Source: Candidatus Micrarchaeota archaeon (GTDB lineage: Archaea > Micrarchaeota > Micrarchaeia > Micrarchaeales > CABMGC01). Taken from it: a stretch of DNA of 64,000 nt. The stretch lies in NCBI GenBank assembly GCA_027365175.1, contig DAHXNY010000003.1:24634-88633 (forward strand), in the 5' to 3' direction. How positions within the stretch are numbered: the first letter of the stretch is position 1; each line of letters opens with the position of its first letter. Both the position numbers and the translations under genes were made by a program. The notes below the pieces were generated by a model. It was not told the origin of the DNA and did not search any database. It saw only the letters and a program-made list of their open reading frames with translations. Below are positions 1 through 64,000 of this stretch, piece by piece.

Positions 1-6
1 AGATCC

Positions 7-300
7 ATGGAAATGGTAAGGAACAGGGATGCGAAGTTCGTCTGGCTCGGTGCGCATCCTCTGGACTATGTTGCAGGCATTCTTGAAGTTGACAAGAGCA
101 ATGTTATGAGGGCAGATGCTGGGGAGATAGAGAAAATAGGCAAGGCTGCAGCTGGAAAACTTGAGGGGCACATATTCGTATGCTATAACGGCGCTTTCTC
201 ATCTTCGGTATCGGATTACATGTGGGAAAAGCACGGAATCAACACATACGTGCTTCACGGCGGCATAGAAGAGCACAAGACAGCAGGAAAGAGCACATGA
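7..300 (+). CDS. Rhodanese-like domain protein (probably truncated by window edge)
   Basis: FVCYNGAFS (CxxGxxS) and YVLHGGI motifs typical of the rhodanese fold. Confidence 0.6.
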   Translation: MEMVRNRDAKFVWLGAHPLDYVAGILEVDKSNVMRADAGEIEKIGKAAAGKLEGHIFVCYNGAFSSSVSDYMWEKHGINTYVLHGGIEEHKTAGKST

Positions 301-384
301 ATAAATATGTAGATAAAGGCGTGGCATCCGACAAAGGACGCATGGTCTTTAGGGCGTGGCATTGCATATTAATATCAGATGTAA

Positions 385-705
385 ATGGAGATGGAAAGAA
401 ACGGCAATACTATAATCATGAAGGGCAAAGAACTTGACAGTTTAGATAGATTAGTGCTAGATTTTGTAAAGCTAATGCCATTCGACTATGTGATAATAAG
501 TGGCTATGCTGCAATACCTAAAGAAGTAAGAAAATTCTGCATAGAAGTAGAAAATGAATCGCACATGACACAAGCACTTCAGGACTTAAAAAGAGATGGT
601 TATAACGATGGAATAAGATCAGATGCGATGAGTTATGCAAGGGGCTTCTCGTGGGCCAAAACTGCCTTTAGAACTGCTGAGCTTTATAAACTCCATAATT
701 GTTAA
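385..705 (+). pseudogene. Probable chimeric remnant: nucleotidyltransferase-like N-terminus fused to glycosyltransferase family 4 C-terminus
   Basis: KELDSLDRLVLDFV...DYVIISGY resembles archaeal NTase-like starts; YARGFSWAKTAFRTAELYK resembles the terminal GT4 helix; too short for either family. Confidence 0.5.
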
Positions 706-766
706 GCTAGAAGTTCAACTACCGCCACGATGACAAGTCAAATTCTACGACGACAAAAAAGAGCCA

Positions 767-838
767 AGCCCTGAGAGGGAATTGAACCCCCGACTTCTTG
801 TTTACAAGACAAGCGCTCTACCACTGAGCTACCAGGGC
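767..838 (-). tRNA. tRNA-Thr(TGT), no intron, CCA not encoded
   Basis: Minus strand GCCCTGGTAGCTCAGTGGTAGAGCGCTTGTCTTGTAAACAAGAAGTCGGGGGTTCAATTCCCTCTCAGGGC folds as a cloverleaf with anticodon TGT. Confidence 0.96.
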
Positions 839-899
839 ATAATAAGGCTTTTGCTTTGTGTTAGACTACCACGATTAGAAGATATAAAAAACTGTCTGC

Positions 900-1205
900 T
901 CAGTCGCTTAGGAGTATGTCCTTGAAGGATCTGATGAAATACGCCTTTGCCCTCTTTACCTCATCCTTGCCGTCTTTTGTCAGCACGTATTTTATTATCT
1001 TTCCGTCCTTCTTCCCCTCTATGAGGCCGTTGTTCTTTAGCTCCTTCAGAGCAGGATATATGGTGCCTGCCTTTGGCTTTGCCCCCCTTCTTTTCTCTAT
1101 CTCTTCTGCCAGCTCCTCCCCATGCATGCTCTTCTTTGAAAGCAGCCACAGTATCTGAAACGAGAGCATTCCGCGCATGTCGCAGGTTCCGCATGTTTTC
1201 TTCAT
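900..1205 (-). CDS. PadR family transcriptional regulator with N-terminal CxxC
   Basis: MHGEEL...GTIYPALKEL...GLI...YVLTKDG winged-helix pattern. Confidence 0.9.
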   Translation of the reverse strand: MKKTCGTCDMRGMLSFQILWLLSKKSMHGEELAEEIEKRRGAKPKAGTIYPALKELKNNGLIEGKKDGKIIKYVLTKDGKDEVKRAKAYFIRSFKDILLSD

Positions 1206-1218
1206 TTTACTCGCAGTA

Positions 1219-1268
1219 TATAGGATAACCGATATATTTAAATACTATCTTTTATATGATATCCTATA
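1219..1268. promoter_or_regulatory. Divergent promoter with inverted repeat TATAGGATA/TATCCTATA flanking a TATA box; candidate PadR operator
   Basis: 9-bp inverted arms at 1219-1227 and 1260-1268 around ATATTTAAATA. Confidence 0.5.
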
Positions 1269-1278
1269 GGTGAGATGA

Positions 1279-1443
1279 ATGTGCGAATGTGGATCCGAAT
1301 GCGGATGCGGAGGAGGCCGTGGAATGAGAGGCTTCCTTACCAAGGAGGAAAGGATAGAGATTCTGAGCGAGTACAAGGAGCAGCTCGAAAAGGAGGCAAA
1401 GGGTGTAGACGAAAGGATAAAGGAGCTTAAGAAAAATGCCTGA
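1279..1443 (+). CDS. Small Cys-rich coiled-coil protein (DUF5320-like), 54 aa, absent from ORF track
   Basis: MCECGSECGCGGGRGMRGFLTKEERIEILSEYKEQLEKEAKGVDERIKELKKNA; GGTGA RBS upstream, T-rich tract downstream. Confidence 0.8.
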   Translation: MCECGSECGCGGGRGMRGFLTKEERIEILSEYKEQLEKEAKGVDERIKELKKNA

Positions 1444-1601
1444 TTTCCTGATCAGTTAATCTATAATCGTGATTTGTTTCTTTTAGTTCCACGTTGTAGG
1501 ATATTTCTTTTATTTCCCTTGTTTACCTTATTTCTTTTGTTTCCCTTATCTTTTATTTTTAATTTCTTTTATCTTCTGCCAGGTTTATAGCGCGTGAGGG
1601 T

Positions 1602-2042
1602 TCACATGCTCCTGTCTGCGAAGAACTTCTTGCTGCTCTTTGTCCTTAATCCTTTTACTATGTGGTCGAAGGCCTTTTCAGGATCAGATTCCATTCCGCA
1701 GGTATAGAGGTCAAGAGTCGCATAGTTGTACTCCTTCCATATATGGAGCGCAACGTGGCTCTCTGTTATGAGTGCTATTACGCTTATGCCGCCTTTCTTG
1801 CCTCCGAAGGACCATGCCTTCACCTCTACCAGGGTCATGCCCGCCATGTTTATCGCATCGGTTACCAGCTTCTTCAGGTACTCCATGTCATCCATGCGCT
1901 TCATGTCCAGGTCATACAGGTTACCGTAGAAGTGCTTGCCGATTATCTTGTCTTCTACCTTTATTTCATCTTTCTCAGGAAGAGTTGAGCCGACAACCTT
2001 TGTTATCGTCTTGGTCTTTGCTTTTTCCAGATCGCCATTCAT
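1602..2042 (-). CDS. Pyruvoyl-dependent decarboxylase of the AdoMetDC fold, likely crenarchaeal-type arginine decarboxylase
   Basis: ESH self-cleavage site and YTCG motif; [25 protein letters not shown] recalls Sulfolobus ArgDC. Confidence 0.85.
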
Positions 2043-2177
2043 CTTTATCGATTGCCTTGTTTTATTCTTGATTAAACCGTTTGATTAATTGAATGCTGAT
2101 AATGGGTATAGAAACATATTTAAATATAATTATCAGGAGCCTTTCTATTAATACGTATTTTTGTTGAAAGGATATCC

Positions 2178-4295
2178 ATGAAGATAATTGAGCTGCAGGG
2201 GAAGCTCCCTGAAGAGGTCCTTGAGTCGTTTAGGAAGCGGGGGATAGCTGAGCTTACCCCTCCGCAGGCGCTGGCAGTAGAGTATGGACTTCTTGAAGGA
2301 AAGGACTTCGTGGTAGCTGCGCCTACGGCAAGCGGCAAGACGCTGATAGCTGAGATGGCAATGCTCAGGAGCGTGATGCGCGGGAGGAAGAAGGCGATAT
2401 ATGTGGCGCCCATGCGAGCGCTTGTGAGCGAGAAGTACCATGAGTTCAAGGAGGCGTATCCTGGAATAAAGGTTGCCATGTCCATAGGCGACCTGGATTC
2501 GCTTGACAGCTGGCTTCACGAGTATCAGATAATATTGGCTTCCACGGAAAAGCTCGACAGCCTGATAAGGCACGGGGCGGAGTGGCTTGACACTGTAGGC
2601 TGCATAGTCTTTGACGAGGTGCATATGCTTGATGATTCTACAAGGGGGCCTACGCTGGAGATCCTTATGACAAGGCTGAAGAGAGTTGCAAAGGATTCGC
2701 AGATAGTGGCGCTGAGTGCGACTGTGGGGAATGCCAGGGAGCTCGCGGAGTGGCTCGGGAGCGAGCTGATAGAGAGCGATTACAGGCCTGTAGAGCTCAG
2801 GAAGGGCATAGAGCAGAACGGAACCATCTATTATGCTGATGGGGAAGAGGCGGTTGATAACGGCAGCAAGCTTGCCGAGATAAGGATAGCTGCGAATACC
2901 TTTGGTATGCATAAGCAGATACTCCTCTTCTACAGCACAAAGAGGAATACAGAGGCTGGTGCGGAGAGACTCTCCCTTCTCACTTCATCTGTGCTCAGCC
3001 AGGAGGAGAAGCTTAAGCTCAGCGAGGTCTCTGCGCGCATATTAGGGGCTCTTGGAAGGCCTACGACGCAGTGCGAGAAGCTCGCAAGGTTCGTTGAGAA
3101 AGGAGTTGCCTTCCATCATAGCGGGCTGGTGAACGAGCAGAGGCACGCCGTTGAGGAAGCATTCAAGGAAGGGCTGATAAAGGCGATATGCTCCACCACC
3201 ACTCTGGGCATGGGAGTAAACCTTCCCGCACATACAGTAGTTGTAAGAGATACCGTAAGATACGATGCGGAATATGGAAGCGTGCGCATGGGCGTCAATG
3301 TCGTAACGCAGTTGTTCGGCAGAGCGGGCCGCCCGAAGTATGACAGGATGGGCAGAGCCCTGCTCATAGCTAAATCCAAGGAGGATATGCGCAGCTTGTA
3401 CGAGAGATACATTGACGGGGAATTGGAGCCGGTGGAATCGAAGCTTGGGATGGAGAGCGTTCTGAGGACGCACCTTCTCTCCTTCATAGCGACTAAATTC
3501 CTCACAAGCAAAGAGTCGATATCTGATTTCATGGCAGGCACCTTCTACGGCTACCAGTATGCGGACATGAATGACCTGAACAGGATAATAGGCAGGGTTC
3601 TGAAGGAGCTGCAGGAGTGGAACTTCATAGAGAGCTATGGGAGCTTGTACAGGGCGACGAAAGTAGGCGAGCGCGTAAGCGAGCTGTACATAGATCCTAT
3701 GTCTGGCAAGTGGATGATTGACTCACTACCTAAGGCAAAGGACAGCATATCCATATTATTCATGATCTCCAATACGATAGAGATGCGGCCTTATGTCAAG
3801 ATAGTTGAGGAGGCGGAGGAACGGTTCTTCGGTTACCAGCAGATGATAGAGAGCGAAGGAGGATACATACTCTCCGAGGACATAGGCTATTATGATCCGC
3901 TTAAGCCTTTTTCGACGTCGATAATGCTGAACGACTGGATAAGCGAGAAGCATGAACAGGAGATAACGCAGAAGTACGGGACGACTCCCGGGGCCCTTTA
4001 TACAAAGATAAACAATGCGGACTGGCTGCTATACTCAGCGTCTGAACTGGGAAAGCTTCTCAAGGTGAGCTCCAGGAAGCTGACAGAGGTGAGGGTGAGG
4101 ATGAGGTATGGAATAAAGGAGGAGTTGATGGACCTCGTAAGGCTTGAGGGAATAGGAAGGGTCAGGGCGCGTCTTCTGTTCATGAATGGAATTCCAGACG
4201 TTAAAAGCCTCAGGAAAGCTGGCGCGAAGGAGAAGGTGGAGAGGCTTCTTGGCAGGGAAATCGCAAAAAGAGTGTACGAACAGCTCAGCGAGTAG
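2178..4295 (+). CDS. hel308: Hel308/Ski2-like SF2 DNA helicase
   Basis: APTASGKT, DEVH, LSAT, QLFGRAGRP, C-terminal GIGRVRAR. Confidence 0.93.
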   Translation: MKIIELQGKLPEEVLESFRKRGIAELTPPQALAVEYGLLEGKDFVVAAPTASGKTLIAEMAMLRSVMRGRKKAIYVAPMRALVSEKYHEFKEAYPGIKVAMSIGDLDSLDSWLHEYQIILASTEKLDSLIRHGAEWLDTVGCIVFDEVHMLDDSTRGPTLEILMTRLKRVAKDSQIVALSATVGNARELAEWLGSELIESDYRPVELRKGIEQNGTIYYADGEEAVDNGSKLAEIRIAANTFGMHKQILLFYSTKRNTEAGAERLSLLTSSVLSQEEKLKLSEVSARILGALGRPTTQCEKLARFVEKGVAFHHSGLVNEQRHAVEEAFKEGLIKAICSTTTLGMGVNLPAHTVVVRDTVRYDAEYGSVRMGVNVVTQLFGRAGRPKYDRMGRALLIAKSKEDMRSLYERYIDGELEPVESKLGMESVLRTHLLSFIATKFLTSKESISDFMAGTFYGYQYADMNDLNRIIGRVLKELQEWNFIESYGSLYRATKVGERVSELYIDPMSGKWMIDSLPKAKDSISILFMISNTIEMRPYVKIVEEAEERFFGYQQMIESEGGYILSEDIGYYDPLKPFSTSIMLNDWISEKHEQEITQKYGTTPGALYTKINNADWLLYSASELGKLLKVSSRKLTEVRVRMRYGIKEELMDLVRLEGIGRVRARLLFMNGIPDVKSLRKAGAKEKVERLLGREIAKRVYEQLSE

Positions 4296-4393
4296 CGAAT
4301 TTCCTCGTGTAATTCCGCTAATGGGATTTATAGAAAGCTTAATAAAAATGAGCAAGTATTATTAGTTCAGTTTTAAGGCGACTGGTGAAAAAA

Positions 4394-4762
4394 ATGGGAG
4401 TTTTTGATAAGCTGGGCCAGACATTCGGCTCACAGAGCAAGGACATGGATCTCGGAGACTACATGAGCGCTGTAGAGATGGAAGATGTAGACGTAATGCA
4501 CGAACCTGCAGATATGTACATCAAGCCTGTATCTATATCAAGCGAGGATGAAGTCAAGTCTGTTGAGGACGAAGTTTCCAAGAAGAACATAATACTTCTG
4601 GATATAACGGAGCTTAACAAGCGACCTACGACAAGGAGCAATGTAATATCAGAGCTGAAGAGATTCACTGCAAAGATAAACGGGGACATAGGGCAGATAG
4701 ACCAGACAAGGATACTGCTGACCCCTGCAAAGATAAAGATAATAAAGAGAAAGAAGCAGTAA
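4394..4762 (+). CDS. sepF: Archaeal cell division protein SepF
   Basis: Amphipathic MGVFDKL start; NIILLDI, INGDIGQI, ILLTP core; ATG at 4394 follows GGTGA. Confidence 0.85.
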   Translation: MGVFDKLGQTFGSQSKDMDLGDYMSAVEMEDVDVMHEPADMYIKPVSISSEDEVKSVEDEVSKKNIILLDITELNKRPTTRSNVISELKRFTAKINGDIGQIDQTRILLTPAKIKIIKRKKQ

Positions 4763-5452
4763 TCACTTCTTCAGGGCGGTTATAAGCGCGTGCACCTCAG
4801 TGCCGCTTGGCTGCGAAGCGCGTACCATTCTCCGGAATACTGCGCTCACAGCCTTTTTGTTTCTTATCCTTTTCTTTTCAAGAGAGCTATCGAAGATTCT
4901 GAACAGGTACTCCAGCTCCTTCTTCTCCACCTTCCTGTTTGATATGTCCCTGTACAAGGGGACGAAGTCCTGTTTTGTGAACTCATAGAGTATCAGGGCA
5001 AGGGCGTGAGAGATGTTTAGCACAGGATATCTCTTAGAAGTGCCTATGTACATCACCATGTCGCATCCTTCCACCTCCTCTGCGCTTAGCCCGGTGTCAT
5101 CCCTCCCTATCAGCACGCCTATTACCGCTTTTTCATCGAGCTTCTTCAGCTTTGCAGCGGAGTCCTGAAGGAGAAGGATGCGCTTGAAGGTGCGGTTTGC
5201 CTTCTCCCATATCCCTGTCGTCCCTATCACCAGGGAGCACTCCTTTGTAGCCTCTTCTATGCTATCGTATACCTTTGCATTCTTCAGCAGATGGCTTGCG
5301 TGCTTTGAGAACATTATCGCCTTGCTTCCCGTAATCTTTGCCCTTGGCTTTACGAAGTATAGCTTGTTTATCCCGAAGTTCATCGACACTCTTGCTATAT
5401 AACCGATGTTTATCTGGTACTTCGGCTCTACGAGTATTATCTTGAAGCGCAT
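4763..5452 (-). CDS. trmJ: SPOUT RNA methyltransferase, TrmJ/LasT family
   Basis: ILVEPKYQINIGYIAR, IGRDDTGLS, YPVLNISHA; likely start MRFKIIL. Confidence 0.85.
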   Translation of the reverse strand: MRFKIILVEPKYQINIGYIARVSMNFGINKLYFVKPRAKITGSKAIMFSKHASHLLKNAKVYDSIEEATKECSLVIGTTGIWEKANRTFKRILLLQDSAAKLKKLDEKAVIGVLIGRDDTGLSAEEVEGCDMVMYIGTSKRYPVLNISHALALILYEFTKQDFVPLYRDISNRKVEKKELEYLFRIFDSSLEKKRIRNKKAVSAVFRRMVRASQPSGTEVHALITALKK

Positions 5453-5457
5453 CTTTA

Positions 5458-6225
5458 TCAGTGGATTAGGATTATACTTAGTATGGCAAGGACGCCTATG
5501 GAGTTGACAAGGATATGGGCGAGCATGCTCGGATACAATGAATCGGATTCGCTGAACACATATCCTGCAATCAGTCCGAAGAGCGTCGCAGCCACTACCT
5601 CTATTGCAAAGGTTGAGTCGTAGCTCGCATGAAGCAGCCCGAAGACCACTGCACTTGCCACTATGCCTGCCCATACGGGTCTGTAGCTCCTTTTAAGCAG
5701 TGATGAGCCTATGGCCCCTGTGCCTATGTTTATCCTTTTTATGAGGAAGCCCCTGAAGAATATCTCCTCGTTTATAGGCTCTATGACTGCGACGAATATG
5801 TAGAACCATAACGGAGCTCCTGTGAAGAGCACGCCGGTGTTTGTGTTTATGGCGGTATTCAGGAAGTTACCAAAGGCGCCTACCGCAACCTCAAGCATAA
5901 GTATTATGATGAATAATAGCATTCCTATCCACAGCACATTTACTGATATCCTGTCCTTTGACAGTCCCAGGAAGCCCAGCGTCTCCTTCAGGCTCTCCCT
6001 CTTGTAGAGCTTCCCGTATAGGAATACGGCTACAGACAGGGATAGCAATGAGGCCACTTCAAGGATAAATGTCAGGGTATTGTTTGATATCAGGCCGACC
6101 GAGTATGCACCGTATGAGATAAGGCTGAGCACGCTGATGGATACGATATACAGCGCAAAATATATTGCTATTGAGAAGATAGAACGTCCTGATTCCTGCC
6201 GCAGGTTATATCCCAAAAGGCGCAC
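5458..6225 (-). CDS. CPBP (CAAX/Abi) family intramembrane metalloprotease
   Basis: EEIFFRG, FGLLH, AHILVN motifs and multiple TM segments. Confidence 0.9.
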   Translation of the reverse strand: MRLLGYNLRQESGRSIFSIAIYFALYIVSISVLSLISYGAYSVGLISNNTLTFILEVASLLSLSVAVFLYGKLYKRESLKETLGFLGLSKDRISVNVLWIGMLLFIIILMLEVAVGAFGNFLNTAINTNTGVLFTGAPLWFYIFVAVIEPINEEIFFRGFLIKRINIGTGAIGSSLLKRSYRPVWAGIVASAVVFGLLHASYDSTFAIEVVAATLFGLIAGYVFSESDSLYPSMLAHILVNSIGVLAILSIILIH

Positions 6226-6363
6226 CTATTTGCCCTTGAACTCGGTGTATCTGCACTTGCCGCACGCATATCTGTCCTTGTGGTCGGCCATGCGGGCACC
6301 GCACTTGGGGCAGTACTTCGCCCCCGGTTTGTATACAGCTGCCTTCTTTCCCTCTTTTGCCAT
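6226..6363 (-). CDS. rps27ae: 30S ribosomal protein S27ae (eS31), 45 aa, absent from ORF track
   Basis: [45 protein letters not shown]; directly follows S24e as in the conserved order. Confidence 0.92.
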
Positions 6364-6379
6364 GTTAATCATCTAAAAA

Positions 6380-6733
6380 TCATTCAGCCCCTTCTGCCTT
6401 TTCAGCAGGCTTGGCTTCTTCTGCCGCTTCCTGCTTTGCAGGCGCTGCTCCTTTTGCAAGTGCCTCCTTCTTCTTTGCAGAGAGCTTGAATGCCCCTCTC
6501 TTCTTTGCCTCAGGAGTAAGGTATGCATATGCGGTTATTGTGCATCTCTTCTGTCCGTAATCCTGGTCGACGCTCACTATCTCTACCATCTCAGGATCAA
6601 GATTCTTCTTCTTGCATAGCTCCTCCTTGACCTGCTGCCGTGTGGGCGTTTTGTCCTTGAAGGTTGCTTCTGCCTTTATCTCATTCCTTTCAAACAGCTT
6701 GTTTTCGTGCTCTTTCTCTATTTTCAATTCCAT
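6380..6733 (-). CDS. rps24e: 30S ribosomal protein S24e
   Basis: ENKLFERNEI...TPTR...YG motifs; Ala/Lys/Glu-rich tail. Confidence 0.88.
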   Translation of the reverse strand: MELKIEKEHENKLFERNEIKAEATFKDKTPTRQQVKEELCKKKNLDPEMVEIVSVDQDYGQKRCTITAYAYLTPEAKKRGAFKLSAKKKEALAKGAAPAKQEAAEEAKPAEKAEGAE

Positions 6734-7138
6734 CTAACCGCCCATTACTCTTGATATAGCTCTTCTTCCTGACGCTTCCATTATCTCTATCTCCGCCCCT
6801 GCCTTGACGCTGCCCTTCATGTCCTCAGGTATCGGCAGGTCGAAGGTCTCATAGCTCTCCAGGTCCATAACCTGCGCAGTTGTGTCTGTAACTGATACAA
6901 TCTGTCCTTTCTTCTTTGTTATTACAGGTACCTCTATGTCTCCGGAGCTCGGCTTCAGAAGGGTCTTCTTCTGCCCATCGAAGATGCCTATGCCCGTTAT
7001 TCGCATCTTTGCAGCTCCGTGCTTTCCAGGTGCAGAGGTCTCTATGTCTACCACCCTGCACGCTATACCGTCTATCATGACGAAGCGACCTATCTTTAGG
7101 TCCTTCATAGTTCCATAAGTTATTTCGTCTGTCACCAA
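6734..7138 (-). CDS. eif5a: Translation factor aIF5A
   Basis: SAPGKHGAAK hypusine loop. Confidence 0.96.
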   Translation of the reverse strand: MVTDEITYGTMKDLKIGRFVMIDGIACRVVDIETSAPGKHGAAKMRITGIGIFDGQKKTLLKPSSGDIEVPVITKKKGQIVSVTDTTAQVMDLESYETFDLPIPEDMKGSVKAGAEIEIMEASGRRAISRVMGG

Positions 7139-7219
7139 ACCAGCTTCTCAAAAGTTTTACTGATAAAACAAGTAAACCTGTTTTCCATAGGAGTATTAAC
7201 TAAGAAAAATTTATAAATA
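7094..7219 (+). repeat. Left copy of perfect 126-bp direct repeat (aIF5A 5' codons plus upstream region)
   Basis: Identical to 10318-10443 (CTTTAGGTCCTTCATAG...AATTTATAAATA). Confidence 0.97.
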
Positions 7220-7309
7220 GGGATACATGAACGCATGTGAGAGCCAGAAACTTATAAGTATCATGTAAAACAATTATGTAATGCAGATTTAATAACCAAG
7301 TATGATAAA

Positions 7310-8020
7310 ATGACAAAGTATAAAACAGGAGAAGTTCTTGGAATAATTCCTACGCGAGGAGGTTCTAAAGGGTTGGAAAACAAGAATGTCAGATTTCTAG
7401 ACGGAAAACCGTTAATAGCTTATACTATCGAAGCGGCTCGGGATTGCAAGGATATTGCAAAATTGGTCGTATCTACAGATAACAATACGATAGAGGAAGT
7501 TTCAAAGAAATATAATGTTGATGTATTTAGACATCCTCATGAGTTATCGTTAGATGGCAAGCCCACATTTCCTGTTATACAATATGTTGTAAAGAATTTA
7601 GTTGAGTCCGGAGAAAAGTTTGAACTTGTAGCTGTCATGCGTGCAACTACTCCTCTTAGGACATCTGAAGATATATCCAAGGCAATAACATTGCTTCGCA
7701 AAACTGGAGCAGATTCTGTAGTAAGCGTGGTTGCCGACCCAACTGCACATCCTATAAGACTTAAAAACCTTGATAGAGATTTAAGAGTATCATCGTTACA
7801 GAGTGGTGAAGAGGATTCTCCGATAATCCGTCAGAATCTCCCAGTAGTTTATAGACGTAATGGGGGAGTTTATGTAACAAGAGTTTCCATTATTTTAAAT
7901 GGCAGTTTATTTGGCAAAGACTCTAGAGGATATGTAATGCCTAAAGAGAGATCGGTTAATATTAATGATGAGGTAGATTTTGTATTAGCTGATGCGTTGT
8001 TGAAATCGCATCACAAATAA
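7310..8020 (+). CDS. Acylneuraminate (NeuA/CMAS-type) cytidylyltransferase
   Basis: IIPTRGGSKGLENKN, GKPLIAYTI, VSTD, TTPLR, INDEVDF. Confidence 0.92.
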   Translation: MTKYKTGEVLGIIPTRGGSKGLENKNVRFLDGKPLIAYTIEAARDCKDIAKLVVSTDNNTIEEVSKKYNVDVFRHPHELSLDGKPTFPVIQYVVKNLVESGEKFELVAVMRATTPLRTSEDISKAITLLRKTGADSVVSVVADPTAHPIRLKNLDRDLRVSSLQSGEEDSPIIRQNLPVVYRRNGGVYVTRVSIILNGSLFGKDSRGYVMPKERSVNINDEVDFVLADALLKSHHK

Positions 8021-8049
8021 GTTAATATTAGTAAAGCATAGGCAGCAAC

Positions 8050-8634
8050 ATGGTAGTAAAAATATTATTGCTTGATATTGGAGGGATTTTCTTTTACCCG
8101 AATTGGCGAATAAAAGGCATAAGAGAAGTTAGCGATAAGCTGCATGTTGGCTTAAATGATTTCAAAGCAGCTTTGGACGCGTATAAAAAACCTTTTTATA
8201 CAGGAAATATGACCGAGGATATATATTGGACAAACATACTTGAAAGGCTAAATGTCTACAGTGTGAAGCCAGATGACCTTGTGAATTTATATAGAGATTA
8301 TGTAAAACCAATTCCGGAAGCTATAAACCTGCTGCCCAAATTGTCTTCGAGATACAAATTGATATCTTTTAATAATTCCTCGAGAGAATGGATGGATTAT
8401 AGAATAAATGTTGCTTCTTTGGATAAATATTTTTCAGAGTTTTTCACGTCAGGATATCTTGGCTATACAAAATCAGATAACAGGATGTATGAAAAGGCTA
8501 TACTATCTTATAATAAAGATGAATTATTTTATTTGGATGATAATGAAGAGTATATATCAAAAGCAAAAACAATATGCGGAATAAATGGTAAAGTGTATTT
8601 GAATAACACTGATCTCCTGCAATTAATAGCGTAA
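8050..8634 (+). CDS. HAD-superfamily phosphatase (YihX-like)
   Basis: LLDIGGIF motif I, GYTK motif III, YLDDN motif IV. Confidence 0.85.
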   Translation: MVVKILLLDIGGIFFYPNWRIKGIREVSDKLHVGLNDFKAALDAYKKPFYTGNMTEDIYWTNILERLNVYSVKPDDLVNLYRDYVKPIPEAINLLPKLSSRYKLISFNNSSREWMDYRINVASLDKYFSEFFTSGYLGYTKSDNRMYEKAILSYNKDELFYLDDNEEYISKAKTICGINGKVYLNNTDLLQLIA

Positions 8635-10152
8635 AACTGGTGGAAATGGGGGTCTTCTTGAATTGCCTTTTACTGATAGTTCATTGACAATTTGTGCAGA
8701 TATGCCAGGTGTGCGGAAAGCAGTAAAGAATCCGTTTGCCACATCAGGCGAAAGTTCCAGAGAATGAAATAGTACTGATGCCCCGAAGTCAGTATTTGCA
8801 CCTAAGCTTGGTCTTGTTTTTCTTATGGCTTTTGCATATTCAATTAGTCTATGTATAGTTTCATATTTTTCTGGAAATCCATCCATACTGGCTTTTATAT
8901 ATAAATCTACTCGTGGGTCTTTGCCTAACAGTCGGGTAGGATTTTCTGGATTAGTTTTGTGAATTCCATGTCCAAAACCATAAATTACTTTGCCGGGTTT
9001 AACTAAATTTCTGATGTATGCTTCTCTGTCACTTTTCCTTTCCATTGTCAGATATTCTTTCGTTTGTTTCATACATTCGGTTACTGCTCCAGCGTGGAGT
9101 TTGCCACTCCGTATATTAAAACTGGCGATAAGGGCTCTTGGGAAGGTAGTTCTCACTGATGAAGCTAATTGTGCAGTCAATTCTCCAGAATTTAGACCAT
9201 GTGTTGAGTGTGCTAATGCTACTTTCCTAACTGCAGAAAGTTGCCTCTCTGTAACTTTCTTACCTGCTTGATGAAGAAACATCTTAATTGGATCGATAGT
9301 TTCGTTCAGGTTCACTAGTTTAGATGGATTGTTAAAATATGCTACTGTTGAAATGATGAAGCCCGTAAAATAATACGCGTCCATTATGACCTTTCTTCTA
9401 CTTAGTAAGTTTTCTCCAGCAATTGCATTGGTGTTATATTCATATTTACTGAGACTCTCATACTTGTTTAAAATTTGTCTATTTAAAAGCTGTTGTGTAA
9501 TAAGATCTACAATCTCCCAATTTTCTTGCTTTGCACGAGAGATTAGTTCCCTTTCTCTTTCTTCTAAAATTGCCCCTCGCTGGAAAGAAACTTCTGCATC
9601 GGATTTAAACCTCTCGTCTTTTTCTAAGAAGAGCTTCAGAGTAGCAGAAAAATAATTATTTTGGCTTGAAAATCTCTTTAATGACATTCCTGCGATTGTT
9701 ATGCGTCCATCTAGTATATGTGATTGTCCTGAATGTGGATAACTCGGCGATCTGAATTTAAAGATTTTTAATACGTCATTAACACCGTCTCTTGCAGAAC
9801 TTACCTCATTGATAACTGATGCGAAGACGTGTTCTTTTCCTAACTCGTTAAGCCTTGCGTTTATGGGTTTTAGAAGCGCCGTAGTTCTTTCTGAAAATAC
9901 TTTGAGAGAGTGATTGCTGTTAAATAAGTTTATAAAGTCCGTTTTTAACTTAGCCATTTTTGGATCTGACAGTACCCCGGTGTCATTTAATTTTGAGGCA
10001 ATATTATTATAGGAATTTAAAACTACATGCTTCCAGATTATCTCCTCTGGATCATGGTAGACATCAGGCTTTCTTTGCAAAGCTAAAAAAGGCTGTGCTC
10101 CTGTAGAATTTTCTGAGTTATTAGTTTTTATCCGACATATTTTGTTTCGCAT
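8623..10152 (-). CDS. Divergent citrate-synthase-fold protein with long unrecognised N-terminal region
   Basis: HSTHGLNS, LHAGA, YGFGH, DPR, NTDF, FRTPG motifs in the C-terminal half. Confidence 0.8.
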   Translation of the reverse strand: MRNKICRIKTNNSENSTGAQPFLALQRKPDVYHDPEEIIWKHVVLNSYNNIASKLNDTGVLSDPKMAKLKTDFINLFNSNHSLKVFSERTTALLKPINARLNELGKEHVFASVINEVSSARDGVNDVLKIFKFRSPSYPHSGQSHILDGRITIAGMSLKRFSSQNNYFSATLKLFLEKDERFKSDAEVSFQRGAILEERERELISRAKQENWEIVDLITQQLLNRQILNKYESLSKYEYNTNAIAGENLLSRRKVIMDAYYFTGFIISTVAYFNNPSKLVNLNETIDPIKMFLHQAGKKVTERQLSAVRKVALAHSTHGLNSGELTAQLASSVRTTFPRALIASFNIRSGKLHAGAVTECMKQTKEYLTMERKSDREAYIRNLVKPGKVIYGFGHGIHKTNPENPTRLLGKDPRVDLYIKASMDGFPEKYETIHRLIEYAKAIRKTRPSLGANTDFGASVLFHSLELSPDVANGFFTAFRTPGISAQIVNELSVKGNSRRPPFPPVLRY

Positions 10153-10317
10153 TTTAACAATTATAGTAACTTGTAGAGAAATATAAGACCTTGCCGCAAG
10201 ATTTATAAATACGAATTGTGTCTCTGATCTTCAGTATCGTTTGTTAATGCACTTAGAATAAAGTATAAAGAGACGCTAATAACAGCAGAACTATATTAAA
10301 CAAACTAATCGGCCTAC

Positions 10318-10443
10318 CTTTAGGTCCTTCATAGTTCCATAAGTTATTTCGTCTGTCACCAAACCAGCTTCTCAAAAGTTTTACTGATAAAACAAGTAAA
10401 CCTGTTTTCCATAGGAGTATTAACTAAGAAAAATTTATAAATA
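10318..10443 (+). repeat. Right copy of 126-bp direct repeat; contains a truncated aIF5A 5' fragment
   Basis: Minus strand reads MVTDEITYGTMKDLKVGRLVCLI-stop. Confidence 0.97.
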
Positions 10444-10447
10444 CAGT

Positions 10448-10472
10448 TAACAGGCCCTATCTGGGCCTGTTA
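10448..10472 (-). terminator. Hairpin downstream of the ftsZ pair
   Basis: TAACAGGCCC-tatct-GGGCCTGTTA, perfect 10-bp stem. Confidence 0.65.
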
Positions 10473-10490
10473 CGTTAAAATTAAATAATT

Positions 10491-11510
10491 TCAGTAGATG
10501 CTCTGGAGCGCCTCTAAGCGCATAGGCATAGCATTTGCATTGCTCTTGCGTTCGCCGAACTTCGCCTTCACTCCTGTAATTATTGACATTACCCTTATCT
10601 CCTCTCCGAGCTCAGGAAGCATCCTTGCGCCGAAGATGACGTTCGCATCTCCTGCAACGCCTTCTGTAACGCCGTTTGCTATCTCCGTAGCCTCGCTTAT
10701 GGTCAGGTTTGCACCTCCGGTTATCTGTATGAGCGCTCCCTTTGCACCTTCATTCTCCACTGATAGCAGAGGATGTGCAAGAGTTGACTTTACAGCCTGT
10801 TCGACTCTGCCAGGGCCCTTTCCTGAGCCGAGGCTTATCACTGCCGTGCCTGTGTTCCTGACAACCGTGTTCAGATCTGCGAAGTCCAGGTTTATCAGGC
10901 TTGGGAAGTATATCGTGTCAGATATTCCCTTTACGGCATTGCCGGTTATATTGTCAACAAACTCGAAGGCCTTGTCCATAGGAAGGTTTGGCACATATGA
11001 TAGGAGCTTGTCGTTCTCCACCACTATCGTGCAGTCCGCTTCCTTGTTCAGCCTGTCTATGCCCCACTCTGCCTTTACCTTTCTGCTTCTCTCAAGTGCA
11101 AATGGGTATGTCACAGTTGCTATCACTGTTGCGCCGCACTCTCTTGCTATGTGAGCCACTATTGGAGCTGAACCTGTTCCTGTTCCTCCTCCCATGCCAG
11201 CAGCTACGAAGACCAGGCTGTAGCCGTCTAGGGCCTGCCTTATCTCCTCCTTGCTTACCTCTGCGCATTTCTCAGCAACTTCTGGGAAACCTCCGGCTCC
11301 GAGTCCATTGGTTATGCTCTTTCCTATGAGCAGCTTCTTGTCGGCCTTGATTATGTTCAGATGTGCTATATCCGTGTTTATGGCAATCTTGTCGGCGCTC
11401 TGCATGCCGTATCTTGATAGTCTGTTTACAAGGTTGCTACCCTGCCCACCGCAGCCTACTACCGCTATCTTCGGTTTATAGGCATCATAGTCGAACTGCT
11501 CGTTTCCCAT
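10491..11510 (-). CDS. ftsZ: Cell division protein FtsZ (FtsZ2-like)
   Basis: [28 protein letters not shown]. Confidence 0.95.
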   Translation of the reverse strand: MGNEQFDYDAYKPKIAVVGCGGQGSNLVNRLSRYGMQSADKIAINTDIAHLNIIKADKKLLIGKSITNGLGAGGFPEVAEKCAEVSKEEIRQALDGYSLVFVAAGMGGGTGTGSAPIVAHIARECGATVIATVTYPFALERSRKVKAEWGIDRLNKEADCTIVVENDKLLSYVPNLPMDKAFEFVDNITGNAVKGISDTIYFPSLINLDFADLNTVVRNTGTAVISLGSGKGPGRVEQAVKSTLAHPLLSVENEGAKGALIQITGGANLTISEATEIANGVTEGVAGDANVIFGARMLPELGEEIRVMSIITGVKAKFGERKSNANAMPMRLEALQSIY

Positions 11511-11544
11511 TCTTGCACCCACTTATAATAAATATAAAGGGATC

Positions 11545-12594
11545 TCAAATGAGATCCAAGTCATACTTTGCAGGCTTTTCGTCGCTGTTGAACTTCCCGG
11601 CTATGCTTGCGCCCTTTACTCCTGTGACTATTGCCACTATCTCTATCTGGCCCTCGTAGCCTGGGATTATTCTTGCGCCCCACTTTATGTTTGCCTTAGG
11701 GTCCATGCGCTCCGTGATTATTTCACCTGCGTGTATTGCGTCTCCGAGGCTCAGGTCCGATGCTCCTGATATGTGTATCAGTGCCCCCTTTGCATTCTCG
11801 AAGTCAACATCAAGCAGCTTGTTCTTTATCACGGCCTCTGCAGCTGCGGTAACCTTCTCGTTGCCCTTTCCTACCCCTACGGATATGAATCCAACGTCTC
11901 CGCTGCCCATGATTGACCTTACATCAGCAAAGTCTATGTTGATCAGGCTCGGCTGGGTTATCGTCCATACGAGTCCTCCTATGGCCTTTGCCAGTATGTC
12001 ATCTGCTACTGCAAATGCCTCATTCATTGGCAGGTTAGGAACCAGCTTCACCAGCCTGTTGTTGTCCAGGATTATGACGCTGTCGCTGAACTTCCTCAGC
12101 TTCTGAATACCCTCTTCTGCCTTTACCTTCCTTACCCTCTCAAGATCAAATGGGTATGTTACCATCGCGACTACTATAGCACCCTGTTCCTTTGCTATCT
12201 GAGCCACTACCGGCATCGCACCTGTTCCCGTTCCTCCTCCCATACCTGCGCACAGGAAGACCAGTTGTGCACCGTTTATTACCTCTTCTATTGCCTGCCT
12301 GTCAGCCTCTGCTGCCTTTGCTCCGACTTCAGGAGTTCCTCCGGCTCCGAGACCTCTTGTCAGGCTCTTTCCGATGAGGACCTTCTTTATCCGGTCATCA
12401 AGCATCTTGAAGTGCTGAACGTCCGTGTTAATTGCTACAAGGTCTGTGCCCTTAACACCGCTCTTCAGCAGTCTTTGTGCTGTGTTGTTGCCACCCCCGC
12501 CCACTCCTATGGTTACTATCTTTATCTGGGGTGTAGAGTTACTGTCCATCTCCTCGCTTTTATTCGCAAGAAACTCGCTAGAGAAATCTACCAT
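11545..12594 (-). CDS. ftsZ: Cell division protein FtsZ (FtsZ2-like)
   Basis: [31 protein letters not shown]. Confidence 0.96.
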
Positions 12595-12799
12595 GCGATC
12601 GCCAGTTTATATAAACTACTAAATACGTTTAAATGTCTTTTGTATGGGAGTCAGTAATGGAACGGCTTATACTTTGATAAAAATCATATACTTAAATAAA
12701 TTATTATTAGTGGAAGATAAGGATTTTTACGCAGAATCCGTACCGTAATGGGAATGAAAAACAAATTTTACCGACGTTAATTGCAATTTGGGATTAGTA

Positions 12800-14560
12800 T
12801 CAGGCTGATAGCTTGGACTTCCGCTGTATGCCGAACATCTCTATTACCTCTTCTGTCGTCGTGGCATCGGAAGCGCTCTTGTCCTGCCTTATCCCATCGC
12901 TCACGAGCCTTGGGAATCTCAGGGCATATCCTATTCCGTCCTTTACCCCGCAGGTGTGCATGTTCGACCTTGTTATCTCGTCTGCCCTTACAGTTACTAC
13001 GTACTTCGGCTCGACCCAGAAGTCAGGCTCCACCACAGCGTTTACCCTTGCAGGCCTGTGCTTTGTCTTTATCTCATCAAGATCCTTCTTCAGCGATTTC
13101 ATCTGCACCTCGCTGAATCCTGTGCCTATTCGCGTTATGGTTTCAAAGGCATCCTCTTTGTCATTGTAAACGCCTGCTAGGAGACCGCCGAATTTGAACT
13201 CGGCGCGCAGCCCTTTTCCTAGGAAGTATCCCAGTATCACGAGGTCAAGCGTGTCTGACAGTTCTCCCTTGTAGCTCCTCTTCAGCTTTATCCAGGAGAA
13301 CTTCCTCGCGCCTGCCACATAGCTTGAGCCGAGGTCCTTTGCCATTATGCCCTCGAGACCGTCCTCTATTACCGTATTGAAGTACTTGTCTATCGTCTTG
13401 GGATCGTCAGTGACTATCCTGTCGGAGAGTCGTATCATGCGCCTTTTCTTCAGCACGGATTCAAGCAGGTTCCTCCTCTCCGAGTAGGGCTTTGCCATCG
13501 TATCCCTGCCGTTAAGATACATTATGTCGAATGAGAAGAGGGTCAGGGGCATCTCCTTTGACATCTCCTCTACTCCATGCTTCCTCTTCCTCTGTATGGT
13601 CTCCTGGAAAGGGAGGAACTGGTCCGTGGCTTCGTTGTATCCTATTGCCTCTCCCTCTATTATTGCAGAGTCTGCCGATATCTCATCGAGTGCGGCGTCG
13701 ACTATTTCCGGGAACATGGGAGTAAGCACCTCCAGGTTCCTCGAGTATATCTCAACCTTCTTCCTCTTCCTATCCACATGTATCTGCTGCCTTAATCCGT
13801 CGTACTTTGATTCTATGGCGCACCTTCCATGGGTCTTTTCCAGTATCTGCTCCGCAGTAGGAAGCCTCTCGGCAAGTGCGGGCCTTATAGGACTGAAGAG
13901 CTGCACCTCTATGCGCTCTATCCCTTTTATCCCATTCTCGGCCATGATCTCACCTATCCTCCCGAGGTCGCTGCAGATGTTGTATGCGTTCTCCAGCACA
14001 GGCTTTGACTCCCTGCTTCCGGTGAATGCCTTGGAAAGCGCTTCGAGAATGGTTGCATCGCCAAGGCCCAGCCTGAGCCTTCCGAGGGCGAATCTGGTAA
14101 CGTATCTTGCTTCGAGAGGAGAGGAGGCTGAAAGAATCTCCATCAGCATCTTTATCTTCGTGTCCTGGCTGCCCTGCCCTCCGGTCTTCGCTATCTTGTG
14201 CATCGATTCGAAGACATCGTTTACTGTAAAGGACTTGGAACTTATCCTCTTCAGCTTTGACTTAGAACAGAAATCCTCTGCCACTGCCCCAAGGTCTCCT
14301 GATTTCTTGTATGCCTGTATGACGGAATCTTTTGAATAGCCGGTAGCTGCAGCTATGGCCTGCTCGGCGAAGCTCTCAGCCAGCCCTATCACTACGCCCT
14401 CGAATGAAGGACTGAGAACTCCCTGCGTTATGTATATCAGGTGCCGAATCTCTCCGGGGGAGGATTTTGACAAAAGCTCCGAGAGCGTGTCTATCATCTC
14501 CAGCCTTGAGCTTGTGCCCTCGAGCTTCTCGTAATAAGCGGCAGTGTCCTTGAACAGCAT
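12800..14560 (-). CDS. lig: ATP-dependent DNA ligase
   Basis: ESKYDGLR, EGIMAK, WIKLK, ALRFPR; likely start MLFKDTA at 14560. Confidence 0.96.
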   Translation of the reverse strand: MLFKDTAAYYEKLEGTSSRLEMIDTLSELLSKSSPGEIRHLIYITQGVLSPSFEGVVIGLAESFAEQAIAAATGYSKDSVIQAYKKSGDLGAVAEDFCSKSKLKRISSKSFTVNDVFESMHKIAKTGGQGSQDTKIKMLMEILSASSPLEARYVTRFALGRLRLGLGDATILEALSKAFTGSRESKPVLENAYNICSDLGRIGEIMAENGIKGIERIEVQLFSPIRPALAERLPTAEQILEKTHGRCAIESKYDGLRQQIHVDRKRKKVEIYSRNLEVLTPMFPEIVDAALDEISADSAIIEGEAIGYNEATDQFLPFQETIQRKRKHGVEEMSKEMPLTLFSFDIMYLNGRDTMAKPYSERRNLLESVLKKRRMIRLSDRIVTDDPKTIDKYFNTVIEDGLEGIMAKDLGSSYVAGARKFSWIKLKRSYKGELSDTLDLVILGYFLGKGLRAEFKFGGLLAGVYNDKEDAFETITRIGTGFSEVQMKSLKKDLDEIKTKHRPARVNAVVEPDFWVEPKYVVTVRADEITRSNMHTCGVKDGIGYALRFPRLVSDGIRQDKSASDATTTEEVIEMFGIQRKSKLSA

Positions 14561-14617
14561 CTTAACCAATATCAAATCTGTTCTTATGTTTATATAGTTT
14601 CTCTGAAATACCATAAT

Positions 14618-14878
14618 ATGGCAAAGGAACCGTGCGAACATTTTGTTGGCATTGACAAAGATATAAAGGCAAAGAGTGAAGTCTGCGAGGAGTGCATAAA
14701 GGAGGGGACGCACTGGGTACAGCTTCGTGTCTGTTTGGTCTGCGGCCATGTAGGATGCTGTGATTCATCCGTAGGAAGGCATGCGACAAAGCACTTCCAG
14801 GAAACAGGTCACGCTGCGATGGCGGCGCATCCCGGCAGAGAGTGGAGATGGTGCTACGTGCACAAGGATTATTACTGA
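14618..14878 (+). CDS. Stand-alone UBP-type zinc finger protein
   Basis: CEEC...LRVCLVCGHVGCCDSS...HATKHF...WRWCY. Confidence 0.92.
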   Translation: MAKEPCEHFVGIDKDIKAKSEVCEECIKEGTHWVQLRVCLVCGHVGCCDSSVGRHATKHFQETGHAAMAAHPGREWRWCYVHKDYY

Positions 14879-14963
14879 TGCATGCCACGTAATTTCATTA
14901 TGTAGACATATGGGATAGCCAATGCTGTTTTGCTAGTTTATTGAAGCTGTTAGCCATTTTGGC

Positions 14964-16106
14964 TTACTCTTCGTTTATTATCTCATATATCTTATTGGCG
15001 AAGAAGCCCATGTTGCGCTCCTTCTTCTCTGGCACAAGTATGCCCTGCTTGACAAGCCTGTCCACTGCGCGTTTTGCAGTAGGGTATGTCGCGTTGATCG
15101 CATTCCTTGCATCTGCTATGGTTATGAATGGGTTCTTGAAGAGCTCATTCAGCACTATTCTTGATGACTCTGAGGATTTTGAAGGGCCGAGCTTTTTCAT
15201 GCACGCTTCCCTGTACTCGGAGAGCTTTGAAGCGGTGCGCACGGCCTTCTTGGCCTGGAAGTGCATAGCCTTAAGGAAGAACTTTATCCATGCCAGATAG
15301 TCGCCTGTCTTGCTTACGTGCAGTATCGTGTCGTAGTAGGATGCCCTGTCCCTCTCGAAGTACTCGCTCATGCATAGGCTGGGAAGCGAGAGGAGCCTGC
15401 TCTTCTGCAGATACACGGATATGAGCGCTCTTCCGGTCCTTCCGTTTGCATGCTCGAAGGGCCTTATGGCCTCGAACTGGTAGTGCATAATTGCTATCTG
15501 GACTATCGGATGCACCGACTCATACTCCTGCATATAGTAAAGCGCGTTCTCCAGCAATGGCACTATTCTCTCCGGAGGCGGGGGCACGTATCTTGCTATA
15601 GCGGCCGGGGTATCTGGAGAACCAAGCCAGTTCTGCCTATTCCTTATTATCATATCCTTTTCATTTGTGCTGCCCGTAAGTGCCTTGTGGGCTCCGATTA
15701 CCGTATTCATGCTTATGTCCCCGCGGCTTATCGCCGGTATGCAGCTCCTCAGAGCCTCTATATGGCCAATGGCCTCTTTTGCAGCCTTGGGATCCTTTAT
15801 CGAGCGTTTTCCCCGCTCATACCTGAAGATATTGTCCAGGGTCTCCCGGTTTCCATGCAGCCTTGCATTCTCCAGCGCCTCCTTTCTTGTCTGCAGTTCT
15901 GCAAATTCCGGGAATTCAGAGGATATTGCCTCGAGCTTCCCCAACTCGAAGCTTGTCTTTGCCAGAAGAGTTGTCGCCTCATCGTCAAATTTGATCTGCA
16001 CAGGGAGCAGCCTCGGTACAAAGGCGTAGTAGTTGTTGTGTGCATTCTGTACGAATATGAGCTCTCCTGCCATACCATTGAAATCGCTGGGATTCACCAC
16101 AGGCAC
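14964..16106 (-). CDS. Fic family protein with C-terminal HTH and a degenerate active site
   Basis: IRNRQNWLG, HYQFEAIRPFEHANGRTGR versus canonical HPFxDGNGR. Confidence 0.88.
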   Translation of the reverse strand: MPVVNPSDFNGMAGELIFVQNAHNNYYAFVPRLLPVQIKFDDEATTLLAKTSFELGKLEAISSEFPEFAELQTRKEALENARLHGNRETLDNIFRYERGKRSIKDPKAAKEAIGHIEALRSCIPAISRGDISMNTVIGAHKALTGSTNEKDMIIRNRQNWLGSPDTPAAIARYVPPPPERIVPLLENALYYMQEYESVHPIVQIAIMHYQFEAIRPFEHANGRTGRALISVYLQKSRLLSLPSLCMSEYFERDRASYYDTILHVSKTGDYLAWIKFFLKAMHFQAKKAVRTASKLSEYREACMKKLGPSKSSESSRIVLNELFKNPFITIADARNAINATYPTAKRAVDRLVKQGILVPEKKERNMGFFANKIYEIINEE

Positions 16107-16575
16107 CGATTATTATATTAAAAGAATATATTTAAACCTTTACTAAATCAATATTTATCACAATATTAATCTGCAATAACGTATTGGAACTAAATATAAA
16201 CACAATAAACATACTATAACTGACTACATACGATTATTATAGATAAATTAAGTTTTTATTAAATTAATCTCATTTATAATTAATATAATGTAATTTTATT
16301 TGTTTTTACCCGCTTTTGTAGATTTTTTACTTAATATATTATAAATATATTGAAGATAATCGCATATATCACATTATTTCGATCTGAAGAAGCAGTGTTT
16401 CAATTGTTCGAATATAATTAAAGAAATATTGTTTATAATTAATATAAATTAATAATCAACATTTGATTGATATTTTGATAGTTTATGTTAAATTATATGT
16501 GTATTAATTTAATATTACTCTGATACGCAGCTCGCACCTGGCTGTGTGGGACATGAGGTCTCTGGTGCGAATTAG

Positions 16576-16643
16576 GTGACATCCTCCCACCCCTGAAGGG
16601 AGCCATCTAAAGAGGGTGTGGGATTTCCCGCTCACGTTGTTAA
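16576..16643 (-). mobile_element. Solo IS200/IS605-type right-end remnant
   Basis: Minus strand GTGAGCGGGAAATCCCACACCCT...AGGGGTGGGAGGATGTCAC; hairpin resembles the tnpB element ends at 60325 and 61580. Confidence 0.6.
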
Positions 16644-16841
16644 TAGCAAATATATTAATTATATTGCTGATTTTTGTAGATATATAGCACTTTTTGATTT
16701 ATTATATTAAATAATTAATCATTATATTTAATACAAACAATGAATCTAATTGAATTGCAGAGAACATAGAAGCAGGAGACATAAACGTAAAGATATAGCA
16801 TTGGGATTGGCAGTTTAGGATGGCTTATGAAGCGCGCCTGA

Positions 16842-19229
16842 TCAGACAATCCCTGTGTTTATGCTTATGTTCATCTCAGTAGTGGCTCCTGAAGAGACGT
16901 TTACTGATTTTGGAATGTTGCGCAGACAGCTTATGTAGTGGCAATTGAGCATGCTTACCGAGTAAGAACCCGCAGCCACCTGCTGTGAGTATGTACCATT
17001 TGCGCCAAGGGGGATTGTGTAATTGTAGGCGTTGTTAGTTGATATGAGTTCCAGTTTGAGATTTGAATAGAGTGTATTAAGGTCTATACTGCCTGCACAG
17101 GTATTGCTGATAGATTCTACAGGGCATAATGGGCCTATCACCACCCTGCCCTGAATTATCCCGAAGCCGGTCTGATTCTGCGGAATTGTAGTCACAGTAG
17201 TCGTAGTAGATGTCAACGTATCGTTTATGCTGCTGTTAGACTGTTCGGTTGTATTCCGGGATACCGAGTATGTGGTCTTTATTGACAGCTGCCCGTAATA
17301 CTGATAGCCAGGGGCCTTTATAGTGAGGACCGCAGCTCTTATCTTCTGGCCTGCCGTGCATACGAAGCAGTGTATGCTTCCTGAAGAGCAGACAGGGCAC
17401 CTCCCAGGAATATACTCCATCACATATGCCGTCCCTAGGAGAGTAAATCCGGGAGTAAGTATGCTTATGTTCTTAAGCTGATAAGCAGAATAGTAATCGT
17501 TATACGAACCTGAGAGCAACGGCAGGGTGTAGTTAGCAGTTCCGTTTATCGTTGATGTAAAGCCCTGCAAAGAGATATTGTATGAGGAATTGCCTGCTAG
17601 CACCTGCTCGTTCACCATGCTCACTCCGACAAGCTTTGAGGTATAGTTGCTTATGCTGCCTTCATCAGAAGCAGTGTAATTCGCATTTGCAATTCCTGAA
17701 TGCTGCTGTCCGGCACCGTTCACCTTTATGCTGTAATTCTGGCTAGGTATGAGAAGTATCCTTGTTACCCCTCTGAAGAATGGCAGTGAATCTGCCGCAT
17801 ATGGCAGTGGGCCTATCCCAAGAGTGCCGTTGAAGCGGAGGTCTGCTGAAGCGCCGGGCTTGACAGACAGGCCTGTGAAGCTTCTGCACCCTATGAATGC
17901 ACCAATCTCATCGCCGTGGGACTCTTCGCAGTTTGGCACATAATTGAATATCGGGAGTGAGAGTGTCCCGTTGTCAAGCACGATGAAATTAAGGTAATTG
18001 TTGAACTTGTTGACAAATGCTCCGGCAGCATTTGCTTCAAGCTCGCTCTGGTTCCTGGATTCTGCGTTTGCAGATATTGATATCGCACTCTTGCCTATGC
18101 ACATTATCCCGACGCATGTTTTTGCTGTTGTTCCTGCATTAGAATTATCAGATATGGCTGATGTATAGCCCTGATAGCCAAGCCTTATCTCTTCCATTAA
18201 GCCATTAAGCTGCATATTTGTCAGATTGACAGTAGTGTTGCCGGTGTTCTTTACCTCTATAGACATCATGGTCAAATTGCCTGAAGAGGCCAGAGTGGCA
18301 TTAGTTATTATTATGCTGCTGTTTGATCTTATCCTGCGGACTGTGTCAGGGCTTATCCTTTCTACGTAGCCTATGCTCCTGGTGCTTGCCGCTTCTGATC
18401 TGCCTATGAATATGGCCTTGACATTGGGAACCATCACGAATATACTCTCATTGTTCTGCGAATATATACTGACTATTGTAGGGTTCATGTTTATCAGGGC
18501 ACCTCCTATAGAGGAGTTGGAGCTTGAGTTTAGCTGCGCTTCCACGTAGCCCTGAGGCACAGTCACGTTGTATGTGGTGTTATCTATAGTTATGTTTGCA
18601 GCTGTTATGTTGAGCCTTAGGGCCTTTATCATACTGTAGTTCTTCACATTCAGGACGGCTATTGTCTTTGTAACATTGGTCAGGTTGAGAAGGTCGGCAG
18701 TGCCACTGGCGTTGAAGTACTCGAATGCAGAGGAATTTGCATAGAATAGGCCTAATGAAGAGTATCTTATCGTCAGTGATGAGGTTCCTGGAGGCACAAG
18801 AGGAGGATCCGTAAGCTGCACTACGAAGTTGCCCTGCAGGGAGGAGTTTGAATACTGCGAATTGAATGAAGGAGGAGTTGTAGAGTAGTTTCCTGGATAG
18901 ACTGGCGCCCTGCCATTGAATAGAAATATGCCAATAGCTGCTATCGCTATTATTACAAGTATGCCTACTGCGAAAGCCCTTACCTTTGCAACATTGTAAC
19001 CGTTGTCCTCAAGGCGCTTTTCGAATCCATTGTTGTATTCGTAGTACTTCCACTTCCTGCTATAAGGATTCTCTATCTCCTTTATGGCGCCTATCTTCAG
19101 GAGCTCTTTTATGTGCTGGTTTGTAGTAGACTGGCCCAGACCCAGCTTTTCGGATATCTGAGTCATTGTCATAGGCTTCTCTTTTACCAGTCCTATTATC
19201 TTCTTCTTGCTTTCAAAGAGCTTGCTCAT
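16842..19229 (-). CDS. Membrane-anchored protein: N-terminal wHTH, single TM, large Asn/Ser/Thr-rich extracellular region (DUF4382-like start)
   Basis: PMTMTQISEKLGLGQSTTNQHIKEL HTH; TM AVGILVIIAIAAIGIFL; VQLTDPP; many NxS/T sequons. Confidence 0.75.
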   Translation of the reverse strand: MSKLFESKKKIIGLVKEKPMTMTQISEKLGLGQSTTNQHIKELLKIGAIKEIENPYSRKWKYYEYNNGFEKRLEDNGYNVAKVRAFAVGILVIIAIAAIGIFLFNGRAPVYPGNYSTTPPSFNSQYSNSSLQGNFVVQLTDPPLVPPGTSSLTIRYSSLGLFYANSSAFEYFNASGTADLLNLTNVTKTIAVLNVKNYSMIKALRLNITAANITIDNTTYNVTVPQGYVEAQLNSSSNSSIGGALINMNPTIVSIYSQNNESIFVMVPNVKAIFIGRSEAASTRSIGYVERISPDTVRRIRSNSSIIITNATLASSGNLTMMSIEVKNTGNTTVNLTNMQLNGLMEEIRLGYQGYTSAISDNSNAGTTAKTCVGIMCIGKSAISISANAESRNQSELEANAAGAFVNKFNNYLNFIVLDNGTLSLPIFNYVPNCEESHGDEIGAFIGCRSFTGLSVKPGASADLRFNGTLGIGPLPYAADSLPFFRGVTRILLIPSQNYSIKVNGAGQQHSGIANANYTASDEGSISNYTSKLVGVSMVNEQVLAGNSSYNISLQGFTSTINGTANYTLPLLSGSYNDYYSAYQLKNISILTPGFTLLGTAYVMEYIPGRCPVCSSGSIHCFVCTAGQKIRAAVLTIKAPGYQYYGQLSIKTTYSVSRNTTEQSNSSINDTLTSTTTTVTTIPQNQTGFGIIQGRVVIGPLCPVESISNTCAGSIDLNTLYSNLKLELISTNNAYNYTIPLGANGTYSQQVAAGSYSVSMLNCHYISCLRNIPKSVNVSSGATTEMNISINTGIV

Positions 19230-19355
19230 ACCATAACACAGTAATAACATATGCAGTAAGAATTAATAAACCTGAAGAATTGCATCGGTTTTGTTGCGGT
19301 TTTACCTCAGCATAGGTAAAAACCGTAGCTTTGCAAATGGTATGTAATCCGTTAG

Positions 19356-20108
19356 CTACCTGTTTTCCGAGTGCTTGTCCGTAACCTCCTTGTATGAATC
19401 ATGCGTGCCTATGTCATACCAGAAATCATCATACACCACGGCGTGCACCTCGTTCTTGTTCTTTACGAGCCACTGCATGAAGTATCCTGGAGAGTCAGGG
19501 TTGTTCTTGTTTGCTATATACTCGTCGAACTTCTCCAGGTGCTCCTTAGGTATAGCATATATGCACGTGCTTATCAGTGTAGATTTAGGATTCTGCGGTT
19601 TCTCCTCGAATTCTTTTATCATGCTCCCTTCAAGGCTTACGACTCCGAAGCGTTTTGCCTCATCAAGGCTCTTTATATTGTGCAGCGCTGTTACTATCTT
19701 CCTGCCGCTCTTGGACTTTGCCAGGAGTTTTGAAAGGTCAAAATTGTGGAAGTTGTCCCCTGCCACTATCAGCAGGTCGTCTTTCAGCCCGAGCGTCTTT
19801 ATAGTGTAATCTATGCCCTTTACTGCCCCGAACTTCTCGCCCTCATGCATCGTAGGTTCAACAACGAGATCTATATGCACATTCTTTACCGCCTTCCTGT
19901 GGTCTATCCAGTACCTGAACTGCTTCTCGAACTTCTTGTTTGTAGAGACTATTATCCTGTCGAAATTGCCAGGGATGAGGCCGTCAAGTATGTAATCTAT
20001 CATCAGTTTGTCTCCTATAGGGAGCAGAGGCTTTGGTATGTATGTAGTTATTGGTTCAAGCCTTTTTGCATAGCCTCCGCAGAGTATCAACGCATCTATG
20101 ATAAACAC
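19356..20108 (-). CDS. Sugar-phosphate nucleotidylyltransferase
   Basis: LILCGGYAKRL, PKPLLPI, VAGDN, FEEKP, WYDIGT. Confidence 0.92.
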   Translation of the reverse strand: MFIIDALILCGGYAKRLEPITTYIPKPLLPIGDKLMIDYILDGLIPGNFDRIIVSTNKKFEKQFRYWIDHRKAVKNVHIDLVVEPTMHEGEKFGAVKGIDYTIKTLGLKDDLLIVAGDNFHNFDLSKLLAKSKSGRKIVTALHNIKSLDEAKRFGVVSLEGSMIKEFEEKPQNPKSTLISTCIYAIPKEHLEKFDEYIANKNNPDSPGYFMQWLVKNKNEVHAVVYDDFWYDIGTHDSYKEVTDKHSENR

Positions 20109-20289
20109 CGATAAATTGTTATGTTTCTTAATGACTTAGAGAAGCCTTAAGTGAATCTAAAATACTATGGCTTCATATTTAAACCTTGCTGAATCATTGT
20201 AAATCCTTTAATTGCAGCTGATACCGGCCATGCTGACAGAGAGTAAGACTTTGCCGAGTCCGTGCAATAATAAGAATTAACGTCGTTTA

Positions 20290-20922
20290 TCACTGGCGTT
20301 CAGCATGCTCAAGCAGCGCCCTGTATGCAGGGAATTCTTTGGCCGCCTGGGTTTGGTTCTTCCAGATTTGCGAGTCGTACTCCTGCCTTGCAGCCATTAC
20401 TATCTCTTTTGGTATGGGAATTGCCGCTGCGGCTGAGCCGACAGACTGGTTCTGATATACGCTTGCAACCCTGGCATCGTCTGCAGGCCTATCTCCAGAG
20501 CTTACGATCAGGCGGCAGTCGTAAAATACTACGCTGCCGACTAACAGGCGCACAGGAGCTTCACCTTTAGCAATATTTGCGGCTGCATTTGGAGAAACAA
20601 AGAGACGGTCATGCCAGTCTGCATGCGATCTGTTTTGTAATTTTGTAAATGTTCCATCTGCATTATTTGCGAAATATCCGGAAATCGGCGGCACCCCTTC
20701 GAATGTGCGTCCTTTGTAAGCCTGCCCTTCTGGAACTCTGGGCGCAAGTTCCTTGTTTTGTACGCTTATCCAGTAATAATCAGGCGGAAGCGCCGCGACA
20801 TGTGATAATGATGCATATGCCCTGTCCTGTCCCAATTTGACACCGGCCTTGGCAACATTACCCTTTCCTACCTCAACTTCGACTGTATTGGTGTGTTCCT
20901 TCGCGTTGGTTCTAAATGCCAT
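20290..20922 (-). CDS. Hypothetical protein
   Basis: About 210 codons from MAFRTN; weak similarity by eye to 49645-50241. Confidence 0.6.
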   Translation of the reverse strand: MAFRTNAKEHTNTVEVEVGKGNVAKAGVKLGQDRAYASLSHVAALPPDYYWISVQNKELAPRVPEGQAYKGRTFEGVPPISGYFANNADGTFTKLQNRSHADWHDRLFVSPNAAANIAKGEAPVRLLVGSVVFYDCRLIVSSGDRPADDARVASVYQNQSVGSAAAAIPIPKEIVMAARQEYDSQIWKNQTQAAKEFPAYRALLEHAERQ

Positions 20923-21173
20923 AAAATACACAAGAGGATTGTGTTTGGACTCATATATAAGCATTTAGCAGGTCTTTTTATGCTGTTTCCTTTTAATAGT
21001 CCAAAACATTTCATTTGTGTTGTATTGTCTATACCAATAAACAACATTCGACTAAGAAAATAGATAGATTTAAAAATGAAAAAATAATTACATTATAGTG
21101 TGATAAAACGGCAAAGGTTACTGTAAAGAGAGTAGAGACGCTTGATGGCATAGGAAAGGAGCTTAAAAAGGCG

Positions 21174-22091
21174 ATGGCAGAGTCCCTTGGGAGAGAGGCT
21201 CCTTTGATAATATACCACCCTTCGAGGCTCTCTAATGCTGAAGAGTTTAGGGCATTGTTCACCGTATCTAGCGGGCAGGCCGTAGAGCATGACATAAGGA
21301 CCGGCAAGGACGGTTACTCGGTTCAGCAGGGCATGTTTACGGATAGGCTGCATGCCTGGAATATCCTGCCGGTAAGCAGCCTTGGAGGATTAGAGAGTGT
21401 GCTAGGAACCACAAGAGCAGTAGAAATAGTCGGGATTGCAAAGAGGAGAGACAGGAGCGGAAAGCCGTTTACAATGGATACCGTAAAGGATAATCTCTTC
21501 GTAAAGGATTTGACAGTTGAGGAGCTGCAGGTATTGGGAAGGGCAGGAGGAGAGGAGATACTTGCACTGGGAGAGTTTCTCGACCTTTACAAGCATGCAT
21601 CTAATAGCAAGGTCAAACCTGGAAGACTTTGCATAGACATAAAGGATGGCGACAGGGATTTGCACGGAAGCCTGAAACTTGCCGTGAATGCAACAAAAGC
21701 AGTATTTGAAGAGCTAAAGGCAAGAAGACTTGAGAGATCCGCATATATGATAATGCAGTACAGCATAGATGCGTTCAAAGCTTCGAAGAAGATAGTTGAA
21801 GATAATGCGATATCCGCATGCGTGCTGCCAAGCAGCATGATAAGCAGAGGCGGAGAGCAGAAGTTTAGAGATTATGCAAATAAGGCCATTGATGCGGCAG
21901 GAGCAGATTGGGTCGTATGCAGGATAGGTGATCTGCACTTGATAAAAGACCTCTTGAGATCTGAAGATAATATAGGACATGAACCTAATATTATGGTTTA
22001 TGCACCTCCGAAGGAGAGTTCTGATATAAAACTACTTATACGGACTCTCAAGGATTATCCGAGCATAAAAGCCATACAGATAGACGCATGA
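21174..22091 (+). CDS. Degenerate glycerophosphodiester phosphodiesterase-like TIM-barrel protein
   Basis: IIYH, VEHDIRTGKDG, LTVEELQ, LCIDIKD, IQID. Confidence 0.6.
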   Translation: MAESLGREAPLIIYHPSRLSNAEEFRALFTVSSGQAVEHDIRTGKDGYSVQQGMFTDRLHAWNILPVSSLGGLESVLGTTRAVEIVGIAKRRDRSGKPFTMDTVKDNLFVKDLTVEELQVLGRAGGEEILALGEFLDLYKHASNSKVKPGRLCIDIKDGDRDLHGSLKLAVNATKAVFEELKARRLERSAYMIMQYSIDAFKASKKIVEDNAISACVLPSSMISRGGEQKFRDYANKAIDAAGADWVVCRIGDLHLIKDLLRSEDNIGHEPNIMVYAPPKESSDIKLLIRTLKDYPSIKAIQIDA

Positions 22092-22143
22092 GATGGTGAG
22101 TATAGGATAGTTTAAATATCCTGCAGCGCATATATATTGGGGT

Positions 22144-22731
22144 TTGATGGGGACAGTTACAGTAACGCCTGACAGTAGTAAAAGCAGGTATTCGATATGG
22201 CTAATGCCTGCTGAAGAGAGCGTATTTGATGAATTGCAGCATACCATAAATGAAATAAGCAATAGGTATTCCACTCCTTCTTTTGAACCGCATATTACCT
22301 TAATGGCAGGGATTTCAGGGATTGAGGATAGCGTCATTGAAAATGCGCATTATCTTGCAAGCAGAATTGACAGATGCACGGTTGCACTGGGGAGCATAGG
22401 CAGATCGAGGGAGTACTTCAGGTCACTGTTCATAAGAGTACAGAAGAGTATGGAGATGGAGAGGGCTGCAGATCTTGCTAAAGAAGTATTTGAAAGGTAT
22501 TACACACGAGAGTATACGCCTCATCTTAGTTTCATGTATGCAGACATGCAGGATGGTCAGAAGGATAAGATAATAGAAGAGTATGGGCTTGTTCCACTGG
22601 TCAGAAGGCTGCGTGCATTCACGATAGGAAAATTGGGCCTTTATTACACATACGGCAGGGCTGATGGGTGGCAGAAAGTAAGGGAGTTCAGGCTTATGAA
22701 TCCCGTTAAAGAAGCACGTTCAGTTCTCTGA
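22144..22731 (+). CDS. 2H phosphoesterase (cyclic phosphodiesterase-like)
   Basis: YSIWLMP start and two HxT/S motifs (PHITL, PHLSF). Confidence 0.85.
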   Translation: MMGTVTVTPDSSKSRYSIWLMPAEESVFDELQHTINEISNRYSTPSFEPHITLMAGISGIEDSVIENAHYLASRIDRCTVALGSIGRSREYFRSLFIRVQKSMEMERAADLAKEVFERYYTREYTPHLSFMYADMQDGQKDKIIEEYGLVPLVRRLRAFTIGKLGLYYTYGRADGWQKVREFRLMNPVKEARSVL

Positions 22732-22831
22732 TTGTTCCGATTCTGGTTTTTAGCATTAGCCTTTCCCTGAGCATAATTACTTCACGCTATTCCTCAAAAA
22801 CAATATAAAACTCTGGTACTAATTCTTACTG

Positions 22832-23923
22832 GTGCTTGTGTTGAAAAGGGAGGTATTCAGTGGAAGCGTAACATACATGCAGGTAATGGATGAAAACGGT
22901 GTTATTGACAAGGAGCTTATGCCCAATTATGTCGATGACAATAAGATACTGGAGATGCTCAGGTACATGGTTCTTGCACGCGAGATAGACGCAAAGGCGC
23001 TATCTTTGCAGAGGCAGGGACGTGCAGTAACATATGCACCACTTCTTGGAGAAGAAGCGACGCAGGTAGGAGCGGCAATGGCACTTAGGAAGGATGATTA
23101 TTTTGTACCTAACTTCAGGCAGCACGCAGTATATCTTGTTCGGGGACTGCCGCTAGAGCTCTTCTTCATGTACTGGAGAGGTTATGAAGAGGCGCAGAAG
23201 ATACCTGAAAATGTGAAGGGGCTTCCGATAATTATCCCGGTATCTACGCAGATGTCGCATGCAGTAGGTGTAGCATACGCACAGAAGTATAAGAAGACAG
23301 GAGCTGCGGTGATAGCTTTTGTCGGAGATGGAGGAACGTCGGAAGGGGATTTCTATGAGGCGATCAACTTTGCAGGGGCATGGAACATCCCGCTTATTAC
23401 AATAATAGAGAATAATGCATGGGCGATATCCGAGCCTACAAAGAAGCAGACAGCTGCGGCCACTCTTGCGCAGAAGGGCATAGCTGCCGGAATTCAGAGG
23501 ATAATACAGGTGGATGGAAACGATGTCGTTGCGGTTTACAAGGCTGTCAGGGAAGCGATAGAGGCATCTGCCGATGGCCCTGCGGTGATAGAGGCCCTGA
23601 CTTACAGGATGGGCATGCATACGACTGCAGATGACCCTACAAAATACAGGACTGACGATGAACTTGAAAAATGGAAGGCGAGGGACCCCATACTGAGGGT
23701 GAAGAGGTACCTGGCTGCAAAGAATCTTTGGAGCGATGAGATTGAGGCGAAGTTCATTGAGGAGAATATGACTAAGATAGATGACGCTATTGAAAAGGCA
23801 GAGAGCTTTGTTCCTGATCCGAAGAGCATGTTCGAAAGCGTATACAGTTTCATGCCGGACGTACTTCAGGAGGAGATGGACGAAGCCGTTAAGGAGAACT
23901 TCTGGCAGGGTGATTCAGAATGA
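22832..23923 (+). CDS. pdhA: Pyruvate/2-oxoacid dehydrogenase E1 alpha
   Basis: GDGGTSEGDF TPP motif, HTTADDP. Confidence 0.93.
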   Translation: MLVLKREVFSGSVTYMQVMDENGVIDKELMPNYVDDNKILEMLRYMVLAREIDAKALSLQRQGRAVTYAPLLGEEATQVGAAMALRKDDYFVPNFRQHAVYLVRGLPLELFFMYWRGYEEAQKIPENVKGLPIIIPVSTQMSHAVGVAYAQKYKKTGAAVIAFVGDGGTSEGDFYEAINFAGAWNIPLITIIENNAWAISEPTKKQTAAATLAQKGIAAGIQRIIQVDGNDVVAVYKAVREAIEASADGPAVIEALTYRMGMHTTADDPTKYRTDDELEKWKARDPILRVKRYLAAKNLWSDEIEAKFIEENMTKIDDAIEKAESFVPDPKSMFESVYSFMPDVLQEEMDEAVKENFWQGDSE

Positions 23924-24885
23924 TGGCAAACATGGTTACAGCGTTGAACGGTGCTCTCAGCCACATACTTGAGAATGACAAGAATGCAGTGGTGCTGGGA
24001 GAGGATGTCGGGAAGGATGGAGGTGTATTCAGGGTTACTGATGGACTCGCTAAAAAATTCGGGGATGACAGAGTGATAGATACGCCTTTGGCAGAGTCTG
24101 GAATAATAGGCACTTCGATAGGAATGGCCATATCGGGAATGCGCCCTATTCCGGAGATACAGTTTGCAGGCTTCATGTTCCTCGGGTTCAGCCAGTTGGT
24201 CAACCATGCTGCAAGGTACAGGAGCAGGACAAGAGGCTCATTCAAGGTTCCGATGATAGTAAGGACTCCGGTAAGCGGAGGGGTGAGAACGCTGGAGCAC
24301 CACTCTGAAAGCCCTGAAGCATATTATTCGCATATGGGAGGCTTGATAGTGGTAGAGCCTTCAGGACCTTATGATGCAAAAGGGCTGATGATAAATGCCT
24401 CTAAGCTGGATGATCCCATAGTCTTCCTTGAGCCTACTAAGCTCTACAGACTCTTCAAGGAGGAGGTTCCTGATGAGCCTTATGAGGTGGAGATAGGAAA
24501 GGCAAATGTCCTGAGAGAAGGAAATGGGCTCAGCATAATAACCTATGGCACCATGGTGCCCGTAGTCAAGAGCGTTGTGGAGAAGAGGGGCGTGGACGCT
24601 GAGATAATAGACCTAAGGACGATAAACCCGCTTGATGAGAGGTGCATAATAGACAGTGTGAAGAAGACAGGAAGGGCGCTCATAGTGCATGAAGCTTCAC
24701 TGAGCTTCGGGGTTGGTGCAGAGGTATCCGCAAGGATAGCGGAGAAGGCAATATTCGACCTAAAGGCCCCGATAATAAGGGTGGCGTCGCACTCCCTGCC
24801 TTACCCGTTCCCGGGATATGAGAAGTATTACATACCAAATGAGCTTAAGGTATCAAAGGCTATAGATAAGATAATGTCGGTGTAG
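23920..24885 (+). CDS. pdhB: Pyruvate/2-oxoacid dehydrogenase E1 beta
   Basis: GEDVGKDGGVFR, DTPLAE, EHHSESPE. Confidence 0.93.
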   Translation: MMANMVTALNGALSHILENDKNAVVLGEDVGKDGGVFRVTDGLAKKFGDDRVIDTPLAESGIIGTSIGMAISGMRPIPEIQFAGFMFLGFSQLVNHAARYRSRTRGSFKVPMIVRTPVSGGVRTLEHHSESPEAYYSHMGGLIVVEPSGPYDAKGLMINASKLDDPIVFLEPTKLYRLFKEEVPDEPYEVEIGKANVLREGNGLSIITYGTMVPVVKSVVEKRGVDAEIIDLRTINPLDERCIIDSVKKTGRALIVHEASLSFGVGAEVSARIAEKAIFDLKAPIIRVASHSLPYPFPGYEKYYIPNELKVSKAIDKIMSV

Positions 24886-24887
24886 AA

Positions 24888-26132
24888 GTGAAAGAGATAA
24901 AATTCGTTGATGTTGGAGAGGGCATAACCGAAGGCCATCTGCAGAAGTGGATGGTGAAGGACGGAGACAGTGTGAAGGAGGATCAGGCGGTTGCGCAGGT
25001 AGAGACAGATAAAGCAATAGTCAACATACCTGCACCGATATCTGGGATCATAAAACTGGTTGCTAAGGAGAATACCGATGTAAAGGTAGGAGATACATTA
25101 GCTACCGTGGGAGATGGAACACAGGATACAGAACCGAAAAAGGCTGCGCCTGAAGCTGAAAAGAGCGTTCAGCATTCTCCTCCTGCAGCACAAACTGCTG
25201 CGCATGTTGCTGCTGCGCCTGATACAAAGGCAGTAGGTGAGACCAAGGAGATACTTACTACTCCTTATGTGAGGAAGCTTGCTCGTGACCTTGGAATAGA
25301 CCTGTCAACGGTCACAGGCACCGGCCCGCAGGGAAGGATTCTGGAGAATGATGTTAAGACGTTTGCAAACAACGGAGCCGTTCCGAAGAAGCTTGTCCCT
25401 AAGTTCTCTGAAGTGCTCGAAGAGAAGCATGGCGAAGAGATTGAAAGAGTGCCGATGTCACAGTTGAGGAAGACGATTGCAAAGAATATGGAGCTTTCAT
25501 GGACGATTCCTAGAGCGGTGCATATGGATATTGCAGACGCAGGGCATCTTTTCGAGATAGTTAAAAGAGAGAAGGAGAACGCTGAAAAGGCAGGTTTCAA
25601 GCTGACCTTCCTCCCATTCATGATAAAGGCAGCGGTAGAGGCTCTTAAGGAGAATCCAAGATTCAATTCAAGCTATGACCATGACAGGCAGGAGGTAATA
25701 GTAAAGAGGTATTACAATGTAGGGCTCGCTGCGGAGTCTCCTGATGGATTGAAGGTGGTTGTAATAAAGAATGCAGACAGGAAGAGCATATCTGAGATAG
25801 CTAAGGAGATAATGGTGCTTCACAAAAAGGTGCTTGATAATACCATATCATTGGAAGAGATGCATGATGGCACCTTCACAATAACCAATATAGGAAGCCT
25901 TGGAGGAGGATATCTCTCCGTTCCGATGATAAATTACCCCGAGGTCGCAATACTCGGAGTGCACATGATAAAGGAGGTGCCGGTAGTGCAGGACGGCAAG
26001 ATAGTTATAGGAAGGCAGCTGCCTTTCTCTCTGGTCTTCGACCATAGGGTGGTAGACGGGGCTGAAGCTGTGAAGTTCGGAAATGCCTTTAAGAGATATA
26101 TAGAGGATCCTGAATTCCTCGAGATGCTGTAA
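24888..26132 (+). CDS. pdhC: Dihydrolipoamide acyltransferase E2
   Basis: ETDKA lipoyl site, GTGPQGRI, FDHRVVDG. Confidence 0.93.
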   Translation: MKEIKFVDVGEGITEGHLQKWMVKDGDSVKEDQAVAQVETDKAIVNIPAPISGIIKLVAKENTDVKVGDTLATVGDGTQDTEPKKAAPEAEKSVQHSPPAAQTAAHVAAAPDTKAVGETKEILTTPYVRKLARDLGIDLSTVTGTGPQGRILENDVKTFANNGAVPKKLVPKFSEVLEEKHGEEIERVPMSQLRKTIAKNMELSWTIPRAVHMDIADAGHLFEIVKREKENAEKAGFKLTFLPFMIKAAVEALKENPRFNSSYDHDRQEVIVKRYYNVGLAAESPDGLKVVVIKNADRKSISEIAKEIMVLHKKVLDNTISLEEMHDGTFTITNIGSLGGGYLSVPMINYPEVAILGVHMIKEVPVVQDGKIVIGRQLPFSLVFDHRVVDGAEAVKFGNAFKRYIEDPEFLEML

Positions 26133-26133
26133 T

Positions 26134-27498
26134 ATGGTAATGGGCTCTCTCCCTGAAGAGATTGACGTCGCAGTCATCGGAGGAGGAGTAGGAGGATACG
26201 TAGCAGCCATAAGAGCTGCAGAGCTTGGAAAAAGCGTAACCATAGTAGAGAGGGATAAACTTGGAGGCCACTGCCTCAACTACGCATGCATACCGTCAAA
26301 GACACTCATACATATATCCGATCTGTTGTATTCTGCAACTCATTCAGAGAACATGGGGATATCCGGATCCCTGAATATAGATGCAAAGAAGATGCATGAC
26401 TGGAGGATAGGAGTCTCTCAGAAGCTCGAGAAAGGAGTTGAGAGCCTGTGTGATTCAAACGGCATAGAGAGGGTTAAGGGAGAGGCCACCTTCCTCAACT
26501 CAAGCACATTGCAGCTTACAAACGGAACCTCCCTCGATTTCAAGAAAGCCATAATAGCAACCGGATCCGTGCCTTCGGAACTTAAGGGATTCGGCTTCAA
26601 CGGCAGCAGCATTATCGACTACAAGCAGGCACTCTCCCTTGATTACATACCGAAGAGTATTGCGATAATAGGAGCAGGATATGTCTCCGTGGAGATAGCC
26701 GGCATGTTTGCAAAGCTGGGTTCACAGGTTCATGTGATAGCCCGCTCAGGAATATTGTCCAAGTTTGATCCTGATGCGACAGCATTGGTCGGTAGAAAGC
26801 TTGAGGCTCTTGGAGTGAAGATATATGCAGGAGCTGCTCCTGGACAGTATGATGGAAAAGGATTGAAGCTTTCTGACGGCACTTCGGTAGAAGCGGATAT
26901 TGTAGTGGTTGCCATAGGGCTTGCCCCATACACAAAAGGGCTAGGGCTTGAAAATACAAAGGTCAAGACGGATGATAGGGGCTTTGTTGTTGTTGACAGT
27001 TCATTGCAGACGACAGACAGCAATATACTTGCTGTAGGTGATGTCGTAGGGGAGCCTATGCTCGCACACAAGGCGATAAGGCAGGGGGTGGTGGCTGGAG
27101 AGAAGGCTTCGGGCCTTAACTCAGGCTTTGACAATATCGTCATACCTGCAGTCATATTCTCTGATCCTGAAGTTGCGCTGGCAGGAACTTTGAATGCGAA
27201 GAATGTGAAGAAGTTCCCTATGAGCGCTGTCGGAAGAGGGATTGCGCTTGACAGGAAGGAGGGCTTTGTGAAGATAGCATACGATGATGATAATATAGTA
27301 AAGGGAGTGGAGATAGTTGGCCAGGATGCGAACGCTATGATAGCCGAGGCAGCTCTCGCGATAGAGATGGGAGCCACTCTGGAAGACATTGCAGATACGA
27401 TACACCCGCACCCTACATTCTCTGAGGCGGTGCAGGAAGCTGCGGAAGCTGCCCTGGGCAGGCCTTTGCACTTCTATTATGGAAAGGGGACAAAATGA
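26134..27498 (+). CDS. lpdA: Dihydrolipoamide dehydrogenase E3
   Basis: GGHCLNYACIPSK, HPHPTFSE. Confidence 0.94.
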   Translation: MVMGSLPEEIDVAVIGGGVGGYVAAIRAAELGKSVTIVERDKLGGHCLNYACIPSKTLIHISDLLYSATHSENMGISGSLNIDAKKMHDWRIGVSQKLEKGVESLCDSNGIERVKGEATFLNSSTLQLTNGTSLDFKKAIIATGSVPSELKGFGFNGSSIIDYKQALSLDYIPKSIAIIGAGYVSVEIAGMFAKLGSQVHVIARSGILSKFDPDATALVGRKLEALGVKIYAGAAPGQYDGKGLKLSDGTSVEADIVVVAIGLAPYTKGLGLENTKVKTDDRGFVVVDSSLQTTDSNILAVGDVVGEPMLAHKAIRQGVVAGEKASGLNSGFDNIVIPAVIFSDPEVALAGTLNAKNVKKFPMSAVGRGIALDRKEGFVKIAYDDDNIVKGVEIVGQDANAMIAEAALAIEMGATLEDIADTIHPHPTFSEAVQEAAEAALGRPLHFYYGKGTK

Positions 27499-28274
27499 AG
27501 ATAACGATAATCTGCAAGAAGTATTACAAGGAGATACAGGAGCTGGAGAAGGCTTTTGAGATGACAAGGAGCGGGGACATATGCATAGCCATAGGAGGCG
27601 ACGGCACCTTCGTAAAGGCTGCCAGGGAATTTGACGGCCCGATACTTGCAATAAGAGGAAATGAGAGCAACAGCGCAGGATATTATTCGGATATAAGCAT
27701 AAAGGACATTTCGCTGGTTGTGAAGAAGCTGAAGAAGAGGCAGTACACGATAGAGAATCTCGGGAACAAGATAGAGCTGTCTTTCAAGGGCAAGAAGTAC
27801 TATGCTGTTAATGAGGTGCTGCTGCACAATTGGCGCGAAGAGGTATACTTCAGCGTTTACTACAAGGATGACCATAAGGAGAAGGCGATATACCCTTACG
27901 TAATGGCAGGGGACGGAATGCTGGTAACGAGTGAGGTAGGCTCTACCGCATACAACAGGTCAGCAGGAGGGCCGGTCATACTCTCGCCCAAGCTCCTCTG
28001 TGCCACCTTCCTGAATGTCGACGGGCCTTACACCAATTCGATAATAGTAAGCCCTGACAAGAAGATAGGTGCGCGGATAGAGAAATACAGGGGAGTGCTG
28101 CGCTATGACGGAATAGATGCAGGCAGCATAAAGAAGGGCGAGAGCTTTGAGGTGTCCTTATCTAAAAAGGAATTACGGGTAGTAAGACTTGATGGAGTAA
28201 GGGAGGATATAGCTGTGAAGCTTGCACGTATAATAAAGGGCAAGATGAGGAAGCCCGAAGGCATAGAGTACTGA
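27495..28274 (+). CDS. NAD kinase family protein
   Basis: GGDGT, VNE, GSTAYNRSAGGP. Confidence 0.85.
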   Translation: MKITIICKKYYKEIQELEKAFEMTRSGDICIAIGGDGTFVKAAREFDGPILAIRGNESNSAGYYSDISIKDISLVVKKLKKRQYTIENLGNKIELSFKGKKYYAVNEVLLHNWREEVYFSVYYKDDHKEKAIYPYVMAGDGMLVTSEVGSTAYNRSAGGPVILSPKLLCATFLNVDGPYTNSIIVSPDKKIGARIEKYRGVLRYDGIDAGSIKKGESFEVSLSKKELRVVRLDGVREDIAVKLARIIKGKMRKPEGIEY

Positions 28275-28280
28275 TACCTG

Positions 28281-29162
28281 TCACTGCTTTTTCTGGAAGA
28301 ACGCGTGCTCCAGCGCCCTGAAGGTCAGCTTTGCGGCAAGGAAGTTCGGCGCTATCATCCCAGGTATGGGCGCAAGCTCGCATACGTCCATGCCAAGAAG
28401 GTTCTTCTCTGCAAGAATGCCCTTTAGCACCATGTCTATCTGTGCAAAACGCATCCCGTTAGGTTCAGGAGTGCCGACGCTCGGCATCTCACCGCTGTCC
28501 AGCACATCCAAGTCTATGGTTATGTAGACATTTTGCTTTGTGCGCTTCTTTATTATCTGCGCAATCTCATTTGCAGGCAGGCTCTGCATGTCCCTCATGT
28601 AAAGTATGTCATCCGAGTACTTCTTTGCGCTCTCTATGTCAATGCTCCTGACTCCGGCGCTGTAGCAGCTTTCGCAGACATCCCTCGCGCGTGCCATTAT
28701 GCACGCGTGGGAGTACCTGCTGCCCATATACTCGTCTCTGTAATCGGAATGGGCATCGAAGTGGATTACGCTGAACTCCTTATTGCGCTTTGCAACAGCT
28801 CTTATGGAGCCTACTGCTATCGAATGTTCTCCGCCTATGAGAAGGGGCATCTTCTTCGCATCAAGTATGAGATCGGCCTCTCTTTCTATCCAGTTTATCG
28901 TCTCTTCGGGAGAGCCTACGCTCGGCTGCATCTCATCTGTCGTATATATGCCTATCTCAGTTATCTCCTTCTTGTATTCCTCATCGTAGAGCTCCAGGTT
29001 CCTGCTCGCATCTATTATGGCATGCGGACCGTCCCTTGCGCCTGATTTGTATGATGTAGTAGAATCATATGGCACCGGAAGTACTACGACCTTTGCGCTT
29101 CCGTAATCCTGGTCCTCTATCCCGAACAGGTTATACGGAGGAAGTTGATGCAGCAGTTTCAT
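28281..29162 (-). CDS. speB: Agmatinase
   Basis: GGEHS, FDAHSD, DLDVLD, GTPEP. Confidence 0.92.
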   Translation of the reverse strand: MKLLHQLPPYNLFGIEDQDYGSAKVVVLPVPYDSTTSYKSGARDGPHAIIDASRNLELYDEEYKKEITEIGIYTTDEMQPSVGSPEETINWIEREADLILDAKKMPLLIGGEHSIAVGSIRAVAKRNKEFSVIHFDAHSDYRDEYMGSRYSHACIMARARDVCESCYSAGVRSIDIESAKKYSDDILYMRDMQSLPANEIAQIIKKRTKQNVYITIDLDVLDSGEMPSVGTPEPNGMRFAQIDMVLKGILAEKNLLGMDVCELAPIPGMIAPNFLAAKLTFRALEHAFFQKKQ

Positions 29163-29179
29163 TTTATCACATTATTTTA

Positions 29180-29590
29180 TTATAACTCCTTTGTGCTTCT
29201 GTCTATCTGTTTATTCTCGTACTTGAAGAGAGCTTCCTTTATCGCTTTTAATGATAACGTGGCACAGTGCATTCTTACAGGCCCGGGATCGAGGTTTATT
29301 ATCTCTATGAGGCTCTTTTTGCCCATGGACTCTATCTCCTGCACGCTCTTGCCCTTCAGCTTTTCCATGAGTATGTTTGCTGAGCCCATCGAGATGACGC
29401 AGCCATCCCCATCATAGGAGACATCCTTGACTATGCCGTTTTCTATCTTAAGGAAGACGGTTATCCTGTCACCGCATGAGACATTCTCCTCGTGCATCTC
29501 TGCATTTGGTTTTTCCATCTTATGCTTATGTTCCTGTGTCTCATAGCTCGAGAGTAGTTCCTCGGCATACATGTCTAGATCCATATTCAC
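29180..29590 (-). CDS. IscU/SufU-type Fe-S scaffold protein
   Basis: NVSCGD, GCVIS, RMHCA. Confidence 0.9.
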   Translation of the reverse strand: MNMDLDMYAEELLSSYETQEHKHKMEKPNAEMHEENVSCGDRITVFLKIENGIVKDVSYDGDGCVISMGSANILMEKLKGKSVQEIESMGKKSLIEIINLDPGPVRMHCATLSLKAIKEALFKYENKQIDRSTKEL

Positions 29591-29645
29591 ACTTATAGAA
29601 TAAGCTGTATATAAATGTTAGACTTTAAGAATAATAAACGTTGGC

Positions 29646-30020
29646 ATGGAAGGCAAATTTGTGATAGTAGACACAAGCTCCATAATATTCGGGCTGTCCA
29701 AAAAGCATGATGTCTTCAGCGCGCTTGAAGACAGGTTTCCCAGGCATTCCCTGCTCATATCGCAGGGCATATTGAATGAGATAAAGGGCATTGCAAGCGG
29801 GAATGGAAGATACTCCAAGTATGCAAAGGTTGCGCTTGGAATTGTAAAAAAGAACGGGCATATAGAGATTACAGGCAGCAGAAAGTATCCTGATGACTGG
29901 ATGCTCGACAATGCCTCTGAAGGGGCAGTAATATGCACAAATGATTCCGCTCTTAAGGTGAAACTGAGGAAAGAAGGCGCCACAGTAGTCAGCATTTCCA
30001 TAAACGGAGTGCTGAGATGA
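29646..30020 (+). CDS. PIN-domain protein (Fcf1/Utp24-like)
   Basis: IVDTS, PDD, CTND; conserved position upstream of rpoE. Confidence 0.8.
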   Translation: MEGKFVIVDTSSIIFGLSKKHDVFSALEDRFPRHSLLISQGILNEIKGIASGNGRYSKYAKVALGIVKKNGHIEITGSRKYPDDWMLDNASEGAVICTNDSALKVKLRKEGATVVSISINGVLR

Positions 30021-30021
30021 C

Positions 30022-30152
30022 AGTTTAGCGCCTTTCAATGTGTTCTCATTGGGATCTCAGGTTTCCGTCCTTGGCTGCACATGCAGCCTGCCCAGAGTTT
30101 CCTTCTTCTACGCAGGCACCTTGGGGTTAGGCATAGGCGCAGGATTATACCC
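30022..30152 (-). ncRNA. Candidate structured non-coding RNA of unknown class (strand tentative)
   Basis: Closing stem GCGCCT/AGGCGC, several internal hairpins, TATA-like box about 25 nt upstream on the minus strand. Confidence 0.3.
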
Positions 30153-30253
30153 GTTTCGTCTACGGTTGCAATGGGTTTATATTTTTATTTGTTGCTATCT
30201 TTACAGTAATTTTTCTGCTTATCCGTGATTAAGACGATTAAACGAGTGATATA

Positions 30254-30850
30254 GTGTATTATATAGACACAATAAAGGATTCAGTGAGCGTATCACCAAT
30301 ATACTTCGGGGAGAATATAGACGAAGGAGTTGAGAAGATACTCAGGACCAAGTATGAGCGAACGCTTGACAAGGATCTGGGGATAATACTCGCTGTCTTC
30401 AATGTAAGGGACATAAGCGACGGCCGCATAATACCGGGAGATCCTTCTACACACCACGACGTCACATTTGATATACTGGCATTCAAGCTTGAGGTAGAGG
30501 AGGTAGTGGTTGGAGAGGTCTCTGAGCTTGCAGACTTTGGATGCTTTGTAAGGATAGGGCCTATAGATGGCCTTGTGCACATGTCGCAGATAACCAGCGA
30601 CTTCATAAGCTATGACAGGAAGGCAAGCGTCTTTGTTTCTAGGAACACAGGAAAGAGCCTGAAGAAGGGAGACGTGGTGTTCGGCAAGGTCTCATCAATA
30701 AGCCTGAAGAACAGCATAGGAGATGCGAAGATAGCGCTCACGATGCGCCCTGACGGACTTGGGAAGTATGAATGGATAAAGGAGCCTAAGAAAGAGCACA
30801 AGCCTATGGGAGGCAGGCCAAGAGGCGGCAGGAGGCCCCCTAGGAAGTGA
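30254..30850 (+). CDS. rpoE1: RNA polymerase subunit Rpo7 (E')
   Basis: FGCFVRIGPIDGLVHMSQI, IALTMRPDGLGK. Confidence 0.95.
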   Translation: MYYIDTIKDSVSVSPIYFGENIDEGVEKILRTKYERTLDKDLGIILAVFNVRDISDGRIIPGDPSTHHDVTFDILAFKLEVEEVVVGEVSELADFGCFVRIGPIDGLVHMSQITSDFISYDRKASVFVSRNTGKSLKKGDVVFGKVSSISLKNSIGDAKIALTMRPDGLGKYEWIKEPKKEHKPMGGRPRGGRRPPRK

Positions 30851-30865
30851 TTATAAGGGATATTT

Positions 30866-31054
30866 ATGGAACTAGCATGCAGAAAGTGCAATCTGATAAT
30901 ATCGCAGGGCAATACCTGCCCGGTATGCAATGCGGCAGAACTTACCTCGAAATGGAGCGGCTACATAGCTATGCTTAATGTAGAGAAATCGGATGTGGCT
31001 AAGAGGATGGAGATAAAGGTAAACGGCTCTTATGCCATAAGCATAAACGGCTGA
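30866..31054 (+). CDS. spt4: Transcription elongation factor Spt4
   Basis: ACRKC...CPVC...WSG...SDVAK. Confidence 0.93.
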   Translation: MELACRKCNLIISQGNTCPVCNAAELTSKWSGYIAMLNVEKSDVAKRMEIKVNGSYAISING

Positions 31055-31744
31055 TCATTCCTCCTTCTTTTCCTCCCTTGCGTATCTCTCTTCTACCGAT
31101 ATGTTCTTCACATCGTCCATGAACCTGAACATGGCGCTAACCATGGCCGACTTGTTTATGAAGTAGTCTGCATCCTTGTTTACCTTATCGCCGAATACTA
31201 CCTTTACTGCTGCCCTCTCGCCCTGTGCCTCATCAGGCTTCAGCGCGTACATCTCTGCTATCGCATCTATTTTCTCCTTCTCAGAATCCAGCTTCTTCAC
31301 TACAGTAATATCGTATACGAGCCTCTCTCCGGCAAGAGGATGGTTCGCATCGACTACCACTCTCGCTGAATTGACGCTCTTCACAGTTACTGCTGTGCCA
31401 TCTATGTTCACGCGCATGCCAGGAACAGGCTCTATGTCCCTCTCCCTGAAATCAGACAGCTTCATGACCCTGACCAGATCCTCGCTCCTCTCTCCGAATG
31501 CGTCCTTGGGTTCTATCTCCACAGTCTTCTGCTGGCTTATGGCCATACCCTTTACCGCATCCTCTACGCCCTTGATTGCGTTGTTCTTGCCTATCACTAT
31601 CAGCTGCGGGCTGTACCTGCCCTCTTCCTCGAATACGCCTTCTTCCTTTGCTCTCTTCTCCATCGTAGTATAGACTATGCTCTTGTCAGATGCCCTGCGT
31701 GCAGTATAGTCTATAGTTACAAAATCTCCGTTTGTAAACGGCAT
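31055..31744 (-). CDS. FKBP-type peptidyl-prolyl isomerase (SlyD-like)
   Basis: IEPKDAFGER, VDANHPLAG. Confidence 0.92.
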   Translation of the reverse strand: MPFTNGDFVTIDYTARRASDKSIVYTTMEKRAKEEGVFEEEGRYSPQLIVIGKNNAIKGVEDAVKGMAISQQKTVEIEPKDAFGERSEDLVRVMKLSDFRERDIEPVPGMRVNIDGTAVTVKSVNSARVVVDANHPLAGERLVYDITVVKKLDSEKEKIDAIAEMYALKPDEAQGERAAVKVVFGDKVNKDADYFINKSAMVSAMFRFMDDVKNISVEERYAREEKKEE

Positions 31745-31808
31745 AAAATCACACTACTATTATATGGCTCATATTTAAAAGGTATTGGCATAATATGCAA
31801 TAGATTAC

Positions 31809-32414
31809 ATGGACAGGAAAAAGATGATTGAATTCATAGGGGCGCTCTTTGTAGCGGCCATATTCTTGACATCGTATGCCGCCTTCTCCAGCAACAACAG
31901 CGCTGCGAATACGGCAAGCACCTCCAGCACGGTTGCCACCTACTATGCAGTGGGCAATACAAACGCAGCCATAACCGGATACAATAATACGCTTTTTGTG
32001 AACGTAAGCTGCAAGGGAGCTCTCCAGAACCAGACTTTTAATAAGATAAATGCGATAGCCACGCAGCTTGAGAATAACGGCTCTGTGCTTACTTACTCCT
32101 CTTCGGGGAGCGGCTTCCAGATAGGTCCGCAGAATATGAATTCAAAGAGCATATACGACTATATGTACACGAAGCTCGGCTCCAACAGCACAAACTGCAC
32201 GGTATTCAGCACGACTGCCACTGTGGAGCTTCCCGGCCTTATACAGATGAGTGTGCAGGGCCAGAGCATAGCTGTCAAGGTGCCTTACAGCGTTGCTGTA
32301 CAGCAGATCAGCCTGGAGCTGAACCAGTCTATGCCTTCTACGCTTCCGCTGAGGGTCGCTGTCCTCATAACTGCGAATGGAACCATGTACGGCAATCCTT
32401 CGATCAGCAGGTAG
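31809..32414 (+). CDS. Hypothetical membrane-anchored or secreted protein
   Basis: N-terminal hydrophobic segment, Ser/Thr/Asn-rich. Confidence 0.7.
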   Translation: MDRKKMIEFIGALFVAAIFLTSYAAFSSNNSAANTASTSSTVATYYAVGNTNAAITGYNNTLFVNVSCKGALQNQTFNKINAIATQLENNGSVLTYSSSGSGFQIGPQNMNSKSIYDYMYTKLGSNSTNCTVFSTTATVELPGLIQMSVQGQSIAVKVPYSVAVQQISLELNQSMPSTLPLRVAVLITANGTMYGNPSISR

Positions 32415-32418
32415 TAAG

Positions 32419-34128
32419 ATGGATGATTTATCACAGGCCATAAGGAAGTACGCTTTGAAGAATGCGGCAGAGCATGGAAGCGCCCGTGATTCGGCTGTTC
32501 TTGCCAAGGTCCTCTCCCTGGATCCTTCTTTGAAGAAGGATATGAAGGCGCTTGCGACGCAGGTAGCTTCGGTAGTAAAGGAGATAAACGCCATGGACAA
32601 AGGCGCACTGCAGAAAGCCTATTCCGAATATAAAGAGGAGTTTGAGAAGGAGCATTTGGAAAAGGCTGCAAAGAGCGCATCGCATAATTTTTATGTTGAA
32701 GGGGCCGTGGAAGGGAGCTTCAAGACAAGGTTTGCCCCGGAACCCAGCGGCTATATGCACATAGGACATGCGAAAGCTGTCTTCATAGAGACGGAGCTTG
32801 CGAGGATATACAGGGGCAGCGTCAGCCTTTATTTCGATGATACAAATCCTGCAAAGGAGAGGCAGGAGTTTGTAGATGCCTTGAAGAAGGATGCGAAGTG
32901 GCTTGGGCTCTCCTTTTCAGATGAGTATTACGCAAGCGACAATATCAGCTATGAATACAAATGTGCGGAGAAGCTGATAAAGAAAGGCCATGCATACGTC
33001 TGCTTCTGCAGTGCTGACACTATCGGAGAGAAGAGGAGCGGAGGCGAGGGATGCGGGCACAGGAACCAGACCGAGGACGCGAACCTAAGCTTCTGGAAGA
33101 ACATGATAAACGGAGAATACGGGGAGAACCAGGTATCGCTGAGGTTCAAGGGGGATATGAAGGCGCTTAACACAGTGATGAGGGATCCCGTATTGTTCAG
33201 GATAAAGAAGGATGTGCATTACAGGCAAGGAGACAAGTATGTCGCTTGGCCATCCTACGATTTCAATACTCCGGTAATAGATTCCATCAAGGGAATAACG
33301 CATGCCGCAAGGAGCAAGGAGTATGAGTTGAGGGATGAGCTTTACGATAAGCTATTGGACCTTCTTGAGATGAGGAAACCGAGGATAATAGAGTTCTCAA
33401 GGTTCGAGATAGCAAACAATATGACAAGCAAAAGGAATACCAACAAGCTCATAGAGGATGGGCTTGTCTCAGGATATGATGACCCCAGGCTCGTGACCAT
33501 CACAGCGTTGAGGAAGAGAGGGGTAAGGCCGGAAGCGATACGCGATTTTGTTCTTAGGTCAGGGATGGGCAAGTCAGAGAGCAGGTCAAGCATGGAGGAG
33601 CTGCTTGCGTTGAACAGAAGGGCAATAGACGAGAGTTCAAAGAGGCTCTTCTTTGTAAGGGAGCCTGTCAGGCTGGAGGTTGCAGGCATAGATAAGATCG
33701 AGGTTAAGCTTCCTCTTCACCCTAGCGCAGAGCTGGGCCACAGGGAGTACAGCTGCAGCGGCGTTTATTACATAGACAGGAACGATGCTGACGCTCTTGA
33801 AGTTGGCAGCATGGCGAGATTGAAGGGAGCCTTCAACATAAGAGTAATAGAGGCATCAGACAACCTGTTAAGGGCGGAATACAAAGGTACGGAGAAGATT
33901 GACGCGCTTATAATGCAATGGGTTTCCGAGGGCAATTTCGTGCAGGCAAACCTCACATTGATAGGGGAGCTGCTCAAGGATGACGAGTTCAATAGAAATA
34001 GCATGGTGAAGGTTAATGGATACGCGGAGAGCTATGCATCAGGGCTTAAGGACAATGACACGGTGCAGTTCGAGAGGATAGGCTTCTTCAAGTTCGACGC
34101 TAAAGATGGAACCTTCTTTTCCTTGTGA
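32419..34128 (+). CDS. gltX: Glutamate--tRNA ligase
   Basis: TRFAPEPSGYMHIGH, DDPRL, QFERIGF; start MDDLS. Confidence 0.95.
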   Translation: MDDLSQAIRKYALKNAAEHGSARDSAVLAKVLSLDPSLKKDMKALATQVASVVKEINAMDKGALQKAYSEYKEEFEKEHLEKAAKSASHNFYVEGAVEGSFKTRFAPEPSGYMHIGHAKAVFIETELARIYRGSVSLYFDDTNPAKERQEFVDALKKDAKWLGLSFSDEYYASDNISYEYKCAEKLIKKGHAYVCFCSADTIGEKRSGGEGCGHRNQTEDANLSFWKNMINGEYGENQVSLRFKGDMKALNTVMRDPVLFRIKKDVHYRQGDKYVAWPSYDFNTPVIDSIKGITHAARSKEYELRDELYDKLLDLLEMRKPRIIEFSRFEIANNMTSKRNTNKLIEDGLVSGYDDPRLVTITALRKRGVRPEAIRDFVLRSGMGKSESRSSMEELLALNRRAIDESSKRLFFVREPVRLEVAGIDKIEVKLPLHPSAELGHREYSCSGVYYIDRNDADALEVGSMARLKGAFNIRVIEASDNLLRAEYKGTEKIDALIMQWVSEGNFVQANLTLIGELLKDDEFNRNSMVKVNGYAESYASGLKDNDTVQFERIGFFKFDAKDGTFFSL

Positions 34129-34168
34129 TTAAGGAAAAGTTTTTAGTCTTGAATGCATAGGTAATAGC

Positions 34169-34828
34169 ATGGAGTTTGACAATATAATATGGCTAGGCCA
34201 TGCCTCTTTCGCCATAAGGGCAGGCAGCAAGCTGGTCTACATAGACCCTTTTAGACTAGGCTCTTTCAATGAGCGTGCGGATACGATACTTGTCACACAC
34301 CCGCATTTCGACCACTTCAGCATAGAGGATATAAAGAAGGTGGCGACGGATGAGACTGAGATATTTTTACCTAATGATTCCGTGCACGAGGTGAAAGTTG
34401 GCAAGGTTTCAGGTGTTGAACCTTTAAAGAGCTACTCTTCAAACGGGATAAAGTTCACGACCCTTCCCGCTTACAATAACCAGAGTGAGCGCCTGCAGTT
34501 CCATCCGAGGTCAAACGGGTGGGTGAGCTACATAATCGAGGCTGATGGAATTAAGATATTCCATCCTGGCGATACCGACCATGTAAAGGAGATGGACGGC
34601 ATTGATGTCGATGTCGCACTGCTGCCCATAGGAGGCACGTACACGATGGATGTTGACCAGGCAGTAGAAGCCGCGAAGAGGATAAGGGCAAAAGCGTTCG
34701 TACCTATGCACTATAAAGCAGTTCTTGGTAAGGAAAAGGCATCTGAAGCTGAACAGAAATTCCTTAAGAACGTGAAGGACAGCATGCTGCTGAAAGAAGC
34801 TACTGAGCCTTACTACTCCTTCGGCTGA
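34169..34828 (+). CDS. MBL-fold metallo-hydrolase
   Basis: WLGHASF, THPHFDH, GDT, PMHY. Confidence 0.9.
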   Translation: MEFDNIIWLGHASFAIRAGSKLVYIDPFRLGSFNERADTILVTHPHFDHFSIEDIKKVATDETEIFLPNDSVHEVKVGKVSGVEPLKSYSSNGIKFTTLPAYNNQSERLQFHPRSNGWVSYIIEADGIKIFHPGDTDHVKEMDGIDVDVALLPIGGTYTMDVDQAVEAAKRIRAKAFVPMHYKAVLGKEKASEAEQKFLKNVKDSMLLKEATEPYYSFG

Positions 34829-35597
34829 GAAGCAGAAGTATCTCCCTTGCAGTCGATAATATCTCTTCAGGCTTCATTGCGAATAGCCTTGCTTCATTGT
34901 TCCCGAGCTTTTCAGACATGTTTGAGGATTCCTCTTTGGTGATCCCTAATGAATGCCTTGAATCTATGAATGCATTGCGCAATCTCTTCTTCTTGTGCTG
35001 CATAAGCAGATTTATGATGTGTGATTCTTCCTCTGTTATCTCGGTCTTTAATGGTTTTACGTATATTACCGCAGAGTCTACTCGCGGTATAGGGCTGAAG
35101 TTTCCCTTCTTTACATCCAGGATCTTGGTCACGCGGACGCATAGGTGCGACATTACGCTAAGCCTTGAGTAATCCTTTGTACCGGGCTGTGCAAGCATAT
35201 GCCCTACAAACTCTTTCTGCAGGCATAGAATCGCCTGCAGCCTGTTTTCTATAAGGAACTCTATCACCTTGCTGGACAGGTTGTAAGGGACATTTGCAAT
35301 CATTATCTCTATCTTGTATCTTTCCAGCATGTCGTTGCCTAGCTTGAAGAAATCAGCATTGATAAGCTTAAGGTTCTTGTCTCTCATCGTTGCGTTTAGT
35401 ATTTTGCATAGGGTTTCGTCCTTTTCCACCGCCAGTACGAACTTTGCCTTCTCGCATAGCTTCTTTGTCAGTATTCCCCTGCCGGGCCCCAGCTCTATTA
35501 CATTCTTCCCTTCGGCATGAACTGCCTCTATCTCAGCTATGTGTTCATTAACAAGGAAGACCTGTCCCAGTTTCTTTTTTGGCCTTGGGTTAAGCAT
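34800..35597 (-). CDS. rsmA: 16S rRNA dimethyladenosine transferase
   Basis: KKLGQVFL, ELGPGRG, ANVPYNLS, PRVDSAV. Confidence 0.93.
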   Translation of the reverse strand: MLNPRPKKKLGQVFLVNEHIAEIEAVHAEGKNVIELGPGRGILTKKLCEKAKFVLAVEKDETLCKILNATMRDKNLKLINADFFKLGNDMLERYKIEIMIANVPYNLSSKVIEFLIENRLQAILCLQKEFVGHMLAQPGTKDYSRLSVMSHLCVRVTKILDVKKGNFSPIPRVDSAVIYVKPLKTEITEEESHIINLLMQHKKKRLRNAFIDSRHSLGITKEESSNMSEKLGNNEARLFAMKPEEILSTAREILLLLSRRSSKAQ

Positions 35598-35661
35598 GAG
35601 AAAACCGATTAAAGCAGTAATATAAACTGTTATTATTAATTAATAAGTGTGCGGTAGTCTT

Positions 35662-36993
35662 ATGAAGGGGCAGTCTGCTATAGAGTTCATATCCGTATAC
35701 GGGTTTATGCTGATAATAGCGTCGCTTTTCATAGCGCTGGTAGTTCTGTTTGCATTTTCAGCGCAGAACTCGATACAGACTTCGCAGTGCAGCGGATTTT
35801 CCGGTTTCTACTGCTCAAGTGCACAGGTAGTGTACAATGCAGTGGCTAGAAACTCTCTGGTGTTTTTGGCTCTTGATACTGAGCAGAGCGCTCCGGTAAA
35901 TGTCATAGGAATAAATGTGATAATAGATAATGGCACATATGCAGGGACTTGTTTGCCTGCGGTTGCCGTTCCGACTAGTCCCATAGACTGCATTATCGGG
36001 GTGAATAGCATAACAAGGGTAGGGCAGCAGGTAATAGGCTCCTATAGCATAAACGGGCAGTACTGCAATTCGCCGTTATATAGAGTTACTGTAGAGAACT
36101 GCACATATCAGAATGTTACATATGCAGGTTCGTTCTCGACATTCGTTTCCAATCATCTTAGCCTCGGATATGGAAATCCACCTGTAGCCCCAACCGTAGT
36201 TGGCGCAGTAAGCGGCAGTTTGTATACCCCGTGGAGTATTGCCATGGCTCCTTCAGGAGCATATGCTTATGTTCCAGAGACTTTTGGCAGCAGTTCTGGT
36301 TACGGCGATATAGCCGTAATAAGTACGTCGACCAATTCAATAACGAACAGATTCGGCGCGGGCTCATTTGAATTTCCCATGGATGCACCGATAGCTCCGG
36401 CAGGAAGCTATGCATATGTGACAAATGAGGGGTTTACCGGAGTGCCGTATATAGACGCTATCAGCACATCAACCGGATCCGAATTATACCAGATAACATT
36501 GACGAACTTATGGCCTCAAAGTTTGGCCTTCTCGCCTTCAGGCTCATATGCATATATGCTTGGAAGTTCCAATGTGTTGGTGCTCAACCCCTCTACCAGG
36601 CAGATAACAGGCTCGATAAACAGCCAGGCGTTTAATACTCCGCTTGCAATAGCGTTCGCCCCTAACGGCGCGTATGCGTATGTGACAAACTCAGGTGGCA
36701 ACAACGTACTGGTTATCAACACAGCAACAGGCACCGTATCAAATTCTATAACGTCCGCAACATTCCAGAATATTGACACGTTGACAGTATCTCCTGACGG
36801 CGCATACCTGTATGTAGGTTCATCAAACAAGATATTCATAATAAGCACGGCGACAGGCAAGATAGTGGATATGTTTACTTCTGGACTAGACAACCCAACG
36901 GGCATGGCGTTTACTCCCAGCGGCTCCCTCTTATACGTAGTTAATTATAACTCTGGGAATGTGATAATAGTTAACCCTGGGACTTACAAATAG
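35662..36993 (+). CDS. Class III signal peptide (pilin-like) protein with C-terminal YVTN/YncE beta-propeller
   Basis: KGQSAIEF plus hydrophobic helix; repeated AFxPxGxYAYVTN blades. Confidence 0.8.
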   Translation: MKGQSAIEFISVYGFMLIIASLFIALVVLFAFSAQNSIQTSQCSGFSGFYCSSAQVVYNAVARNSLVFLALDTEQSAPVNVIGINVIIDNGTYAGTCLPAVAVPTSPIDCIIGVNSITRVGQQVIGSYSINGQYCNSPLYRVTVENCTYQNVTYAGSFSTFVSNHLSLGYGNPPVAPTVVGAVSGSLYTPWSIAMAPSGAYAYVPETFGSSSGYGDIAVISTSTNSITNRFGAGSFEFPMDAPIAPAGSYAYVTNEGFTGVPYIDAISTSTGSELYQITLTNLWPQSLAFSPSGSYAYMLGSSNVLVLNPSTRQITGSINSQAFNTPLAIAFAPNGAYAYVTNSGGNNVLVINTATGTVSNSITSATFQNIDTLTVSPDGAYLYVGSSNKIFIISTATGKIVDMFTSGLDNPTGMAFTPSGSLLYVVNYNSGNVIIVNPGTYK

Positions 36994-37017
36994 GTTCTTG
37001 AGCAGAAGATGTGCAGG

Positions 37018-37686
37018 TTATCTCGACATGCTGGAGATTATGCTGCGATAAGTGGATCTTTTCTTTTCTATGACCTTTATCCTGTTTGTCCTACGGGTTG
37101 CGATTCTCTTCAGCTTTACCGCCTTCTTCTTCCTGAAGAACTTCAGTAATCCTGACTCTGTCACCTTTATCTCGTAATTCACCCTGCTCATGAAGTCAGA
37201 GTGCTTCTGAAGCAGTTTGTCATAATAGACTGCCTTCCTGTTTATGTCTGAGGAGAAATTGTCATAGTATTTTGCTATGGAGCTTACGCTGCGTGACTTG
37301 CACGTTAGCCCTATCAGAAGTAGGGTTGCAAGGTCATTGCCAAATATCGAAGAATAACCTACTGCAAGAGCCTCTATGTGCTTCAGATACTCCTTCGTCT
37401 CATTTCTGGACATTGTCTTTGTGTTGGCTATCACATTTGGCATGCAGAATATCTCATAATCATAGTTGTTCAATACGCCCTTGACATTTGATACGTGAGT
37501 GTCGAGCTGATCCTTCGCCTCCTTGTTTTGCTGCCTTCCGGATCCCAGTTCTGTCTCCCACCTTCTCCTTATTATATCCTTGAGAGCCGCTTTTTCCAAG
37601 CTAACTTTCTCCTGAGGCAGATTAATACTAGTTCCCTCTCTTATCGCCAAACAACCACTTGACTCTGTTCCCTTAAAATGAAACAA
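37018..37686 (-). CDS. Hypothetical helical, basic protein
   Basis: 222-aa ORF co-oriented downstream of the AAA ATPase; start uncertain. Confidence 0.6.
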   Translation of the reverse strand: MFHFKGTESSGCLAIREGTSINLPQEKVSLEKAALKDIIRRRWETELGSGRQQNKEAKDQLDTHVSNVKGVLNNYDYEIFCMPNVIANTKTMSRNETKEYLKHIEALAVGYSSIFGNDLATLLLIGLTCKSRSVSSIAKYYDNFSSDINRKAVYYDKLLQKHSDFMSRVNYEIKVTESGLLKFFRKKKAVKLKRIATRRTNRIKVIEKKRSTYRSIISSMSR

Positions 37687-37723
37687 ACTCTCAAGCTAGT
37701 ATTTTAAATATATGTGTGGCTGC

Positions 37724-39223
37724 TCAGAATAAGTATATTGCGAATTGCCTGATGAATCTCTTGATTCCCTGGTAAAATGGATTGGAGTTCCTCTTCACGT
37801 CCTTGACCAACGGGCTGTATTTGCGTTTCTCCTCTGCCGAGAGCTGGCCCTCCTTTACTATCTCCTGCTTCTTGCCATCGACTATCTGAGTCTCGGTCTT
37901 TGATATTATCTCTTTCTTCATCATCGCATACCATTCGTCAAGGGAGTTGCCTTTCCTCTTTATCATATTGATGAAGTCTGACATATGTATCTTTCTTCTC
38001 TTTCCCGTCCTGTCCTCTTCGGCAGCAGGAATCAGCGCTGCCTTGTCGCAGATCTCTTCTATATCCGCCTGTGAGAAACCCATGGTGGCCCTTGCCAGCC
38101 TCCCATAGGACATGTGCCCCAGAGGCATGTTCCTCGTATTATAGATGAATGCGCTCTTCCTTGTCTTGTAGTCAGGAGGAGGTATGTATATCGATTCGCC
38201 GAATCTCTTGCTTCTCTTAAGTGCAGGATCTATGTCCCAAGGCTGGTTTGTTGCGCCTATGACAAATATCCCTTCGGGATTCTTCTCCACTCCATCCATC
38301 TCCTGGAGGAACTGGTTTACTGCCATGCGCATGAAGCTCTGGCTCTCCCCTCCGCCGCCTCCTGATCTCTTTGTTCCAAGGGCATCAAGCTCGTCGAAGA
38401 ATATGACTACAGGAGTATTTGCCCTGGCCTGCTCGAATATCGCGTGCATGTTCTTTTCTGTGTTGCCTGCATACATATCGACTATCTCATTTATCGCTGC
38501 GATTATGACCTTGGATTTTGTCTCTCCCCCTATTGCATTCACGAAATAAGTTTTCCCGCAACCTGGCGGACCATAGAATATGACGCCAAGGCCGAGCTTC
38601 TTCCCGTAAGCCTTGAGCAGCTCCGGCTTCTTTATCGCAAGCACTATGTTCTCGTATATGAGCTTCTTCTCCTTCTTCATTCCGACTACGTCGTCGAAGT
38701 TTATCTTCGACTCGTGCCACTTGACCTTCTTTATCTGCCCTTCCTCCACTACGGTTGACTTTGAACCGGTTGAATTGTCTTCCTGCTTCTGGCTGTCATT
38801 TACAAGGACCTTGTCCTTCTTACTCTCCAGGGCCTCAAGCCTTGCCCTTGCCTGCTCATAGTCCGGGTTCCTCGACAGAGCCTTTTCATACCACTCCTTT
38901 GCTCCCTGATAATCCTTCTGGTACTCTGCTATTATGCCCATGATGTACGGTGCGTCATGGCTGTCCGGCTCGAGCTCCAACACCTTCTCGGCATCACGCA
39001 GCGCATTTTCGTATTTGTTAAGTATGGCGTATGCAAGGGCCCTGTTGAAGTATGCACTTGCATATTCAGGATCCTGCTTTATTGCCTTGGAATACAGCTC
39101 TATTGCCCCCTCAAACTCGTTGTTCTCGAAAAGAGTGCCGGCCTTTTTGTAAGTCTCCTTGGCTGCAGTACTTGGCGCATGCTTGCTGCTAGTGGAGGTA
39201 TCTGTCGCATCACTGGCTGCCAT
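37724..39223 (-). CDS. TPR-repeat AAA+ ATPase (single classic AAA domain)
   Basis: About 3 TPRs (AYFNRALAY etc.), GPPGCGKT, IFFDE, ATNQPWDIDPALKR. Confidence 0.9.
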   Translation of the reverse strand: MAASDATDTSTSSKHAPSTAAKETYKKAGTLFENNEFEGAIELYSKAIKQDPEYASAYFNRALAYAILNKYENALRDAEKVLELEPDSHDAPYIMGIIAEYQKDYQGAKEWYEKALSRNPDYEQARARLEALESKKDKVLVNDSQKQEDNSTGSKSTVVEEGQIKKVKWHESKINFDDVVGMKKEKKLIYENIVLAIKKPELLKAYGKKLGLGVIFYGPPGCGKTYFVNAIGGETKSKVIIAAINEIVDMYAGNTEKNMHAIFEQARANTPVVIFFDELDALGTKRSGGGGGESQSFMRMAVNQFLQEMDGVEKNPEGIFVIGATNQPWDIDPALKRSKRFGESIYIPPPDYKTRKSAFIYNTRNMPLGHMSYGRLARATMGFSQADIEEICDKAALIPAAEEDRTGKRRKIHMSDFINMIKRKGNSLDEWYAMMKKEIISKTETQIVDGKKQEIVKEGQLSAEEKRKYSPLVKDVKRNSNPFYQGIKRFIRQFAIYLF

Positions 39224-39280
39224 AAATATCACTTTAACATATCAGTATCCAGATTTATATTTATTGTCTATGATGCACAA

Positions 39281-39691
39281 TCATATCCTGTCAAGGAAGA
39301 GGTTCAGTTCCTTGTCAACTGCGACTATGCCTGGATTCTCCCTCGGCACGTTCTTCAACGAATGGCTCTTGAACTTATTAAGTAGCACCATTGCCTCGGA
39401 GTTAAGCTCCTTCAGCTTGCTGTCCTTGACCCTATAATTGCCATTCAGTTGGTTGACTATGAGCTTGCTGTCTGAGAACAGCTCTATATCATTGTCTTCT
39501 CCCAGTCTGTCTATGGCCTTTCTCAGCGCGTTTATCACTGCATTGTATTCTGCTACGTTGTTGGTGGCTATTCCATTGTACTCGGTATTCTTGTATATCA
39601 GCTTGCCGTGTGCATCTGAGATCGAGTATCCGGAAGCGCTCTTTCCCGGGTTTCCCCTCGCTGCTCCGTCGGTGTATATTCTTAAAAGCAT
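39281..39691 (-). CDS. rnhA: Ribonuclease HI
   Basis: YTDGAARGNPG, TNNVAEY, SDSKL, VPRE. Confidence 0.92.
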   Translation of the reverse strand: MLLRIYTDGAARGNPGKSASGYSISDAHGKLIYKNTEYNGIATNNVAEYNAVINALRKAIDRLGEDNDIELFSDSKLIVNQLNGNYRVKDSKLKELNSEAMVLLNKFKSHSLKNVPRENPGIVAVDKELNLFLDRI

Positions 39692-39761
39692 TAAAGCACG
39701 TGTTCATACTTCACCGCATAATATTAAATATTTAGTTTGTTATCTAATCACAGGTGTTTAA

Positions 39762-40175
39762 ATGGGATTATTCGACAGGTTTGGAAAGAAGAACGTCGCA
39801 GACGACTTGGAAAAGCAGCTGCCTTACGCAATGAAGACGGAGTTTGTGCCTTATAAGCTGAAGGCTAACGGCAGGAGCTCATCGTCGCTTTTCGTAAGCG
39901 TCAAGAACCTCACTAAGGAGCCCGTAATGAGTTCCGTTATTGTTGAGGTGCCTAAGAAGCTCAACCTTGACGAGATTGGAATGACAAAGCAGAAGGAGGT
40001 AAGGATAGGCATGCTGGCGCCTAATGAGGAGAAACGCGCCGCTATAGACATATACTCCGGACCGGCAACTGACAAGGGAGATTACACTCTATCAGTGACT
40101 GCATTCGTTCATTACAGGGATTATAGCCACGTGCTCAATTCCATGAAGAAGCGTATCATAGTCTCAGCGGTCTGA
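39762..40175 (+). CDS. Hypothetical Ig-like beta protein
   Basis: GGTG RBS, beta-rich pattern, amphipathic MGLFDRF start. Confidence 0.65.
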   Translation: MGLFDRFGKKNVADDLEKQLPYAMKTEFVPYKLKANGRSSSSLFVSVKNLTKEPVMSSVIVEVPKKLNLDEIGMTKQKEVRIGMLAPNEEKRAAIDIYSGPATDKGDYTLSVTAFVHYRDYSHVLNSMKKRIIVSAV

Positions 40176-40481
40176 ACCGTTCTGCTGCTCCTGCTTCTGG
40201 ACAGGAGTTGTAGTAGATTCTAGCTTTTGCTTTATCGCAGTTATGGCTTTGGCTACATCCATGCCTTTCTCGGTAAGAAATACCCTCTTTATCCTTCCAT
40301 GCTTCTCGCTTGCCATTATGCCCATGCGCTCGCACGTGTTTACAAAATTAGATGTATGTATATAGGTTACGCCTGCCGCCTTTGCAAGATCCGCTATGTG
40401 CCACTCCTTCTCCTCTATAAGCGCCGTCAGCAGCCTTACCTGCTTCTCTTTGAAGAGAAGTGTTCCAAATGGATTTTTCAT
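40164..40481 (-). CDS. Winged-helix (MarR-like) DNA-binding protein
   Basis: IADLAKAAGVTY...GRIKRVFLTEKG. Confidence 0.8.
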   Translation of the reverse strand: MKNPFGTLLFKEKQVRLLTALIEEKEWHIADLAKAAGVTYIHTSNFVNTCERMGIMASEKHGRIKRVFLTEKGMDVAKAITAIKQKLESTTTPVQKQEQQNGSDR

Positions 40482-40494
40482 GCGCTCAGCTTTT

Positions 40495-40983
40495 TCAAGA
40501 ACGGACTACCTTGGTGACTATCTTTCCATATATGAAGTTCTGGAACCCAGTATGGGTATCAGTATAATTGATGGCAATCGTACCTGCAAATACGGTGTCC
40601 AACGGACCGCTGAACTGAGTGCTCCCTTGGTAGCATAAGACATCAAATGTAGTATTTTCCCCAGTATTCATCGCCACTGGAGTAGCATATGTGTAAAGAT
40701 GTGCGGTTGTCTGGTTGGAGTTACAGCCTATCTGGGTTACGGCTATAGGGTCTATGTTGGTATACTCTATGTTAAGCACCACCAACCCGTTGCCGTAAAG
40801 ATAGTTGCTTCCGCAGGTGAAACCTGCCGGAAGGGTGCATATTGGAGAGATATAGTTTGAAGGAGTGAAGACATTCAGTTCGTAAAGCGCTACTAACACT
40901 ACCCCTATTATCAGAATTGCCCATCCATATGTCATAAGATACTCCATTGCGCTCTGGAGCTTATGCGTTCCTGTTTTATGCAT
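40495..40983 (-). CDS. Type IV pilin-like protein
   Basis: KLQSAMEYLMTYGWAIL class III signal peptide. Confidence 0.82.
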   Translation of the reverse strand: MHKTGTHKLQSAMEYLMTYGWAILIIGVVLVALYELNVFTPSNYISPICTLPAGFTCGSNYLYGNGLVVLNIEYTNIDPIAVTQIGCNSNQTTAHLYTYATPVAMNTGENTTFDVLCYQGSTQFSGPLDTVFAGTIAINYTDTHTGFQNFIYGKIVTKVVRS

Positions 40984-41053
40984 GCTTTTATTGCTACTTA
41001 AAGAATTATAAAGAAGTTACTACATACATGTGCATTGTATTGAGGTAGTTTTT

Positions 41054-42805
41054 ATGGAGATAATCGGTTATGCGCTCACCGCCGTTTACATAATCTTGTT
41101 TATAGGACTGCTGTCTGCTGTTGCAATCTACAGAAAAGACCTCCGCAAGGCACTTAAAGGCAGGGTGACAAGACGGTCACTCATAGCTCTTTTATTCATA
41201 CTCATCTTCTTCGTATCATTTCTTGTCATGTTCGTGCATCCTGCAGAACAGCTATACTTTGACGAGAACATATACCAGGGCATAGCCATAAACATACTTA
41301 AGCACGGCAATGCGCTCTGGTGCCAGTATGGAAGCGCGTATCTTAACCAGTGCGGAGCTAATGCAGTGTACCATGACCCTGTTGAATGGTCATTCTACAT
41401 AGCGATAGCCTTCGGAATATTCGGCATAGGGACGGCCACGGCTTATGGCATGCAGCTGCTTATAGGCGCGATGCTGGTTGCGTTCACCTTCATGTTAGGG
41501 TCCGTAATGAAGGGAGAGAAGGCAGGCGTACTATCGGCACTTGCCATGTCAGTAATGCCAGAGTTAATAATATGGTCGAGAGCACAGGCGGTGCCTGATC
41601 TGGCGCTTGCATCTTTTGCGACTCTTGCATTCTTCTTCTTCATAGTATTTATGGAGAATAAGAGGAGTTCGACATTGCTTCCATTCCTGTTTTCCTTGGG
41701 AATCGCAGTTTACATCAGGACCGAAGGTGCGCTCCTCATACCTCTGTTCATAATAATATATTTCATATATGGGGATTCTTCCATAAGGAAGAACTTCGGC
41801 GCCAGCGTAAGGTGGCTGAAGGATCTGATAAACAGGGATGAGCGCTCTCTCCTATACATACTGCTCTTTGCAATACTCCTCGTCCCGCAGGCTTATTACG
41901 TATCCGGGCAGCTTTCCAATCCACAGTTTGGACAGGGAAAGAGCGGCCTTTTCTCTCTGTCAAGCTTTGAAATAAATGCCCCTGTAAATGTAAATTACCT
42001 GTTCGGCGCATTTGACACAACGGGCTATTACCCTGCAGCCTTCCCTGCGGCCATAACGCTTCTTGCAGTGATAGGCACAGCCGTTGCTATTGCAACATCG
42101 GTAAATGACAGGAAGAATATGTCGATAGTGATAGCTCTTGGCTTATGGTTCTTGGCATACTTTTTCTTCTACTCGTTTTTCTATGCAGGAGCCGCAACCT
42201 ACGGAGTCGATTCGAGAATGATGCTGCAGCTGCATCCGCAGCTGGTCATACTCTCTGCAATAGGCATAGTGGAGATGTCCGGTTTATTAGGACTGGTTGG
42301 GATGAACAGGAGGAGAATTAAGAGCAGCAGGCGCAGCAGATCATTTCTGAACAGGCATGATGCCCTTGTTGCAATCCCATATGCGATATTCCTGATAATC
42401 ATCGTGTTCATATTCATCCAGTTCTTCCCGATTGTCACCATGCCTCCTTCAAGCGCTCCGCAGCAGAGCGTCATACTGCCTGCAAGCAATTTCATAAACA
42501 GCAATTACAGCGCCGTTCCGAGCAACTGCATCGTGTTCAGCTTCACTCCTGATATGTGGTATGAGAATGGCAGAGCCGCGGCACAGATAGGCTACCTGCA
42601 GTCTGACAGCAGCAACTTCACCAACTTCACAAAGAGCTACAGGTGTTTTGTACTAGATTATGGTTACTGGTGCCTCGTTCCGCCTTATGACAATACCACG
42701 TGCCCTGCATATCTGAAATCATACAACACGAGCGTACTTGCGACGAGGAGCATAAGCGGTGCGGCAAGCAATATGAGCTTCTACCTTCTAAGAAACTACT
42801 CGTGA
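41054..42805 (+). CDS. GT-C fold membrane glycosyltransferase (PMT/ArnT-like)
   Basis: YFDE loop, HDP, IRTEG, more than 10 TM segments. Confidence 0.75.
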   Translation: MEIIGYALTAVYIILFIGLLSAVAIYRKDLRKALKGRVTRRSLIALLFILIFFVSFLVMFVHPAEQLYFDENIYQGIAINILKHGNALWCQYGSAYLNQCGANAVYHDPVEWSFYIAIAFGIFGIGTATAYGMQLLIGAMLVAFTFMLGSVMKGEKAGVLSALAMSVMPELIIWSRAQAVPDLALASFATLAFFFFIVFMENKRSSTLLPFLFSLGIAVYIRTEGALLIPLFIIIYFIYGDSSIRKNFGASVRWLKDLINRDERSLLYILLFAILLVPQAYYVSGQLSNPQFGQGKSGLFSLSSFEINAPVNVNYLFGAFDTTGYYPAAFPAAITLLAVIGTAVAIATSVNDRKNMSIVIALGLWFLAYFFFYSFFYAGAATYGVDSRMMLQLHPQLVILSAIGIVEMSGLLGLVGMNRRRIKSSRRSRSFLNRHDALVAIPYAIFLIIIVFIFIQFFPIVTMPPSSAPQQSVILPASNFINSNYSAVPSNCIVFSFTPDMWYENGRAAAQIGYLQSDSSNFTNFTKSYRCFVLDYGYWCLVPPYDNTTCPAYLKSYNTSVLATRSISGAASNMSFYLLRNYS

Positions 42806-43608
42806 GCAGCGCTCTTTTTCCTCAGAATGCGCTGCCTTAAGACCAGCAGCGCTATTATGATTATTATTGCGATTATGGCTGCCTGCACCAGATAGCCTTT
42901 CAGCTTGTTCTGGCCTGCAGAGTATGGGATAATCTTTATTATAGAGACTGAAGAGTAGGTCGTGCCGTTTGACTGGTATTCCAAAGCTACCGCACCTGAA
43001 TAGGTATTGTTCTGGCTTGGAAGGTTTGCATAAAGCGTGAAGTTGTGGTACTGGTAGGGATTGACAACAAAACCGGATATCCTGCTCCCGTTCCTCTCAA
43101 GTTCGGGAGGGAGTATGAGAGTGATGTTGCCGCTTATGGTATTTGAAGAGAAGCTGTATATGCTTCCGTCAACCTTTGCAGTCGTTGAGTTTATGTCCTG
43201 GACTGTCACATTGCTTATGCCTACAAGCGCAAGGTGGGTGCCATGGTTCTGCACAACGCACGGGAATACCACGGTGAACATCTGGGTGCCTTGCTGATAG
43301 GTTACAAGAAAGGAGTATGCGAAAGAGCCCGTATCGTTGCCTATGCTGGAATTTATATCGAAAAGGGCAGCATGGCCAGGACTTACCTGAACTGCCGGAT
43401 ACGTACCGGTCAGCTTATTTGAAAATGCATAGTATGATTGCAGGACAACGGATGATGCACTCTCTGTGCCGCTGTTGGCTATGGAGAAGTTTATGCTGCC
43501 GTTAGTGTTAAGATTGGACTGGCACGTTCCGGTAAGTGTGACCGTTCCGGCAGCATACGCAGTGTATGCAAGCATGCTGATAAACAGGATAGGTAGGAAT
43601 CTGTTCAT
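42796..43608 (-). CDS. Hypothetical surface protein (signal peptide, C-terminal TM)
   Basis: N-terminal signal, NxS/T-rich body, C-terminal TM and basic tail. Confidence 0.7.
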   Translation of the reverse strand: MNRFLPILFISMLAYTAYAAGTVTLTGTCQSNLNTNGSINFSIANSGTESASSVVLQSYYAFSNKLTGTYPAVQVSPGHAALFDINSSIGNDTGSFAYSFLVTYQQGTQMFTVVFPCVVQNHGTHLALVGISNVTVQDINSTTAKVDGSIYSFSSNTISGNITLILPPELERNGSRISGFVVNPYQYHNFTLYANLPSQNNTYSGAVALEYQSNGTTYSSVSIIKIIPYSAGQNKLKGYLVQAAIIAIIIIIALLVLRQRILRKKSAAHE

Positions 43609-43625
43609 CTTTTCGCCTTACTGCG

Positions 43626-44939
43626 TTACTGCAGCACTCCCATGTTCCCAAGACCTATTTTTTGCATCGCCCTGCCAGGATTGTCATAGTACTCTTTGCA
43701 GAATTCATTTATGCCGCGGAGGTCCCTTATCCCAAGCTTGTTGAGAGTCTCGAGTATCTTTGCTCTCCTGTTCTCCTCTGCTATTATCTCGTTGGGAGTG
43801 AACCCGGAGAGTCTGGCAAGCGTATCCCTGTATGTTATGCTGGGCAGGATTGCAGAGCCCTTCCTTGTCCTGTAATCGTATAGATATAGATCTGAGAGCA
43901 GGACCTTTGTCTCTATTCCAGATACCTCTGATATCTGGGTGACCTTTCTCTCGAATCCCTTGTCACCTGCAATCTGGGATATCACCATCAATGCATCTAT
44001 TAGCGTTATTGCACTGCTGCTTATGCTCATCGGAGGCTGCTCCAGCCTGTTGACTATGTCCCTCGTGGTGCTTGCGTGTATCGTTCCGAAGACGATCTTT
44101 CCTATCGTCATTGCAGATATGAGATCCTTGGCCTCCGCTCCTCTTACCTCTCCTATAATTATCATGTCGGGCCTCATTCTGAGAACGTTCTTCAGGAGGT
44201 CCTCAAGAGTCAGGTCGAGGTTTGTCTCAAGCCTTACGCAGTTCTCCTGCGTCTCCGTATTAAGCTCGTATGTGTCCTCTATAACCACCACTCTTTCCTC
44301 AGGCCTGAAGAAGCTGAACATGGCGTTAAGCAGAGTGGTCTTTCCGCTTCCCGGAGTGCCGCCAAGAAGCAGGTTTGCAGGCCTCACCTTCAATCCCTCT
44401 GAGTACAGCCATATCCTTGCAGCCATATTGTAGTTAAGCTCTCCGAAATTTACCAAGTCTATTACACTGAAGGCATGCTTCTTGAAATTTCTTATCGTGA
44501 CGCTGGCTCCCCTGGGCGACTTTACCACGTTTGCCCTTGAACCGTTCGGAAGGTGTATGTCGTATATGTGCTTGTTGGCGTCGTTTGCAGTGGCATACAT
44601 GTTTAGCTTCTTTACGAACCTCACGAGCTCCTGCGGAGACTTTATCTTCTCCTCGACCTTCATCTCCCCTTCCGCTCCCTTGTTGATGAATATGTTGTCT
44701 GTGCTGTTGATCATTATGTCCTCTACCTGCTCATCACTGAGATAGTTAGTTATAGGGTAGAAATCGTGCGTGTCTTTCGCTATCCTTGTGATTATCTCCT
44801 GGTCTGAAGACGGATTGAAGGTCTTGGCTATCTTCTCTATGGCGCTGTAAAGCGATGCGTCCCCGTATATGTCCGACATCTTGCCTTCAAGCTCTTCGAA
44901 TATCTTCTCTTCAAAGTCATAGAATTCTTCGTCGTCCAT
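43626..44939 (-). CDS. Type II/IV secretion or pilus ATPase (CpaF/VirB11/ArlI family)
   Basis: GTPGSGKTT, IEDTYEL, LRMRPDMIIIGEVRG, GTIHA. Confidence 0.92.
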   Translation of the reverse strand: MDDEEFYDFEEKIFEELEGKMSDIYGDASLYSAIEKIAKTFNPSSDQEIITRIAKDTHDFYPITNYLSDEQVEDIMINSTDNIFINKGAEGEMKVEEKIKSPQELVRFVKKLNMYATANDANKHIYDIHLPNGSRANVVKSPRGASVTIRNFKKHAFSVIDLVNFGELNYNMAARIWLYSEGLKVRPANLLLGGTPGSGKTTLLNAMFSFFRPEERVVVIEDTYELNTETQENCVRLETNLDLTLEDLLKNVLRMRPDMIIIGEVRGAEAKDLISAMTIGKIVFGTIHASTTRDIVNRLEQPPMSISSSAITLIDALMVISQIAGDKGFERKVTQISEVSGIETKVLLSDLYLYDYRTRKGSAILPSITYRDTLARLSGFTPNEIIAEENRRAKILETLNKLGIRDLRGINEFCKEYYDNPGRAMQKIGLGNMGVLQ

Positions 44940-45078
44940 GCCAACCAGCAGATGATGTTTAATGATAATAATTCAAAGAGTAAGTTTAATAATCTGTATT
45001 CATCTGAGACGCAGGTTGGCATATAACGCAGCAAGTCAATCTTTTTATTGTTTTAGAGCCAACATTTATCGTAATTGG

Positions 45079-46815
45079 ATGGAGATACTCAGATACGACA
45101 TTGCAATTCTTGGGAGCGGCATCGGCGGATTCACATCGGCAATACATGCGAGCCACCACTCCAAAGGCAGGTTGAGAATAGCAGTCGTATCCAAACTGCA
45201 TGCGATGAGAAGCCATTCGGTCTCCGCGGAAGGGGGAATCTCTGGAGTGCTCTACCATGGCAAAGGAGACTCTGAGAGTTTGCATGCTTATGACACGATA
45301 AAGGGATCTGACTATCTGGCAGACCAGGATGCTGTTGAGCTTCTTGTAAGAAATGCACCTAAGGAGATAAAGTTCTTCGAGCATATAGGCGTGCCTTGGA
45401 ACAGGAGCGAAGACGCGGTAATACAGCAGCGCGCCTTCGGAGGGATGAGCATACCGAGGACGGTATTTGCTGCAGATAAGACAGGTTTCTTCATGATGCG
45501 CGCGCTTTACGACTATACGCTGCAGCTGAAGAATGTCGATATATTCCATGAGAACTTCGCCACTGCCATACTTATGAATAAGGGGAGAGCGGCAGGCATA
45601 TTCATGATGGACCTCGCCACCAGGGAGATGAAGCTGATCGAAGCGAATTCCATAATAATAGCTACTGGCGGTTTCTCAAAGGTATATGGCTTCACAACCA
45701 CCTCGCACTCGACTACGGGAGATGGCATAGCTCTCGCATACAGAGCAGGCATTTCGTTAAAGGATATGGAGTTTGTGCAGTTCCATCCTACGGGCCTGAT
45801 ACCAAGTGGCATACTGATAACGGAAGCTGCGCGCGGAGAGGGAGGTTATCTCAGGAACTCTGATGGGAGAAGGTTCATGGAGGATTATGCCAAGAGCCAT
45901 ATGGAACTCGCGCCGAGGGACATAATATCAAGGGCGATAATGACCGAGATAGGAAAGGGCAACGGAGTGCTCCATGCGGAGTCAGGACTGGAGCATGTAT
46001 GGCTTGACCTGCGGCATCTTGACAGGGCGAAGATAGACGAGAGGCTGCCGATGATAAAGGATATAACGATAAAGATGCTCGGGATAGATCCTTCAGAGGA
46101 GCAGATACCGGTAAGGCCCGTCGCGCACTTCACCATGGGAGGCATAAACACCGACATACATGGACACGCGATGCTTAATGGCAAGAAGCATGCGGATGGA
46201 GTATGGGCAGTAGGGGAGTGCGGATGCGTAAGCGTGCACGGGGCGAACAGGCTGGGAAGCAACTCGTTGAGCCAGTGTTCTGTATGGGGCAGGATTGCAG
46301 GAATTGAGGCTGCAAAGAACGCAATGTCTGCACGCAGGAATGATGCAAAGGCGCTGCATGCGCAGGCTGAGGATGAGGAGATGAGGATAACTGAACTTCT
46401 TGACAGAGAGACAGGCAGTGATCCTTACGAGATAAGGAAGGAGCTCAACCATCTTATGGATTCGCTTGTCTATGTTTACAGAAAGACCAATGAACTGAAG
46501 AGAGCAAAGAAAGGCATTGAGAGACTAAGGAAGGAGTGCGATAGCATAGTGGTGAACGACAAGTCAAGCGTCTTCAACACAAACCTAAGGGATGCGCTGG
46601 AGACAAGCAATCTTGTAGAGCTTGCAGCGGTGGTGGTTGAAGGCGCATTAAGAAGGAAGGAGAGCAGGGGAGCGCATGCGATGGTCGAGTATCCTAAGAG
46701 AGACGATAAAAGATGGCTGAGACACACGATAGCGGCGAAAAAAGGCAAAGGAATAAGCGTAAGCTATTCTCCGGTTAAGATTACAAAGTGGCAGCCGCAA
46801 GAGAGGAAGTATTGA
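45079..46815 (+). CDS. sdhA: Succinate dehydrogenase/fumarate reductase flavoprotein
   Basis: RSHSVSAEGG, QFHPT, HFTMGG, HGANRLGSNSL, ESRGAH. Confidence 0.95.
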   Translation: MEILRYDIAILGSGIGGFTSAIHASHHSKGRLRIAVVSKLHAMRSHSVSAEGGISGVLYHGKGDSESLHAYDTIKGSDYLADQDAVELLVRNAPKEIKFFEHIGVPWNRSEDAVIQQRAFGGMSIPRTVFAADKTGFFMMRALYDYTLQLKNVDIFHENFATAILMNKGRAAGIFMMDLATREMKLIEANSIIIATGGFSKVYGFTTTSHSTTGDGIALAYRAGISLKDMEFVQFHPTGLIPSGILITEAARGEGGYLRNSDGRRFMEDYAKSHMELAPRDIISRAIMTEIGKGNGVLHAESGLEHVWLDLRHLDRAKIDERLPMIKDITIKMLGIDPSEEQIPVRPVAHFTMGGINTDIHGHAMLNGKKHADGVWAVGECGCVSVHGANRLGSNSLSQCSVWGRIAGIEAAKNAMSARRNDAKALHAQAEDEEMRITELLDRETGSDPYEIRKELNHLMDSLVYVYRKTNELKRAKKGIERLRKECDSIVVNDKSSVFNTNLRDALETSNLVELAAVVVEGALRRKESRGAHAMVEYPKRDDKRWLRHTIAAKKGKGISVSYSPVKITKWQPQERKY

Positions 46816-47234
46816 TGGAGATTAAGTCGACGTATGATACAAGAGGAAGGCAGAGGAATGTGCTTAGGCTTGCCCATTTTGACAGAGAGGGCCTCGCCCA
46901 CATACTCTCTTACAGGATTCTTGCGTTTTTGGCAATAATAACAGGCATAGTCGCGCTTTATGCCATAATATCAGGCAGCGCTGCCTGGATGACAGGCGCC
47001 AAGATATTGACAGGGATTGTCTGGCTCCTTTTTGGCATTGAACTTTACTCCGTATACAAAGCATTCGGCATAATAGCCACAAAGGGAGTAGTCTTCGGAA
47101 GGCTCAACGAGTCGTTTCTTAACTCCGAGGTAAGGATGAAGCGCTGGTACGGAGTGGTCAGGGCTGCAGGGCCGGTGCTGATAATAGCGTGGTATGCGCT
47201 CTTTGCAGTGTTTGCATTGGTGGTTCTTCTATGA
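46815..47234 (+). CDS. Three-TM membrane protein, putative SDH anchor subunit
   Basis: Coupled between sdhA and sdhB; three hydrophobic segments. Confidence 0.6.
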   Translation: MEIKSTYDTRGRQRNVLRLAHFDREGLAHILSYRILAFLAIITGIVALYAIISGSAAWMTGAKILTGIVWLLFGIELYSVYKAFGIIATKGVVFGRLNESFLNSEVRMKRWYGVVRAAGPVLIIAWYALFAVFALVVLL

Positions 47235-48232
47235 GCAGGGATTCGAGATTCATGATCTTCCTTTATGCAGGAATGGTGCTAGTGCCGCTCTTCCTCTTCC
47301 TATACCTAATATCCGCGGTTGCACATCTGCCTTATGAAACATTTATGCTTGGGTTGGCAGCAGTATGGATGATAATCTTCGGAGCAGTAGGTTCTGTAGA
47401 GATATATATGCATGGAAGGGAGCCTGAAGAGAGAATGCCGTTGATCGCTGGAGAGAGGGTGAACATGGGCCTTGATTCTGAGAGAGGCAGGAGACCTAAA
47501 GGTGCAGAGCAGGTGAATGTAAGAATAAGGCGCTTCAACCCTGAGACCAAAAAGTTTGACGAGTACTCTTACAGGGTTTATGAGGACAGGCTCGCCACCG
47601 TTCTTGACACATTACTGAAGATAAAGAGTGTGCATGACAATACTCTGTCGATGAGATACAGCTGCAGGATGGGCATATGCGGCTCATGCGGAATGGTTGC
47701 GAACGGCAAGCCTATACTTGCATGCGAGACCAACCTACTTTCGCAGCTTGACGAGAGTAAGAGCATAACTGTAGAGCCTATGCGCGGGCATCCGATTCTC
47801 AAGGACCTTGTAACGGACTTCGATCAGTTCTTTGAGAAGCACGCGAGCGTTGAACCCCATCTATACAGGAAGGACAAGGAGGAGCAGTACTCTGCCGAGA
47901 GTGCTTACAGGCAGACAAAGGAGCAGGTGAACAGCTTCCTGCCTTATTCATACTGCATAATGTGCGGGTTGTGCATGGACGCATGCCCTGTTGTTAATTC
48001 AAATACTGAATTTGTAGGGCCTCAGGCGCTCTCCCAAGTATATAGGTATTACAAGGATTCACGGGACCAGAACGGCAAGCGCAGGCTCCTCGATGCTGAC
48101 AATCTGCACGGAGCGTGGGGCTGCGAGTTTTCAGGCTCCTGTTCCAAGGCATGCCCCAAGGGAGTCGACCCGGCATCTGCCATACAGCTGCTCAAGGCTT
48201 CTATTATATCGGATTTTGGTGAAAAGGGATGA
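47231..48232 (+). CDS. sdhB: SDH iron-sulfur subunit with N-terminal two-TM extension
   Basis: CRMGICGSC, CIMCGLCMDAC, CEFSGSCSKAC. Confidence 0.92.
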   Translation: MSRDSRFMIFLYAGMVLVPLFLFLYLISAVAHLPYETFMLGLAAVWMIIFGAVGSVEIYMHGREPEERMPLIAGERVNMGLDSERGRRPKGAEQVNVRIRRFNPETKKFDEYSYRVYEDRLATVLDTLLKIKSVHDNTLSMRYSCRMGICGSCGMVANGKPILACETNLLSQLDESKSITVEPMRGHPILKDLVTDFDQFFEKHASVEPHLYRKDKEEQYSAESAYRQTKEQVNSFLPYSYCIMCGLCMDACPVVNSNTEFVGPQALSQVYRYYKDSRDQNGKRRLLDADNLHGAWGCEFSGSCSKACPKGVDPASAIQLLKASIISDFGEKG

Positions 48233-49611
48233 GATATAGAAATGAGAAGGACGTACTTGGAAGCGTAAGGCTTCCTGCAGATGCCTATTATGGCTCGGAG
48301 ACCATGCGCGCTTACGATAACTTCCAGATCTCAGGGATAAAGGTTGCAAAGGAGCTGATCTACGCATATGTAATTGTCAAGAGGGCAGCCGCTTCTGCAA
48401 ACATGGACATAGGCAAGCTCGACCGCAGGAAAGGAGGTGCGATAATCAAGGCCTGCGACGCTGTGCTTTCAGGCAGACTGGATGACAGCTTTGTCCTTGA
48501 TGTCTTCCAGGCTGGAGCAGGGACAAGCATAAACATGAATGTCAATGAGGTTATAGCCAATAAGGCCATAGAGATACTTGGAGGCAGGAAGGGAGACTAT
48601 AGGATCATCCATCCGAATGACGACGTAAACATGTCGCAGTCTACAAACGACACCATGCCTACCGCCATGAGGATTGCGATACACAGGGCGATAAATGATT
48701 CGCTCCTTGTTGAGATTGATGGACTGATAGCGACCATTGACAAGAAGAGCATGCAATTCAAATCCATAGTCAAGCTTGGCAGGACACACCTTCAGGATGC
48801 CGTTCCCATACTGCTTGGCGAAGAGTTCTCCTCCTATGCTTACGCGGCAAGAAGCGCAATGGCGTACGTCAAGGAAGCGAATGAAAAGCTGCTGATGCTC
48901 CCTATAGGAGGCACGGCAGTTGGCACTGGGATGAATGCGGGCAGCAGGTACAGGAAAGCCGTCATTAAAGAGATAAGGAAGCTTACAAAGAAGAATTTCT
49001 CCCTTATAGGCAGTCCTTTCGGCCAGATGTCTAACAAGATTGATGAGCTTGCAGTAAGCGCCTCCTTGAGGGATTGCGCTGCTGCACTGAATAAGTTTGC
49101 AAACGACCTGCGGCTTCTGAATTCAGGGCCGAGAGGAGGGATAGAGGAGATAAGGCTTCCTGCAGTCCAGCCAGGGTCGTCCATAATGCCTGGAAAAATT
49201 AACCCCAGCATGGCAGAGATGATGAATATGGTCTGCTTCCAGGTGATAGGAAATGACCTTGCGGTTAACGAAGCTGCAAATGCGGGACAGCTTGAGCTCA
49301 ATGTCTATATGCCAATAATAGCTTTTGAGATACTGTTTTCCATAAGGATACTCTCGAACGGGATGAGGGCATTCAGGGAGAGGTGCGTCAAGGGCATAAC
49401 TGCAAATGAGAAGAGGATAAGGCAGAACCTTGAGAACGACCTGTCAATAGCTACAGCTCTCACCCCATATATAGGCTATGCAAAGGCAGCAGATATTGCA
49501 AGAAGGGCGTTCCTGCAGGACAAGAGCGTTATGCAGATATGCTTGGAGATGAAGATAATGGATAGGAAGAAGCTGCAGAAGATACTTGACCTTAAGAATG
49601 CCGTAGGATAG
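48229..49611 (+). CDS. Class II fumarate hydratase / aspartate ammonia-lyase
   Basis: HPNDDVNMSQSTND, GRTHLQDA, GSSIMPGKINP. Confidence 0.92.
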   Translation: MRYRNEKDVLGSVRLPADAYYGSETMRAYDNFQISGIKVAKELIYAYVIVKRAAASANMDIGKLDRRKGGAIIKACDAVLSGRLDDSFVLDVFQAGAGTSINMNVNEVIANKAIEILGGRKGDYRIIHPNDDVNMSQSTNDTMPTAMRIAIHRAINDSLLVEIDGLIATIDKKSMQFKSIVKLGRTHLQDAVPILLGEEFSSYAYAARSAMAYVKEANEKLLMLPIGGTAVGTGMNAGSRYRKAVIKEIRKLTKKNFSLIGSPFGQMSNKIDELAVSASLRDCAAALNKFANDLRLLNSGPRGGIEEIRLPAVQPGSSIMPGKINPSMAEMMNMVCFQVIGNDLAVNEAANAGQLELNVYMPIIAFEILFSIRILSNGMRAFRERCVKGITANEKRIRQNLENDLSIATALTPYIGYAKAADIARRAFLQDKSVMQICLEMKIMDRKKLQKILDLKNAVG

Positions 49612-49644
49612 ACGGATAGCCCATCCCAGTTATCGTATATGCGT

Positions 49645-50241
49645 TTATGCCACCCTTAGCATACTGCCGAATATGCTGCCTTCCTCTTCTGCTTGTTCCG
49701 GTTCCTTTCTGGCCTCTTTCTTTACGCCAACGACTACAGAGAGCACCTGGGATGGAGTTTGGTTGGCATATATTATGAAATTAGCGCCTATGTGGCTTAC
49801 TGCATGTTCCATCGGCACATAGAATGCAAGAGGGTGCCTTCCTCTGTAGATCTGCACTGTTTTCCAGATGTCGCCGTGTCCCTTTGTCAGCTCTGCCTTG
49901 TCATTGAAGGTGTAGTAGTCAGGAACCGGCATGCCATCCCTGCCATCGAATATCCCATATCCGGCAATCGAACCTGCACCGTCTATGTGGAAAAGTTTTC
50001 CTTCAAGCGCTTTTCTGAAATTGGGTCTTCTTGACATCTCTTTTAAGACTTCATCATACTTCATCAGCCTTAAACCGTCATCTTCAAGAAGTTCCGATGC
50101 ATGAGTACGCTTCGCATCGGTTTTAGAGATATATATCCCGCTCTCCCATATCTGCTTAAAACCGTTGCTGAACCACTCTTCCTCCTTTGCAGGAGGTCGC
50201 TGAGTTTCACTCTGCCTTGCCCTGAATATAGCAAATGCCAT
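49645..50241 (-). CDS. Hypothetical protein
   Basis: 198-aa ORF with upstream TATA; weak similarity to 20290-20922. Confidence 0.65.
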   Translation of the reverse strand: MAFAIFRARQSETQRPPAKEEEWFSNGFKQIWESGIYISKTDAKRTHASELLEDDGLRLMKYDEVLKEMSRRPNFRKALEGKLFHIDGAGSIAGYGIFDGRDGMPVPDYYTFNDKAELTKGHGDIWKTVQIYRGRHPLAFYVPMEHAVSHIGANFIIYANQTPSQVLSVVVGVKKEARKEPEQAEEEGSIFGSMLRVA

Positions 50242-50354
50242 TTTGTCGCCAAGAAAGCTATTGCACGGGAATACATATTAAAAAGCTTTCACGCGTCTGC
50301 CAATTGTGGAATAAACGGAATGCTATTCCCAAAACCGGCCTGCTCGTTGCTTAT

Positions 50355-51674
50355 TCAGTTGTTTGGGAGTATGTTGTCGATGATAAAATCAGGGTCGTAA
50401 GGCATCAGGTCATTGTACTTCTCACCTATGCCGAAGAAGAGTATGGGTATTGATAGTTCGCTCAGAAGGGATATCGTATTTCCTCCTTTCGCATCGCAGT
50501 CGAGTTTTGTAAGTATTATGCCGTCTATAGATACTGCTTCATTCAGTACCTTTACCTGGTCTAGCAGGGAATTGCCCGCGATAGATTCCCCTATGAATAT
50601 CTTCATGTCTGGTTTTGTGACCCTTGACATCTTCTTCAGCTCCTCGACAAGGCTCTTGTTGGTCTCCTGCCTGCCAGCGCTGTCCATCAGGACTACGTCG
50701 ACATTATGCGCCTTGGCATGAGCTATGGCGTCGAAGGCTATGCTTGCTGGATCAGATCCGTATGCACCCTTCACCACCCTTATCCCCAGCTTGTCCGCAT
50801 GAAATGTAGTCTGCTCTATCGCAGCTGCCCTGAAGGTGTCGCTTGCCGACATTACGCAGGTGAAGCCGTTTGTTATGAACATGTTTGCTATCTTTGCCAT
50901 TGTTGTCGTCTTTCCCGCTCCGTTAGGACCTATGAAGAGGATCTTGAGGGGAAGCTCGTGGGCCGCTTTTTTCGCCTTTACCGCTTCAAGCAGGTCTGCT
51001 CCGCTCCTCTTTGCAAGGATCTTCTGGATAGATTCGCGTATTATCTGCCTTATCTCTTTATCAAGCCCTCTGGAGCTTATGCTTCTGGAGAGCATGTCCC
51101 TCTTTATCTCATCGGTCAGTTTTTCCACTACGTCGTAATTGACGTCGGATTCGAGAAGGCCTATCTTAAGGGCGCTTATGAAAGGGTCTATGTCGCCCTC
51201 CTTCAGATGCACATTACCAAGGAATATGCCTTTTATCTTTGTTGCAGTGCCCACCGTGGGCTTTTTCTCGTGATGCGCTTCGTTGACCTTAACCTTGATC
51301 TCATCGCGCTTAGGAACCGTATGCTGTGCGTTATTTGGAGCGGCATGGCTCTCCTTATTTTCTTCTTTGTGGCTTGGCCGTGCTTTGATCTCTTCCCCTT
51401 TTGCCTTATCTCCGGCCCATTCGCCGTTATATCGTTCTTCTCCCTTGGATATTTCAAGTATGGCCTCTGCCTTGACACTTCCCGTTTCATTTACCGGAGT
51501 GTCGCTCTTTTGGCTTGCAGCAGGCTCTTTGGCAACAGGCGCTTCCGTGTGCTCTTTTACCGGTTCTGCTGGCGGCTGCTGTGCCTGCTCCTCCTCTTTT
51601 TTAATCTCGGCCTTCTCCTTGCTGACTACCGAGTCCATGAAATTAGACAAGCGCTTCTTCAGCCCTTCGAACAT
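50355..51674 (-). CDS. ftsY: SRP receptor FtsY
   Basis: GPNGAGKTTT, DTFRAAA, DSAGR, TKLD, AKGG. Confidence 0.95.
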   Translation of the reverse strand: MFEGLKKRLSNFMDSVVSKEKAEIKKEEEQAQQPPAEPVKEHTEAPVAKEPAASQKSDTPVNETGSVKAEAILEISKGEERYNGEWAGDKAKGEEIKARPSHKEENKESHAAPNNAQHTVPKRDEIKVKVNEAHHEKKPTVGTATKIKGIFLGNVHLKEGDIDPFISALKIGLLESDVNYDVVEKLTDEIKRDMLSRSISSRGLDKEIRQIIRESIQKILAKRSGADLLEAVKAKKAAHELPLKILFIGPNGAGKTTTMAKIANMFITNGFTCVMSASDTFRAAAIEQTTFHADKLGIRVVKGAYGSDPASIAFDAIAHAKAHNVDVVLMDSAGRQETNKSLVEELKKMSRVTKPDMKIFIGESIAGNSLLDQVKVLNEAVSIDGIILTKLDCDAKGGNTISLLSELSIPILFFGIGEKYNDLMPYDPDFIIDNILPNN

Positions 51675-51696
51675 CTACACCACTGACCGTGTCTTT

Positions 51697-52140
51697 CTAC
51701 AGCAATCCCTGTGCCTGTATCGCACCTATCCTGTAGTTTATGTCGGCAAGCTCCTCTCGGATCTTCTGCCTCTGTGCTATGAGCTTGCCCATAAGCTCAT
51801 CTGCCTTCTTTATTCTATCCTCAAAGAATTGCTTTGCATCGTCAAGTTTCTGCTCCACAAGGTACCCTGCACCTATGTAAGTTATTACGCTGTTAATCTT
51901 TTTGGTCTCGGCATTCAGGTACATGCCCCCTTCCGTAGTTACCAGTATCTCCTTGCCTTCCATCCTCCCGCTGCCTTCCAGAATCTCTATGTTCCCCTTG
52001 AGCACTGTCTGCATCGCTGTGTAGTTGTCTATGCTCTGGTTCAGCACCTCGTATTGCTGCGAGTATGCCTGCTGAAGGTACTGGAGCTGCATGTAAAGCT
52101 CATTCGCGTCCGGTGTTCTCTCGTTATTCTCTGAAGCCAT
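51697..52140 (-). CDS. pfdA: Prefoldin alpha subunit
   Basis: Coiled coils flanking EILV...IGAGYLVE; located between aIF6 and ftsY. Confidence 0.88.
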   Translation of the reverse strand: MASENNERTPDANELYMQLQYLQQAYSQQYEVLNQSIDNYTAMQTVLKGNIEILEGSGRMEGKEILVTTEGGMYLNAETKKINSVITYIGAGYLVEQKLDDAKQFFEDRIKKADELMGKLIAQRQKIREELADINYRIGAIQAQGLL

Positions 52141-52184
52141 GAATATCACTATTTATTGTCTTATTATAATAATAAATTCTTGCA

Positions 52185-52850
52185 TCATTCGCTGAGCCCT
52201 TCCTCCATCCTTGAAAGCTCGAATCCTGTCGTATCCTCGCCCACCATGAGGCCCTTTGCATTTGCAACAGAGGCAAGGCCTACGAATACAGAGCCGAGGT
52301 TTGCTGTCGACTGCGACACGTTCTTAACAAGGCTCTTTGCCTGCTCAAGCTCATTGTCAGAGGCAAAGTTGTTTAGGACCATGCCCGTGTTTGTAAGTAT
52401 GTTGTTTGCCCCGACTGTCTCGTATCCGCCTATCGCTATCCTTATTACTTCCACGTCAAGCACATCGGCTATGGCATCCGCCTCTGCCTTTTGGAAGTTT
52501 GGGTTTATTATTGCAATTTTGTCATTTGCAAGTATGTTGTTCCCAAGCGCATTCATGTCGCTCTTCAGCGTGCCTATCCTGAGCTTGTCCTTCAGATGAT
52601 TGAGCTCTTTGAGCTCCTCGGTGTATGTCATCTCTGGAAGAAGAATGCCGTTTGAATTGAGTACGGCGTATATGCCGACAAGATTTGAACCGCTTACGGA
52701 TATCCTGAAGGTTTCGGTGCCGAGAGTCTCCCGTATTATGGATTCGTCCTTTGTGGATACTCCCCTGCTGATCAGGGTGATGTCTTCAGAGGAAGATGAG
52801 AACGCGCCGACATAACTGTTCCCGTTTATGTTCCTCTTTAGTAGGTTCAT
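52185..52850 (-). CDS. eif6: Translation initiation factor aIF6
   Basis: ALGNNILAND, ANAKG, TTGFELSR. Confidence 0.93.
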   Translation of the reverse strand: MNLLKRNINGNSYVGAFSSSSEDITLISRGVSTKDESIIRETLGTETFRISVSGSNLVGIYAVLNSNGILLPEMTYTEELKELNHLKDKLRIGTLKSDMNALGNNILANDKIAIINPNFQKAEADAIADVLDVEVIRIAIGGYETVGANNILTNTGMVLNNFASDNELEQAKSLVKNVSQSTANLGSVFVGLASVANAKGLMVGEDTTGFELSRMEEGLSE

Positions 52851-53332
52851 TCCTTTTTACCTTCTTTGCTCTCTTTTTCAACCGTCTTCTCCTGCTTCTT
52901 ATCAGCTGCAGGCTTTGGCTTTGGAGCATTTGCATCTTTCTGAGCTGCAGGCTGTGCGCTCTCGGACTGGGCCTTTGCAGGTGAAGCTGCCTTCGCAGGC
53001 TTTGCCTCCTCCTTCTTTGGTGCAGCGTTTGCCGCCTTCGCAGAAGGCTTCTGTTGCTGCTGGGCAGGCTTCTGCGCAGGTTTTGCGCCGTGCAGCGCTA
53101 CCTTGACCACATTGCCGGACCTGCTGACATTAAGCTTTATCTTTGACCTGTTCTTTATAGCGGTTGAGAGAAGATAGTTGTTAACTTCCGGGGCTATGTT
53201 GACGAAGGACATATCTACCTTTGCACTCTTGGCAACAAGAAATCTTATCCTTGATGCGGCAGTCCTTATGCCTCTTGGCTTGTGCATGTTCCCGAGTTTC
53301 TTGCTGAGACTTATTGTCATTACGCTTTCCAT
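52847..53332 (-). CDS. rpl31e: 50S ribosomal protein L31e (divergent) with low-complexity tail
   Basis: MTISL...R...IAPEVNNYL pattern; immediately upstream of aIF6. Confidence 0.7.
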   Translation of the reverse strand: MESVMTISLSKKLGNMHKPRGIRTAASRIRFLVAKSAKVDMSFVNIAPEVNNYLLSTAIKNRSKIKLNVSRSGNVVKVALHGAKPAQKPAQQQQKPSAKAANAAPKKEEAKPAKAASPAKAQSESAQPAAQKDANAPKPKPAADKKQEKTVEKESKEGKKE

Positions 53333-53391
53333 AAAATAACCTTTATTTAGTATAAGCTGTGATAATACTGCATTGAATAGATTTATTACTT

Positions 53392-54213
53392 TTACTTTTT
53401 TGTAAGAATGGCGTTTTCAAGCGCCGAACCGCAGCTGCAGCTCCTCTTTTCAGGTATTTCCTTTATTATTCCGGTGACAAGCTCCTTCACAGAGGCCATG
53501 GACTTTGCAAAGGCATCCTCTATATCCTTAGAGTTAACCTTGTCCACGTCGGTCCTGCCCTCTATGCCTGCATCGTAATCCGTGACTATGCCTATTCCGA
53601 GGTAGCAGATCTGCTTCTCCCTTGCGAGGATTACCTCAGGATACTGCGTCATGTTTATGACATCAAAGCCATTTGCTTTGTAGTATTTTGATTCTGCCCT
53701 GGTAGAGAACCTGGGTCCGTTTACAACCACTACCGTTCCGGATTCGTGGTATCGTATGCCCATGTGCTTCGCAACAGAAGACCCTATCTTGCGGAGCTGC
53801 TCGCAGTATGGATCCGCGGAGCTCACGTGAACTACGCAGTCCTCGTCGAAGAAGGTGTCGTTCCTGCCGTGTGTCATGTTTACGAACTGGTCGAAGAAGA
53901 GTATGTCCCCGGGCATGTAGTCCTCTCTTAGCGAGCCTACGGCATTCGTAGCTATTATGCGCTTTACTCCCAGGCTGGATAACGCTTCTATGTTGGCCCT
54001 GTAATTAACCTTGTGCGGAGGTATGGTGTGACTCTTAGAATGCCTTGCCAGGAAGGCAGTCTTCCTGCTTCCGAGGCTGCCTATAGCTATGCCTTCGCTC
54101 GGCTCGCCGTAGCTGTTGTTGTCATGCATAATGACAGGCTTCTTCACCATCGAGTAGAAGCCTGAGCCTCCTATCACGCCGATCTCAGCTGCCATGCTAT
54201 TGCCCTTTGCCAT
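53392..54213 (-). CDS. mtnP: Methylthioadenosine phosphorylase
   Basis: IGVIGGSG, PPHKVNYRANI, GPRFSTRAES, VTDYD. Confidence 0.92.
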   Translation of the reverse strand: MAKGNSMAAEIGVIGGSGFYSMVKKPVIMHDNNSYGEPSEGIAIGSLGSRKTAFLARHSKSHTIPPHKVNYRANIEALSSLGVKRIIATNAVGSLREDYMPGDILFFDQFVNMTHGRNDTFFDEDCVVHVSSADPYCEQLRKIGSSVAKHMGIRYHESGTVVVVNGPRFSTRAESKYYKANGFDVINMTQYPEVILAREKQICYLGIGIVTDYDAGIEGRTDVDKVNSKDIEDAFAKSMASVKELVTGIIKEIPEKRSCSCGSALENAILTKK

Positions 54214-54238
54214 CTACTCATTCCTTTTGTCTTCCTTC

Positions 54239-55459
54239 TTATTTCTTTGCTTTCATCCTGCTCTTTCCGGATCTTCTCCTGTATACCATTGCCAGTATTA
54301 CTATAACTACTATTATCACTATCGCATAGGTCTCATATGCGCTTGCTGAGGAGTTCGTTTCTCCAACAGCAACGAAGTAGTTGTTAGATCCTGTGAACTG
54401 CTGGTTCACAGAGCCGCTTGGCTGCTTCCACTGCTCATATAAGGTTACAGGATAGTTGCCAGGCACCCCTGCAGAATCTATGCTTATAAGGAAGGTGACG
54501 TTTGTCGATGCGCCAGGCTGGAGCCCGTTCACGTATGCGGAACTCGCAATAGGTGTTACCGGATAGGGTGTTTCAAGATTCAGCTGCAGCTGCTCCGCAG
54601 GGCTTGTTCCGGTGTTGGTTATCCTGAATTTTACAGGAACATCTGTCGCGCCTATTCCCGGGCTTGGCCCTTCCGAGTCTATCGTAAACTGTGCGGAAGG
54701 TGCGACTGAGACGTTTATGCGCTGCGTGCTGGTGAAGCGCTTGTTGAGCCTTGCAGAGTAATAGGTGGTGTTTATGATGAGGTACGGATTGCCTATTCCG
54801 TTTGCGGATATCAGCATGGGCTCTGCCTGCTCTGAACCTCTCGTTAGGTTTGATATGAAGAATGATTTGACAGAGCTCAATATGTTAAGCCCGCTTGAAC
54901 CGCTCACCGTTACACTGACATTCCTTGCTGTGCCATAGCCAGTATTCTGGACTGAGAGGCTCAGTGTCTGGTTGTATCCGGTATACAGCGTGGATGGCTG
55001 AGGGTTTGATGCCTGCACCGTTATCTCAGGCCTTCCCTGGACGTAGAAGCTTACCGGCATTGAAGATGAAGCTATTTCGGTTGCCTGTGTTGAATATAGC
55101 ATATACGTTGCAGTAAAGGTAAGTGTGTATGTCCCCGACGGGGTTGTGTTGGGTATCTCTAAGGTATAGTTGTAATGCTTTGCATTTAATCCAGGGTCCA
55201 GCACTCCTATCGGATGGCTGTTCAGCGGGGAGACATTCAGGAGCGGATAGCTTCCTGTCGGCTGCAAGGTCGTTCCGTAGAGCCAGTAGTTGTAAGTGTT
55301 GTACAACTGGAACCTTATCGTAGCGTTCCCTCCGGCTACTACCGGATTTGGCGAGACAGATACGTTTGTCAGCGATACCGAATTGGCATACTGCGCGCTG
55401 GCTACGCCACTCATTACCGCCATGATGGCAAGAGCCAGAAAGATTGTTTGCATTTTCAT
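54239..55459 (-). CDS. COG1361-like S-layer domain protein
   Basis: Signal peptide, repeated Ig-like NTG units, C-terminal TM. Confidence 0.75.
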   Translation of the reverse strand: MKMQTIFLALAIMAVMSGVASAQYANSVSLTNVSVSPNPVVAGGNATIRFQLYNTYNYWLYGTTLQPTGSYPLLNVSPLNSHPIGVLDPGLNAKHYNYTLEIPNTTPSGTYTLTFTATYMLYSTQATEIASSSMPVSFYVQGRPEITVQASNPQPSTLYTGYNQTLSLSVQNTGYGTARNVSVTVSGSSGLNILSSVKSFFISNLTRGSEQAEPMLISANGIGNPYLIINTTYYSARLNKRFTSTQRINVSVAPSAQFTIDSEGPSPGIGATDVPVKFRITNTGTSPAEQLQLNLETPYPVTPIASSAYVNGLQPGASTNVTFLISIDSAGVPGNYPVTLYEQWKQPSGSVNQQFTGSNNYFVAVGETNSSASAYETYAIVIIVVIVILAMVYRRRSGKSRMKAKK

Positions 55460-55477
55460 TTTTACACCTATTAAGAA

Positions 55478-56590
55478 TCATATTTGCTTGCTGGTATCCC
55501 TGAATAATATGAGTGCCAATGTGGACATTACCAGGGCGAAGAACAGGAGTATTGCCGAGGTAGATATCAGCGTCGGTACTGGCAGGAAGCCCTTGATCAT
55601 TATGTCCCTGACCGCATTTACAGCGTATGTCAACGGGTCTAGCTCCACTATCGGAAGCAGGAATTTCGGGAGCAGCGTTACAGGAACGAATGCGCCTCCT
55701 AGGAAGGATAATGGCAGGGCTATCGTCTGGCCTATAAGAGCATATGTCTGCTGGTCCCTTGCCCTTGTTGCCAGGGCTATTGCCAATGCACCGAAGCCCA
55801 GGCCTACCAGAAGAATTATCCATAGAAGTTCAATAAACCCGACAAGTCCCGCAGCTATTGTTGCCCCGTAGAGCAGCCCTATCACCAGTCCCACATAAGC
55901 TGAGAATACTGACTGGAAGGTCCCGTAAGCTATCTTGCTCAGCAGCACGGAGAGGTTGTTTATAGGAGTTGTCAGGAATGCCTTTAGATTGCCGAGCTGC
56001 CTGTCACCTATCATCGTAAATCCGGCGCTGAATATCGCTCCGAATGATGCGACCATTACCAGTATTCCTCCTACGACAAAGCTGATGTAATTGCTGCTAG
56101 CTCCGTATGCATAGTTTGTTACAACGGATATAGAGGGGGCTTGCGGTGCGGAAGCGCCTAATTGCGCAGCCGCCGAATCGACCTGTGCATTAAGCACTGC
56201 TGCGGACTGGGGCTGTGAATTGTCCAAATAGACCTGTATCTGCGAATGTGAACCGTAGCTTGTTGAGAAACCGGAAGGTATCACCACTACGCCTGCTACA
56301 GAACCGTCCGACAGCATGCTCATCGCTTCCTGCTGGTTCGTCTGCGAGGCTATGACTACTCCGCTGCCGGCCTGCAGTGCGTTTATGAATTTTAGGGCTG
56401 CAGGCCCCGAAGCATAATTTACAACTGCCACAGGGACATTCTTTGGCGAGCTGCCGAAGCTCCCGAGAAGCAGCACGAACAGGAGCGGGAATATCGTAGA
56501 CCTTACCGCGTTCATCGCTATGTTCTTCTTGAATATCAGCATCTCCCTGTAGAATAGCGTATACGAGTCGGTGATTATTCCCATTTGCAT
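55478..56590 (-). CDS. ABC-2 type exporter permease
   Basis: VPVAVVN, GGAFVP, PLTYAVNAVR. Confidence 0.9.
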   Translation of the reverse strand: MQMGIITDSYTLFYREMLIFKKNIAMNAVRSTIFPLLFVLLLGSFGSSPKNVPVAVVNYASGPAALKFINALQAGSGVVIASQTNQQEAMSMLSDGSVAGVVVIPSGFSTSYGSHSQIQVYLDNSQPQSAAVLNAQVDSAAAQLGASAPQAPSISVVTNYAYGASSNYISFVVGGILVMVASFGAIFSAGFTMIGDRQLGNLKAFLTTPINNLSVLLSKIAYGTFQSVFSAYVGLVIGLLYGATIAAGLVGFIELLWIILLVGLGFGALAIALATRARDQQTYALIGQTIALPLSFLGGAFVPVTLLPKFLLPIVELDPLTYAVNAVRDIMIKGFLPVPTLISTSAILLFFALVMSTLALILFRDTSKQI

Positions 56591-57580
56591 CTACCCTCTG
56601 CTCAAAAGCTGCCTTCCCTTGTACTCTCCGGAGGTATCCCTTGCCTCCGAACCTGTAAGCTTCAGGAAGACGTCATCTATCGTCGGTTCGTGCATGCTCA
56701 CGTTGCGCACGTTTATCTTTGCGGTAGACATTGCCGATAGCAGTGACTCTATCTTCTTTATGGCACCGCTCCCTCCCGGCGCAGTGACCTTGCTGTTTAG
56801 TATGGTCGGCTCCAGCCCGATTTTCCTGAATATGCTTGCCACTTTCTGGAGATCCTCCTTGTCTGCAGTTATCTCTATCACGTTCGTAAGGCCTATGCTC
56901 TTCCTGAGTTCGTCAGGGGTTCCGAGCGTTATGAGCTTGCCGTGGTCTATTATGCCTATCCTGTCGCAGAGCTGGTCTGCCTCCTCAAGATACTGCGTTG
57001 TCATAAGAATCGTTACTCTTTGCTTCTTGTTTATGTCCCTGAGCAGGTTCCATATCTGCGCCCTGTTCTGTATGTCAAGCCCCGTAGTGGGCTCGTCAAG
57101 CAGGATTATCTCGGGAGTGTGCATGAGGGATTTTGCCACCTCCAGCCTTCTCTTCATCCCTCCTGAGAATGTCCCCGCATATGACTTCCTGAATTGGACC
57201 AGGTCAGAGAGCTCAAGGGCGAACTCTATGCTCTTCTGCAGCTCTGACCTTGGTATGTGGTATAATTTCCCGAATATCATTAGATTTTGCTCTGCCGTCA
57301 GCTCCGGCTCCACCACGGTCTCCTGCGTCACTACGCCTATATGCGTCCTTGCCCTCACAGGATCTCCGCTCATGTCAACACCGTTTATCAAAATCCTGCC
57401 TGAGGTCGGCTGTAACAGCCCTAGCAGCATGCTTATGGTGGTGGACTTTCCCGCTCCGTTCGGTCCCAGGAGCCCGAATATCTCGCCCTTCTTTATCTTC
57501 AGGCTAACGCCATTGACGGCGGTGAAGTCTCCAAACTTCTTGACTACGTTTTCTATACTCACCGCATACTCATCTGCCAC
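56591..57580 (-). CDS. ABC exporter ATP-binding protein (DrrA-like)
   Basis: GPNGAGKST, FSGGMKRR, LDEPTTGLD. Confidence 0.93.
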   Translation of the reverse strand: MADEYAVSIENVVKKFGDFTAVNGVSLKIKKGEIFGLLGPNGAGKSTTISMLLGLLQPTSGRILINGVDMSGDPVRARTHIGVVTQETVVEPELTAEQNLMIFGKLYHIPRSELQKSIEFALELSDLVQFRKSYAGTFSGGMKRRLEVAKSLMHTPEIILLDEPTTGLDIQNRAQIWNLLRDINKKQRVTILMTTQYLEEADQLCDRIGIIDHGKLITLGTPDELRKSIGLTNVIEITADKEDLQKVASIFRKIGLEPTILNSKVTAPGGSGAIKKIESLLSAMSTAKINVRNVSMHEPTIDDVFLKLTGSEARDTSGEYKGRQLLSRG

Positions 57581-57954
57581 TAATTATCACCCATTAGCGC
57601 GGAGAACGCCTTTATCATCTCCTCGCGGATCTTCATCGCCTTCTTCAGGGCTTCCTGCCCCTTCTTTGTCGCTTTGTAGTATTTGTGCACCCTGCCTGAT
57701 TTTAGCTCGGTCTTCGATGTTATGTAACCCTGCTTCTCCAGCGCGCTTATCGCGTTGTATACGTCGCTCTTGGTTACGTCCGATAGTATGCCCTTGCTGT
57801 GCCATGCCTTGCATGTCTTCTTTATGTCGTTTGTAATAGAATAAGGATAGTCCCAGTCCTTCAGTTTTTTTAGTATGACTACCTTTAGCACGTATTTGGA
57901 GATCTCCTTGTAAGGGTTACCAGTATGCTTGTATAAACTTGCAGCGGATGACAT
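57580..57954 (-). CDS. PadR family regulator
   Basis: YPYSI...VYNAISALEKQGYI...KYYKATKKG. Confidence 0.82.
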   Translation of the reverse strand: MSSAASLYKHTGNPYKEISKYVLKVVILKKLKDWDYPYSITNDIKKTCKAWHSKGILSDVTKSDVYNAISALEKQGYITSKTELKSGRVHKYYKATKKGQEALKKAMKIREEMIKAFSALMGDN

Positions 57955-58071
57955 AGTTTAAATTTAGACTAATATATATTTAAACCTTCCCTGATCCCCT
58001 TTTGAAGTCTGCCAGTGGAGAGCATGTCCTAATAAGCATTTAAAATGCTTTGAATATATTATAATGTTCAT

Positions 58072-58977
58072 ATGAAGCCGAAAGTAAGCGTAGTCATACC
58101 CACTGTTGAAGAGGAGAGCGTCTTCAAGCTAGTCAGGCAGATACGGAGCATACTTGGGAGGAATACAGAGATAATAATAATTGATAAGTCCAGCGATGCT
58201 TATTTCAAGAGGCTCAGGGCTACAGGAGCCAGGGTCATACGGCAGAAAGGGCGCGGGGTCGAGAACGCAGTTATGATAGGGCTGCGTGAGGCCAGGGGAG
58301 AGTATATTGCAAGCATAGATGCTGACGGGACGCATGATCCCAGGGGCCTTGCTGAAGCGCTTAAGGTCGTCGAGTCAGGGGAGGCAGACTTTGTACTTGG
58401 AAACAGGATGAACGGGCTTACCAAAGGATCCATGCAGCTATACATACGCTTCGGGAATGGCATGCTGAGCTGGCTGTACAGCACCTTATACAATACGAAG
58501 ATACATGATGTGCTCACGGGCTTATTCGTGGTAAAGAGAGAGGCTTTTGAAGAGATAAGAAATGTGGAGCCTTACAGGGCTGGAATAGCCTTCTTTGCGA
58601 TAGAGCTTGCAAGGAGAGGATATACCGTCAAGGAGGTTGACATAGAGTACTACAAGCGCGCTTACGGCGAGTCCAAGCTCACGCGGTCAAAATTCGCATA
58701 CGGATTCAATGTTGCATCCCATATAGTCAGGCAGCTCAGGGACTACAGCCCATTGCTCATATTCGGGCTGGTTGGCGGCATACTCTTCATAATAGGGCTC
58801 ATACTCGGAATATTCGTGCTTGCAAGCTTCATATCCACAGGGGTATTCTCGTTCGCAGGACGGGCCCTTCTGGCATTCCTCCTTCTTGTTGTCGGCTTTG
58901 TACTTATAACGGCAGGGCTCATACTTGACCTTCTTCTTGAGATTGAGAGAAGAATGGAGCAGCGGATGGGTGGATGA
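58072..58977 (+). CDS. Glycosyltransferase family 2 (Dol-P-sugar synthase-like) with two C-terminal TMs
   Basis: VSVVIP, IDADGTH, GESK. Confidence 0.9.
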   Translation: MKPKVSVVIPTVEEESVFKLVRQIRSILGRNTEIIIIDKSSDAYFKRLRATGARVIRQKGRGVENAVMIGLREARGEYIASIDADGTHDPRGLAEALKVVESGEADFVLGNRMNGLTKGSMQLYIRFGNGMLSWLYSTLYNTKIHDVLTGLFVVKREAFEEIRNVEPYRAGIAFFAIELARRGYTVKEVDIEYYKRAYGESKLTRSKFAYGFNVASHIVRQLRDYSPLLIFGLVGGILFIIGLILGIFVLASFISTGVFSFAGRALLAFLLLVVGFVLITAGLILDLLLEIERRMEQRMGG

Positions 58978-59128
58978 ACCTTGATAATCGAAAATCCAGA
59001 GCATATGGCCGTTCTGCTAAATTGAACGGAATTGACAGCAAATAGTAACCTTAAAATAGCTTTTTGTGCATAGATAGTTTGCATTCTATTCATATAGTTG
59101 CATTTATGTACACAGTATAAGTGATGTT

Positions 59129-59650
59129 ATGAAATTAAGACCGGCAAGGTGCGTTCGAGGAATAAACAGCCAGCCGTGGGCAAGGTACTCTGTAAAGAAG
59201 CCCAGGAAGAACTACATAAAGGCGCTTCCGCACACAAGCCTTCTGGTATTCAAGATGGGCGCAGAGAAGGACACCTATGACAAGATAGTCACGCTTGAGG
59301 CTGACCAGCAGGTGCAGCTGAGGTCAAACGCTCTCGAGGCTGCAAGGCAGGTGGCAAACAAGTTCCTTGAAGGGAGCATAGCAAATGATTACAAGTTCCG
59401 CATACTGGTCTACCCTCACAACGTGATAAGGGAGAAGAAGAGGGCTATGGGAGCCGGAGCAGACCGTATCTCCCAGGGTATGACTCTCTCGTTCGGGAGC
59501 CCATCCTCAGTAGCCGCACGCGTGTATAAGAACCAGCGTGTCTTCGAGGTAAGGCTTGGAGCGGCAAACAAGGATATAGGAAGGACCGCACTCAAGAGGG
59601 CAGCTTCAAAGCTCTCAGGGACATACAGCATAAGGGTCTACGACAACTGA
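59129..59650 (+). CDS. rpl10e: 50S ribosomal protein L10e (uL16)
   Basis: LRPARC, ALEAAR, GAGADRISQGM. Confidence 0.95.
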   Translation: MKLRPARCVRGINSQPWARYSVKKPRKNYIKALPHTSLLVFKMGAEKDTYDKIVTLEADQQVQLRSNALEAARQVANKFLEGSIANDYKFRILVYPHNVIREKKRAMGAGADRISQGMTLSFGSPSSVAARVYKNQRVFEVRLGAANKDIGRTALKRAASKLSGTYSIRVYDN

Positions 59651-59772
59651 TCCCTTAACCTGAAACCCATTCGCCTGCATACGGGATTACCTGATTGGCC
59701 GGTGAATTATAATTATCCTGATTAGCCTGTGCTTTGCTTATCAGATTAATCAGTGCTGCCTTATCCGCTTAG

Positions 59773-60291
59773 TCAGTACTTCCTTGCCTCTTCTACAAAC
59801 CTGTCAGCCATCAGTACCACCCAGGCTGCAAAGTCCCCGGGCTTCTCCTTCACCCATCTGCTGAACTCTTCAATAGATACCCATCTCCAGGCCTGCACCT
59901 CATCCCCATTAGGCTTCGGTTCTCCGTTGTACCTTCCGAAGAATATGTGGTCATACTCCTGCTCTGTGAGCCCGCTCCCCACCTCTGCATGATACGGGAA
60001 GACAAACCTCTCCTCAAGCTTCGCCTTTATCCCCATCTCTTCGACAAGCCTTCGCTCGGCTGCCGATTCATTGGGCTCCCCTGGCCTCGGATGGCTGCAG
60101 CAGGTATTCGCCCATTTGGCCTTTGAGTGGTATTTTGTAGAGGCTCTCTGCTGAAGCAGCGTCTCTCCCTTGTCGTTTAACAGGAAGACGGATATGGCAC
60201 GGTGCAGCTGTCCGCCGTTGCTGTGCGCCTTCATCTTCTCTTCCGTCCCTATCTCATTGTCCTGCTTGTCTACAAGTATTACCTTCTCCAC
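59773..60291 (-). CDS. idi: Type 1 isopentenyl-diphosphate delta-isomerase
   Basis: LHRAISVFL, WANTCCSHP, RRLVEEMG, EQEYDH. Confidence 0.93.
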   Translation of the reverse strand: MEKVILVDKQDNEIGTEEKMKAHSNGGQLHRAISVFLLNDKGETLLQQRASTKYHSKAKWANTCCSHPRPGEPNESAAERRLVEEMGIKAKLEERFVFPYHAEVGSGLTEQEYDHIFFGRYNGEPKPNGDEVQAWRWVSIEEFSRWVKEKPGDFAAWVVLMADRFVEEARKY

Positions 60292-60316
60292 TGCATCACC
60301 AATAAACTTATATATT

Positions 60317-61610
60317 GTAAACTACCCACGGCTAAGGTCGTGGGCTTTCCATGAGAAGATTTGAATGTTGTACAACAACTTGGATCAAACCAACTTCATC
60401 GGACATATGTCTGAGGCCGTTTACAAGGCCTCCCATATTGGAAATCTGGAGGGGTTTTCGGTCAGGAATATCCCTCCGCTCCAACAGGCGTTTCAATGCA
60501 ACATTCCTGCTTGCATTTCTATCGGAGTTCATCACAACTCCACATTCTTTGCATCTGAACAGGGCATAATTTCTACCGTCATGTCCCTTACCAACAGCAC
60601 CGCAGTGGTTGCAGAACTTAGATGTATGCCAACTGTCAACTATGTTAAGTGTAATATTCTTGTCGAAACAGCGGGAAGCCAGTATTTCCTTGAACTTGAG
60701 AAAAGGCATCCGCATAACGATTTTATTGAATCTCCTCCCTTTGGATTTGAACCTTTTGAGTTTCTCAATGGAAATATCTGCATCGTACTTCAGAGCAAGT
60801 TCGGTTATTCCCTTGACCATCTGGCCAAGATTGGTTTCGACGAAATTGGACTCTCTTGTCCTGAGTCTGCGGAGACCGGAAAAGTTCATGGAACTTTGCA
60901 TGAGGGAACGCCTCCTCATCATGCTCTTGCGTTTCATCCATATATTCAGTCCGAAATAAGCCTGGCACAAGACCTTATTCTTATCAGAAAGGACAGTAAT
61001 GGCAATTCGTTTGGCATTGAAGTCGATCCCAAGAACATTCTTCTTTTCTGGCAGTTCAATCTCATCTTTAGAAAGATATGCAACAATCTCAAGCCGGGAC
61101 GTCAGCCCGTAGGTCTTGCATGTCCATCCGGATCTTATCAGGTTAGAATATCTCTGGAAGTTCCTGTTCTTCACAACAGGAATAGAAATAGGATTCCTGG
61201 AAAACAGGGAGAACTTCACAAACGGCATGGTCATGTCAAAGATCTTGCAGTTGCGCGGAACGTTGAATTTGAGGGTAATTCCTTTGGACCTGCCCTTGCT
61301 TCTCCAGACCGAACGTTCGATATCACAGACTATTTGCGAATTAAAAGAGGTGGTTTCTTTGCAGTTTGAATATACCTTCTTATGGAAATCCATAAACTTA
61401 AGGCAGAAATTTCTCTCATCCCAAAGACGGTTGAATTCGGAAGTTGCAGTAGAAAGAGCTGCCTTTAGTATATCTTCCTTAGAGTCAGTTGCAAATGTTT
61501 GCAATAGAACAGAGCGTTTCATACCCCTAACCATTAATATATACAGTGGTAAGATTAGTAAATGTTTACTCGAATTCCTCCCACGGTTGAAATCGTGGGT
61601 TTCCTTCGAG
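60317..61610 (-). mobile_element. tnpB-only IS200/IS605-family element (IS1341-like); boundaries approximate
   Basis: Subterminal hairpins CCCACG...CGTGGG at 60325-60344 and 61580-61599; no tnpA. Confidence 0.82.
60332..61534 (-). CDS. tnpB: RNA-guided endonuclease TnpB
   Basis: RuvC-I VLGIDFN, RuvC-II ISIEKL, Zn finger CNHC/CKEC, RuvC-III SDRNAS. Confidence 0.92.
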   Translation of the reverse strand: MVRGMKRSVLLQTFATDSKEDILKAALSTATSEFNRLWDERNFCLKFMDFHKKVYSNCKETTSFNSQIVCDIERSVWRSKGRSKGITLKFNVPRNCKIFDMTMPFVKFSLFSRNPISIPVVKNRNFQRYSNLIRSGWTCKTYGLTSRLEIVAYLSKDEIELPEKKNVLGIDFNAKRIAITVLSDKNKVLCQAYFGLNIWMKRKSMMRRRSLMQSSMNFSGLRRLRTRESNFVETNLGQMVKGITELALKYDADISIEKLKRFKSKGRRFNKIVMRMPFLKFKEILASRCFDKNITLNIVDSWHTSKFCNHCGAVGKGHDGRNYALFRCKECGVVMNSDRNASRNVALKRLLERRDIPDRKPLQISNMGGLVNGLRHMSDEVGLIQVVVQHSNLLMESPRP

Positions 61611-61618
61611 GTGAATGT

Positions 61619-62542
61619 ATGAAGATACTTCTGCAGTTTCCTGAAGGGCTAAAGGAGAAGGCCCTCGCATATGCAAAGGAGGAAGAGGCCAAAGGCAATG
61701 AGGTCTTTATCTCTGCCTCGCCTACTTTCGGTGCCTGCGACCTTGCCCTTGAAGAGGCAAAGATGATAAATGTGGATAAGCTGGTCCACTTCGGCCATGC
61801 CGAATTCCACAAGGTTGATTTCAACGTTGAATACAGGGAGTTTGAAGTGGATGCTGACCTTGGCATCCTTGATGATTCGGTAGACACTCTTAAGGATTAT
61901 AAGAGAGTGGGCTTGGTAACTACGATACAGCATATACACCAGCTCCAATATGTAAAGGAGTTCTATGAGAAGCACGGCAAGGAGGTTATTGTAGGGAAGC
62001 CTTATGGATTTGCAAAGAAGCCTGGCCAGATCCTTGGGTGTGACATAGGCAGCGCTGCAAGGATAGACAAGGAGGTAGATGCATTCGTCTACTTCGGAGG
62101 AGGTATGTTCCATCCTCTTGGAGCCCTGCTCAATACGACAAAGCCCTTCCTGGTAGTCGAGCCCTTTACAAGGAAGGTCGAGTTCATAGATAAGTACAGG
62201 GAGATATACAGGAAGAGGAGGAATGGCAAGATTGCCGTGGCATTGTCTGCGAAGAACTTCGGCATAGTTGTAAGCACAAAGAATGGGCAGCACAACATGA
62301 ACCTTGCAAAACTGCTTAAGAATAAGATAGAGTCAAATGGCCTTCATGCTGCAATACTCACTGCCAATACCATAAACTTCGAATCCCTTGACAACATGCG
62401 CGAGTTCGATGCCTTTGTCAACACGGCCTGCCCGAGGATAGCGATAGATGATATTGACAGGACGAGGAAGCCGATGCTGAGCGCAAACGAGGTAAACGAG
62501 GTCCTTGATATGCTCAGCGCACAGATGGTTTCCAAAGGATGA
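61619..62542 (+). CDS. dph2: Diphthamide biosynthesis enzyme Dph2
   Basis: LQFPEGLK, FGACD, GQILGC, TACPRI. Confidence 0.95.
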   Translation: MKILLQFPEGLKEKALAYAKEEEAKGNEVFISASPTFGACDLALEEAKMINVDKLVHFGHAEFHKVDFNVEYREFEVDADLGILDDSVDTLKDYKRVGLVTTIQHIHQLQYVKEFYEKHGKEVIVGKPYGFAKKPGQILGCDIGSAARIDKEVDAFVYFGGGMFHPLGALLNTTKPFLVVEPFTRKVEFIDKYREIYRKRRNGKIAVALSAKNFGIVVSTKNGQHNMNLAKLLKNKIESNGLHAAILTANTINFESLDNMREFDAFVNTACPRIAIDDIDRTRKPMLSANEVNEVLDMLSAQMVSKG

Positions 62543-62717
62543 CTCTTTGGGATAAAAGCAGAGTCGGCAGTGCGGAGTTGGCAGAATCCTGCCTTAACAG
62601 ACGTGCATACCCTAATACTATCGTAATGATTGATTCTTAGGATCCCTGCCGAGTAAGACTAGGGATAAAAGAAGAAGAAAAAAGGAGAAGAAAAAATAAA
62701 AGAAAATAAAGGTAACT

Positions 62718-63242
62718 TTATGTTACCTTTACTATCAGCGTTGCAACCTTTGCAGCACTTGTCGATGGTCCTGTTGGCGTTGTGCTGTAGTTTAACCATA
62801 CATATCCGCTGAACTGGCTGCCTATTGCATTTCCGCTGTTGAACTCGCTTGCAGGAATAAGTACATATACTTGCTGTATATTTCCTGCATTCAATGTGCA
62901 TGGTTTAGTACATATTGCGTTCTCCGTAATCTGCGTAGGGAAGCCTGCCGGAGATGAACCGGAAGCCTGCGGTGCCACGCCTATTATTGCGTTGTACACT
63001 GAAGAGCCGCCGTTCTGGCCGAAGCTGAAGCCTACCAGCACATTGCTTGCCCCATTAGGCAGTGCTGTCTGGTTTGTACATATATATCCCGATGATGCTA
63101 TGCATGACGGATGTAGGAATGCACTTCCGTTGAATACTCCCAGTGCATAGAGTGCTACCAGCACTATAGCTATGACGAGTATCGCCCATCCATACGTCAT
63201 GAGGTATTCCATTGCGCTTTGCAATTTGAAGTTTTTACTCAT
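62718..63242 (-). CDS. Type IV pilin-like protein
   Basis: KLQSAMEYLMTYGWAIL class III signal peptide. Confidence 0.82.
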   Translation of the reverse strand: MSKNFKLQSAMEYLMTYGWAILVIAIVLVALYALGVFNGSAFLHPSCIASSGYICTNQTALPNGASNVLVGFSFGQNGGSSVYNAIIGVAPQASGSSPAGFPTQITENAICTKPCTLNAGNIQQVYVLIPASEFNSGNAIGSQFSGYVWLNYSTTPTGPSTSAAKVATLIVKVT

Positions 63243-63357
63243 ATCCGCACCTTGTTTTTCATTCATAACTGATTAATAAAGTATTTAAACCTTACTAAAC
63301 GAGGCATTGTTTTCTGAAACTCTGCTTGATAATAAATCTTAATATATTTCGTATATA

Positions 63358-63413
63358 TGTCTTAGGAATAGTTTCTTAGGAATAGTGTCTTAGGAATAGT
63401 GTCTTAGGAATAT
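63358..63413 (+). repeat. Tandem repeat, 4 x 14 bp (TGTCTTAGGAATAG)
   Basis: Units start at 63358, 63372, 63386 and 63400, each with at most one mismatch. Confidence 0.93.
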
Positions 63414-63435
63414 GAATAGCTTGTAGTGATATGCA

Positions 63436-63702
63436 ATGCTGGATAAAATAATAAATTCGATGGCGAGGAAGGCGGCAAGATCCAGGCATGGAGATGTCTT
63501 GAATATTATCAGGACTGGATGGAACAGCTACAGCTTCGTCTTCTATATAGGTGGAGTCAGCGCCATACTCGGAAGCCTTTTCGGAATAGCAGGATGGCTG
63601 TCTGTAATAGTTACTGTGGCTTTCTTCTACTATGCAGGAAGGTTCGTCAATGAACTGCATCAGGAGAGGGAGAAGCTCAATAAGCAGAGAAAGAAGCGCT
63701 AA
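63436..63702 (+). CDS. Small two-TM hypothetical protein
   Basis: GTGAT RBS, two hydrophobic segments, basic tail. Confidence 0.65.
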   Translation: MLDKIINSMARKAARSRHGDVLNIIRTGWNSYSFVFYIGGVSAILGSLFGIAGWLSVIVTVAFFYYAGRFVNELHQEREKLNKQRKKR

Positions 63703-63726
63703 TCTTGACTCCGGCACATGCGTACT

Positions 63727-63837
63727 TCAATCATCGACCATTCCTTCGCCGCAGTCAAGCTCCGCTCCGCAGTTGTAGCACCTCCTGTGGCAAGCAGACA
63801 TATCCTGCATCTCAAAACCGCAGACCGGACATCCCAT
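63727..63837 (-). CDS. Small CPxCG zinc-finger microprotein, 36 aa, absent from ORF track
   Basis: MGCPVCGFEMQDMSACHRRCYNCGAELDCGEGMVDD. Confidence 0.7.
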   Translation of the reverse strand: MGCPVCGFEMQDMSACHRRCYNCGAELDCGEGMVDD

Positions 63838-63887
63838 ATTATGCAACTTAGTTATGACAAAAAACAAAATACCCGTATGCTGTGGTA

Positions 63888-63989
63888 AAACCATTATCCC
63901 CATGCGGACAGGAAACGGTTATCTCTATGCAGAACAGGAAACCAGTATCCCTATGCAATCAGGAAACCATTGTCGCTATGCGGAACAGG
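63888..63989 (+). repeat. Degenerate tandem repeat, 4 units alternating 25/26 bp
   Basis: Consensus about AAACCATTATCCCTATGCRGA(A)CAGG; units at 63888, 63913, 63939 and 63964. Confidence 0.85.
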
Positions 63990-64000
63990 ACTTGTAGTAG

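Follow-up and report, generated by a model that had tools for sequence, protein, structure and literature searches.

A recombinase-free three-gene island between two copies of the aIF5A promoter and gene start in a Micrarchaeota genome

The island and its host genes

The genome of the Candidatus Micrarchaeota archaeon studied here (G000) is a metagenome-assembled genome (MAG) of 795 kb, recovered from a mine-drainage metagenome in 29 contigs and 89% complete. In the analysed window, a stretch of 64,000 nucleotides from one of these contigs, the gene encoding aIF5A (6734..7138, minus strand; 134 codons from a TTG at 7138; Pfam IF5A-like_N, 5e-16) is separated from ftsZ (10491..11522, minus strand; Pfam Tubulin and FtsZ_C), its native right-hand neighbour according to synteny in relatives, by an island with a G+C content of 0.356, versus 0.49-0.50 in the flanks. 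The aIF5A gene is intact; its orthologues are 89-96% identical in six of six congeners, and its N-terminal extension is conserved in relatives through synonymous changes. An earlier note on this DNA had described the 3.1-kb interval as AT-rich and free of recombinases, and both points hold, no recombinase or transposase family being found by Pfam among the three open reading frames that fill the unit (7220-10317). These match, in order, CTP_transf_3, HAD families below threshold, and Citrate_synt.

The left non-coding end of the island (7220..7309, plus strand) has no homology to the empty site of relatives and lies upstream of a gene for a 236-aa CMP-NeuAc/PseF-like cytidylyltransferase (7310..8020, plus strand; Pfam CTP_transf_3, 2.9e-22; PDB CMP-NeuAc synthetase 6ifd, 1.9e-31), which scores 118.8 bits against the NCBIfam PseF model, under its cut-off of 205.7. 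It is followed by a gene for a HAD-like hydrolase of 194 aa (8050..8634, plus strand), all of whose family matches are sub-threshold (Pfam Hydrolase, 24.6 vs 26.4 bits; HAD_2, 22.4 vs 23.8; NCBIfam HAD-IA, 21.9 vs 23.3); homologues 38-53% identical to it are equally placed in other cassettes. The third gene, convergent with these (8623..10152, minus strand), encodes a citrate-synthase-like enzyme (CSL) of 509 aa, in which the Citrate_synt domain (residues 193-499; 7.1e-24; 84.9 bits, above the cut-off of 27) is preceded by an N-terminal extension of about 190 aa. Its scores against all NCBIfam citrate synthase models fall far under their cut-offs, and it is about 25% identical to the housekeeping citrate synthase encoded on contig C24 of the same genome. 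Two histidines and one aspartate in conserved motifs are invariant in 23 members of the CSL family and may correspond to the catalytic His/His/Asp of citrate synthase. The family is rare, with 35 proteins found, the best at 58% identity, and a protein-cluster look-up with a CSL homologue returned generic citrate-synthase clusters only. The right non-coding end (10153..10303, minus strand), upstream of CSL, contains a TATA-like box that shares an 11-nt string with the TATA box of the repeat described below.

The cargo is a conserved module of a NeuA/PseF-like cytidylyltransferase, a HAD-like protein and an unusual citrate-synthase-like enzyme. The pathways to KDO and sialic acid run through a condensing enzyme, a phosphatase and a CMP-transferase, and by analogy the module, which pairs a citrate-synthase-like enzyme with a sialic-acid-type CMP-transferase, may serve the synthesis of a CMP-activated acidic sugar-like compound for surface decoration. 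A reading of the cargo as a defence system was dropped, since the PADLOC hits were confined to two marginal ones on the cytidylyltransferase (E 0.011 and 0.023), with nothing for the HAD-like protein or CSL.

The flanking repeats and the empty site

The island is framed by two direct copies of one sequence (7094-7219 and 10318-10443), identical at 126 of 126 positions by alignment and string comparison, spaced 3,224 bp start to start and bounded by mismatches on either side (7093 T vs 10317 C; 7220 G vs 10444 C). A repeat search of the window extends the pair to a family of 140 nt (7080-7219 and 10304-10443) at 97% identity. The 126-bp sequence occurs exactly twice in the whole 795-kb MAG, its G+C content (0.30) is below that of the island, and for an exact repeat of this length a chance origin is impossible. 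Read in the aIF5A frame, on the minus strand, it comprises a TTG/GTG start, 15 codons and the upstream region, with a TATA-like box at its outer end. The near, attL-like copy (7094..7219, unstranded) thereby holds codons 1-15, the leader and the promoter of aIF5A out to the TATA-like box; the far, attR-like copy (10318..10443, unstranded) duplicates the same promoter, leader and codons and points toward CSL.

Beyond the exact match the near copy translates K-I-G-R-F-V and the far copy K-V-G-R-L-V, and the latter stops at a TAG after 23 codons, leaving a truncated aIF5A-derived reading frame (10291..10362, minus strand); the far copy also appears as a second, weak aIF5A match in the MAG, with one TAG. 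Codons 16-20 on the near side (7080..7093, minus strand) are of the host type, equal to those of the congeners except for the T at 7093 (ATA, Ile, where six of six congeners have GTA, Val), while the corresponding codons at the inner edge of the far copy (10304..10317, minus strand) are of a donor type, with four third-position differences. When codons 17-20 were compared with the six congeners as outgroup, the copies differed at third positions only (4/4); the far copy was derived at all four sites, and the near copy agreed with the six congeners. Because the four differences are derived and at third positions, we read the inner edge of the far copy, over five codons of sequence, as a piece of another functional aIF5A allele. 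A single crossover of the Campbell type would leave sequence from the element at just this edge. The outgroup polarity of the same four changes led us to reject a target duplication that later decayed neutrally. What the earlier note had read here from the letters (the exact duplication, its content of the first 15 aIF5A codons and the region upstream to the TATA-like box, and the decay past the exact match) was reproduced in full, and its proposal of a related donor gains support, for part of one copy, from the derived codons. The archaeal donor implied by the 14-nt edge was not seen among the 400 other genomes of the phylum that were sampled, none of which encodes CSL (found in 1/401, the MAG itself).

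In all six same-genus genomes aIF5A is the direct neighbour of ftsZ and the 140 bp occur once, and the 3' flank of ftsZ follows the far copy in the MAG exactly as it does in relatives, in support of the insertion that the earlier note had claimed. Among 19 loci of relatives, 17 have an ftsZ-aIF5A spacing of 94-251 nt without cargo, and the remaining two have unrelated large genes upstream, which are not cassettes. The further suggestion that the ftsZ-aIF5A junction is a general cassette exchange site therefore found no support, since an exchange hotspot would show varied cargo between the two genes from one relative to the next. The minimal mobile elements of Neisseria, in which cargo between conserved housekeeping genes is exchanged by homologous recombination without a recombinase, likewise provide a model that predicts alternative cargos at a junction that is here mostly empty. 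The exact 126 bp is identical in one congener (G002, 126/126) and nearly so in two others (G001 and G003, 125/126), while the flanking genes of these three are only about 90-92% identical; this near-identity may simply reflect strong constraint on promoter and leader.

Depths in run X1, the probable source sample, differ between island and flanks. These are per-contig means over k=31 contigs and no measure of the share of cells; the contigs break at all four repeat edges. The island unitigs have k-mer depths of 4.8, 4.2, 4.2 and 6.1, against 21.1 and 23.1 in the flanks and 23.1 in the AT-rich repeat unitig. AT bias was rejected as the cause of the low island depth, since the repeat unitig is more AT-rich than the island yet stands at flank depth. 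Were the island present in every genome, the repeat would be expected near twice the flank depth rather than at it. We infer that most genomes in the probable source sample are without the island and that carriers are a minority; the 4-5-fold lower island depth fits the prediction of the earlier note that empty sites exist. Runs X2 and X3 of the same study gave no match to the stretch, which is no sign of its absence.

Related modules in other lineages

A metagenome scan with the single CSL protein gave no relative, and a profile scan then found relatives. The three-gene module, in the same convergent order, was present at 9 of the 32 CSL loci tested, on eight distinct contigs, and its hosts are Paceibacterota, Kerfeldbacteria, one gammaproteobacterial MAG and other metagenome contigs; they include CPR bacteria and Proteobacteria. 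A fused CSL-cytidylyltransferase protein (P0015) also exists. No integrase was found in or beside the cassette at any locus read, and no CSL relative was found on plasmids, phages or viral contigs.

At two Paceibacterota loci (L033 and L065) the module, set off by 14-nt spacers, has the 3' end of a histidine-kinase gene on one side and, on the other, 41-42 codons of that end as a displaced copy. The two kinase ends differ at 3/4/22 (L033) and 1/4/10 (L065, a count that includes one codon outside the repeat) first, second and third codon positions, a pattern by which these sequences are diverged in a codon-aware way, and those of L033 have only short identical runs, the longest one read being about 14 nt, at the inner boundary. 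The kinase fragment could alternatively be what is left of a paralogous kinase gene after its deletion. At a third locus (L071) the module is placed between 87-112-nt copies of a local repeat, with no Rfam match. Since the repeats have diverged at these three loci, ambiguous assembly cannot account for the integration there. The same cargo is thus framed by three unrelated repeats in three hosts: an aIF5A 5' end, a kinase 3' end and an intergenic repeat. No long flanking repeat was found at L034 and L063, and the only direct repeat at the cassette edges of L039, of 15 nt, has an E of 0.007 from a small search and was given no weight.

Nature of the unit and its likely mode of insertion

The unit does not resemble a transposon or insertion sequence, having no transposase and no inverted repeat at the island ends among the five pairs listed in the repeat search of the window, and its duplication spans 126-140 bp, where such elements leave a short one. 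It shares with integron gene cassettes a small, promoter-poor cargo without a recombinase of its own, a form thought to move as a circle and found in both Bacteria and Archaea. An integron cassette carries at its end an attC site, an imperfect palindrome of about 57-141 nt, and its insertion is not known to duplicate more than 100 bp of target. The candidate was rejected because, unlike such cassettes, the island has no attC-like hairpin in its non-coding ends, which contain no stable hairpin and fold no better than shuffled sequences (z of 0.14 and 0.25 on the left, 0.99 and 1.17 on the right), and because Rfam gave no match in window positions 6500-11000; in the relatives L033 and L065 the 14-nt spacers leave no room for attC. 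Archaeal integrons have been proposed as platforms for cross-domain transfer (PMC9668308). The search for an integron integrase in the MAG covered PF00589, with one hit.

Islands that target tRNA genes, and the element e14 in icd, bring a replacement gene end and their own integrase, mostly to 3'-end targets. Like these gene-end-targeting islands and prophages, the unit is bounded by a direct repeat of a gene end, has an element copy with codon-aware divergence (in the far copy, at codons 17-20) and leaves the target gene intact. Unlike them, it duplicates a 5' end with its promoter, and no tyrosine or serine recombinase was found in 7220-10317, between the att-like copies.

A closer likeness is offered by recombinase-less islands documented to excise as circles via flanking direct repeats, namely the unconventional circularizable structures (UCS; PMC7843796) and the microcin H47 genomic island (PMC5426353). 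The H47 island of Escherichia coli is 13 kb long, with imperfect repeats in four homology blocks; like the unit it is small, has no recombinase gene and lies between extensive direct repeats. PCR showed it to be mobile; it excises in circular form and can re-integrate with functions that the host supplies (PMC5426353). The UCS, described by Palmieri et al. (2013) as reported in PMC7843796, are known from bacterial antibiotic-resistance regions and consist of a segment between direct repeats of more than 100 bp without a recombinase; the segment loops out into a circle that keeps one of the repeat copies, the other staying behind, and the repeats often contain whole genes. The unit agrees with both in its long direct repeats (126 bp exact, 140 bp at 97%) and in the lack of a recombinase or transposase gene inside. 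It differs from the H47 island in its archaeal host, its 3.2-kb size, its repeat of an essential gene's promoter and start and a mobility that is here deduced, and from the UCS in that the repeat is a partial gene with its promoter, one edge of which derives from a foreign allele.

On balance, the 3,224-bp unit is probably a recombinase-less, repeat-flanked, circularizable cassette of the UCS and H47-island kind, integrated Campbell-style; the integrated arrangement itself is known from one MAG contig. The unit would consist of the foreign 3.1-kb three-gene module and a single copy of the 5' segment of aIF5A with its promoter, the latter taken up earlier by a circular form from the aIF5A locus of another archaeon. 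This circle would recombine once with the chromosomal aIF5A 5' region, and host recombination functions would perform the crossover because the unit encodes none. Insertion would leave aIF5A intact behind one copy and a second promoter copy pointing into CSL in the same orientation, where it may be used. The reverse reaction would remove the unit and restore the empty site, which would explain why apparently only a minority of the genomes in that sample carry the island. The far copy is a mosaic of 14 nt from a foreign allele and 126 nt identical to the host, which implies either recombination in several rounds or gene conversion involving the element-borne and chromosomal copies.

A wider version of this proposal, which we hold only tentatively and consider less than likely, is a cross-domain 'homology-handle' cassette, a recombinase-free module that would move as a circle of about 3 kb among DPANN-sized archaea and CPR bacteria with a borrowed host gene end as its sole mobility determinant. 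The handle would be the aIF5A promoter and 5' end in the archaeon and the histidine kinase 3' end in Paceibacterota; host recombination would insert the cassette without breaking the gene, bring host transcription signals beside the cargo and allow hops between related species with a common handle. The 99-100% identity of the 126 bp in three congeners would then be a footprint of this traffic, and not only of promoter constraint.

An unlikely alternative is a site-specific integrative element that is non-autonomous or degraded (CIME-like), for which the repeats would be att sites, the integrase would come from an unbinned or helper element or from a host Xer-type recombinase, and the element would bring the replacement gene end. 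A direct repeat of a gene end with one foreign-allele edge is the classic picture of this, and the longest identical run read in L033 falls below the length that RecA-type recombination needs but would fit a core site; moreover, a helper element could be missing from an incomplete MAG that does contain one tyrosine recombinase. That recombinase, however, the single PF00589 match of the genome, is on contig C27 and not on the contig of the island, and has the size of a housekeeping Xer; no locus read has an integrase in or next to the cassette, and a fixed integrase specificity does not predict three unrelated repeats in three hosts.

It is less probable still that the contig is a chimera, in which the assembler threaded together an island-free chromosome and a free circle of 3,224 bp, bearing the repeat once, via the shared 126 bp. 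The four-way junction in the k=31 graph fits both solutions, the island depth is 4-5 times below that of the flanks, the exact repeat length equals k-1 for an assembler at k=127, and the MAG consists of 29 contigs drawn from a metagenome. The circle, however, would have no replication gene, none being found by Pfam among the three island genes; as these fill the unit, long-term survival as a free circle alone seems unlikely. A circle bearing 126 bp identical to the chromosome together with a foreign aIF5A fragment would itself imply past integration and excision, and the cassette relatives with diverged repeats are unambiguously integrated, with no relative found on a plasmid, phage or viral contig. 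Least probable of all is a one-off illegitimate insertion that duplicated its target, by repair of a widely staggered break or replication template switching, and is now an immobile scar: the sharp outer repeat boundary and the lack of a recombinase would suit it, and long target duplications can come from repair synthesis, but a fresh duplication has identical copies with sharp edges on both sides, neutral decay does not yield four third-position changes derived in the non-functional copy over the inner 14 nt, the low island depth points to a polymorphic site, and in other phyla, too, this cargo has repeats around it.

DPANN archaea and CPR bacteria have very small genomes in which classical mobile elements are few, and the ways in which they acquire genes are little understood. 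At this locus a foreign metabolic module, apparently polymorphic within one natural population, is framed by the promoter and start of an essential gene without a recombinase, and the same module is found in bacteria of other phyla, framed there by other host gene ends. If read-level data confirm the occupied, empty and circular forms, the gain and loss of genes through host recombination alone could be tested directly in an archaeal symbiont, an essential gene would be shown to lend its 5' end and promoter as an integration handle, and the cargo would define a marker for tracing transfer between Bacteria and Archaea.

The three-gene insertion at the aIF5A-ftsZ junction

The island is delimited by two direct copies of the 5' end of aIF5A. 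A repeat search of 5000-13000 returned a sole long direct-repeat family of 140 nt (7080-7219 and 10304-10443, 97% identical, spacing 3224), within which 126 bp are free of mismatches (7094-7219 versus 10318-10443); the exact 126-bp duplication of the aIF5A promoter and start described in the earlier note is confirmed by the repeat search, by alignment and by string comparison. Identity ends at 7093 (T) versus 10317 (C) and at 7220 versus 10444, and the repeat length, 126, corresponds to k-1 at k=127. The repeat comprises, on the minus strand, the aIF5A start (TTG/GTG) with 15 codons and the upstream region to a TATA-like box at the outer end. Past codon 15, the near copy (7094-7219) continues as the genuine gene (K-I-G-R-F-V...), and the far copy (10318-10443) reads K-V-G-R-L-V-C-L-I followed by a stop. 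The MAG (G000; 795,159 bases in 29 contigs, 89.4% complete, 0.4% contamination, the window being C23:24634-88633) contains two copies of the repeat in total, and the repeat search found no inverted repeats at the island ends. The G+C content between the copies is 0.356 versus 0.49-0.50 in the flanks; a separate stretch at 16001-16750 is strongly AT-rich (0.25-0.26 versus a window mean of 0.47).

The island is an insertion. In all six same-genus genomes aIF5A adjoins ftsZ with a single 140-bp copy, and positions 6000-7219 and 10304-11860 of the window align to adjoining, overlapping stretches of each congener's locus. The ftsZ-aIF5A spacing is 94-251 nt in 17 of 19 relatives' loci (16 of 18 without L020, which comes from the unpublished genome G038), and the two exceptions, genomes G020 and G017, carry larger unrelated genes upstream of aIF5A and no cassette. 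Among 401 genomes sampled from the phylum, the citrate-synthase-like cargo protein (CSL) was found in the MAG itself and nowhere else (E up to 1e-25), the sole CSL match in the 40 nearest relatives being the housekeeping citrate synthase. The cargo is thus a singular acquisition among the genomes searched, and the junction, which had been proposed as a cassette exchange site, is not a visible exchange hotspot. The island's left neighbours are aIF5A, S24e, S27a and a Rce1-like protease, and its right neighbours are two tandem ftsZ paralogues (10491-11522 and 11545-12594, minus strand), each with Tubulin and FtsZ_C domains, an arrangement kept in the relatives examined.

Three ORFs occupy the island: a cytidylyltransferase, a HAD-like protein and, on the opposite strand, the CSL. 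The first (CTP_transf_3, 2.9e-22) has CMP-NeuAc synthetases as its nearest solved structures (6ifd at 1.9e-31) and is PseF-like, with a score far under the cut-off of the PseF model; the HAD-like protein scores slightly under the curated Pfam and NCBIfam cut-offs. The CSL (509 aa; Citrate_synt 7.1e-24, residues 193-499) is about 25% identical to the ordinary citrate synthase of the same genome, located on contig C24. No recombinase, transposase or replication protein was found among the three ORFs, in agreement with the earlier description of the island as integrase-free, and the single tyrosine recombinase of the MAG lies on contig C27.

The repeat is unusually well conserved relative to its surroundings: it is identical at 126 of 126 positions in congener G002 and at 125 of 126 in G001 and G003, whereas the neighbouring coding sequence of these three genomes is about 90-92% identical to the window (aIF5A body approximately 90%, ftsZ approximately 92%). 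In the 3.4-kb syntenic comparison with G002 it forms the longest exact run (128 nt, the next being 68). This conservation may stem from a constrained promoter and leader, or from exchange of the segment between species; under either cause, a circle carrying the repeat would meet a perfect recombination partner in several species.

Read depth and the origin of the far copy

One public run (X1), a mine-drainage metagenome, holds the stretch; it is probably the source sample and hence not independent. Its Logan contigs (k=31, mean k-mer depth per contig) end at all four repeat edges, as expected because the repeat is collapsed. With the island in all genomes, its depth should match that of the flanks, and the repeat should come near to double that value. 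The flanks have depths of 21.1 (6000-7123) and 23.1 (10414 onward), the four island contigs only 4.8, 4.2, 4.2 and 6.1, and the 126-nt repeat, a separate contig, 23.1. AT bias was rejected as the cause of the low island depth, since the repeat has a lower G+C content (0.30) than the island (0.356) and yet stands at flank depth. We infer that an empty site is present in about three quarters of the sample's genomes, or more, a figure drawn from per-contig mean depths, which do not measure the share of cells. The k=31 graph fits both an island integrated in a sub-population and a free 3,224-bp circle. Since such a molecule would carry three metabolic genes but none for replication, it should not be able to persist alone, and we consider it more likely that part of the population has the island integrated, as in the MAG contig, than that the circle is exclusively free.

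The inner edge of the far copy bears on how the duplication arose. Five differences separate the copies over codons 1-20: one at position 1 of codon 16 (ATA versus GTA) and one at position 3 of each of codons 17-20 (GGT/GGC, CGC/CGA, TTC/TTA, GTC/GTT). All six congeners have GTA GGT CGC TT(C/T) GT(C/G/A) or close variants. The ancestral state at the four third-position sites is therefore that of the near, functional copy, whose only derived base is at 7093; at each of the four, the non-functional far copy has the derived state. Duplication of the target at insertion, followed by decay of the far copy, is ruled out by these four changes. A dead fragment has no frame constraint to confine four successive changes to third positions, which argues that the edge evolved in a working aIF5A of another lineage. 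The donor-derived edge put forward in the earlier note thus holds, as a probable foreign aIF5A allele that rests on five codons and should be weighted accordingly; an archaeal donor was not observed among the genomes searched. The edge sits at the inner end of the copy detached from the gene, where a Campbell-type single crossover would place element-derived sequence, and the Campbell-type insertion suggested earlier is likewise upheld. Since the other 126 bp are identical to the host, the element-borne copy is a mosaic; crossovers at different points for integration and for excision would be expected to produce one, as would conversion between the two copies.

The cargo module and its frames in other genomes

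The CSL family is rare, with 35 proteins in a search of 5.8 billion (best identity 58%). Two His and one Asp are invariant among its conserved motifs, and we take these to be the catalytic residues of citrate synthase. One relative (P0015, 735 aa) unites Citrate_synt and CTP_transf_3 in a single protein, a natural fusion of two cassette genes which argues that CSL and the cytidylyltransferase act in one pathway. Cytidylyltransferase and HAD genes accompany CSL in the window's convergent order at 9 of the 32 family-member loci tested, on 8 distinct contigs: L033 (the same contig as L064) in Paceibacterota, L034 in a gammaproteobacterial MAG, L039 in Kerfeldbacteria, and L063, L065, L066, L071 and L084. 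Identities of the three proteins are 60-69%, 38-53% and 38-63%, the second range being that of the HAD-like protein. The remaining 23 loci have CSL alone, several of them being short contigs. As a conserved module the cargo is shared between Archaea and Bacteria, and the chemistry of its three genes is a matter of conjecture. The nearest CSL relative for which DNA was available, at L079:3-3397 (58% in the C-terminal part), is followed not by HAD and cytidylyltransferase genes but by an AMP-binding enzyme and a transporter-like membrane-protein ORF of 410 aa, so members of the family also act in a different small-molecule setting.

Several of these loci show how the module is framed. L033 and L065, on related Paceibacterota contigs, have orthologous neighbourhoods (ABC transporter, toxin-antitoxin pair, cassette, histidine kinase), the toxin-antitoxin slot being of HicA type in one and PemK/MazF type in the other (L033:5226-5749 and L065:5192-5967). 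In both, one side of the cassette is the authentic 3' terminus of the kinase gene, and on the other lies a second, displaced version of that gene's final 41-42 codons, complete with a stop codon; spacers of only about 14 nt separate the three genes from these kinase ends. The kinase-end copies are 77% (L033) and 88% (L065) identical and have diverged, so that integration here involves no assembly ambiguity. By codon position 1/2/3 their differences number 3/4/22 and 1/4/10, and most of the codons concerned encode the same residue in both copies (19 of 23 and 9 of 12; the tally for L065 takes in one codon beyond the repeat), so that both copies have evolved as coding sequence. Alternatively, the displaced fragment could be the remnant of a deleted paralogous kinase gene.

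At L071, in a G+C-rich bacterium, copies of a G+C-rich intergenic repeat (87-112 nt, 84-93%) stand on either side of the cassette, and a third partial copy lies nearby (3966-4004) with a hairpin just ahead of it; the CSL gene is interrupted by a DDE transposase gene (5842-7182; DDE_Tnp_1_4, 1.3e-149). L039 has an exact 15-nt direct repeat at both cassette edges (5982-5996 and 8685-8699), the first copy spanning the CSL start codon; with E 0.007 in a small search, chance is possible. No flanking repeat was found around the cassette in L034 or L063, and the L066 locus is cut. In L034 (4160-11038) the cassette is inserted between thrS and infC-rplT-pheS, normally a tight housekeeping cluster. Three unrelated settings, those of the window, Paceibacterota and L071, thus have long host-derived direct repeats around the same cargo, of a different sequence in each, a pattern which fits recombination through carried host sequence better than a fixed-site integrase.

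Proposed mechanism and known recombinase-free elements

Recombination through carried host sequence would proceed from a 3,224-bp circle comprising the three genes and one aIF5A 5' segment between divergent gene starts. One reciprocal crossover with the 5' region of the chromosomal aIF5A would bring the circle in and the reverse reaction would release it, both using host functions. After integration aIF5A would retain its promoter from the TATA box inward; the second promoter copy faces into the island, where a 23-codon remnant precedes CSL, itself oriented the same way. A further TATA-like box, belonging to CSL, has an 11-nt string in common with that of the repeat; either promoter might serve the gene.

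The two closest described kinds of element are the microcin H47 genomic island, which has no recombinase and extensive flanking repeats and excises as a circle and re-integrates independently of RecA (PMC5426353), and the unconventional circularizable structures of bacteria, which have long direct repeats and no recombinase and whose circle keeps one repeat copy (PMC7843796). Integron cassettes, for which a role in cross-domain transfer has been proposed in Archaea (PMC9668308), share with the window's cassette the idea of circular, recombinase-less cargo. Unlike them, the window's island has no attC-like hairpin, and those of Paceibacterota are too tightly spaced to accommodate one. To these systems the present case adds a duplicated segment consisting of the 5' end and promoter of an essential gene, a depth difference within one sample that points to polymorphism, and one cargo that lies between different host gene ends in Archaea and in Bacteria.

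Follow-up and report, generated by a model that had tools for sequence, protein, structure and literature searches.

Among the described systems closest to the locus reported here are the pathways to CMP-activated nonulosonates and CMP-Kdo, in which a phosphoenolpyruvate (PEP)-dependent synthase forms a carbon–carbon bond, a HAD-family hydrolase removes phosphate, and a cytidylyltransferase attaches CMP. Analysis of a 64,000-nucleotide stretch of Candidatus Micrarchaeota DNA (the window) reveals a cassette of comparable make-up, with a NeuA/LegF-type cytidylyltransferase (CT), a HAD hydrolase and a C–C-forming 'synthase' encoded side by side. There are several differences. First, the synthase role appears to fall to a CoA-thioester Claisen enzyme with the citrate synthase (CS) fold, not to a PEP-dependent enzyme. 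Second, the HAD is a YihX/3cnh-like type IA protein with an Asp-x-Gly motif, not a KdsC-type phosphatase. Third, the CT falls under the cut-offs of the PseF and KdsB models. Finally, NeuB is absent from four of the five genomes carrying the trio. Two other described systems are pertinent: cis-mobilisable islets, which are flanked by att-like direct repeats and have no recombinase of their own, and ATP-citrate lyase, which is built from ATP-grasp and CS-fold parts. The features of the locus are as follows.

7080..7219, unstranded: left copy of a 140-nt direct repeat, ending in TTTATAAATA (repeat search D1; alignment to the empty site in congener G002)
7220..10303, unstranded: inserted cassette, 3084 nt (GC content; no matches in relatives)
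7251..7260, + strand: TATA-like element CTTATAAGTA, 50–59 nt 5′ of the CT start, candidate CT–HAD promoter
7310..8020, + strand: NeuA/LegF-type cytidylyltransferase (CT), 236 aa, member of a 22-cluster clade (PF02348; PDB profile matches)
8050..8634, + strand: HAD-IA hydrolase, 194 aa (PDB profile matches to solved HADs)
8623..10152, − strand: citrate-synthase-fold enzyme (CSL), 509 aa (PF00285; predicted structure)
10201..10210, − strand: putative TATA-like element ATTTATAAAT, about 50–58 nt 5′ of the CSL start, in repeat family D2
10304..10443, unstranded: right-hand copy of the same 140-nt repeat, directed into the CSL gene (repeat search D1; junction alignment)

The three open reading frames lie exactly where an earlier note on this DNA had placed them, and the convergent HAD and CSL genes end in a 12-nt overlap (8623–8634); the two TATA-like elements are readings of the sequence alone. 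An Rfam scan of positions 6300–11000 at E≤0.1 gave no matches, PADLOC-DB 2.0 returned no family for CT, HAD or CSL at E≤0.01, and we found no description of the cassette in the literature.

The CSL protein matches Pfam PF00285 at 84.9 bits (cut-off 27) across residues 193–499 of 509. Its predicted structure (pLDDT 87.2, pTM 0.83) finds citrate synthase fold structures in Foldseek at target-normalised TM-scores of 0.74–0.80, and comparison with citrate/methylcitrate synthases (VIA) gives Z-scores of 33–34 with an rmsd of about 3 Å over 330–349 residues (two of the matches at Z 34.4 and 34.2, with 3.0–3.2 Å over 335–349 residues), the alignment spanning model residues ~32–500. The fold is thus shared over nearly the whole protein with citrate/2-methylcitrate synthases (PF00285; 1a59, 3hwk, 1vgm and 6s87), from which CSL differs in having only 14–18% identity, a four-helix N-terminal extension (~30–135) with invariant residues of its own (Y32, E37, W40, K41 and N78), further insertions, among them one of 10 residues in the active-site loop between GFGH.IHK and DPR, and an invariant S-V-R at 332–334. 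The N-terminal half, which the earlier note could not recognise, consequently proves to contain no foreign domain: the structural alignment covers ~32–500 and the ordinary CS of the host aligns to CSL residues 147–502, leaving the extension and insertions. An ESM Atlas search with residues 26–240 was uninformative, returning citrate synthase clusters only, at scores of at most 0.87.

The catalytic-type residues are retained. The motifs LHAGA, GFGH, NTDF and DPR to which the earlier note had pointed are present in the translation, and their columns are invariant across 23 family members; so are all the columns that match the CS motifs DHE, LHGGA, GFGHRVYK, DPR, NTDF and SRVLG in alignments to 1vgm and to the host's own CS. 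Residues H318, H353, H395, R414, D455 and R480 are invariant in the 23 sequences and R500 is present in at least 90% of them. By analogy to CS, we take H318, H395 and D455 to be the catalytic His/His/Asp, and R414, R480 and R500 to be substrate-binding arginines. The window copy departs from the family at one of 77 conserved columns, where other members depart at 0–5, with one outlier at 18.

CSL is nonetheless a clade of its own and not an ordinary (methyl)citrate synthase. The family comprises 35 clusters among 5.8 billion, and an exhaustive search of 1.84 billion recovers 22 representatives at E≤3.4e-24, below which there is a sharp gap to 7.8e-15 and weaker, occupied by a short fragment and then by ordinary-length citrate synthases that match just CSL residues ~280–495. 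In a quick tree the family is split off on a long stem with SH-aLRT support of 100. All NCBIfam CS models score far under their cut-offs (best 60.9 bits against 332), as does the citryl-CoA lyase model NF004864 (38.2 against 261). Against the PDB, the CSL profile matches 1vgm at 2.7e-20 and the citryl-CoA lyase 6hxp at 1.9e-14. Members are labelled 'citrate/2-methylcitrate synthase' in the source databases; one homologue, P0024, comes from Parashewanella. CSL further differs from ordinary synthases in that it is never found alone, an activating enzyme adjoining it in every locus with enough flanking sequence. The host has pyruvate dehydrogenase for acetyl-CoA and its own CS (411 bits) near an aconitase, and CSL is therefore an extra enzyme; that it stands in for a missing host citrate synthase is ruled out. 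An own CS is also present in three of the four cassette-free congeners searched.

The CT matches Pfam PF02348 at 80 bits (cut-off 22.6), remaining below the cut-offs of the PseF model (118.8 against 205.7) and of the KdsB models (23.6–44.3 against 155–281); its profile matches in the PDB include 6ifd (3.7e-36), 1eyr and 1qwj. It belongs to a clade of 22 clusters, bounded at 56% identity or more, whose nearest relatives outside bear NeuA/LegF-type source names, and within which sequences from different domains of life are 57–71% identical. The CTP-binding motif P.RGGSKG..KN is present at the N-terminus, with R16, G17, G18, S19, K20, K25 and N26 common at 90% or more with the 97 nearest ordinary CTs; altogether 30 invariant positions are common to the clade and these relatives, and clade-specific changes are few. 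At the C-terminal Asp-x-Asp position, which we take to be a metal site, the clade carries Asn-x-Asn (N217 in 20 of 21 sequences, N219 in 21 of 21). An alignment to 6ifd first suggested a clade-specific loss of the site, an idea we rejected since Asn is common there in ordinary relatives (67 of 97 at 217, 29 of 97 at 219) and the motif thus varies within the CT family at large. A gain of basic residues suited to a polycarboxylate was likewise rejected, no position combining a Lys/Arg frequency of 90% or more in the clade with one of 15% or less among ordinary CTs.

The HAD is recognised weakly by Pfam, below cut-off (PF00702, 24.6 against 26.4; PF13419, 22.4 against 23.8), and its best NCBIfam matches, all weak, are pyrimidine 5′-nucleotidases. 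A profile of four orthologues matches the solved HADs 3cnh (E 1.7e-26) and YihX (2.1e-5). Motif I (LDIGG), with D9, and residues K141 and D163-D164 are invariant in all four orthologues; so is a Gly where the second Asp is usual, two residues past the nucleophile and presumably the general acid/base, and 3cnh likewise reads DIGG. The earlier note had recognised in the HAD and the CT the last two enzymes of the nonulosonate and Kdo routes beside a synthase-like gene: both are indeed there, though the HAD is of YihX/3cnh type IA with Asp-x-Gly, and not of the KdsC or NeuA-C type.

The association of the three genes extends well beyond the window. Archaea, CPR bacteria and a gammaproteobacterial MAG together provide 11 distinct loci in which CT and HAD lie convergent to a CSL gene or CSL remnant (the window, L001, L002, L007, L032, L034, L035, L047, L053, L095 and L108), and in P0015 the CT and CSL are fused into one protein whose CT domain is 66% identical to that of the window. 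Each of the three families is rare, and their restricted distributions coincide: CSL has 35 clusters, CT 22 and HAD 15, the 15 relatives of HAD being all that were found at E≤1e-5, and the longest-contig sizes agree across the three family searches. Chance falls far short of explaining this association, and the three genes form a single module that is linked in function and moves horizontally; the earlier note's own alternative, an ordinary enzyme whose homologues never neighbour neuA or HAD genes, does not hold because CSL homologues adjoin the same CT and HAD genes. In four of the 11 loci with CT and HAD (Type A) the CSL gene is disrupted while CT and HAD remain open reading frames, from which it follows that CT and HAD may not need CSL, or that the module is often dispensable. 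The CT of L007 has a 21-residue gap. No CSL relative was found in viral contigs.

In sister CSL clades other partners occupy the place of CT and HAD. An ATP-grasp protein of the amino-acid-ligase/PylC type does so in 19 loci, seven of which also encode a DSP phosphatase matching the 'polymorphic toxin system' phosphatase models PF22785 and PF22784, and in L038 an acyl-CoA-ligase-like enzyme is accompanied by an MFS pump. Judged by their families, these partners are putative alternative carboxylate- or acyl-activating chemistries. Phosphatase and activating enzyme vary together: CT goes with HAD, ATP-grasp with DSP, and the acyl-CoA ligase with no phosphatase. This co-variation fits a phosphatase acting after activation as well as before it. 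Several contexts are those of glycan loci: in L049 and L050, CSL and ATP-grasp have a DegT aminotransferase on one side and genes for GNAT, sulfotransferase and GT56 on the other, Wzz and a flippase being encoded upstream, and L055 adjoins a GT2+GT25+GT10 protein. More distant CTs in L093 and L094 lie in nonulosonate-type clusters, L094 with NeuB.

The best explanation, which we hold tentatively as not quite an even chance, is a transferable pathway in which a citrate-like hydroxy acid is made, dephosphorylated and activated with CMP. Here we infer the substrates, the order of the steps, the product and its use, while linkage, mobility, fold and catalytic-residue conservation are observed. CSL would condense an acyl-CoA with a 2-oxo acid to give a tertiary hydroxy-(poly)carboxylic acid, citrate-like and probably not citrate; the YihX/3cnh-type HAD would strip phosphate from a precursor or intermediate; and CT would link CMP to the hydroxyl beside a carboxylate, a local chemistry equal to that at C2 of ulosonic acids. 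The CMP-activated acid might decorate a surface glycan or protein, or be a small molecule. The earlier note's idea of a CMP-acid pathway stands in part, with the unusual CSL, the gene linkage and the missing NeuB on its side; it is weakened by a HAD that is not of KdsC type and by the lack of matches to three CMP-ulosonate transferase families in the five trio genomes. NeuB (PF03102) has no match in the host, whose genome is 89% complete (control 9 of 14), or in three of the four other trio genomes, and is present in the fourth (G403). A phosphonopyruvate acceptor, on the FrbC-like logic set out in passages of PMC8942020, was rejected, PEP mutase (PF13714) occurring in none of the five trio genomes (control 11 of 14). 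The CMP-ulosonate transferase families PF04413, PF01973 and PF05159 (GT30, Maf/MptE-like, KpsC/S) each have no match in the five trio genomes, which are MAGs, and the cassette has no transferase gene. By our own chemical reasoning, moreover, CMP esterified to a non-anomeric tertiary alcohol would donate poorly in glycosyl-type transfer, which argues against this pathway. So do the missing transferases, the Gly in place of the second Asp of HAD, the phosphatase co-variation, the absence of a basic-residue gain in the CT clade and the disruption of CSL in four of the 11 loci; the gene linkage, the retained CS-type catalytic residues, the other activating enzymes of sister clades and the glycan-locus contexts speak for it.

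If the pathway is real, it would be a new route to a nucleotide-activated acid, with Claisen condensation of a CoA thioester replacing PEP-aldol chemistry, and CSL would found a functionally new branch within the citrate synthase superfamily; automatic annotation currently calls its members 'citrate/2-methylcitrate synthase'. A bolder version, which we regard as doubtful, is that ultra-small DPANN and CPR symbionts trade a self-contained three-gene kit in which a CS-fold enzyme replaces the NeuB/KdsA-type synthase, opening a cheap CoA-thioester route to a CMP-activated citrate-like 'pseudo-ulosonic' acid that would remodel the cell surface, with sister kits attaching an acid of this kind by ATP-grasp amide ligation or exporting it after acyl-CoA activation. 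Surface chemistry in such organisms probably governs attachment to the host. As a compact, complete unit that passes between archaea and bacteria of strongly reduced genome, the cassette offers a practicable way, through three genes that E. coli can express, into the poorly known surface and small-molecule biology of DPANN/CPR organisms.

The same genes could serve conflict. A nucleotide-burning module, in which the CSL acid is loaded with NMP or phosphate by CT (by ATP-grasp in sister clades) and stripped again by the phosphatase, would impose a futile CTP/ATP drain or yield an antimetabolite, in defence or in host–symbiont conflict. We consider this unlikely. It would suit the pairing of phosphatase type with activating enzyme, the toxin-system models matched by DSP, the weak 5′-nucleotidase resemblance of HAD, the repeated inactivation of CSL, and a cassette that is mobile, patchy and perhaps in only part of the population; MazEF (L034), RES with a STAND NTPase (L003), Fic (L007 and the window) and transposases are neighbours in some loci. 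The silence of PADLOC on all three proteins speaks against it, as do the lack of CSL in viral contigs, a cassette without sensor or regulator, the occurrence of CSL with ATP-grasp within plain polysaccharide loci, and the surroundings of the cassettes in the window and in L002, which are housekeeping genes and no defence island. It is rather unlikely, too, that the acid activated by CT is a conventional ulosonic one, scavenged or synthesised elsewhere, while CSL and HAD perform another linked step such as acyl modification and the CSL product is never CMP-linked. As NeuA/LegF-type enzymes go, the CT is fairly ordinary, with its 30 shared invariant positions and few clade-specific changes, one trio genome does have NeuB, and CT and HAD stay open where CSL is lost; yet the other four genomes have no NeuB match, the CT–CSL fusion argues for consecutive or coupled steps, and in all 11 loci the CT clade occurs only beside a CSL gene or remnant. 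That the cassette is passenger DNA with no current function for the host, a decaying islet still intact here, is quite improbable. CSL disruption in four of 11 loci, the low sequencing depth of the cassette (below), and the lack of a recombinase and of any obvious user of the product would agree with it, whereas the three window ORFs are full length, CSL is off at a single conserved column, within the family range, CT identity is maintained across domains, and putative TATA-like elements precede both transcription units.

A catabolic system resembling ATP-citrate lyase seems very improbable. Here the partner enzyme would activate citrate or an analogue and CSL would act as a citryl-CoA lyase, releasing acetyl-CoA and oxaloacetate; CSL with ATP-grasp does recall the composition of that enzyme, and there are the weak citryl-CoA lyase matches (NF004864 and 6hxp). 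CSL is, however, closer to full citrate synthases (1vgm) and retains the N-terminal portion of the fold, aligning with CS from ~32 onward, whereas the solved citryl-CoA lyase that it matches is only 268 residues long; the ATP-grasp is not of the succinyl-CoA-synthetase type; the polysaccharide-locus contexts argue for biosynthesis; and the NeuA-type CT would have to form an acyl-CMP, for which we know of no precedent. Finally, it is scarcely credible that CSL is an ordinary citrate/2-methylcitrate synthase, transferred by chance together with neuA and HAD genes or filling a gap in the host. The database labels and the retained catalytic-type residues are what one would expect of such an enzyme; the NCBIfam scores, the separate long-stemmed clade, the conserved synteny with a CT–CSL fusion, and the host's own CS, shared with most of the congeners searched, are not.

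The cassette has recently been inserted upstream of the aIF5A gene (6734–7138, minus strand) in this archaeon of reduced genome. Its GC content is 35.6%, against 49% in both 5-kb flanks, and it lies between direct repeats that are 97% identical and 3224 nt apart, each made up of the first 59 nt of the aIF5A gene plus 81 nt upstream. In six genomes of the same genus the flanks adjoin or overlap, which is the arrangement of an empty site, as the G002 junction alignment shows, and none of 30 relatives gives a match row within the cassette. Unitig depth in the cassette is 4.2–6.1, about one fifth of that in the flanks (21–24; run X1), which may mean that the cassette is confined to part of the population; the same run gave no contig joining 7219 to 10304, and nothing came from runs X2 and X3. 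The target repeats, the exact empty site in congeners and the deviant GC content are as in cis-mobilisable islets, but target duplications of transposons are usually far shorter than this repeat. There is no recombinase or transposase among the three genes between the repeats, and the window contains neither an integrase or transposase nor a tRNA target; a 140-nt target duplication without a recombinase is a mode of insertion worth understanding. No direct repeats of at least 25 nt surround the trio in L002, L032, L007 or L095, and repeats of 119 and 122 nt flank it in L001 and L034.

The cytidylyltransferase (CT), HAD (HAD) and citrate-synthase-like (CSL) genes occupy an insert of low GC content between two direct repeats.

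Features of the cassette and its borders in the window
7080-7219 and 10304-10443: 140-nt direct repeats bracketing the cassette, copies 97% identical
7220-10303: inserted cassette, 3084 nt, GC 0.356 vs 0.49 on either side
7310-8020, + strand: CT, intact ORF, 236 aa; PF02348 at 80 bits vs a cut-off of 22.6
8050-8634, + strand: HAD, intact ORF, 194 aa; Pfam HAD matches below threshold only
8623-10152, - strand: CSL, intact ORF, 509 aa; PF00285 (Citrate_synt) at 84.9 bits, residues 193-499

The three open reading frames lie where the earlier note had placed them, and the stops of HAD and CSL are convergent as it had said, overlapping by 12 nt. The flanks hold archaeal housekeeping genes (aIF5A, S24e, Hel308, SepF, two FtsZ copies and an ATP-dependent ligase), and the host genome, 89% complete, measures 795 kb, against 0.6-1.1 Mb in its relatives. 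The 140-nt repeat consists of the first 59 nt of aIF5A together with 81 nt upstream, and its end reads TTTATAAATA.

Close relatives show the unoccupied site. The six same-genus genomes searched all carry the two flanks on one contig and overlapping. The overlap is 140 nt in G001, G002 and G003, 145-147 nt in G004 and G006, and 63 nt in G005, which is more divergent than the others; the site in G002 aligns with the left repeat copy's left flank and the right copy's right flank. The cassette interior has no match in any of the 30 relatives. Of 401 genomes from the host's phylum searched by profile, only the host has the CSL family (E 1e-214), and the remaining 13 matches, which include the unpublished genome G046, are confined to the C-terminus and lie in frames about as long as an ordinary citrate synthase (377-415 aa). 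The target duplication is long, and no recombinase gene is present inside the cassette.

In X1, the single sequencing run with window DNA and probably the source sample, the mean word depth of unitigs, which is not a share of cells, is 21-24 in both flanks, 23.1 in the shared repeat and 4.2-6.1 in the four listed cassette unitigs, and the assembly graph breaks at the repeat copies. That the cassette is present in only a minority of the population is no more than hinted at, both for this property of word depth and because no X1 contig joins the two flanks directly.

Direct repeats that exactly bracket the three genes also occur at two other loci, L001 (119 nt) and L034 (122 nt); there are none of 25 nt or more around the trio in L002, L032, L007 and L095. 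In L002, from a 1.4-Mb gammaproteobacterial MAG, the trio (7965-10741) sits between thrS and infC, within the usually tight thrS-infC-rplT-pheS cluster. The two archaeal copies stand out sharply in GC from their surroundings (0.356 vs 0.49 and 0.385 vs 0.51); the contrast is moderate in L001 and small or missing at the other loci, a gradation that fits a recent arrival of the cassette in archaea. The duplicated upstream region and first 59 coding nt of aIF5A (10304-10443) are directed into the CSL gene, so that CSL could be transcribed both from a copied housekeeping promoter and from its own TATA-like element at 10201-10210. In archaea, aIF5A is the target modified by the deoxyhypusine-synthase family; the window cassette abuts aIF5A (6734-7138), and in L001 a deoxyhypusine-synthase-family gene (12495-13604) is some 1.7 kb away from the cassette, which is probably coincidence. 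In L034, whose contig is Paceibacterota-like, a MazE/MazF toxin-antitoxin pair (5324-6099) adjoins the CSL end of the cassette.

CSL belongs to a small family, with 35 clusters among 5.8 billion and, when 1.84 billion representatives are searched exhaustively, 22 at E<=3.4e-24, below which there is a sharp fall to citrate synthases of ordinary length aligned at residues ~280-495 only. Neighbourhoods were surveyed with local profiles in 33 sources (the window, L001-L007 and L032-L056). CSL is convergent with HAD and CT in 10 of these (9 distinct, L033 being the same contig as L001), is followed by a same-strand ATP-grasp gene in 19, and is without any of the four probed partner types in 4 (L038, L054, L055 and L056). 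Probing with CT and HAD added two loci, L095 (Micrarchaeota) and L108 (Patescibacteria), both with CT and HAD intact and with a CSL remnant just beyond the HAD stop or overlapping it. In L095 (region 7294-7538) the remnant is the last 25-39 codons, its break adjoining a minus-strand tRNA-Gln (7465-7538), and in L108 (region 6574-6744) it is about the last 50; these are independent cassettes that keep CT and HAD with only the tail of CSL.

A CSL gene or remnant thus accompanies CT and HAD at all 11 distinct loci. It is full length in six (the window, L001, L002, L032, L034 and L035), cut by the contig end in one (L053) and disrupted in four, by separation into two frames (L007), by a DDE transposase (L047) or by a 5′-side deletion (L095 and L108). 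A 735-aa protein, P0015, is a natural CT-CSL fusion with a CT domain 66% identical to that of the window. The CT clade comprises 22 clusters at >=56% identity, followed by a fall to 48% and, outside it, by the many ordinary proteins of NeuA/LegF type (3,339 at E<=1e-10); HAD has only 15 relatives. Members found in the separate CSL, CT and HAD searches are tied together by equal longest contigs (2994, 36901, 17131, 13467, 7158, 3201, 23578 and 6313). We consider the linkage and mobility of the trio to be very well supported.

The AlphaFold model of CSL, for which 23 sequences were used, has high confidence (pLDDT 87.2, pTM 0.83). The protein is predicted to have the citrate synthase fold throughout, since the Foldseek matches are all citrate or methylcitrate synthases (target-normalised TM 0.74-0.80), VIA-align superimposes model residues ~32-500 on the methylcitrate synthase 3hwk (Z 34.4, rmsd 3.0, 335 residues) and on 1a59 (Z 34.2, 349 residues), and the host's own 382-aa citrate synthase can be aligned over residues 147-502 with 22% identity. 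The motifs named in the earlier note (LHAGA, GFGH, NTDF and DPR) are found in the translation at invariant columns. Residues H318, H353, H395, R414, D455, R480 and R500 are invariant or nearly so and align to citrate synthase motifs, at columns that we take to be the catalytic His, His and Asp and the oxo-acid-binding Arg. There is also a conserved N-terminal extension of four helices (about 30-135; Y32, E37, W40, K41 and N78 invariant), together with additional insertions, an invariant S-V-R at 332-334 and, between GFGH.IHK and DPR, 10 inserted residues. The window copy differs at one of 77 highly conserved columns (R396G; family range 0-5, with one outlier at 18), and CSL falls far under every cut-off of the NCBIfam citrate synthase, methylcitrate synthase and citryl-CoA-lyase models.

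An ordinary citrate synthase (411 bits) is encoded in the host a few kb from an aconitase, as in three of four cassette-free congeners searched, and the window encodes a pyruvate dehydrogenase complex and SdhAB. Given this ordinary synthase and the dehydrogenase complex, CSL is an extra enzyme in a host able to supply acetyl-CoA. The host is well equipped metabolically for a genome of ~0.8 Mb, with a full pyruvate dehydrogenase complex, SdhA/SdhB, a fumarase/aspartase-type lyase, aconitase and ordinary citrate synthase (window 22832-27498 and 44962-49611; host contig C24 45850-51986).

The best solved relatives of CT are CMP-Neu5Ac synthetases (6ifd at 3.7e-36, 1eyr and 1qwj); KdsB is matched at 1e-7 only, and the PseF model scores 118.8 bits vs a cut-off of 205.7. 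When 21 clade members are compared with the 97 nearest ordinary CTs, D143 and E168 are gained, R75 is replaced by H, D123 by S/T and E98 by I, and a basic residue is lost at 153; there is no clade-specific gain of basic residues. A change of the Asp-x-Asp metal site to Asn-x-Asn is not specific to the clade, as N217 is present in 67 and N219 in 29 of the 97 ordinary CTs. HAD retains the nucleophilic Asp, K141 and D163-D164. Two residues past the nucleophile it has an invariant Gly (LDIGG), which is also present in its solved relative 3cnh; a profile of four orthologues matches 3cnh at 1.7e-26 and YihX glucose-1-phosphatase at 2.1e-5.

A quick maximum-likelihood tree of 53 CSL rows (SH-aLRT support only; interrupted or duplicate copies and short fragments left out) shows a monophyletic family in which the ATP-grasp type forms two clades and all CT+HAD rows fall within a third (support 97), which also includes the L038/P0024 pair, a divergent AT-rich group and the fusion P0015. 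The ATP-grasp belongs to the amino-acid-ligase/PylC type, and a DSP-type phosphatase (PF22785/PF22784) is present in 7 of the 19 ATP-grasp loci. In L038 the other partners are replaced by an ANL enzyme resembling acyl-CoA ligases and an MFS pump of the Bcr/CflA type. Where the flanks are long enough, a carboxylate- or acyl-activating enzyme is thus the constant companion of CSL, in some cases in plain glycan loci. In the low-GC polysaccharide locus of L049 (1859-13110; also L050), Wzz and a flippase lie upstream, and CSL and ATP-grasp are flanked by a DegT aminotransferase and by GNAT, a second PylC-like ATP-grasp, a sulfotransferase and GT56, an arrangement that suggests N-acylation of an amino sugar with a CSL-made acid. 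A 1211-aa GT2+GT25+GT10 protein adjoins CSL in L055.

Loci L003-L006, L041, L043, L051 and L052 share a Burkholderiales-type operon of CSL, amino-acid-ligase-type ATP-grasp and DSP phosphatase, in that order. The phosphatase is matched by models for 'polymorphic toxin' phosphatases and 'Swiss Army Knife' phosphatases. An additional ORF of 310 aa in L005 has no family match, and RES, STAND NTPase and transposase genes are close to some of these operons.

The earlier note had proposed an acyl-CoA condensation followed by dephosphorylation and CMP activation. We tentatively retain this, in amended form, as the most economical mechanism: CSL would catalyse a citrate synthase-type Claisen condensation giving a tertiary hydroxy acid, HAD would act as a phosphatase on a precursor or intermediate, and the NeuA/LegF-type CT would place CMP onto the hydroxyl adjacent to the carboxylate. 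HAD is unlike the KdsC type. That difference counts against this mechanism, as do the lack of a known user of a CMP-acid, the co-variation of phosphatase type with the activating enzyme, and the frequent loss of CSL where CT and HAD stay open reading frames; the same four points favour the main rival, that the trio is a conflict or NTP-burning module, which we nonetheless judge unlikely. PADLOC gave no match for the trio proteins, and no relative was found among viral contigs.

The five genomes with the trio are MAGs of 0.7-1.4 Mb (rounded). NeuB (PF03102) gave no hit in the host and was found in one of the other four (controls 9/14), while none of the five, the L002 genome included, gave a hit for the GT30 Kdo transferase (PF04413; controls 3/14), and none for PEP mutase (PF13714; 11/14), Maf/MptE-like (PF01973; 4/14) or KpsC/S (PF05159; 2/14) proteins. 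In the full-text literature searched, outside subscription journals and supplements, there is no description of the trio and nothing on CMP-citrate and like terms, and among the papers listed for citrate-synthase homologues with O-antigen, capsule or amino sugars none contains a citrate-synthase term; the part of PMC8942020 consulted concerns FrbC-type phosphonate pathways only.

An AglJ-like S-layer N-glycosyltransferase (58072-58977; 161.8 bits, under the 325-bit cut-off) indicates that the host probably glycosylates its surface proteins, which could be where a new acidic unit is placed. The tandem FtsZ paralogues (10491-11522 and 11545-12594), both over the TIGR00065 cut-off, and SepF (4385-4762), ~6 kb off, are the host's cell-division set. 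A 380-aa Fic-domain protein with a C-terminal wHTH (14964-16106) adjoins a second low-GC patch (~15500-17000, GC 0.32-0.38) and an 802-aa protein recognisable only by its N-terminal wHTH, and this may be another acquired segment.
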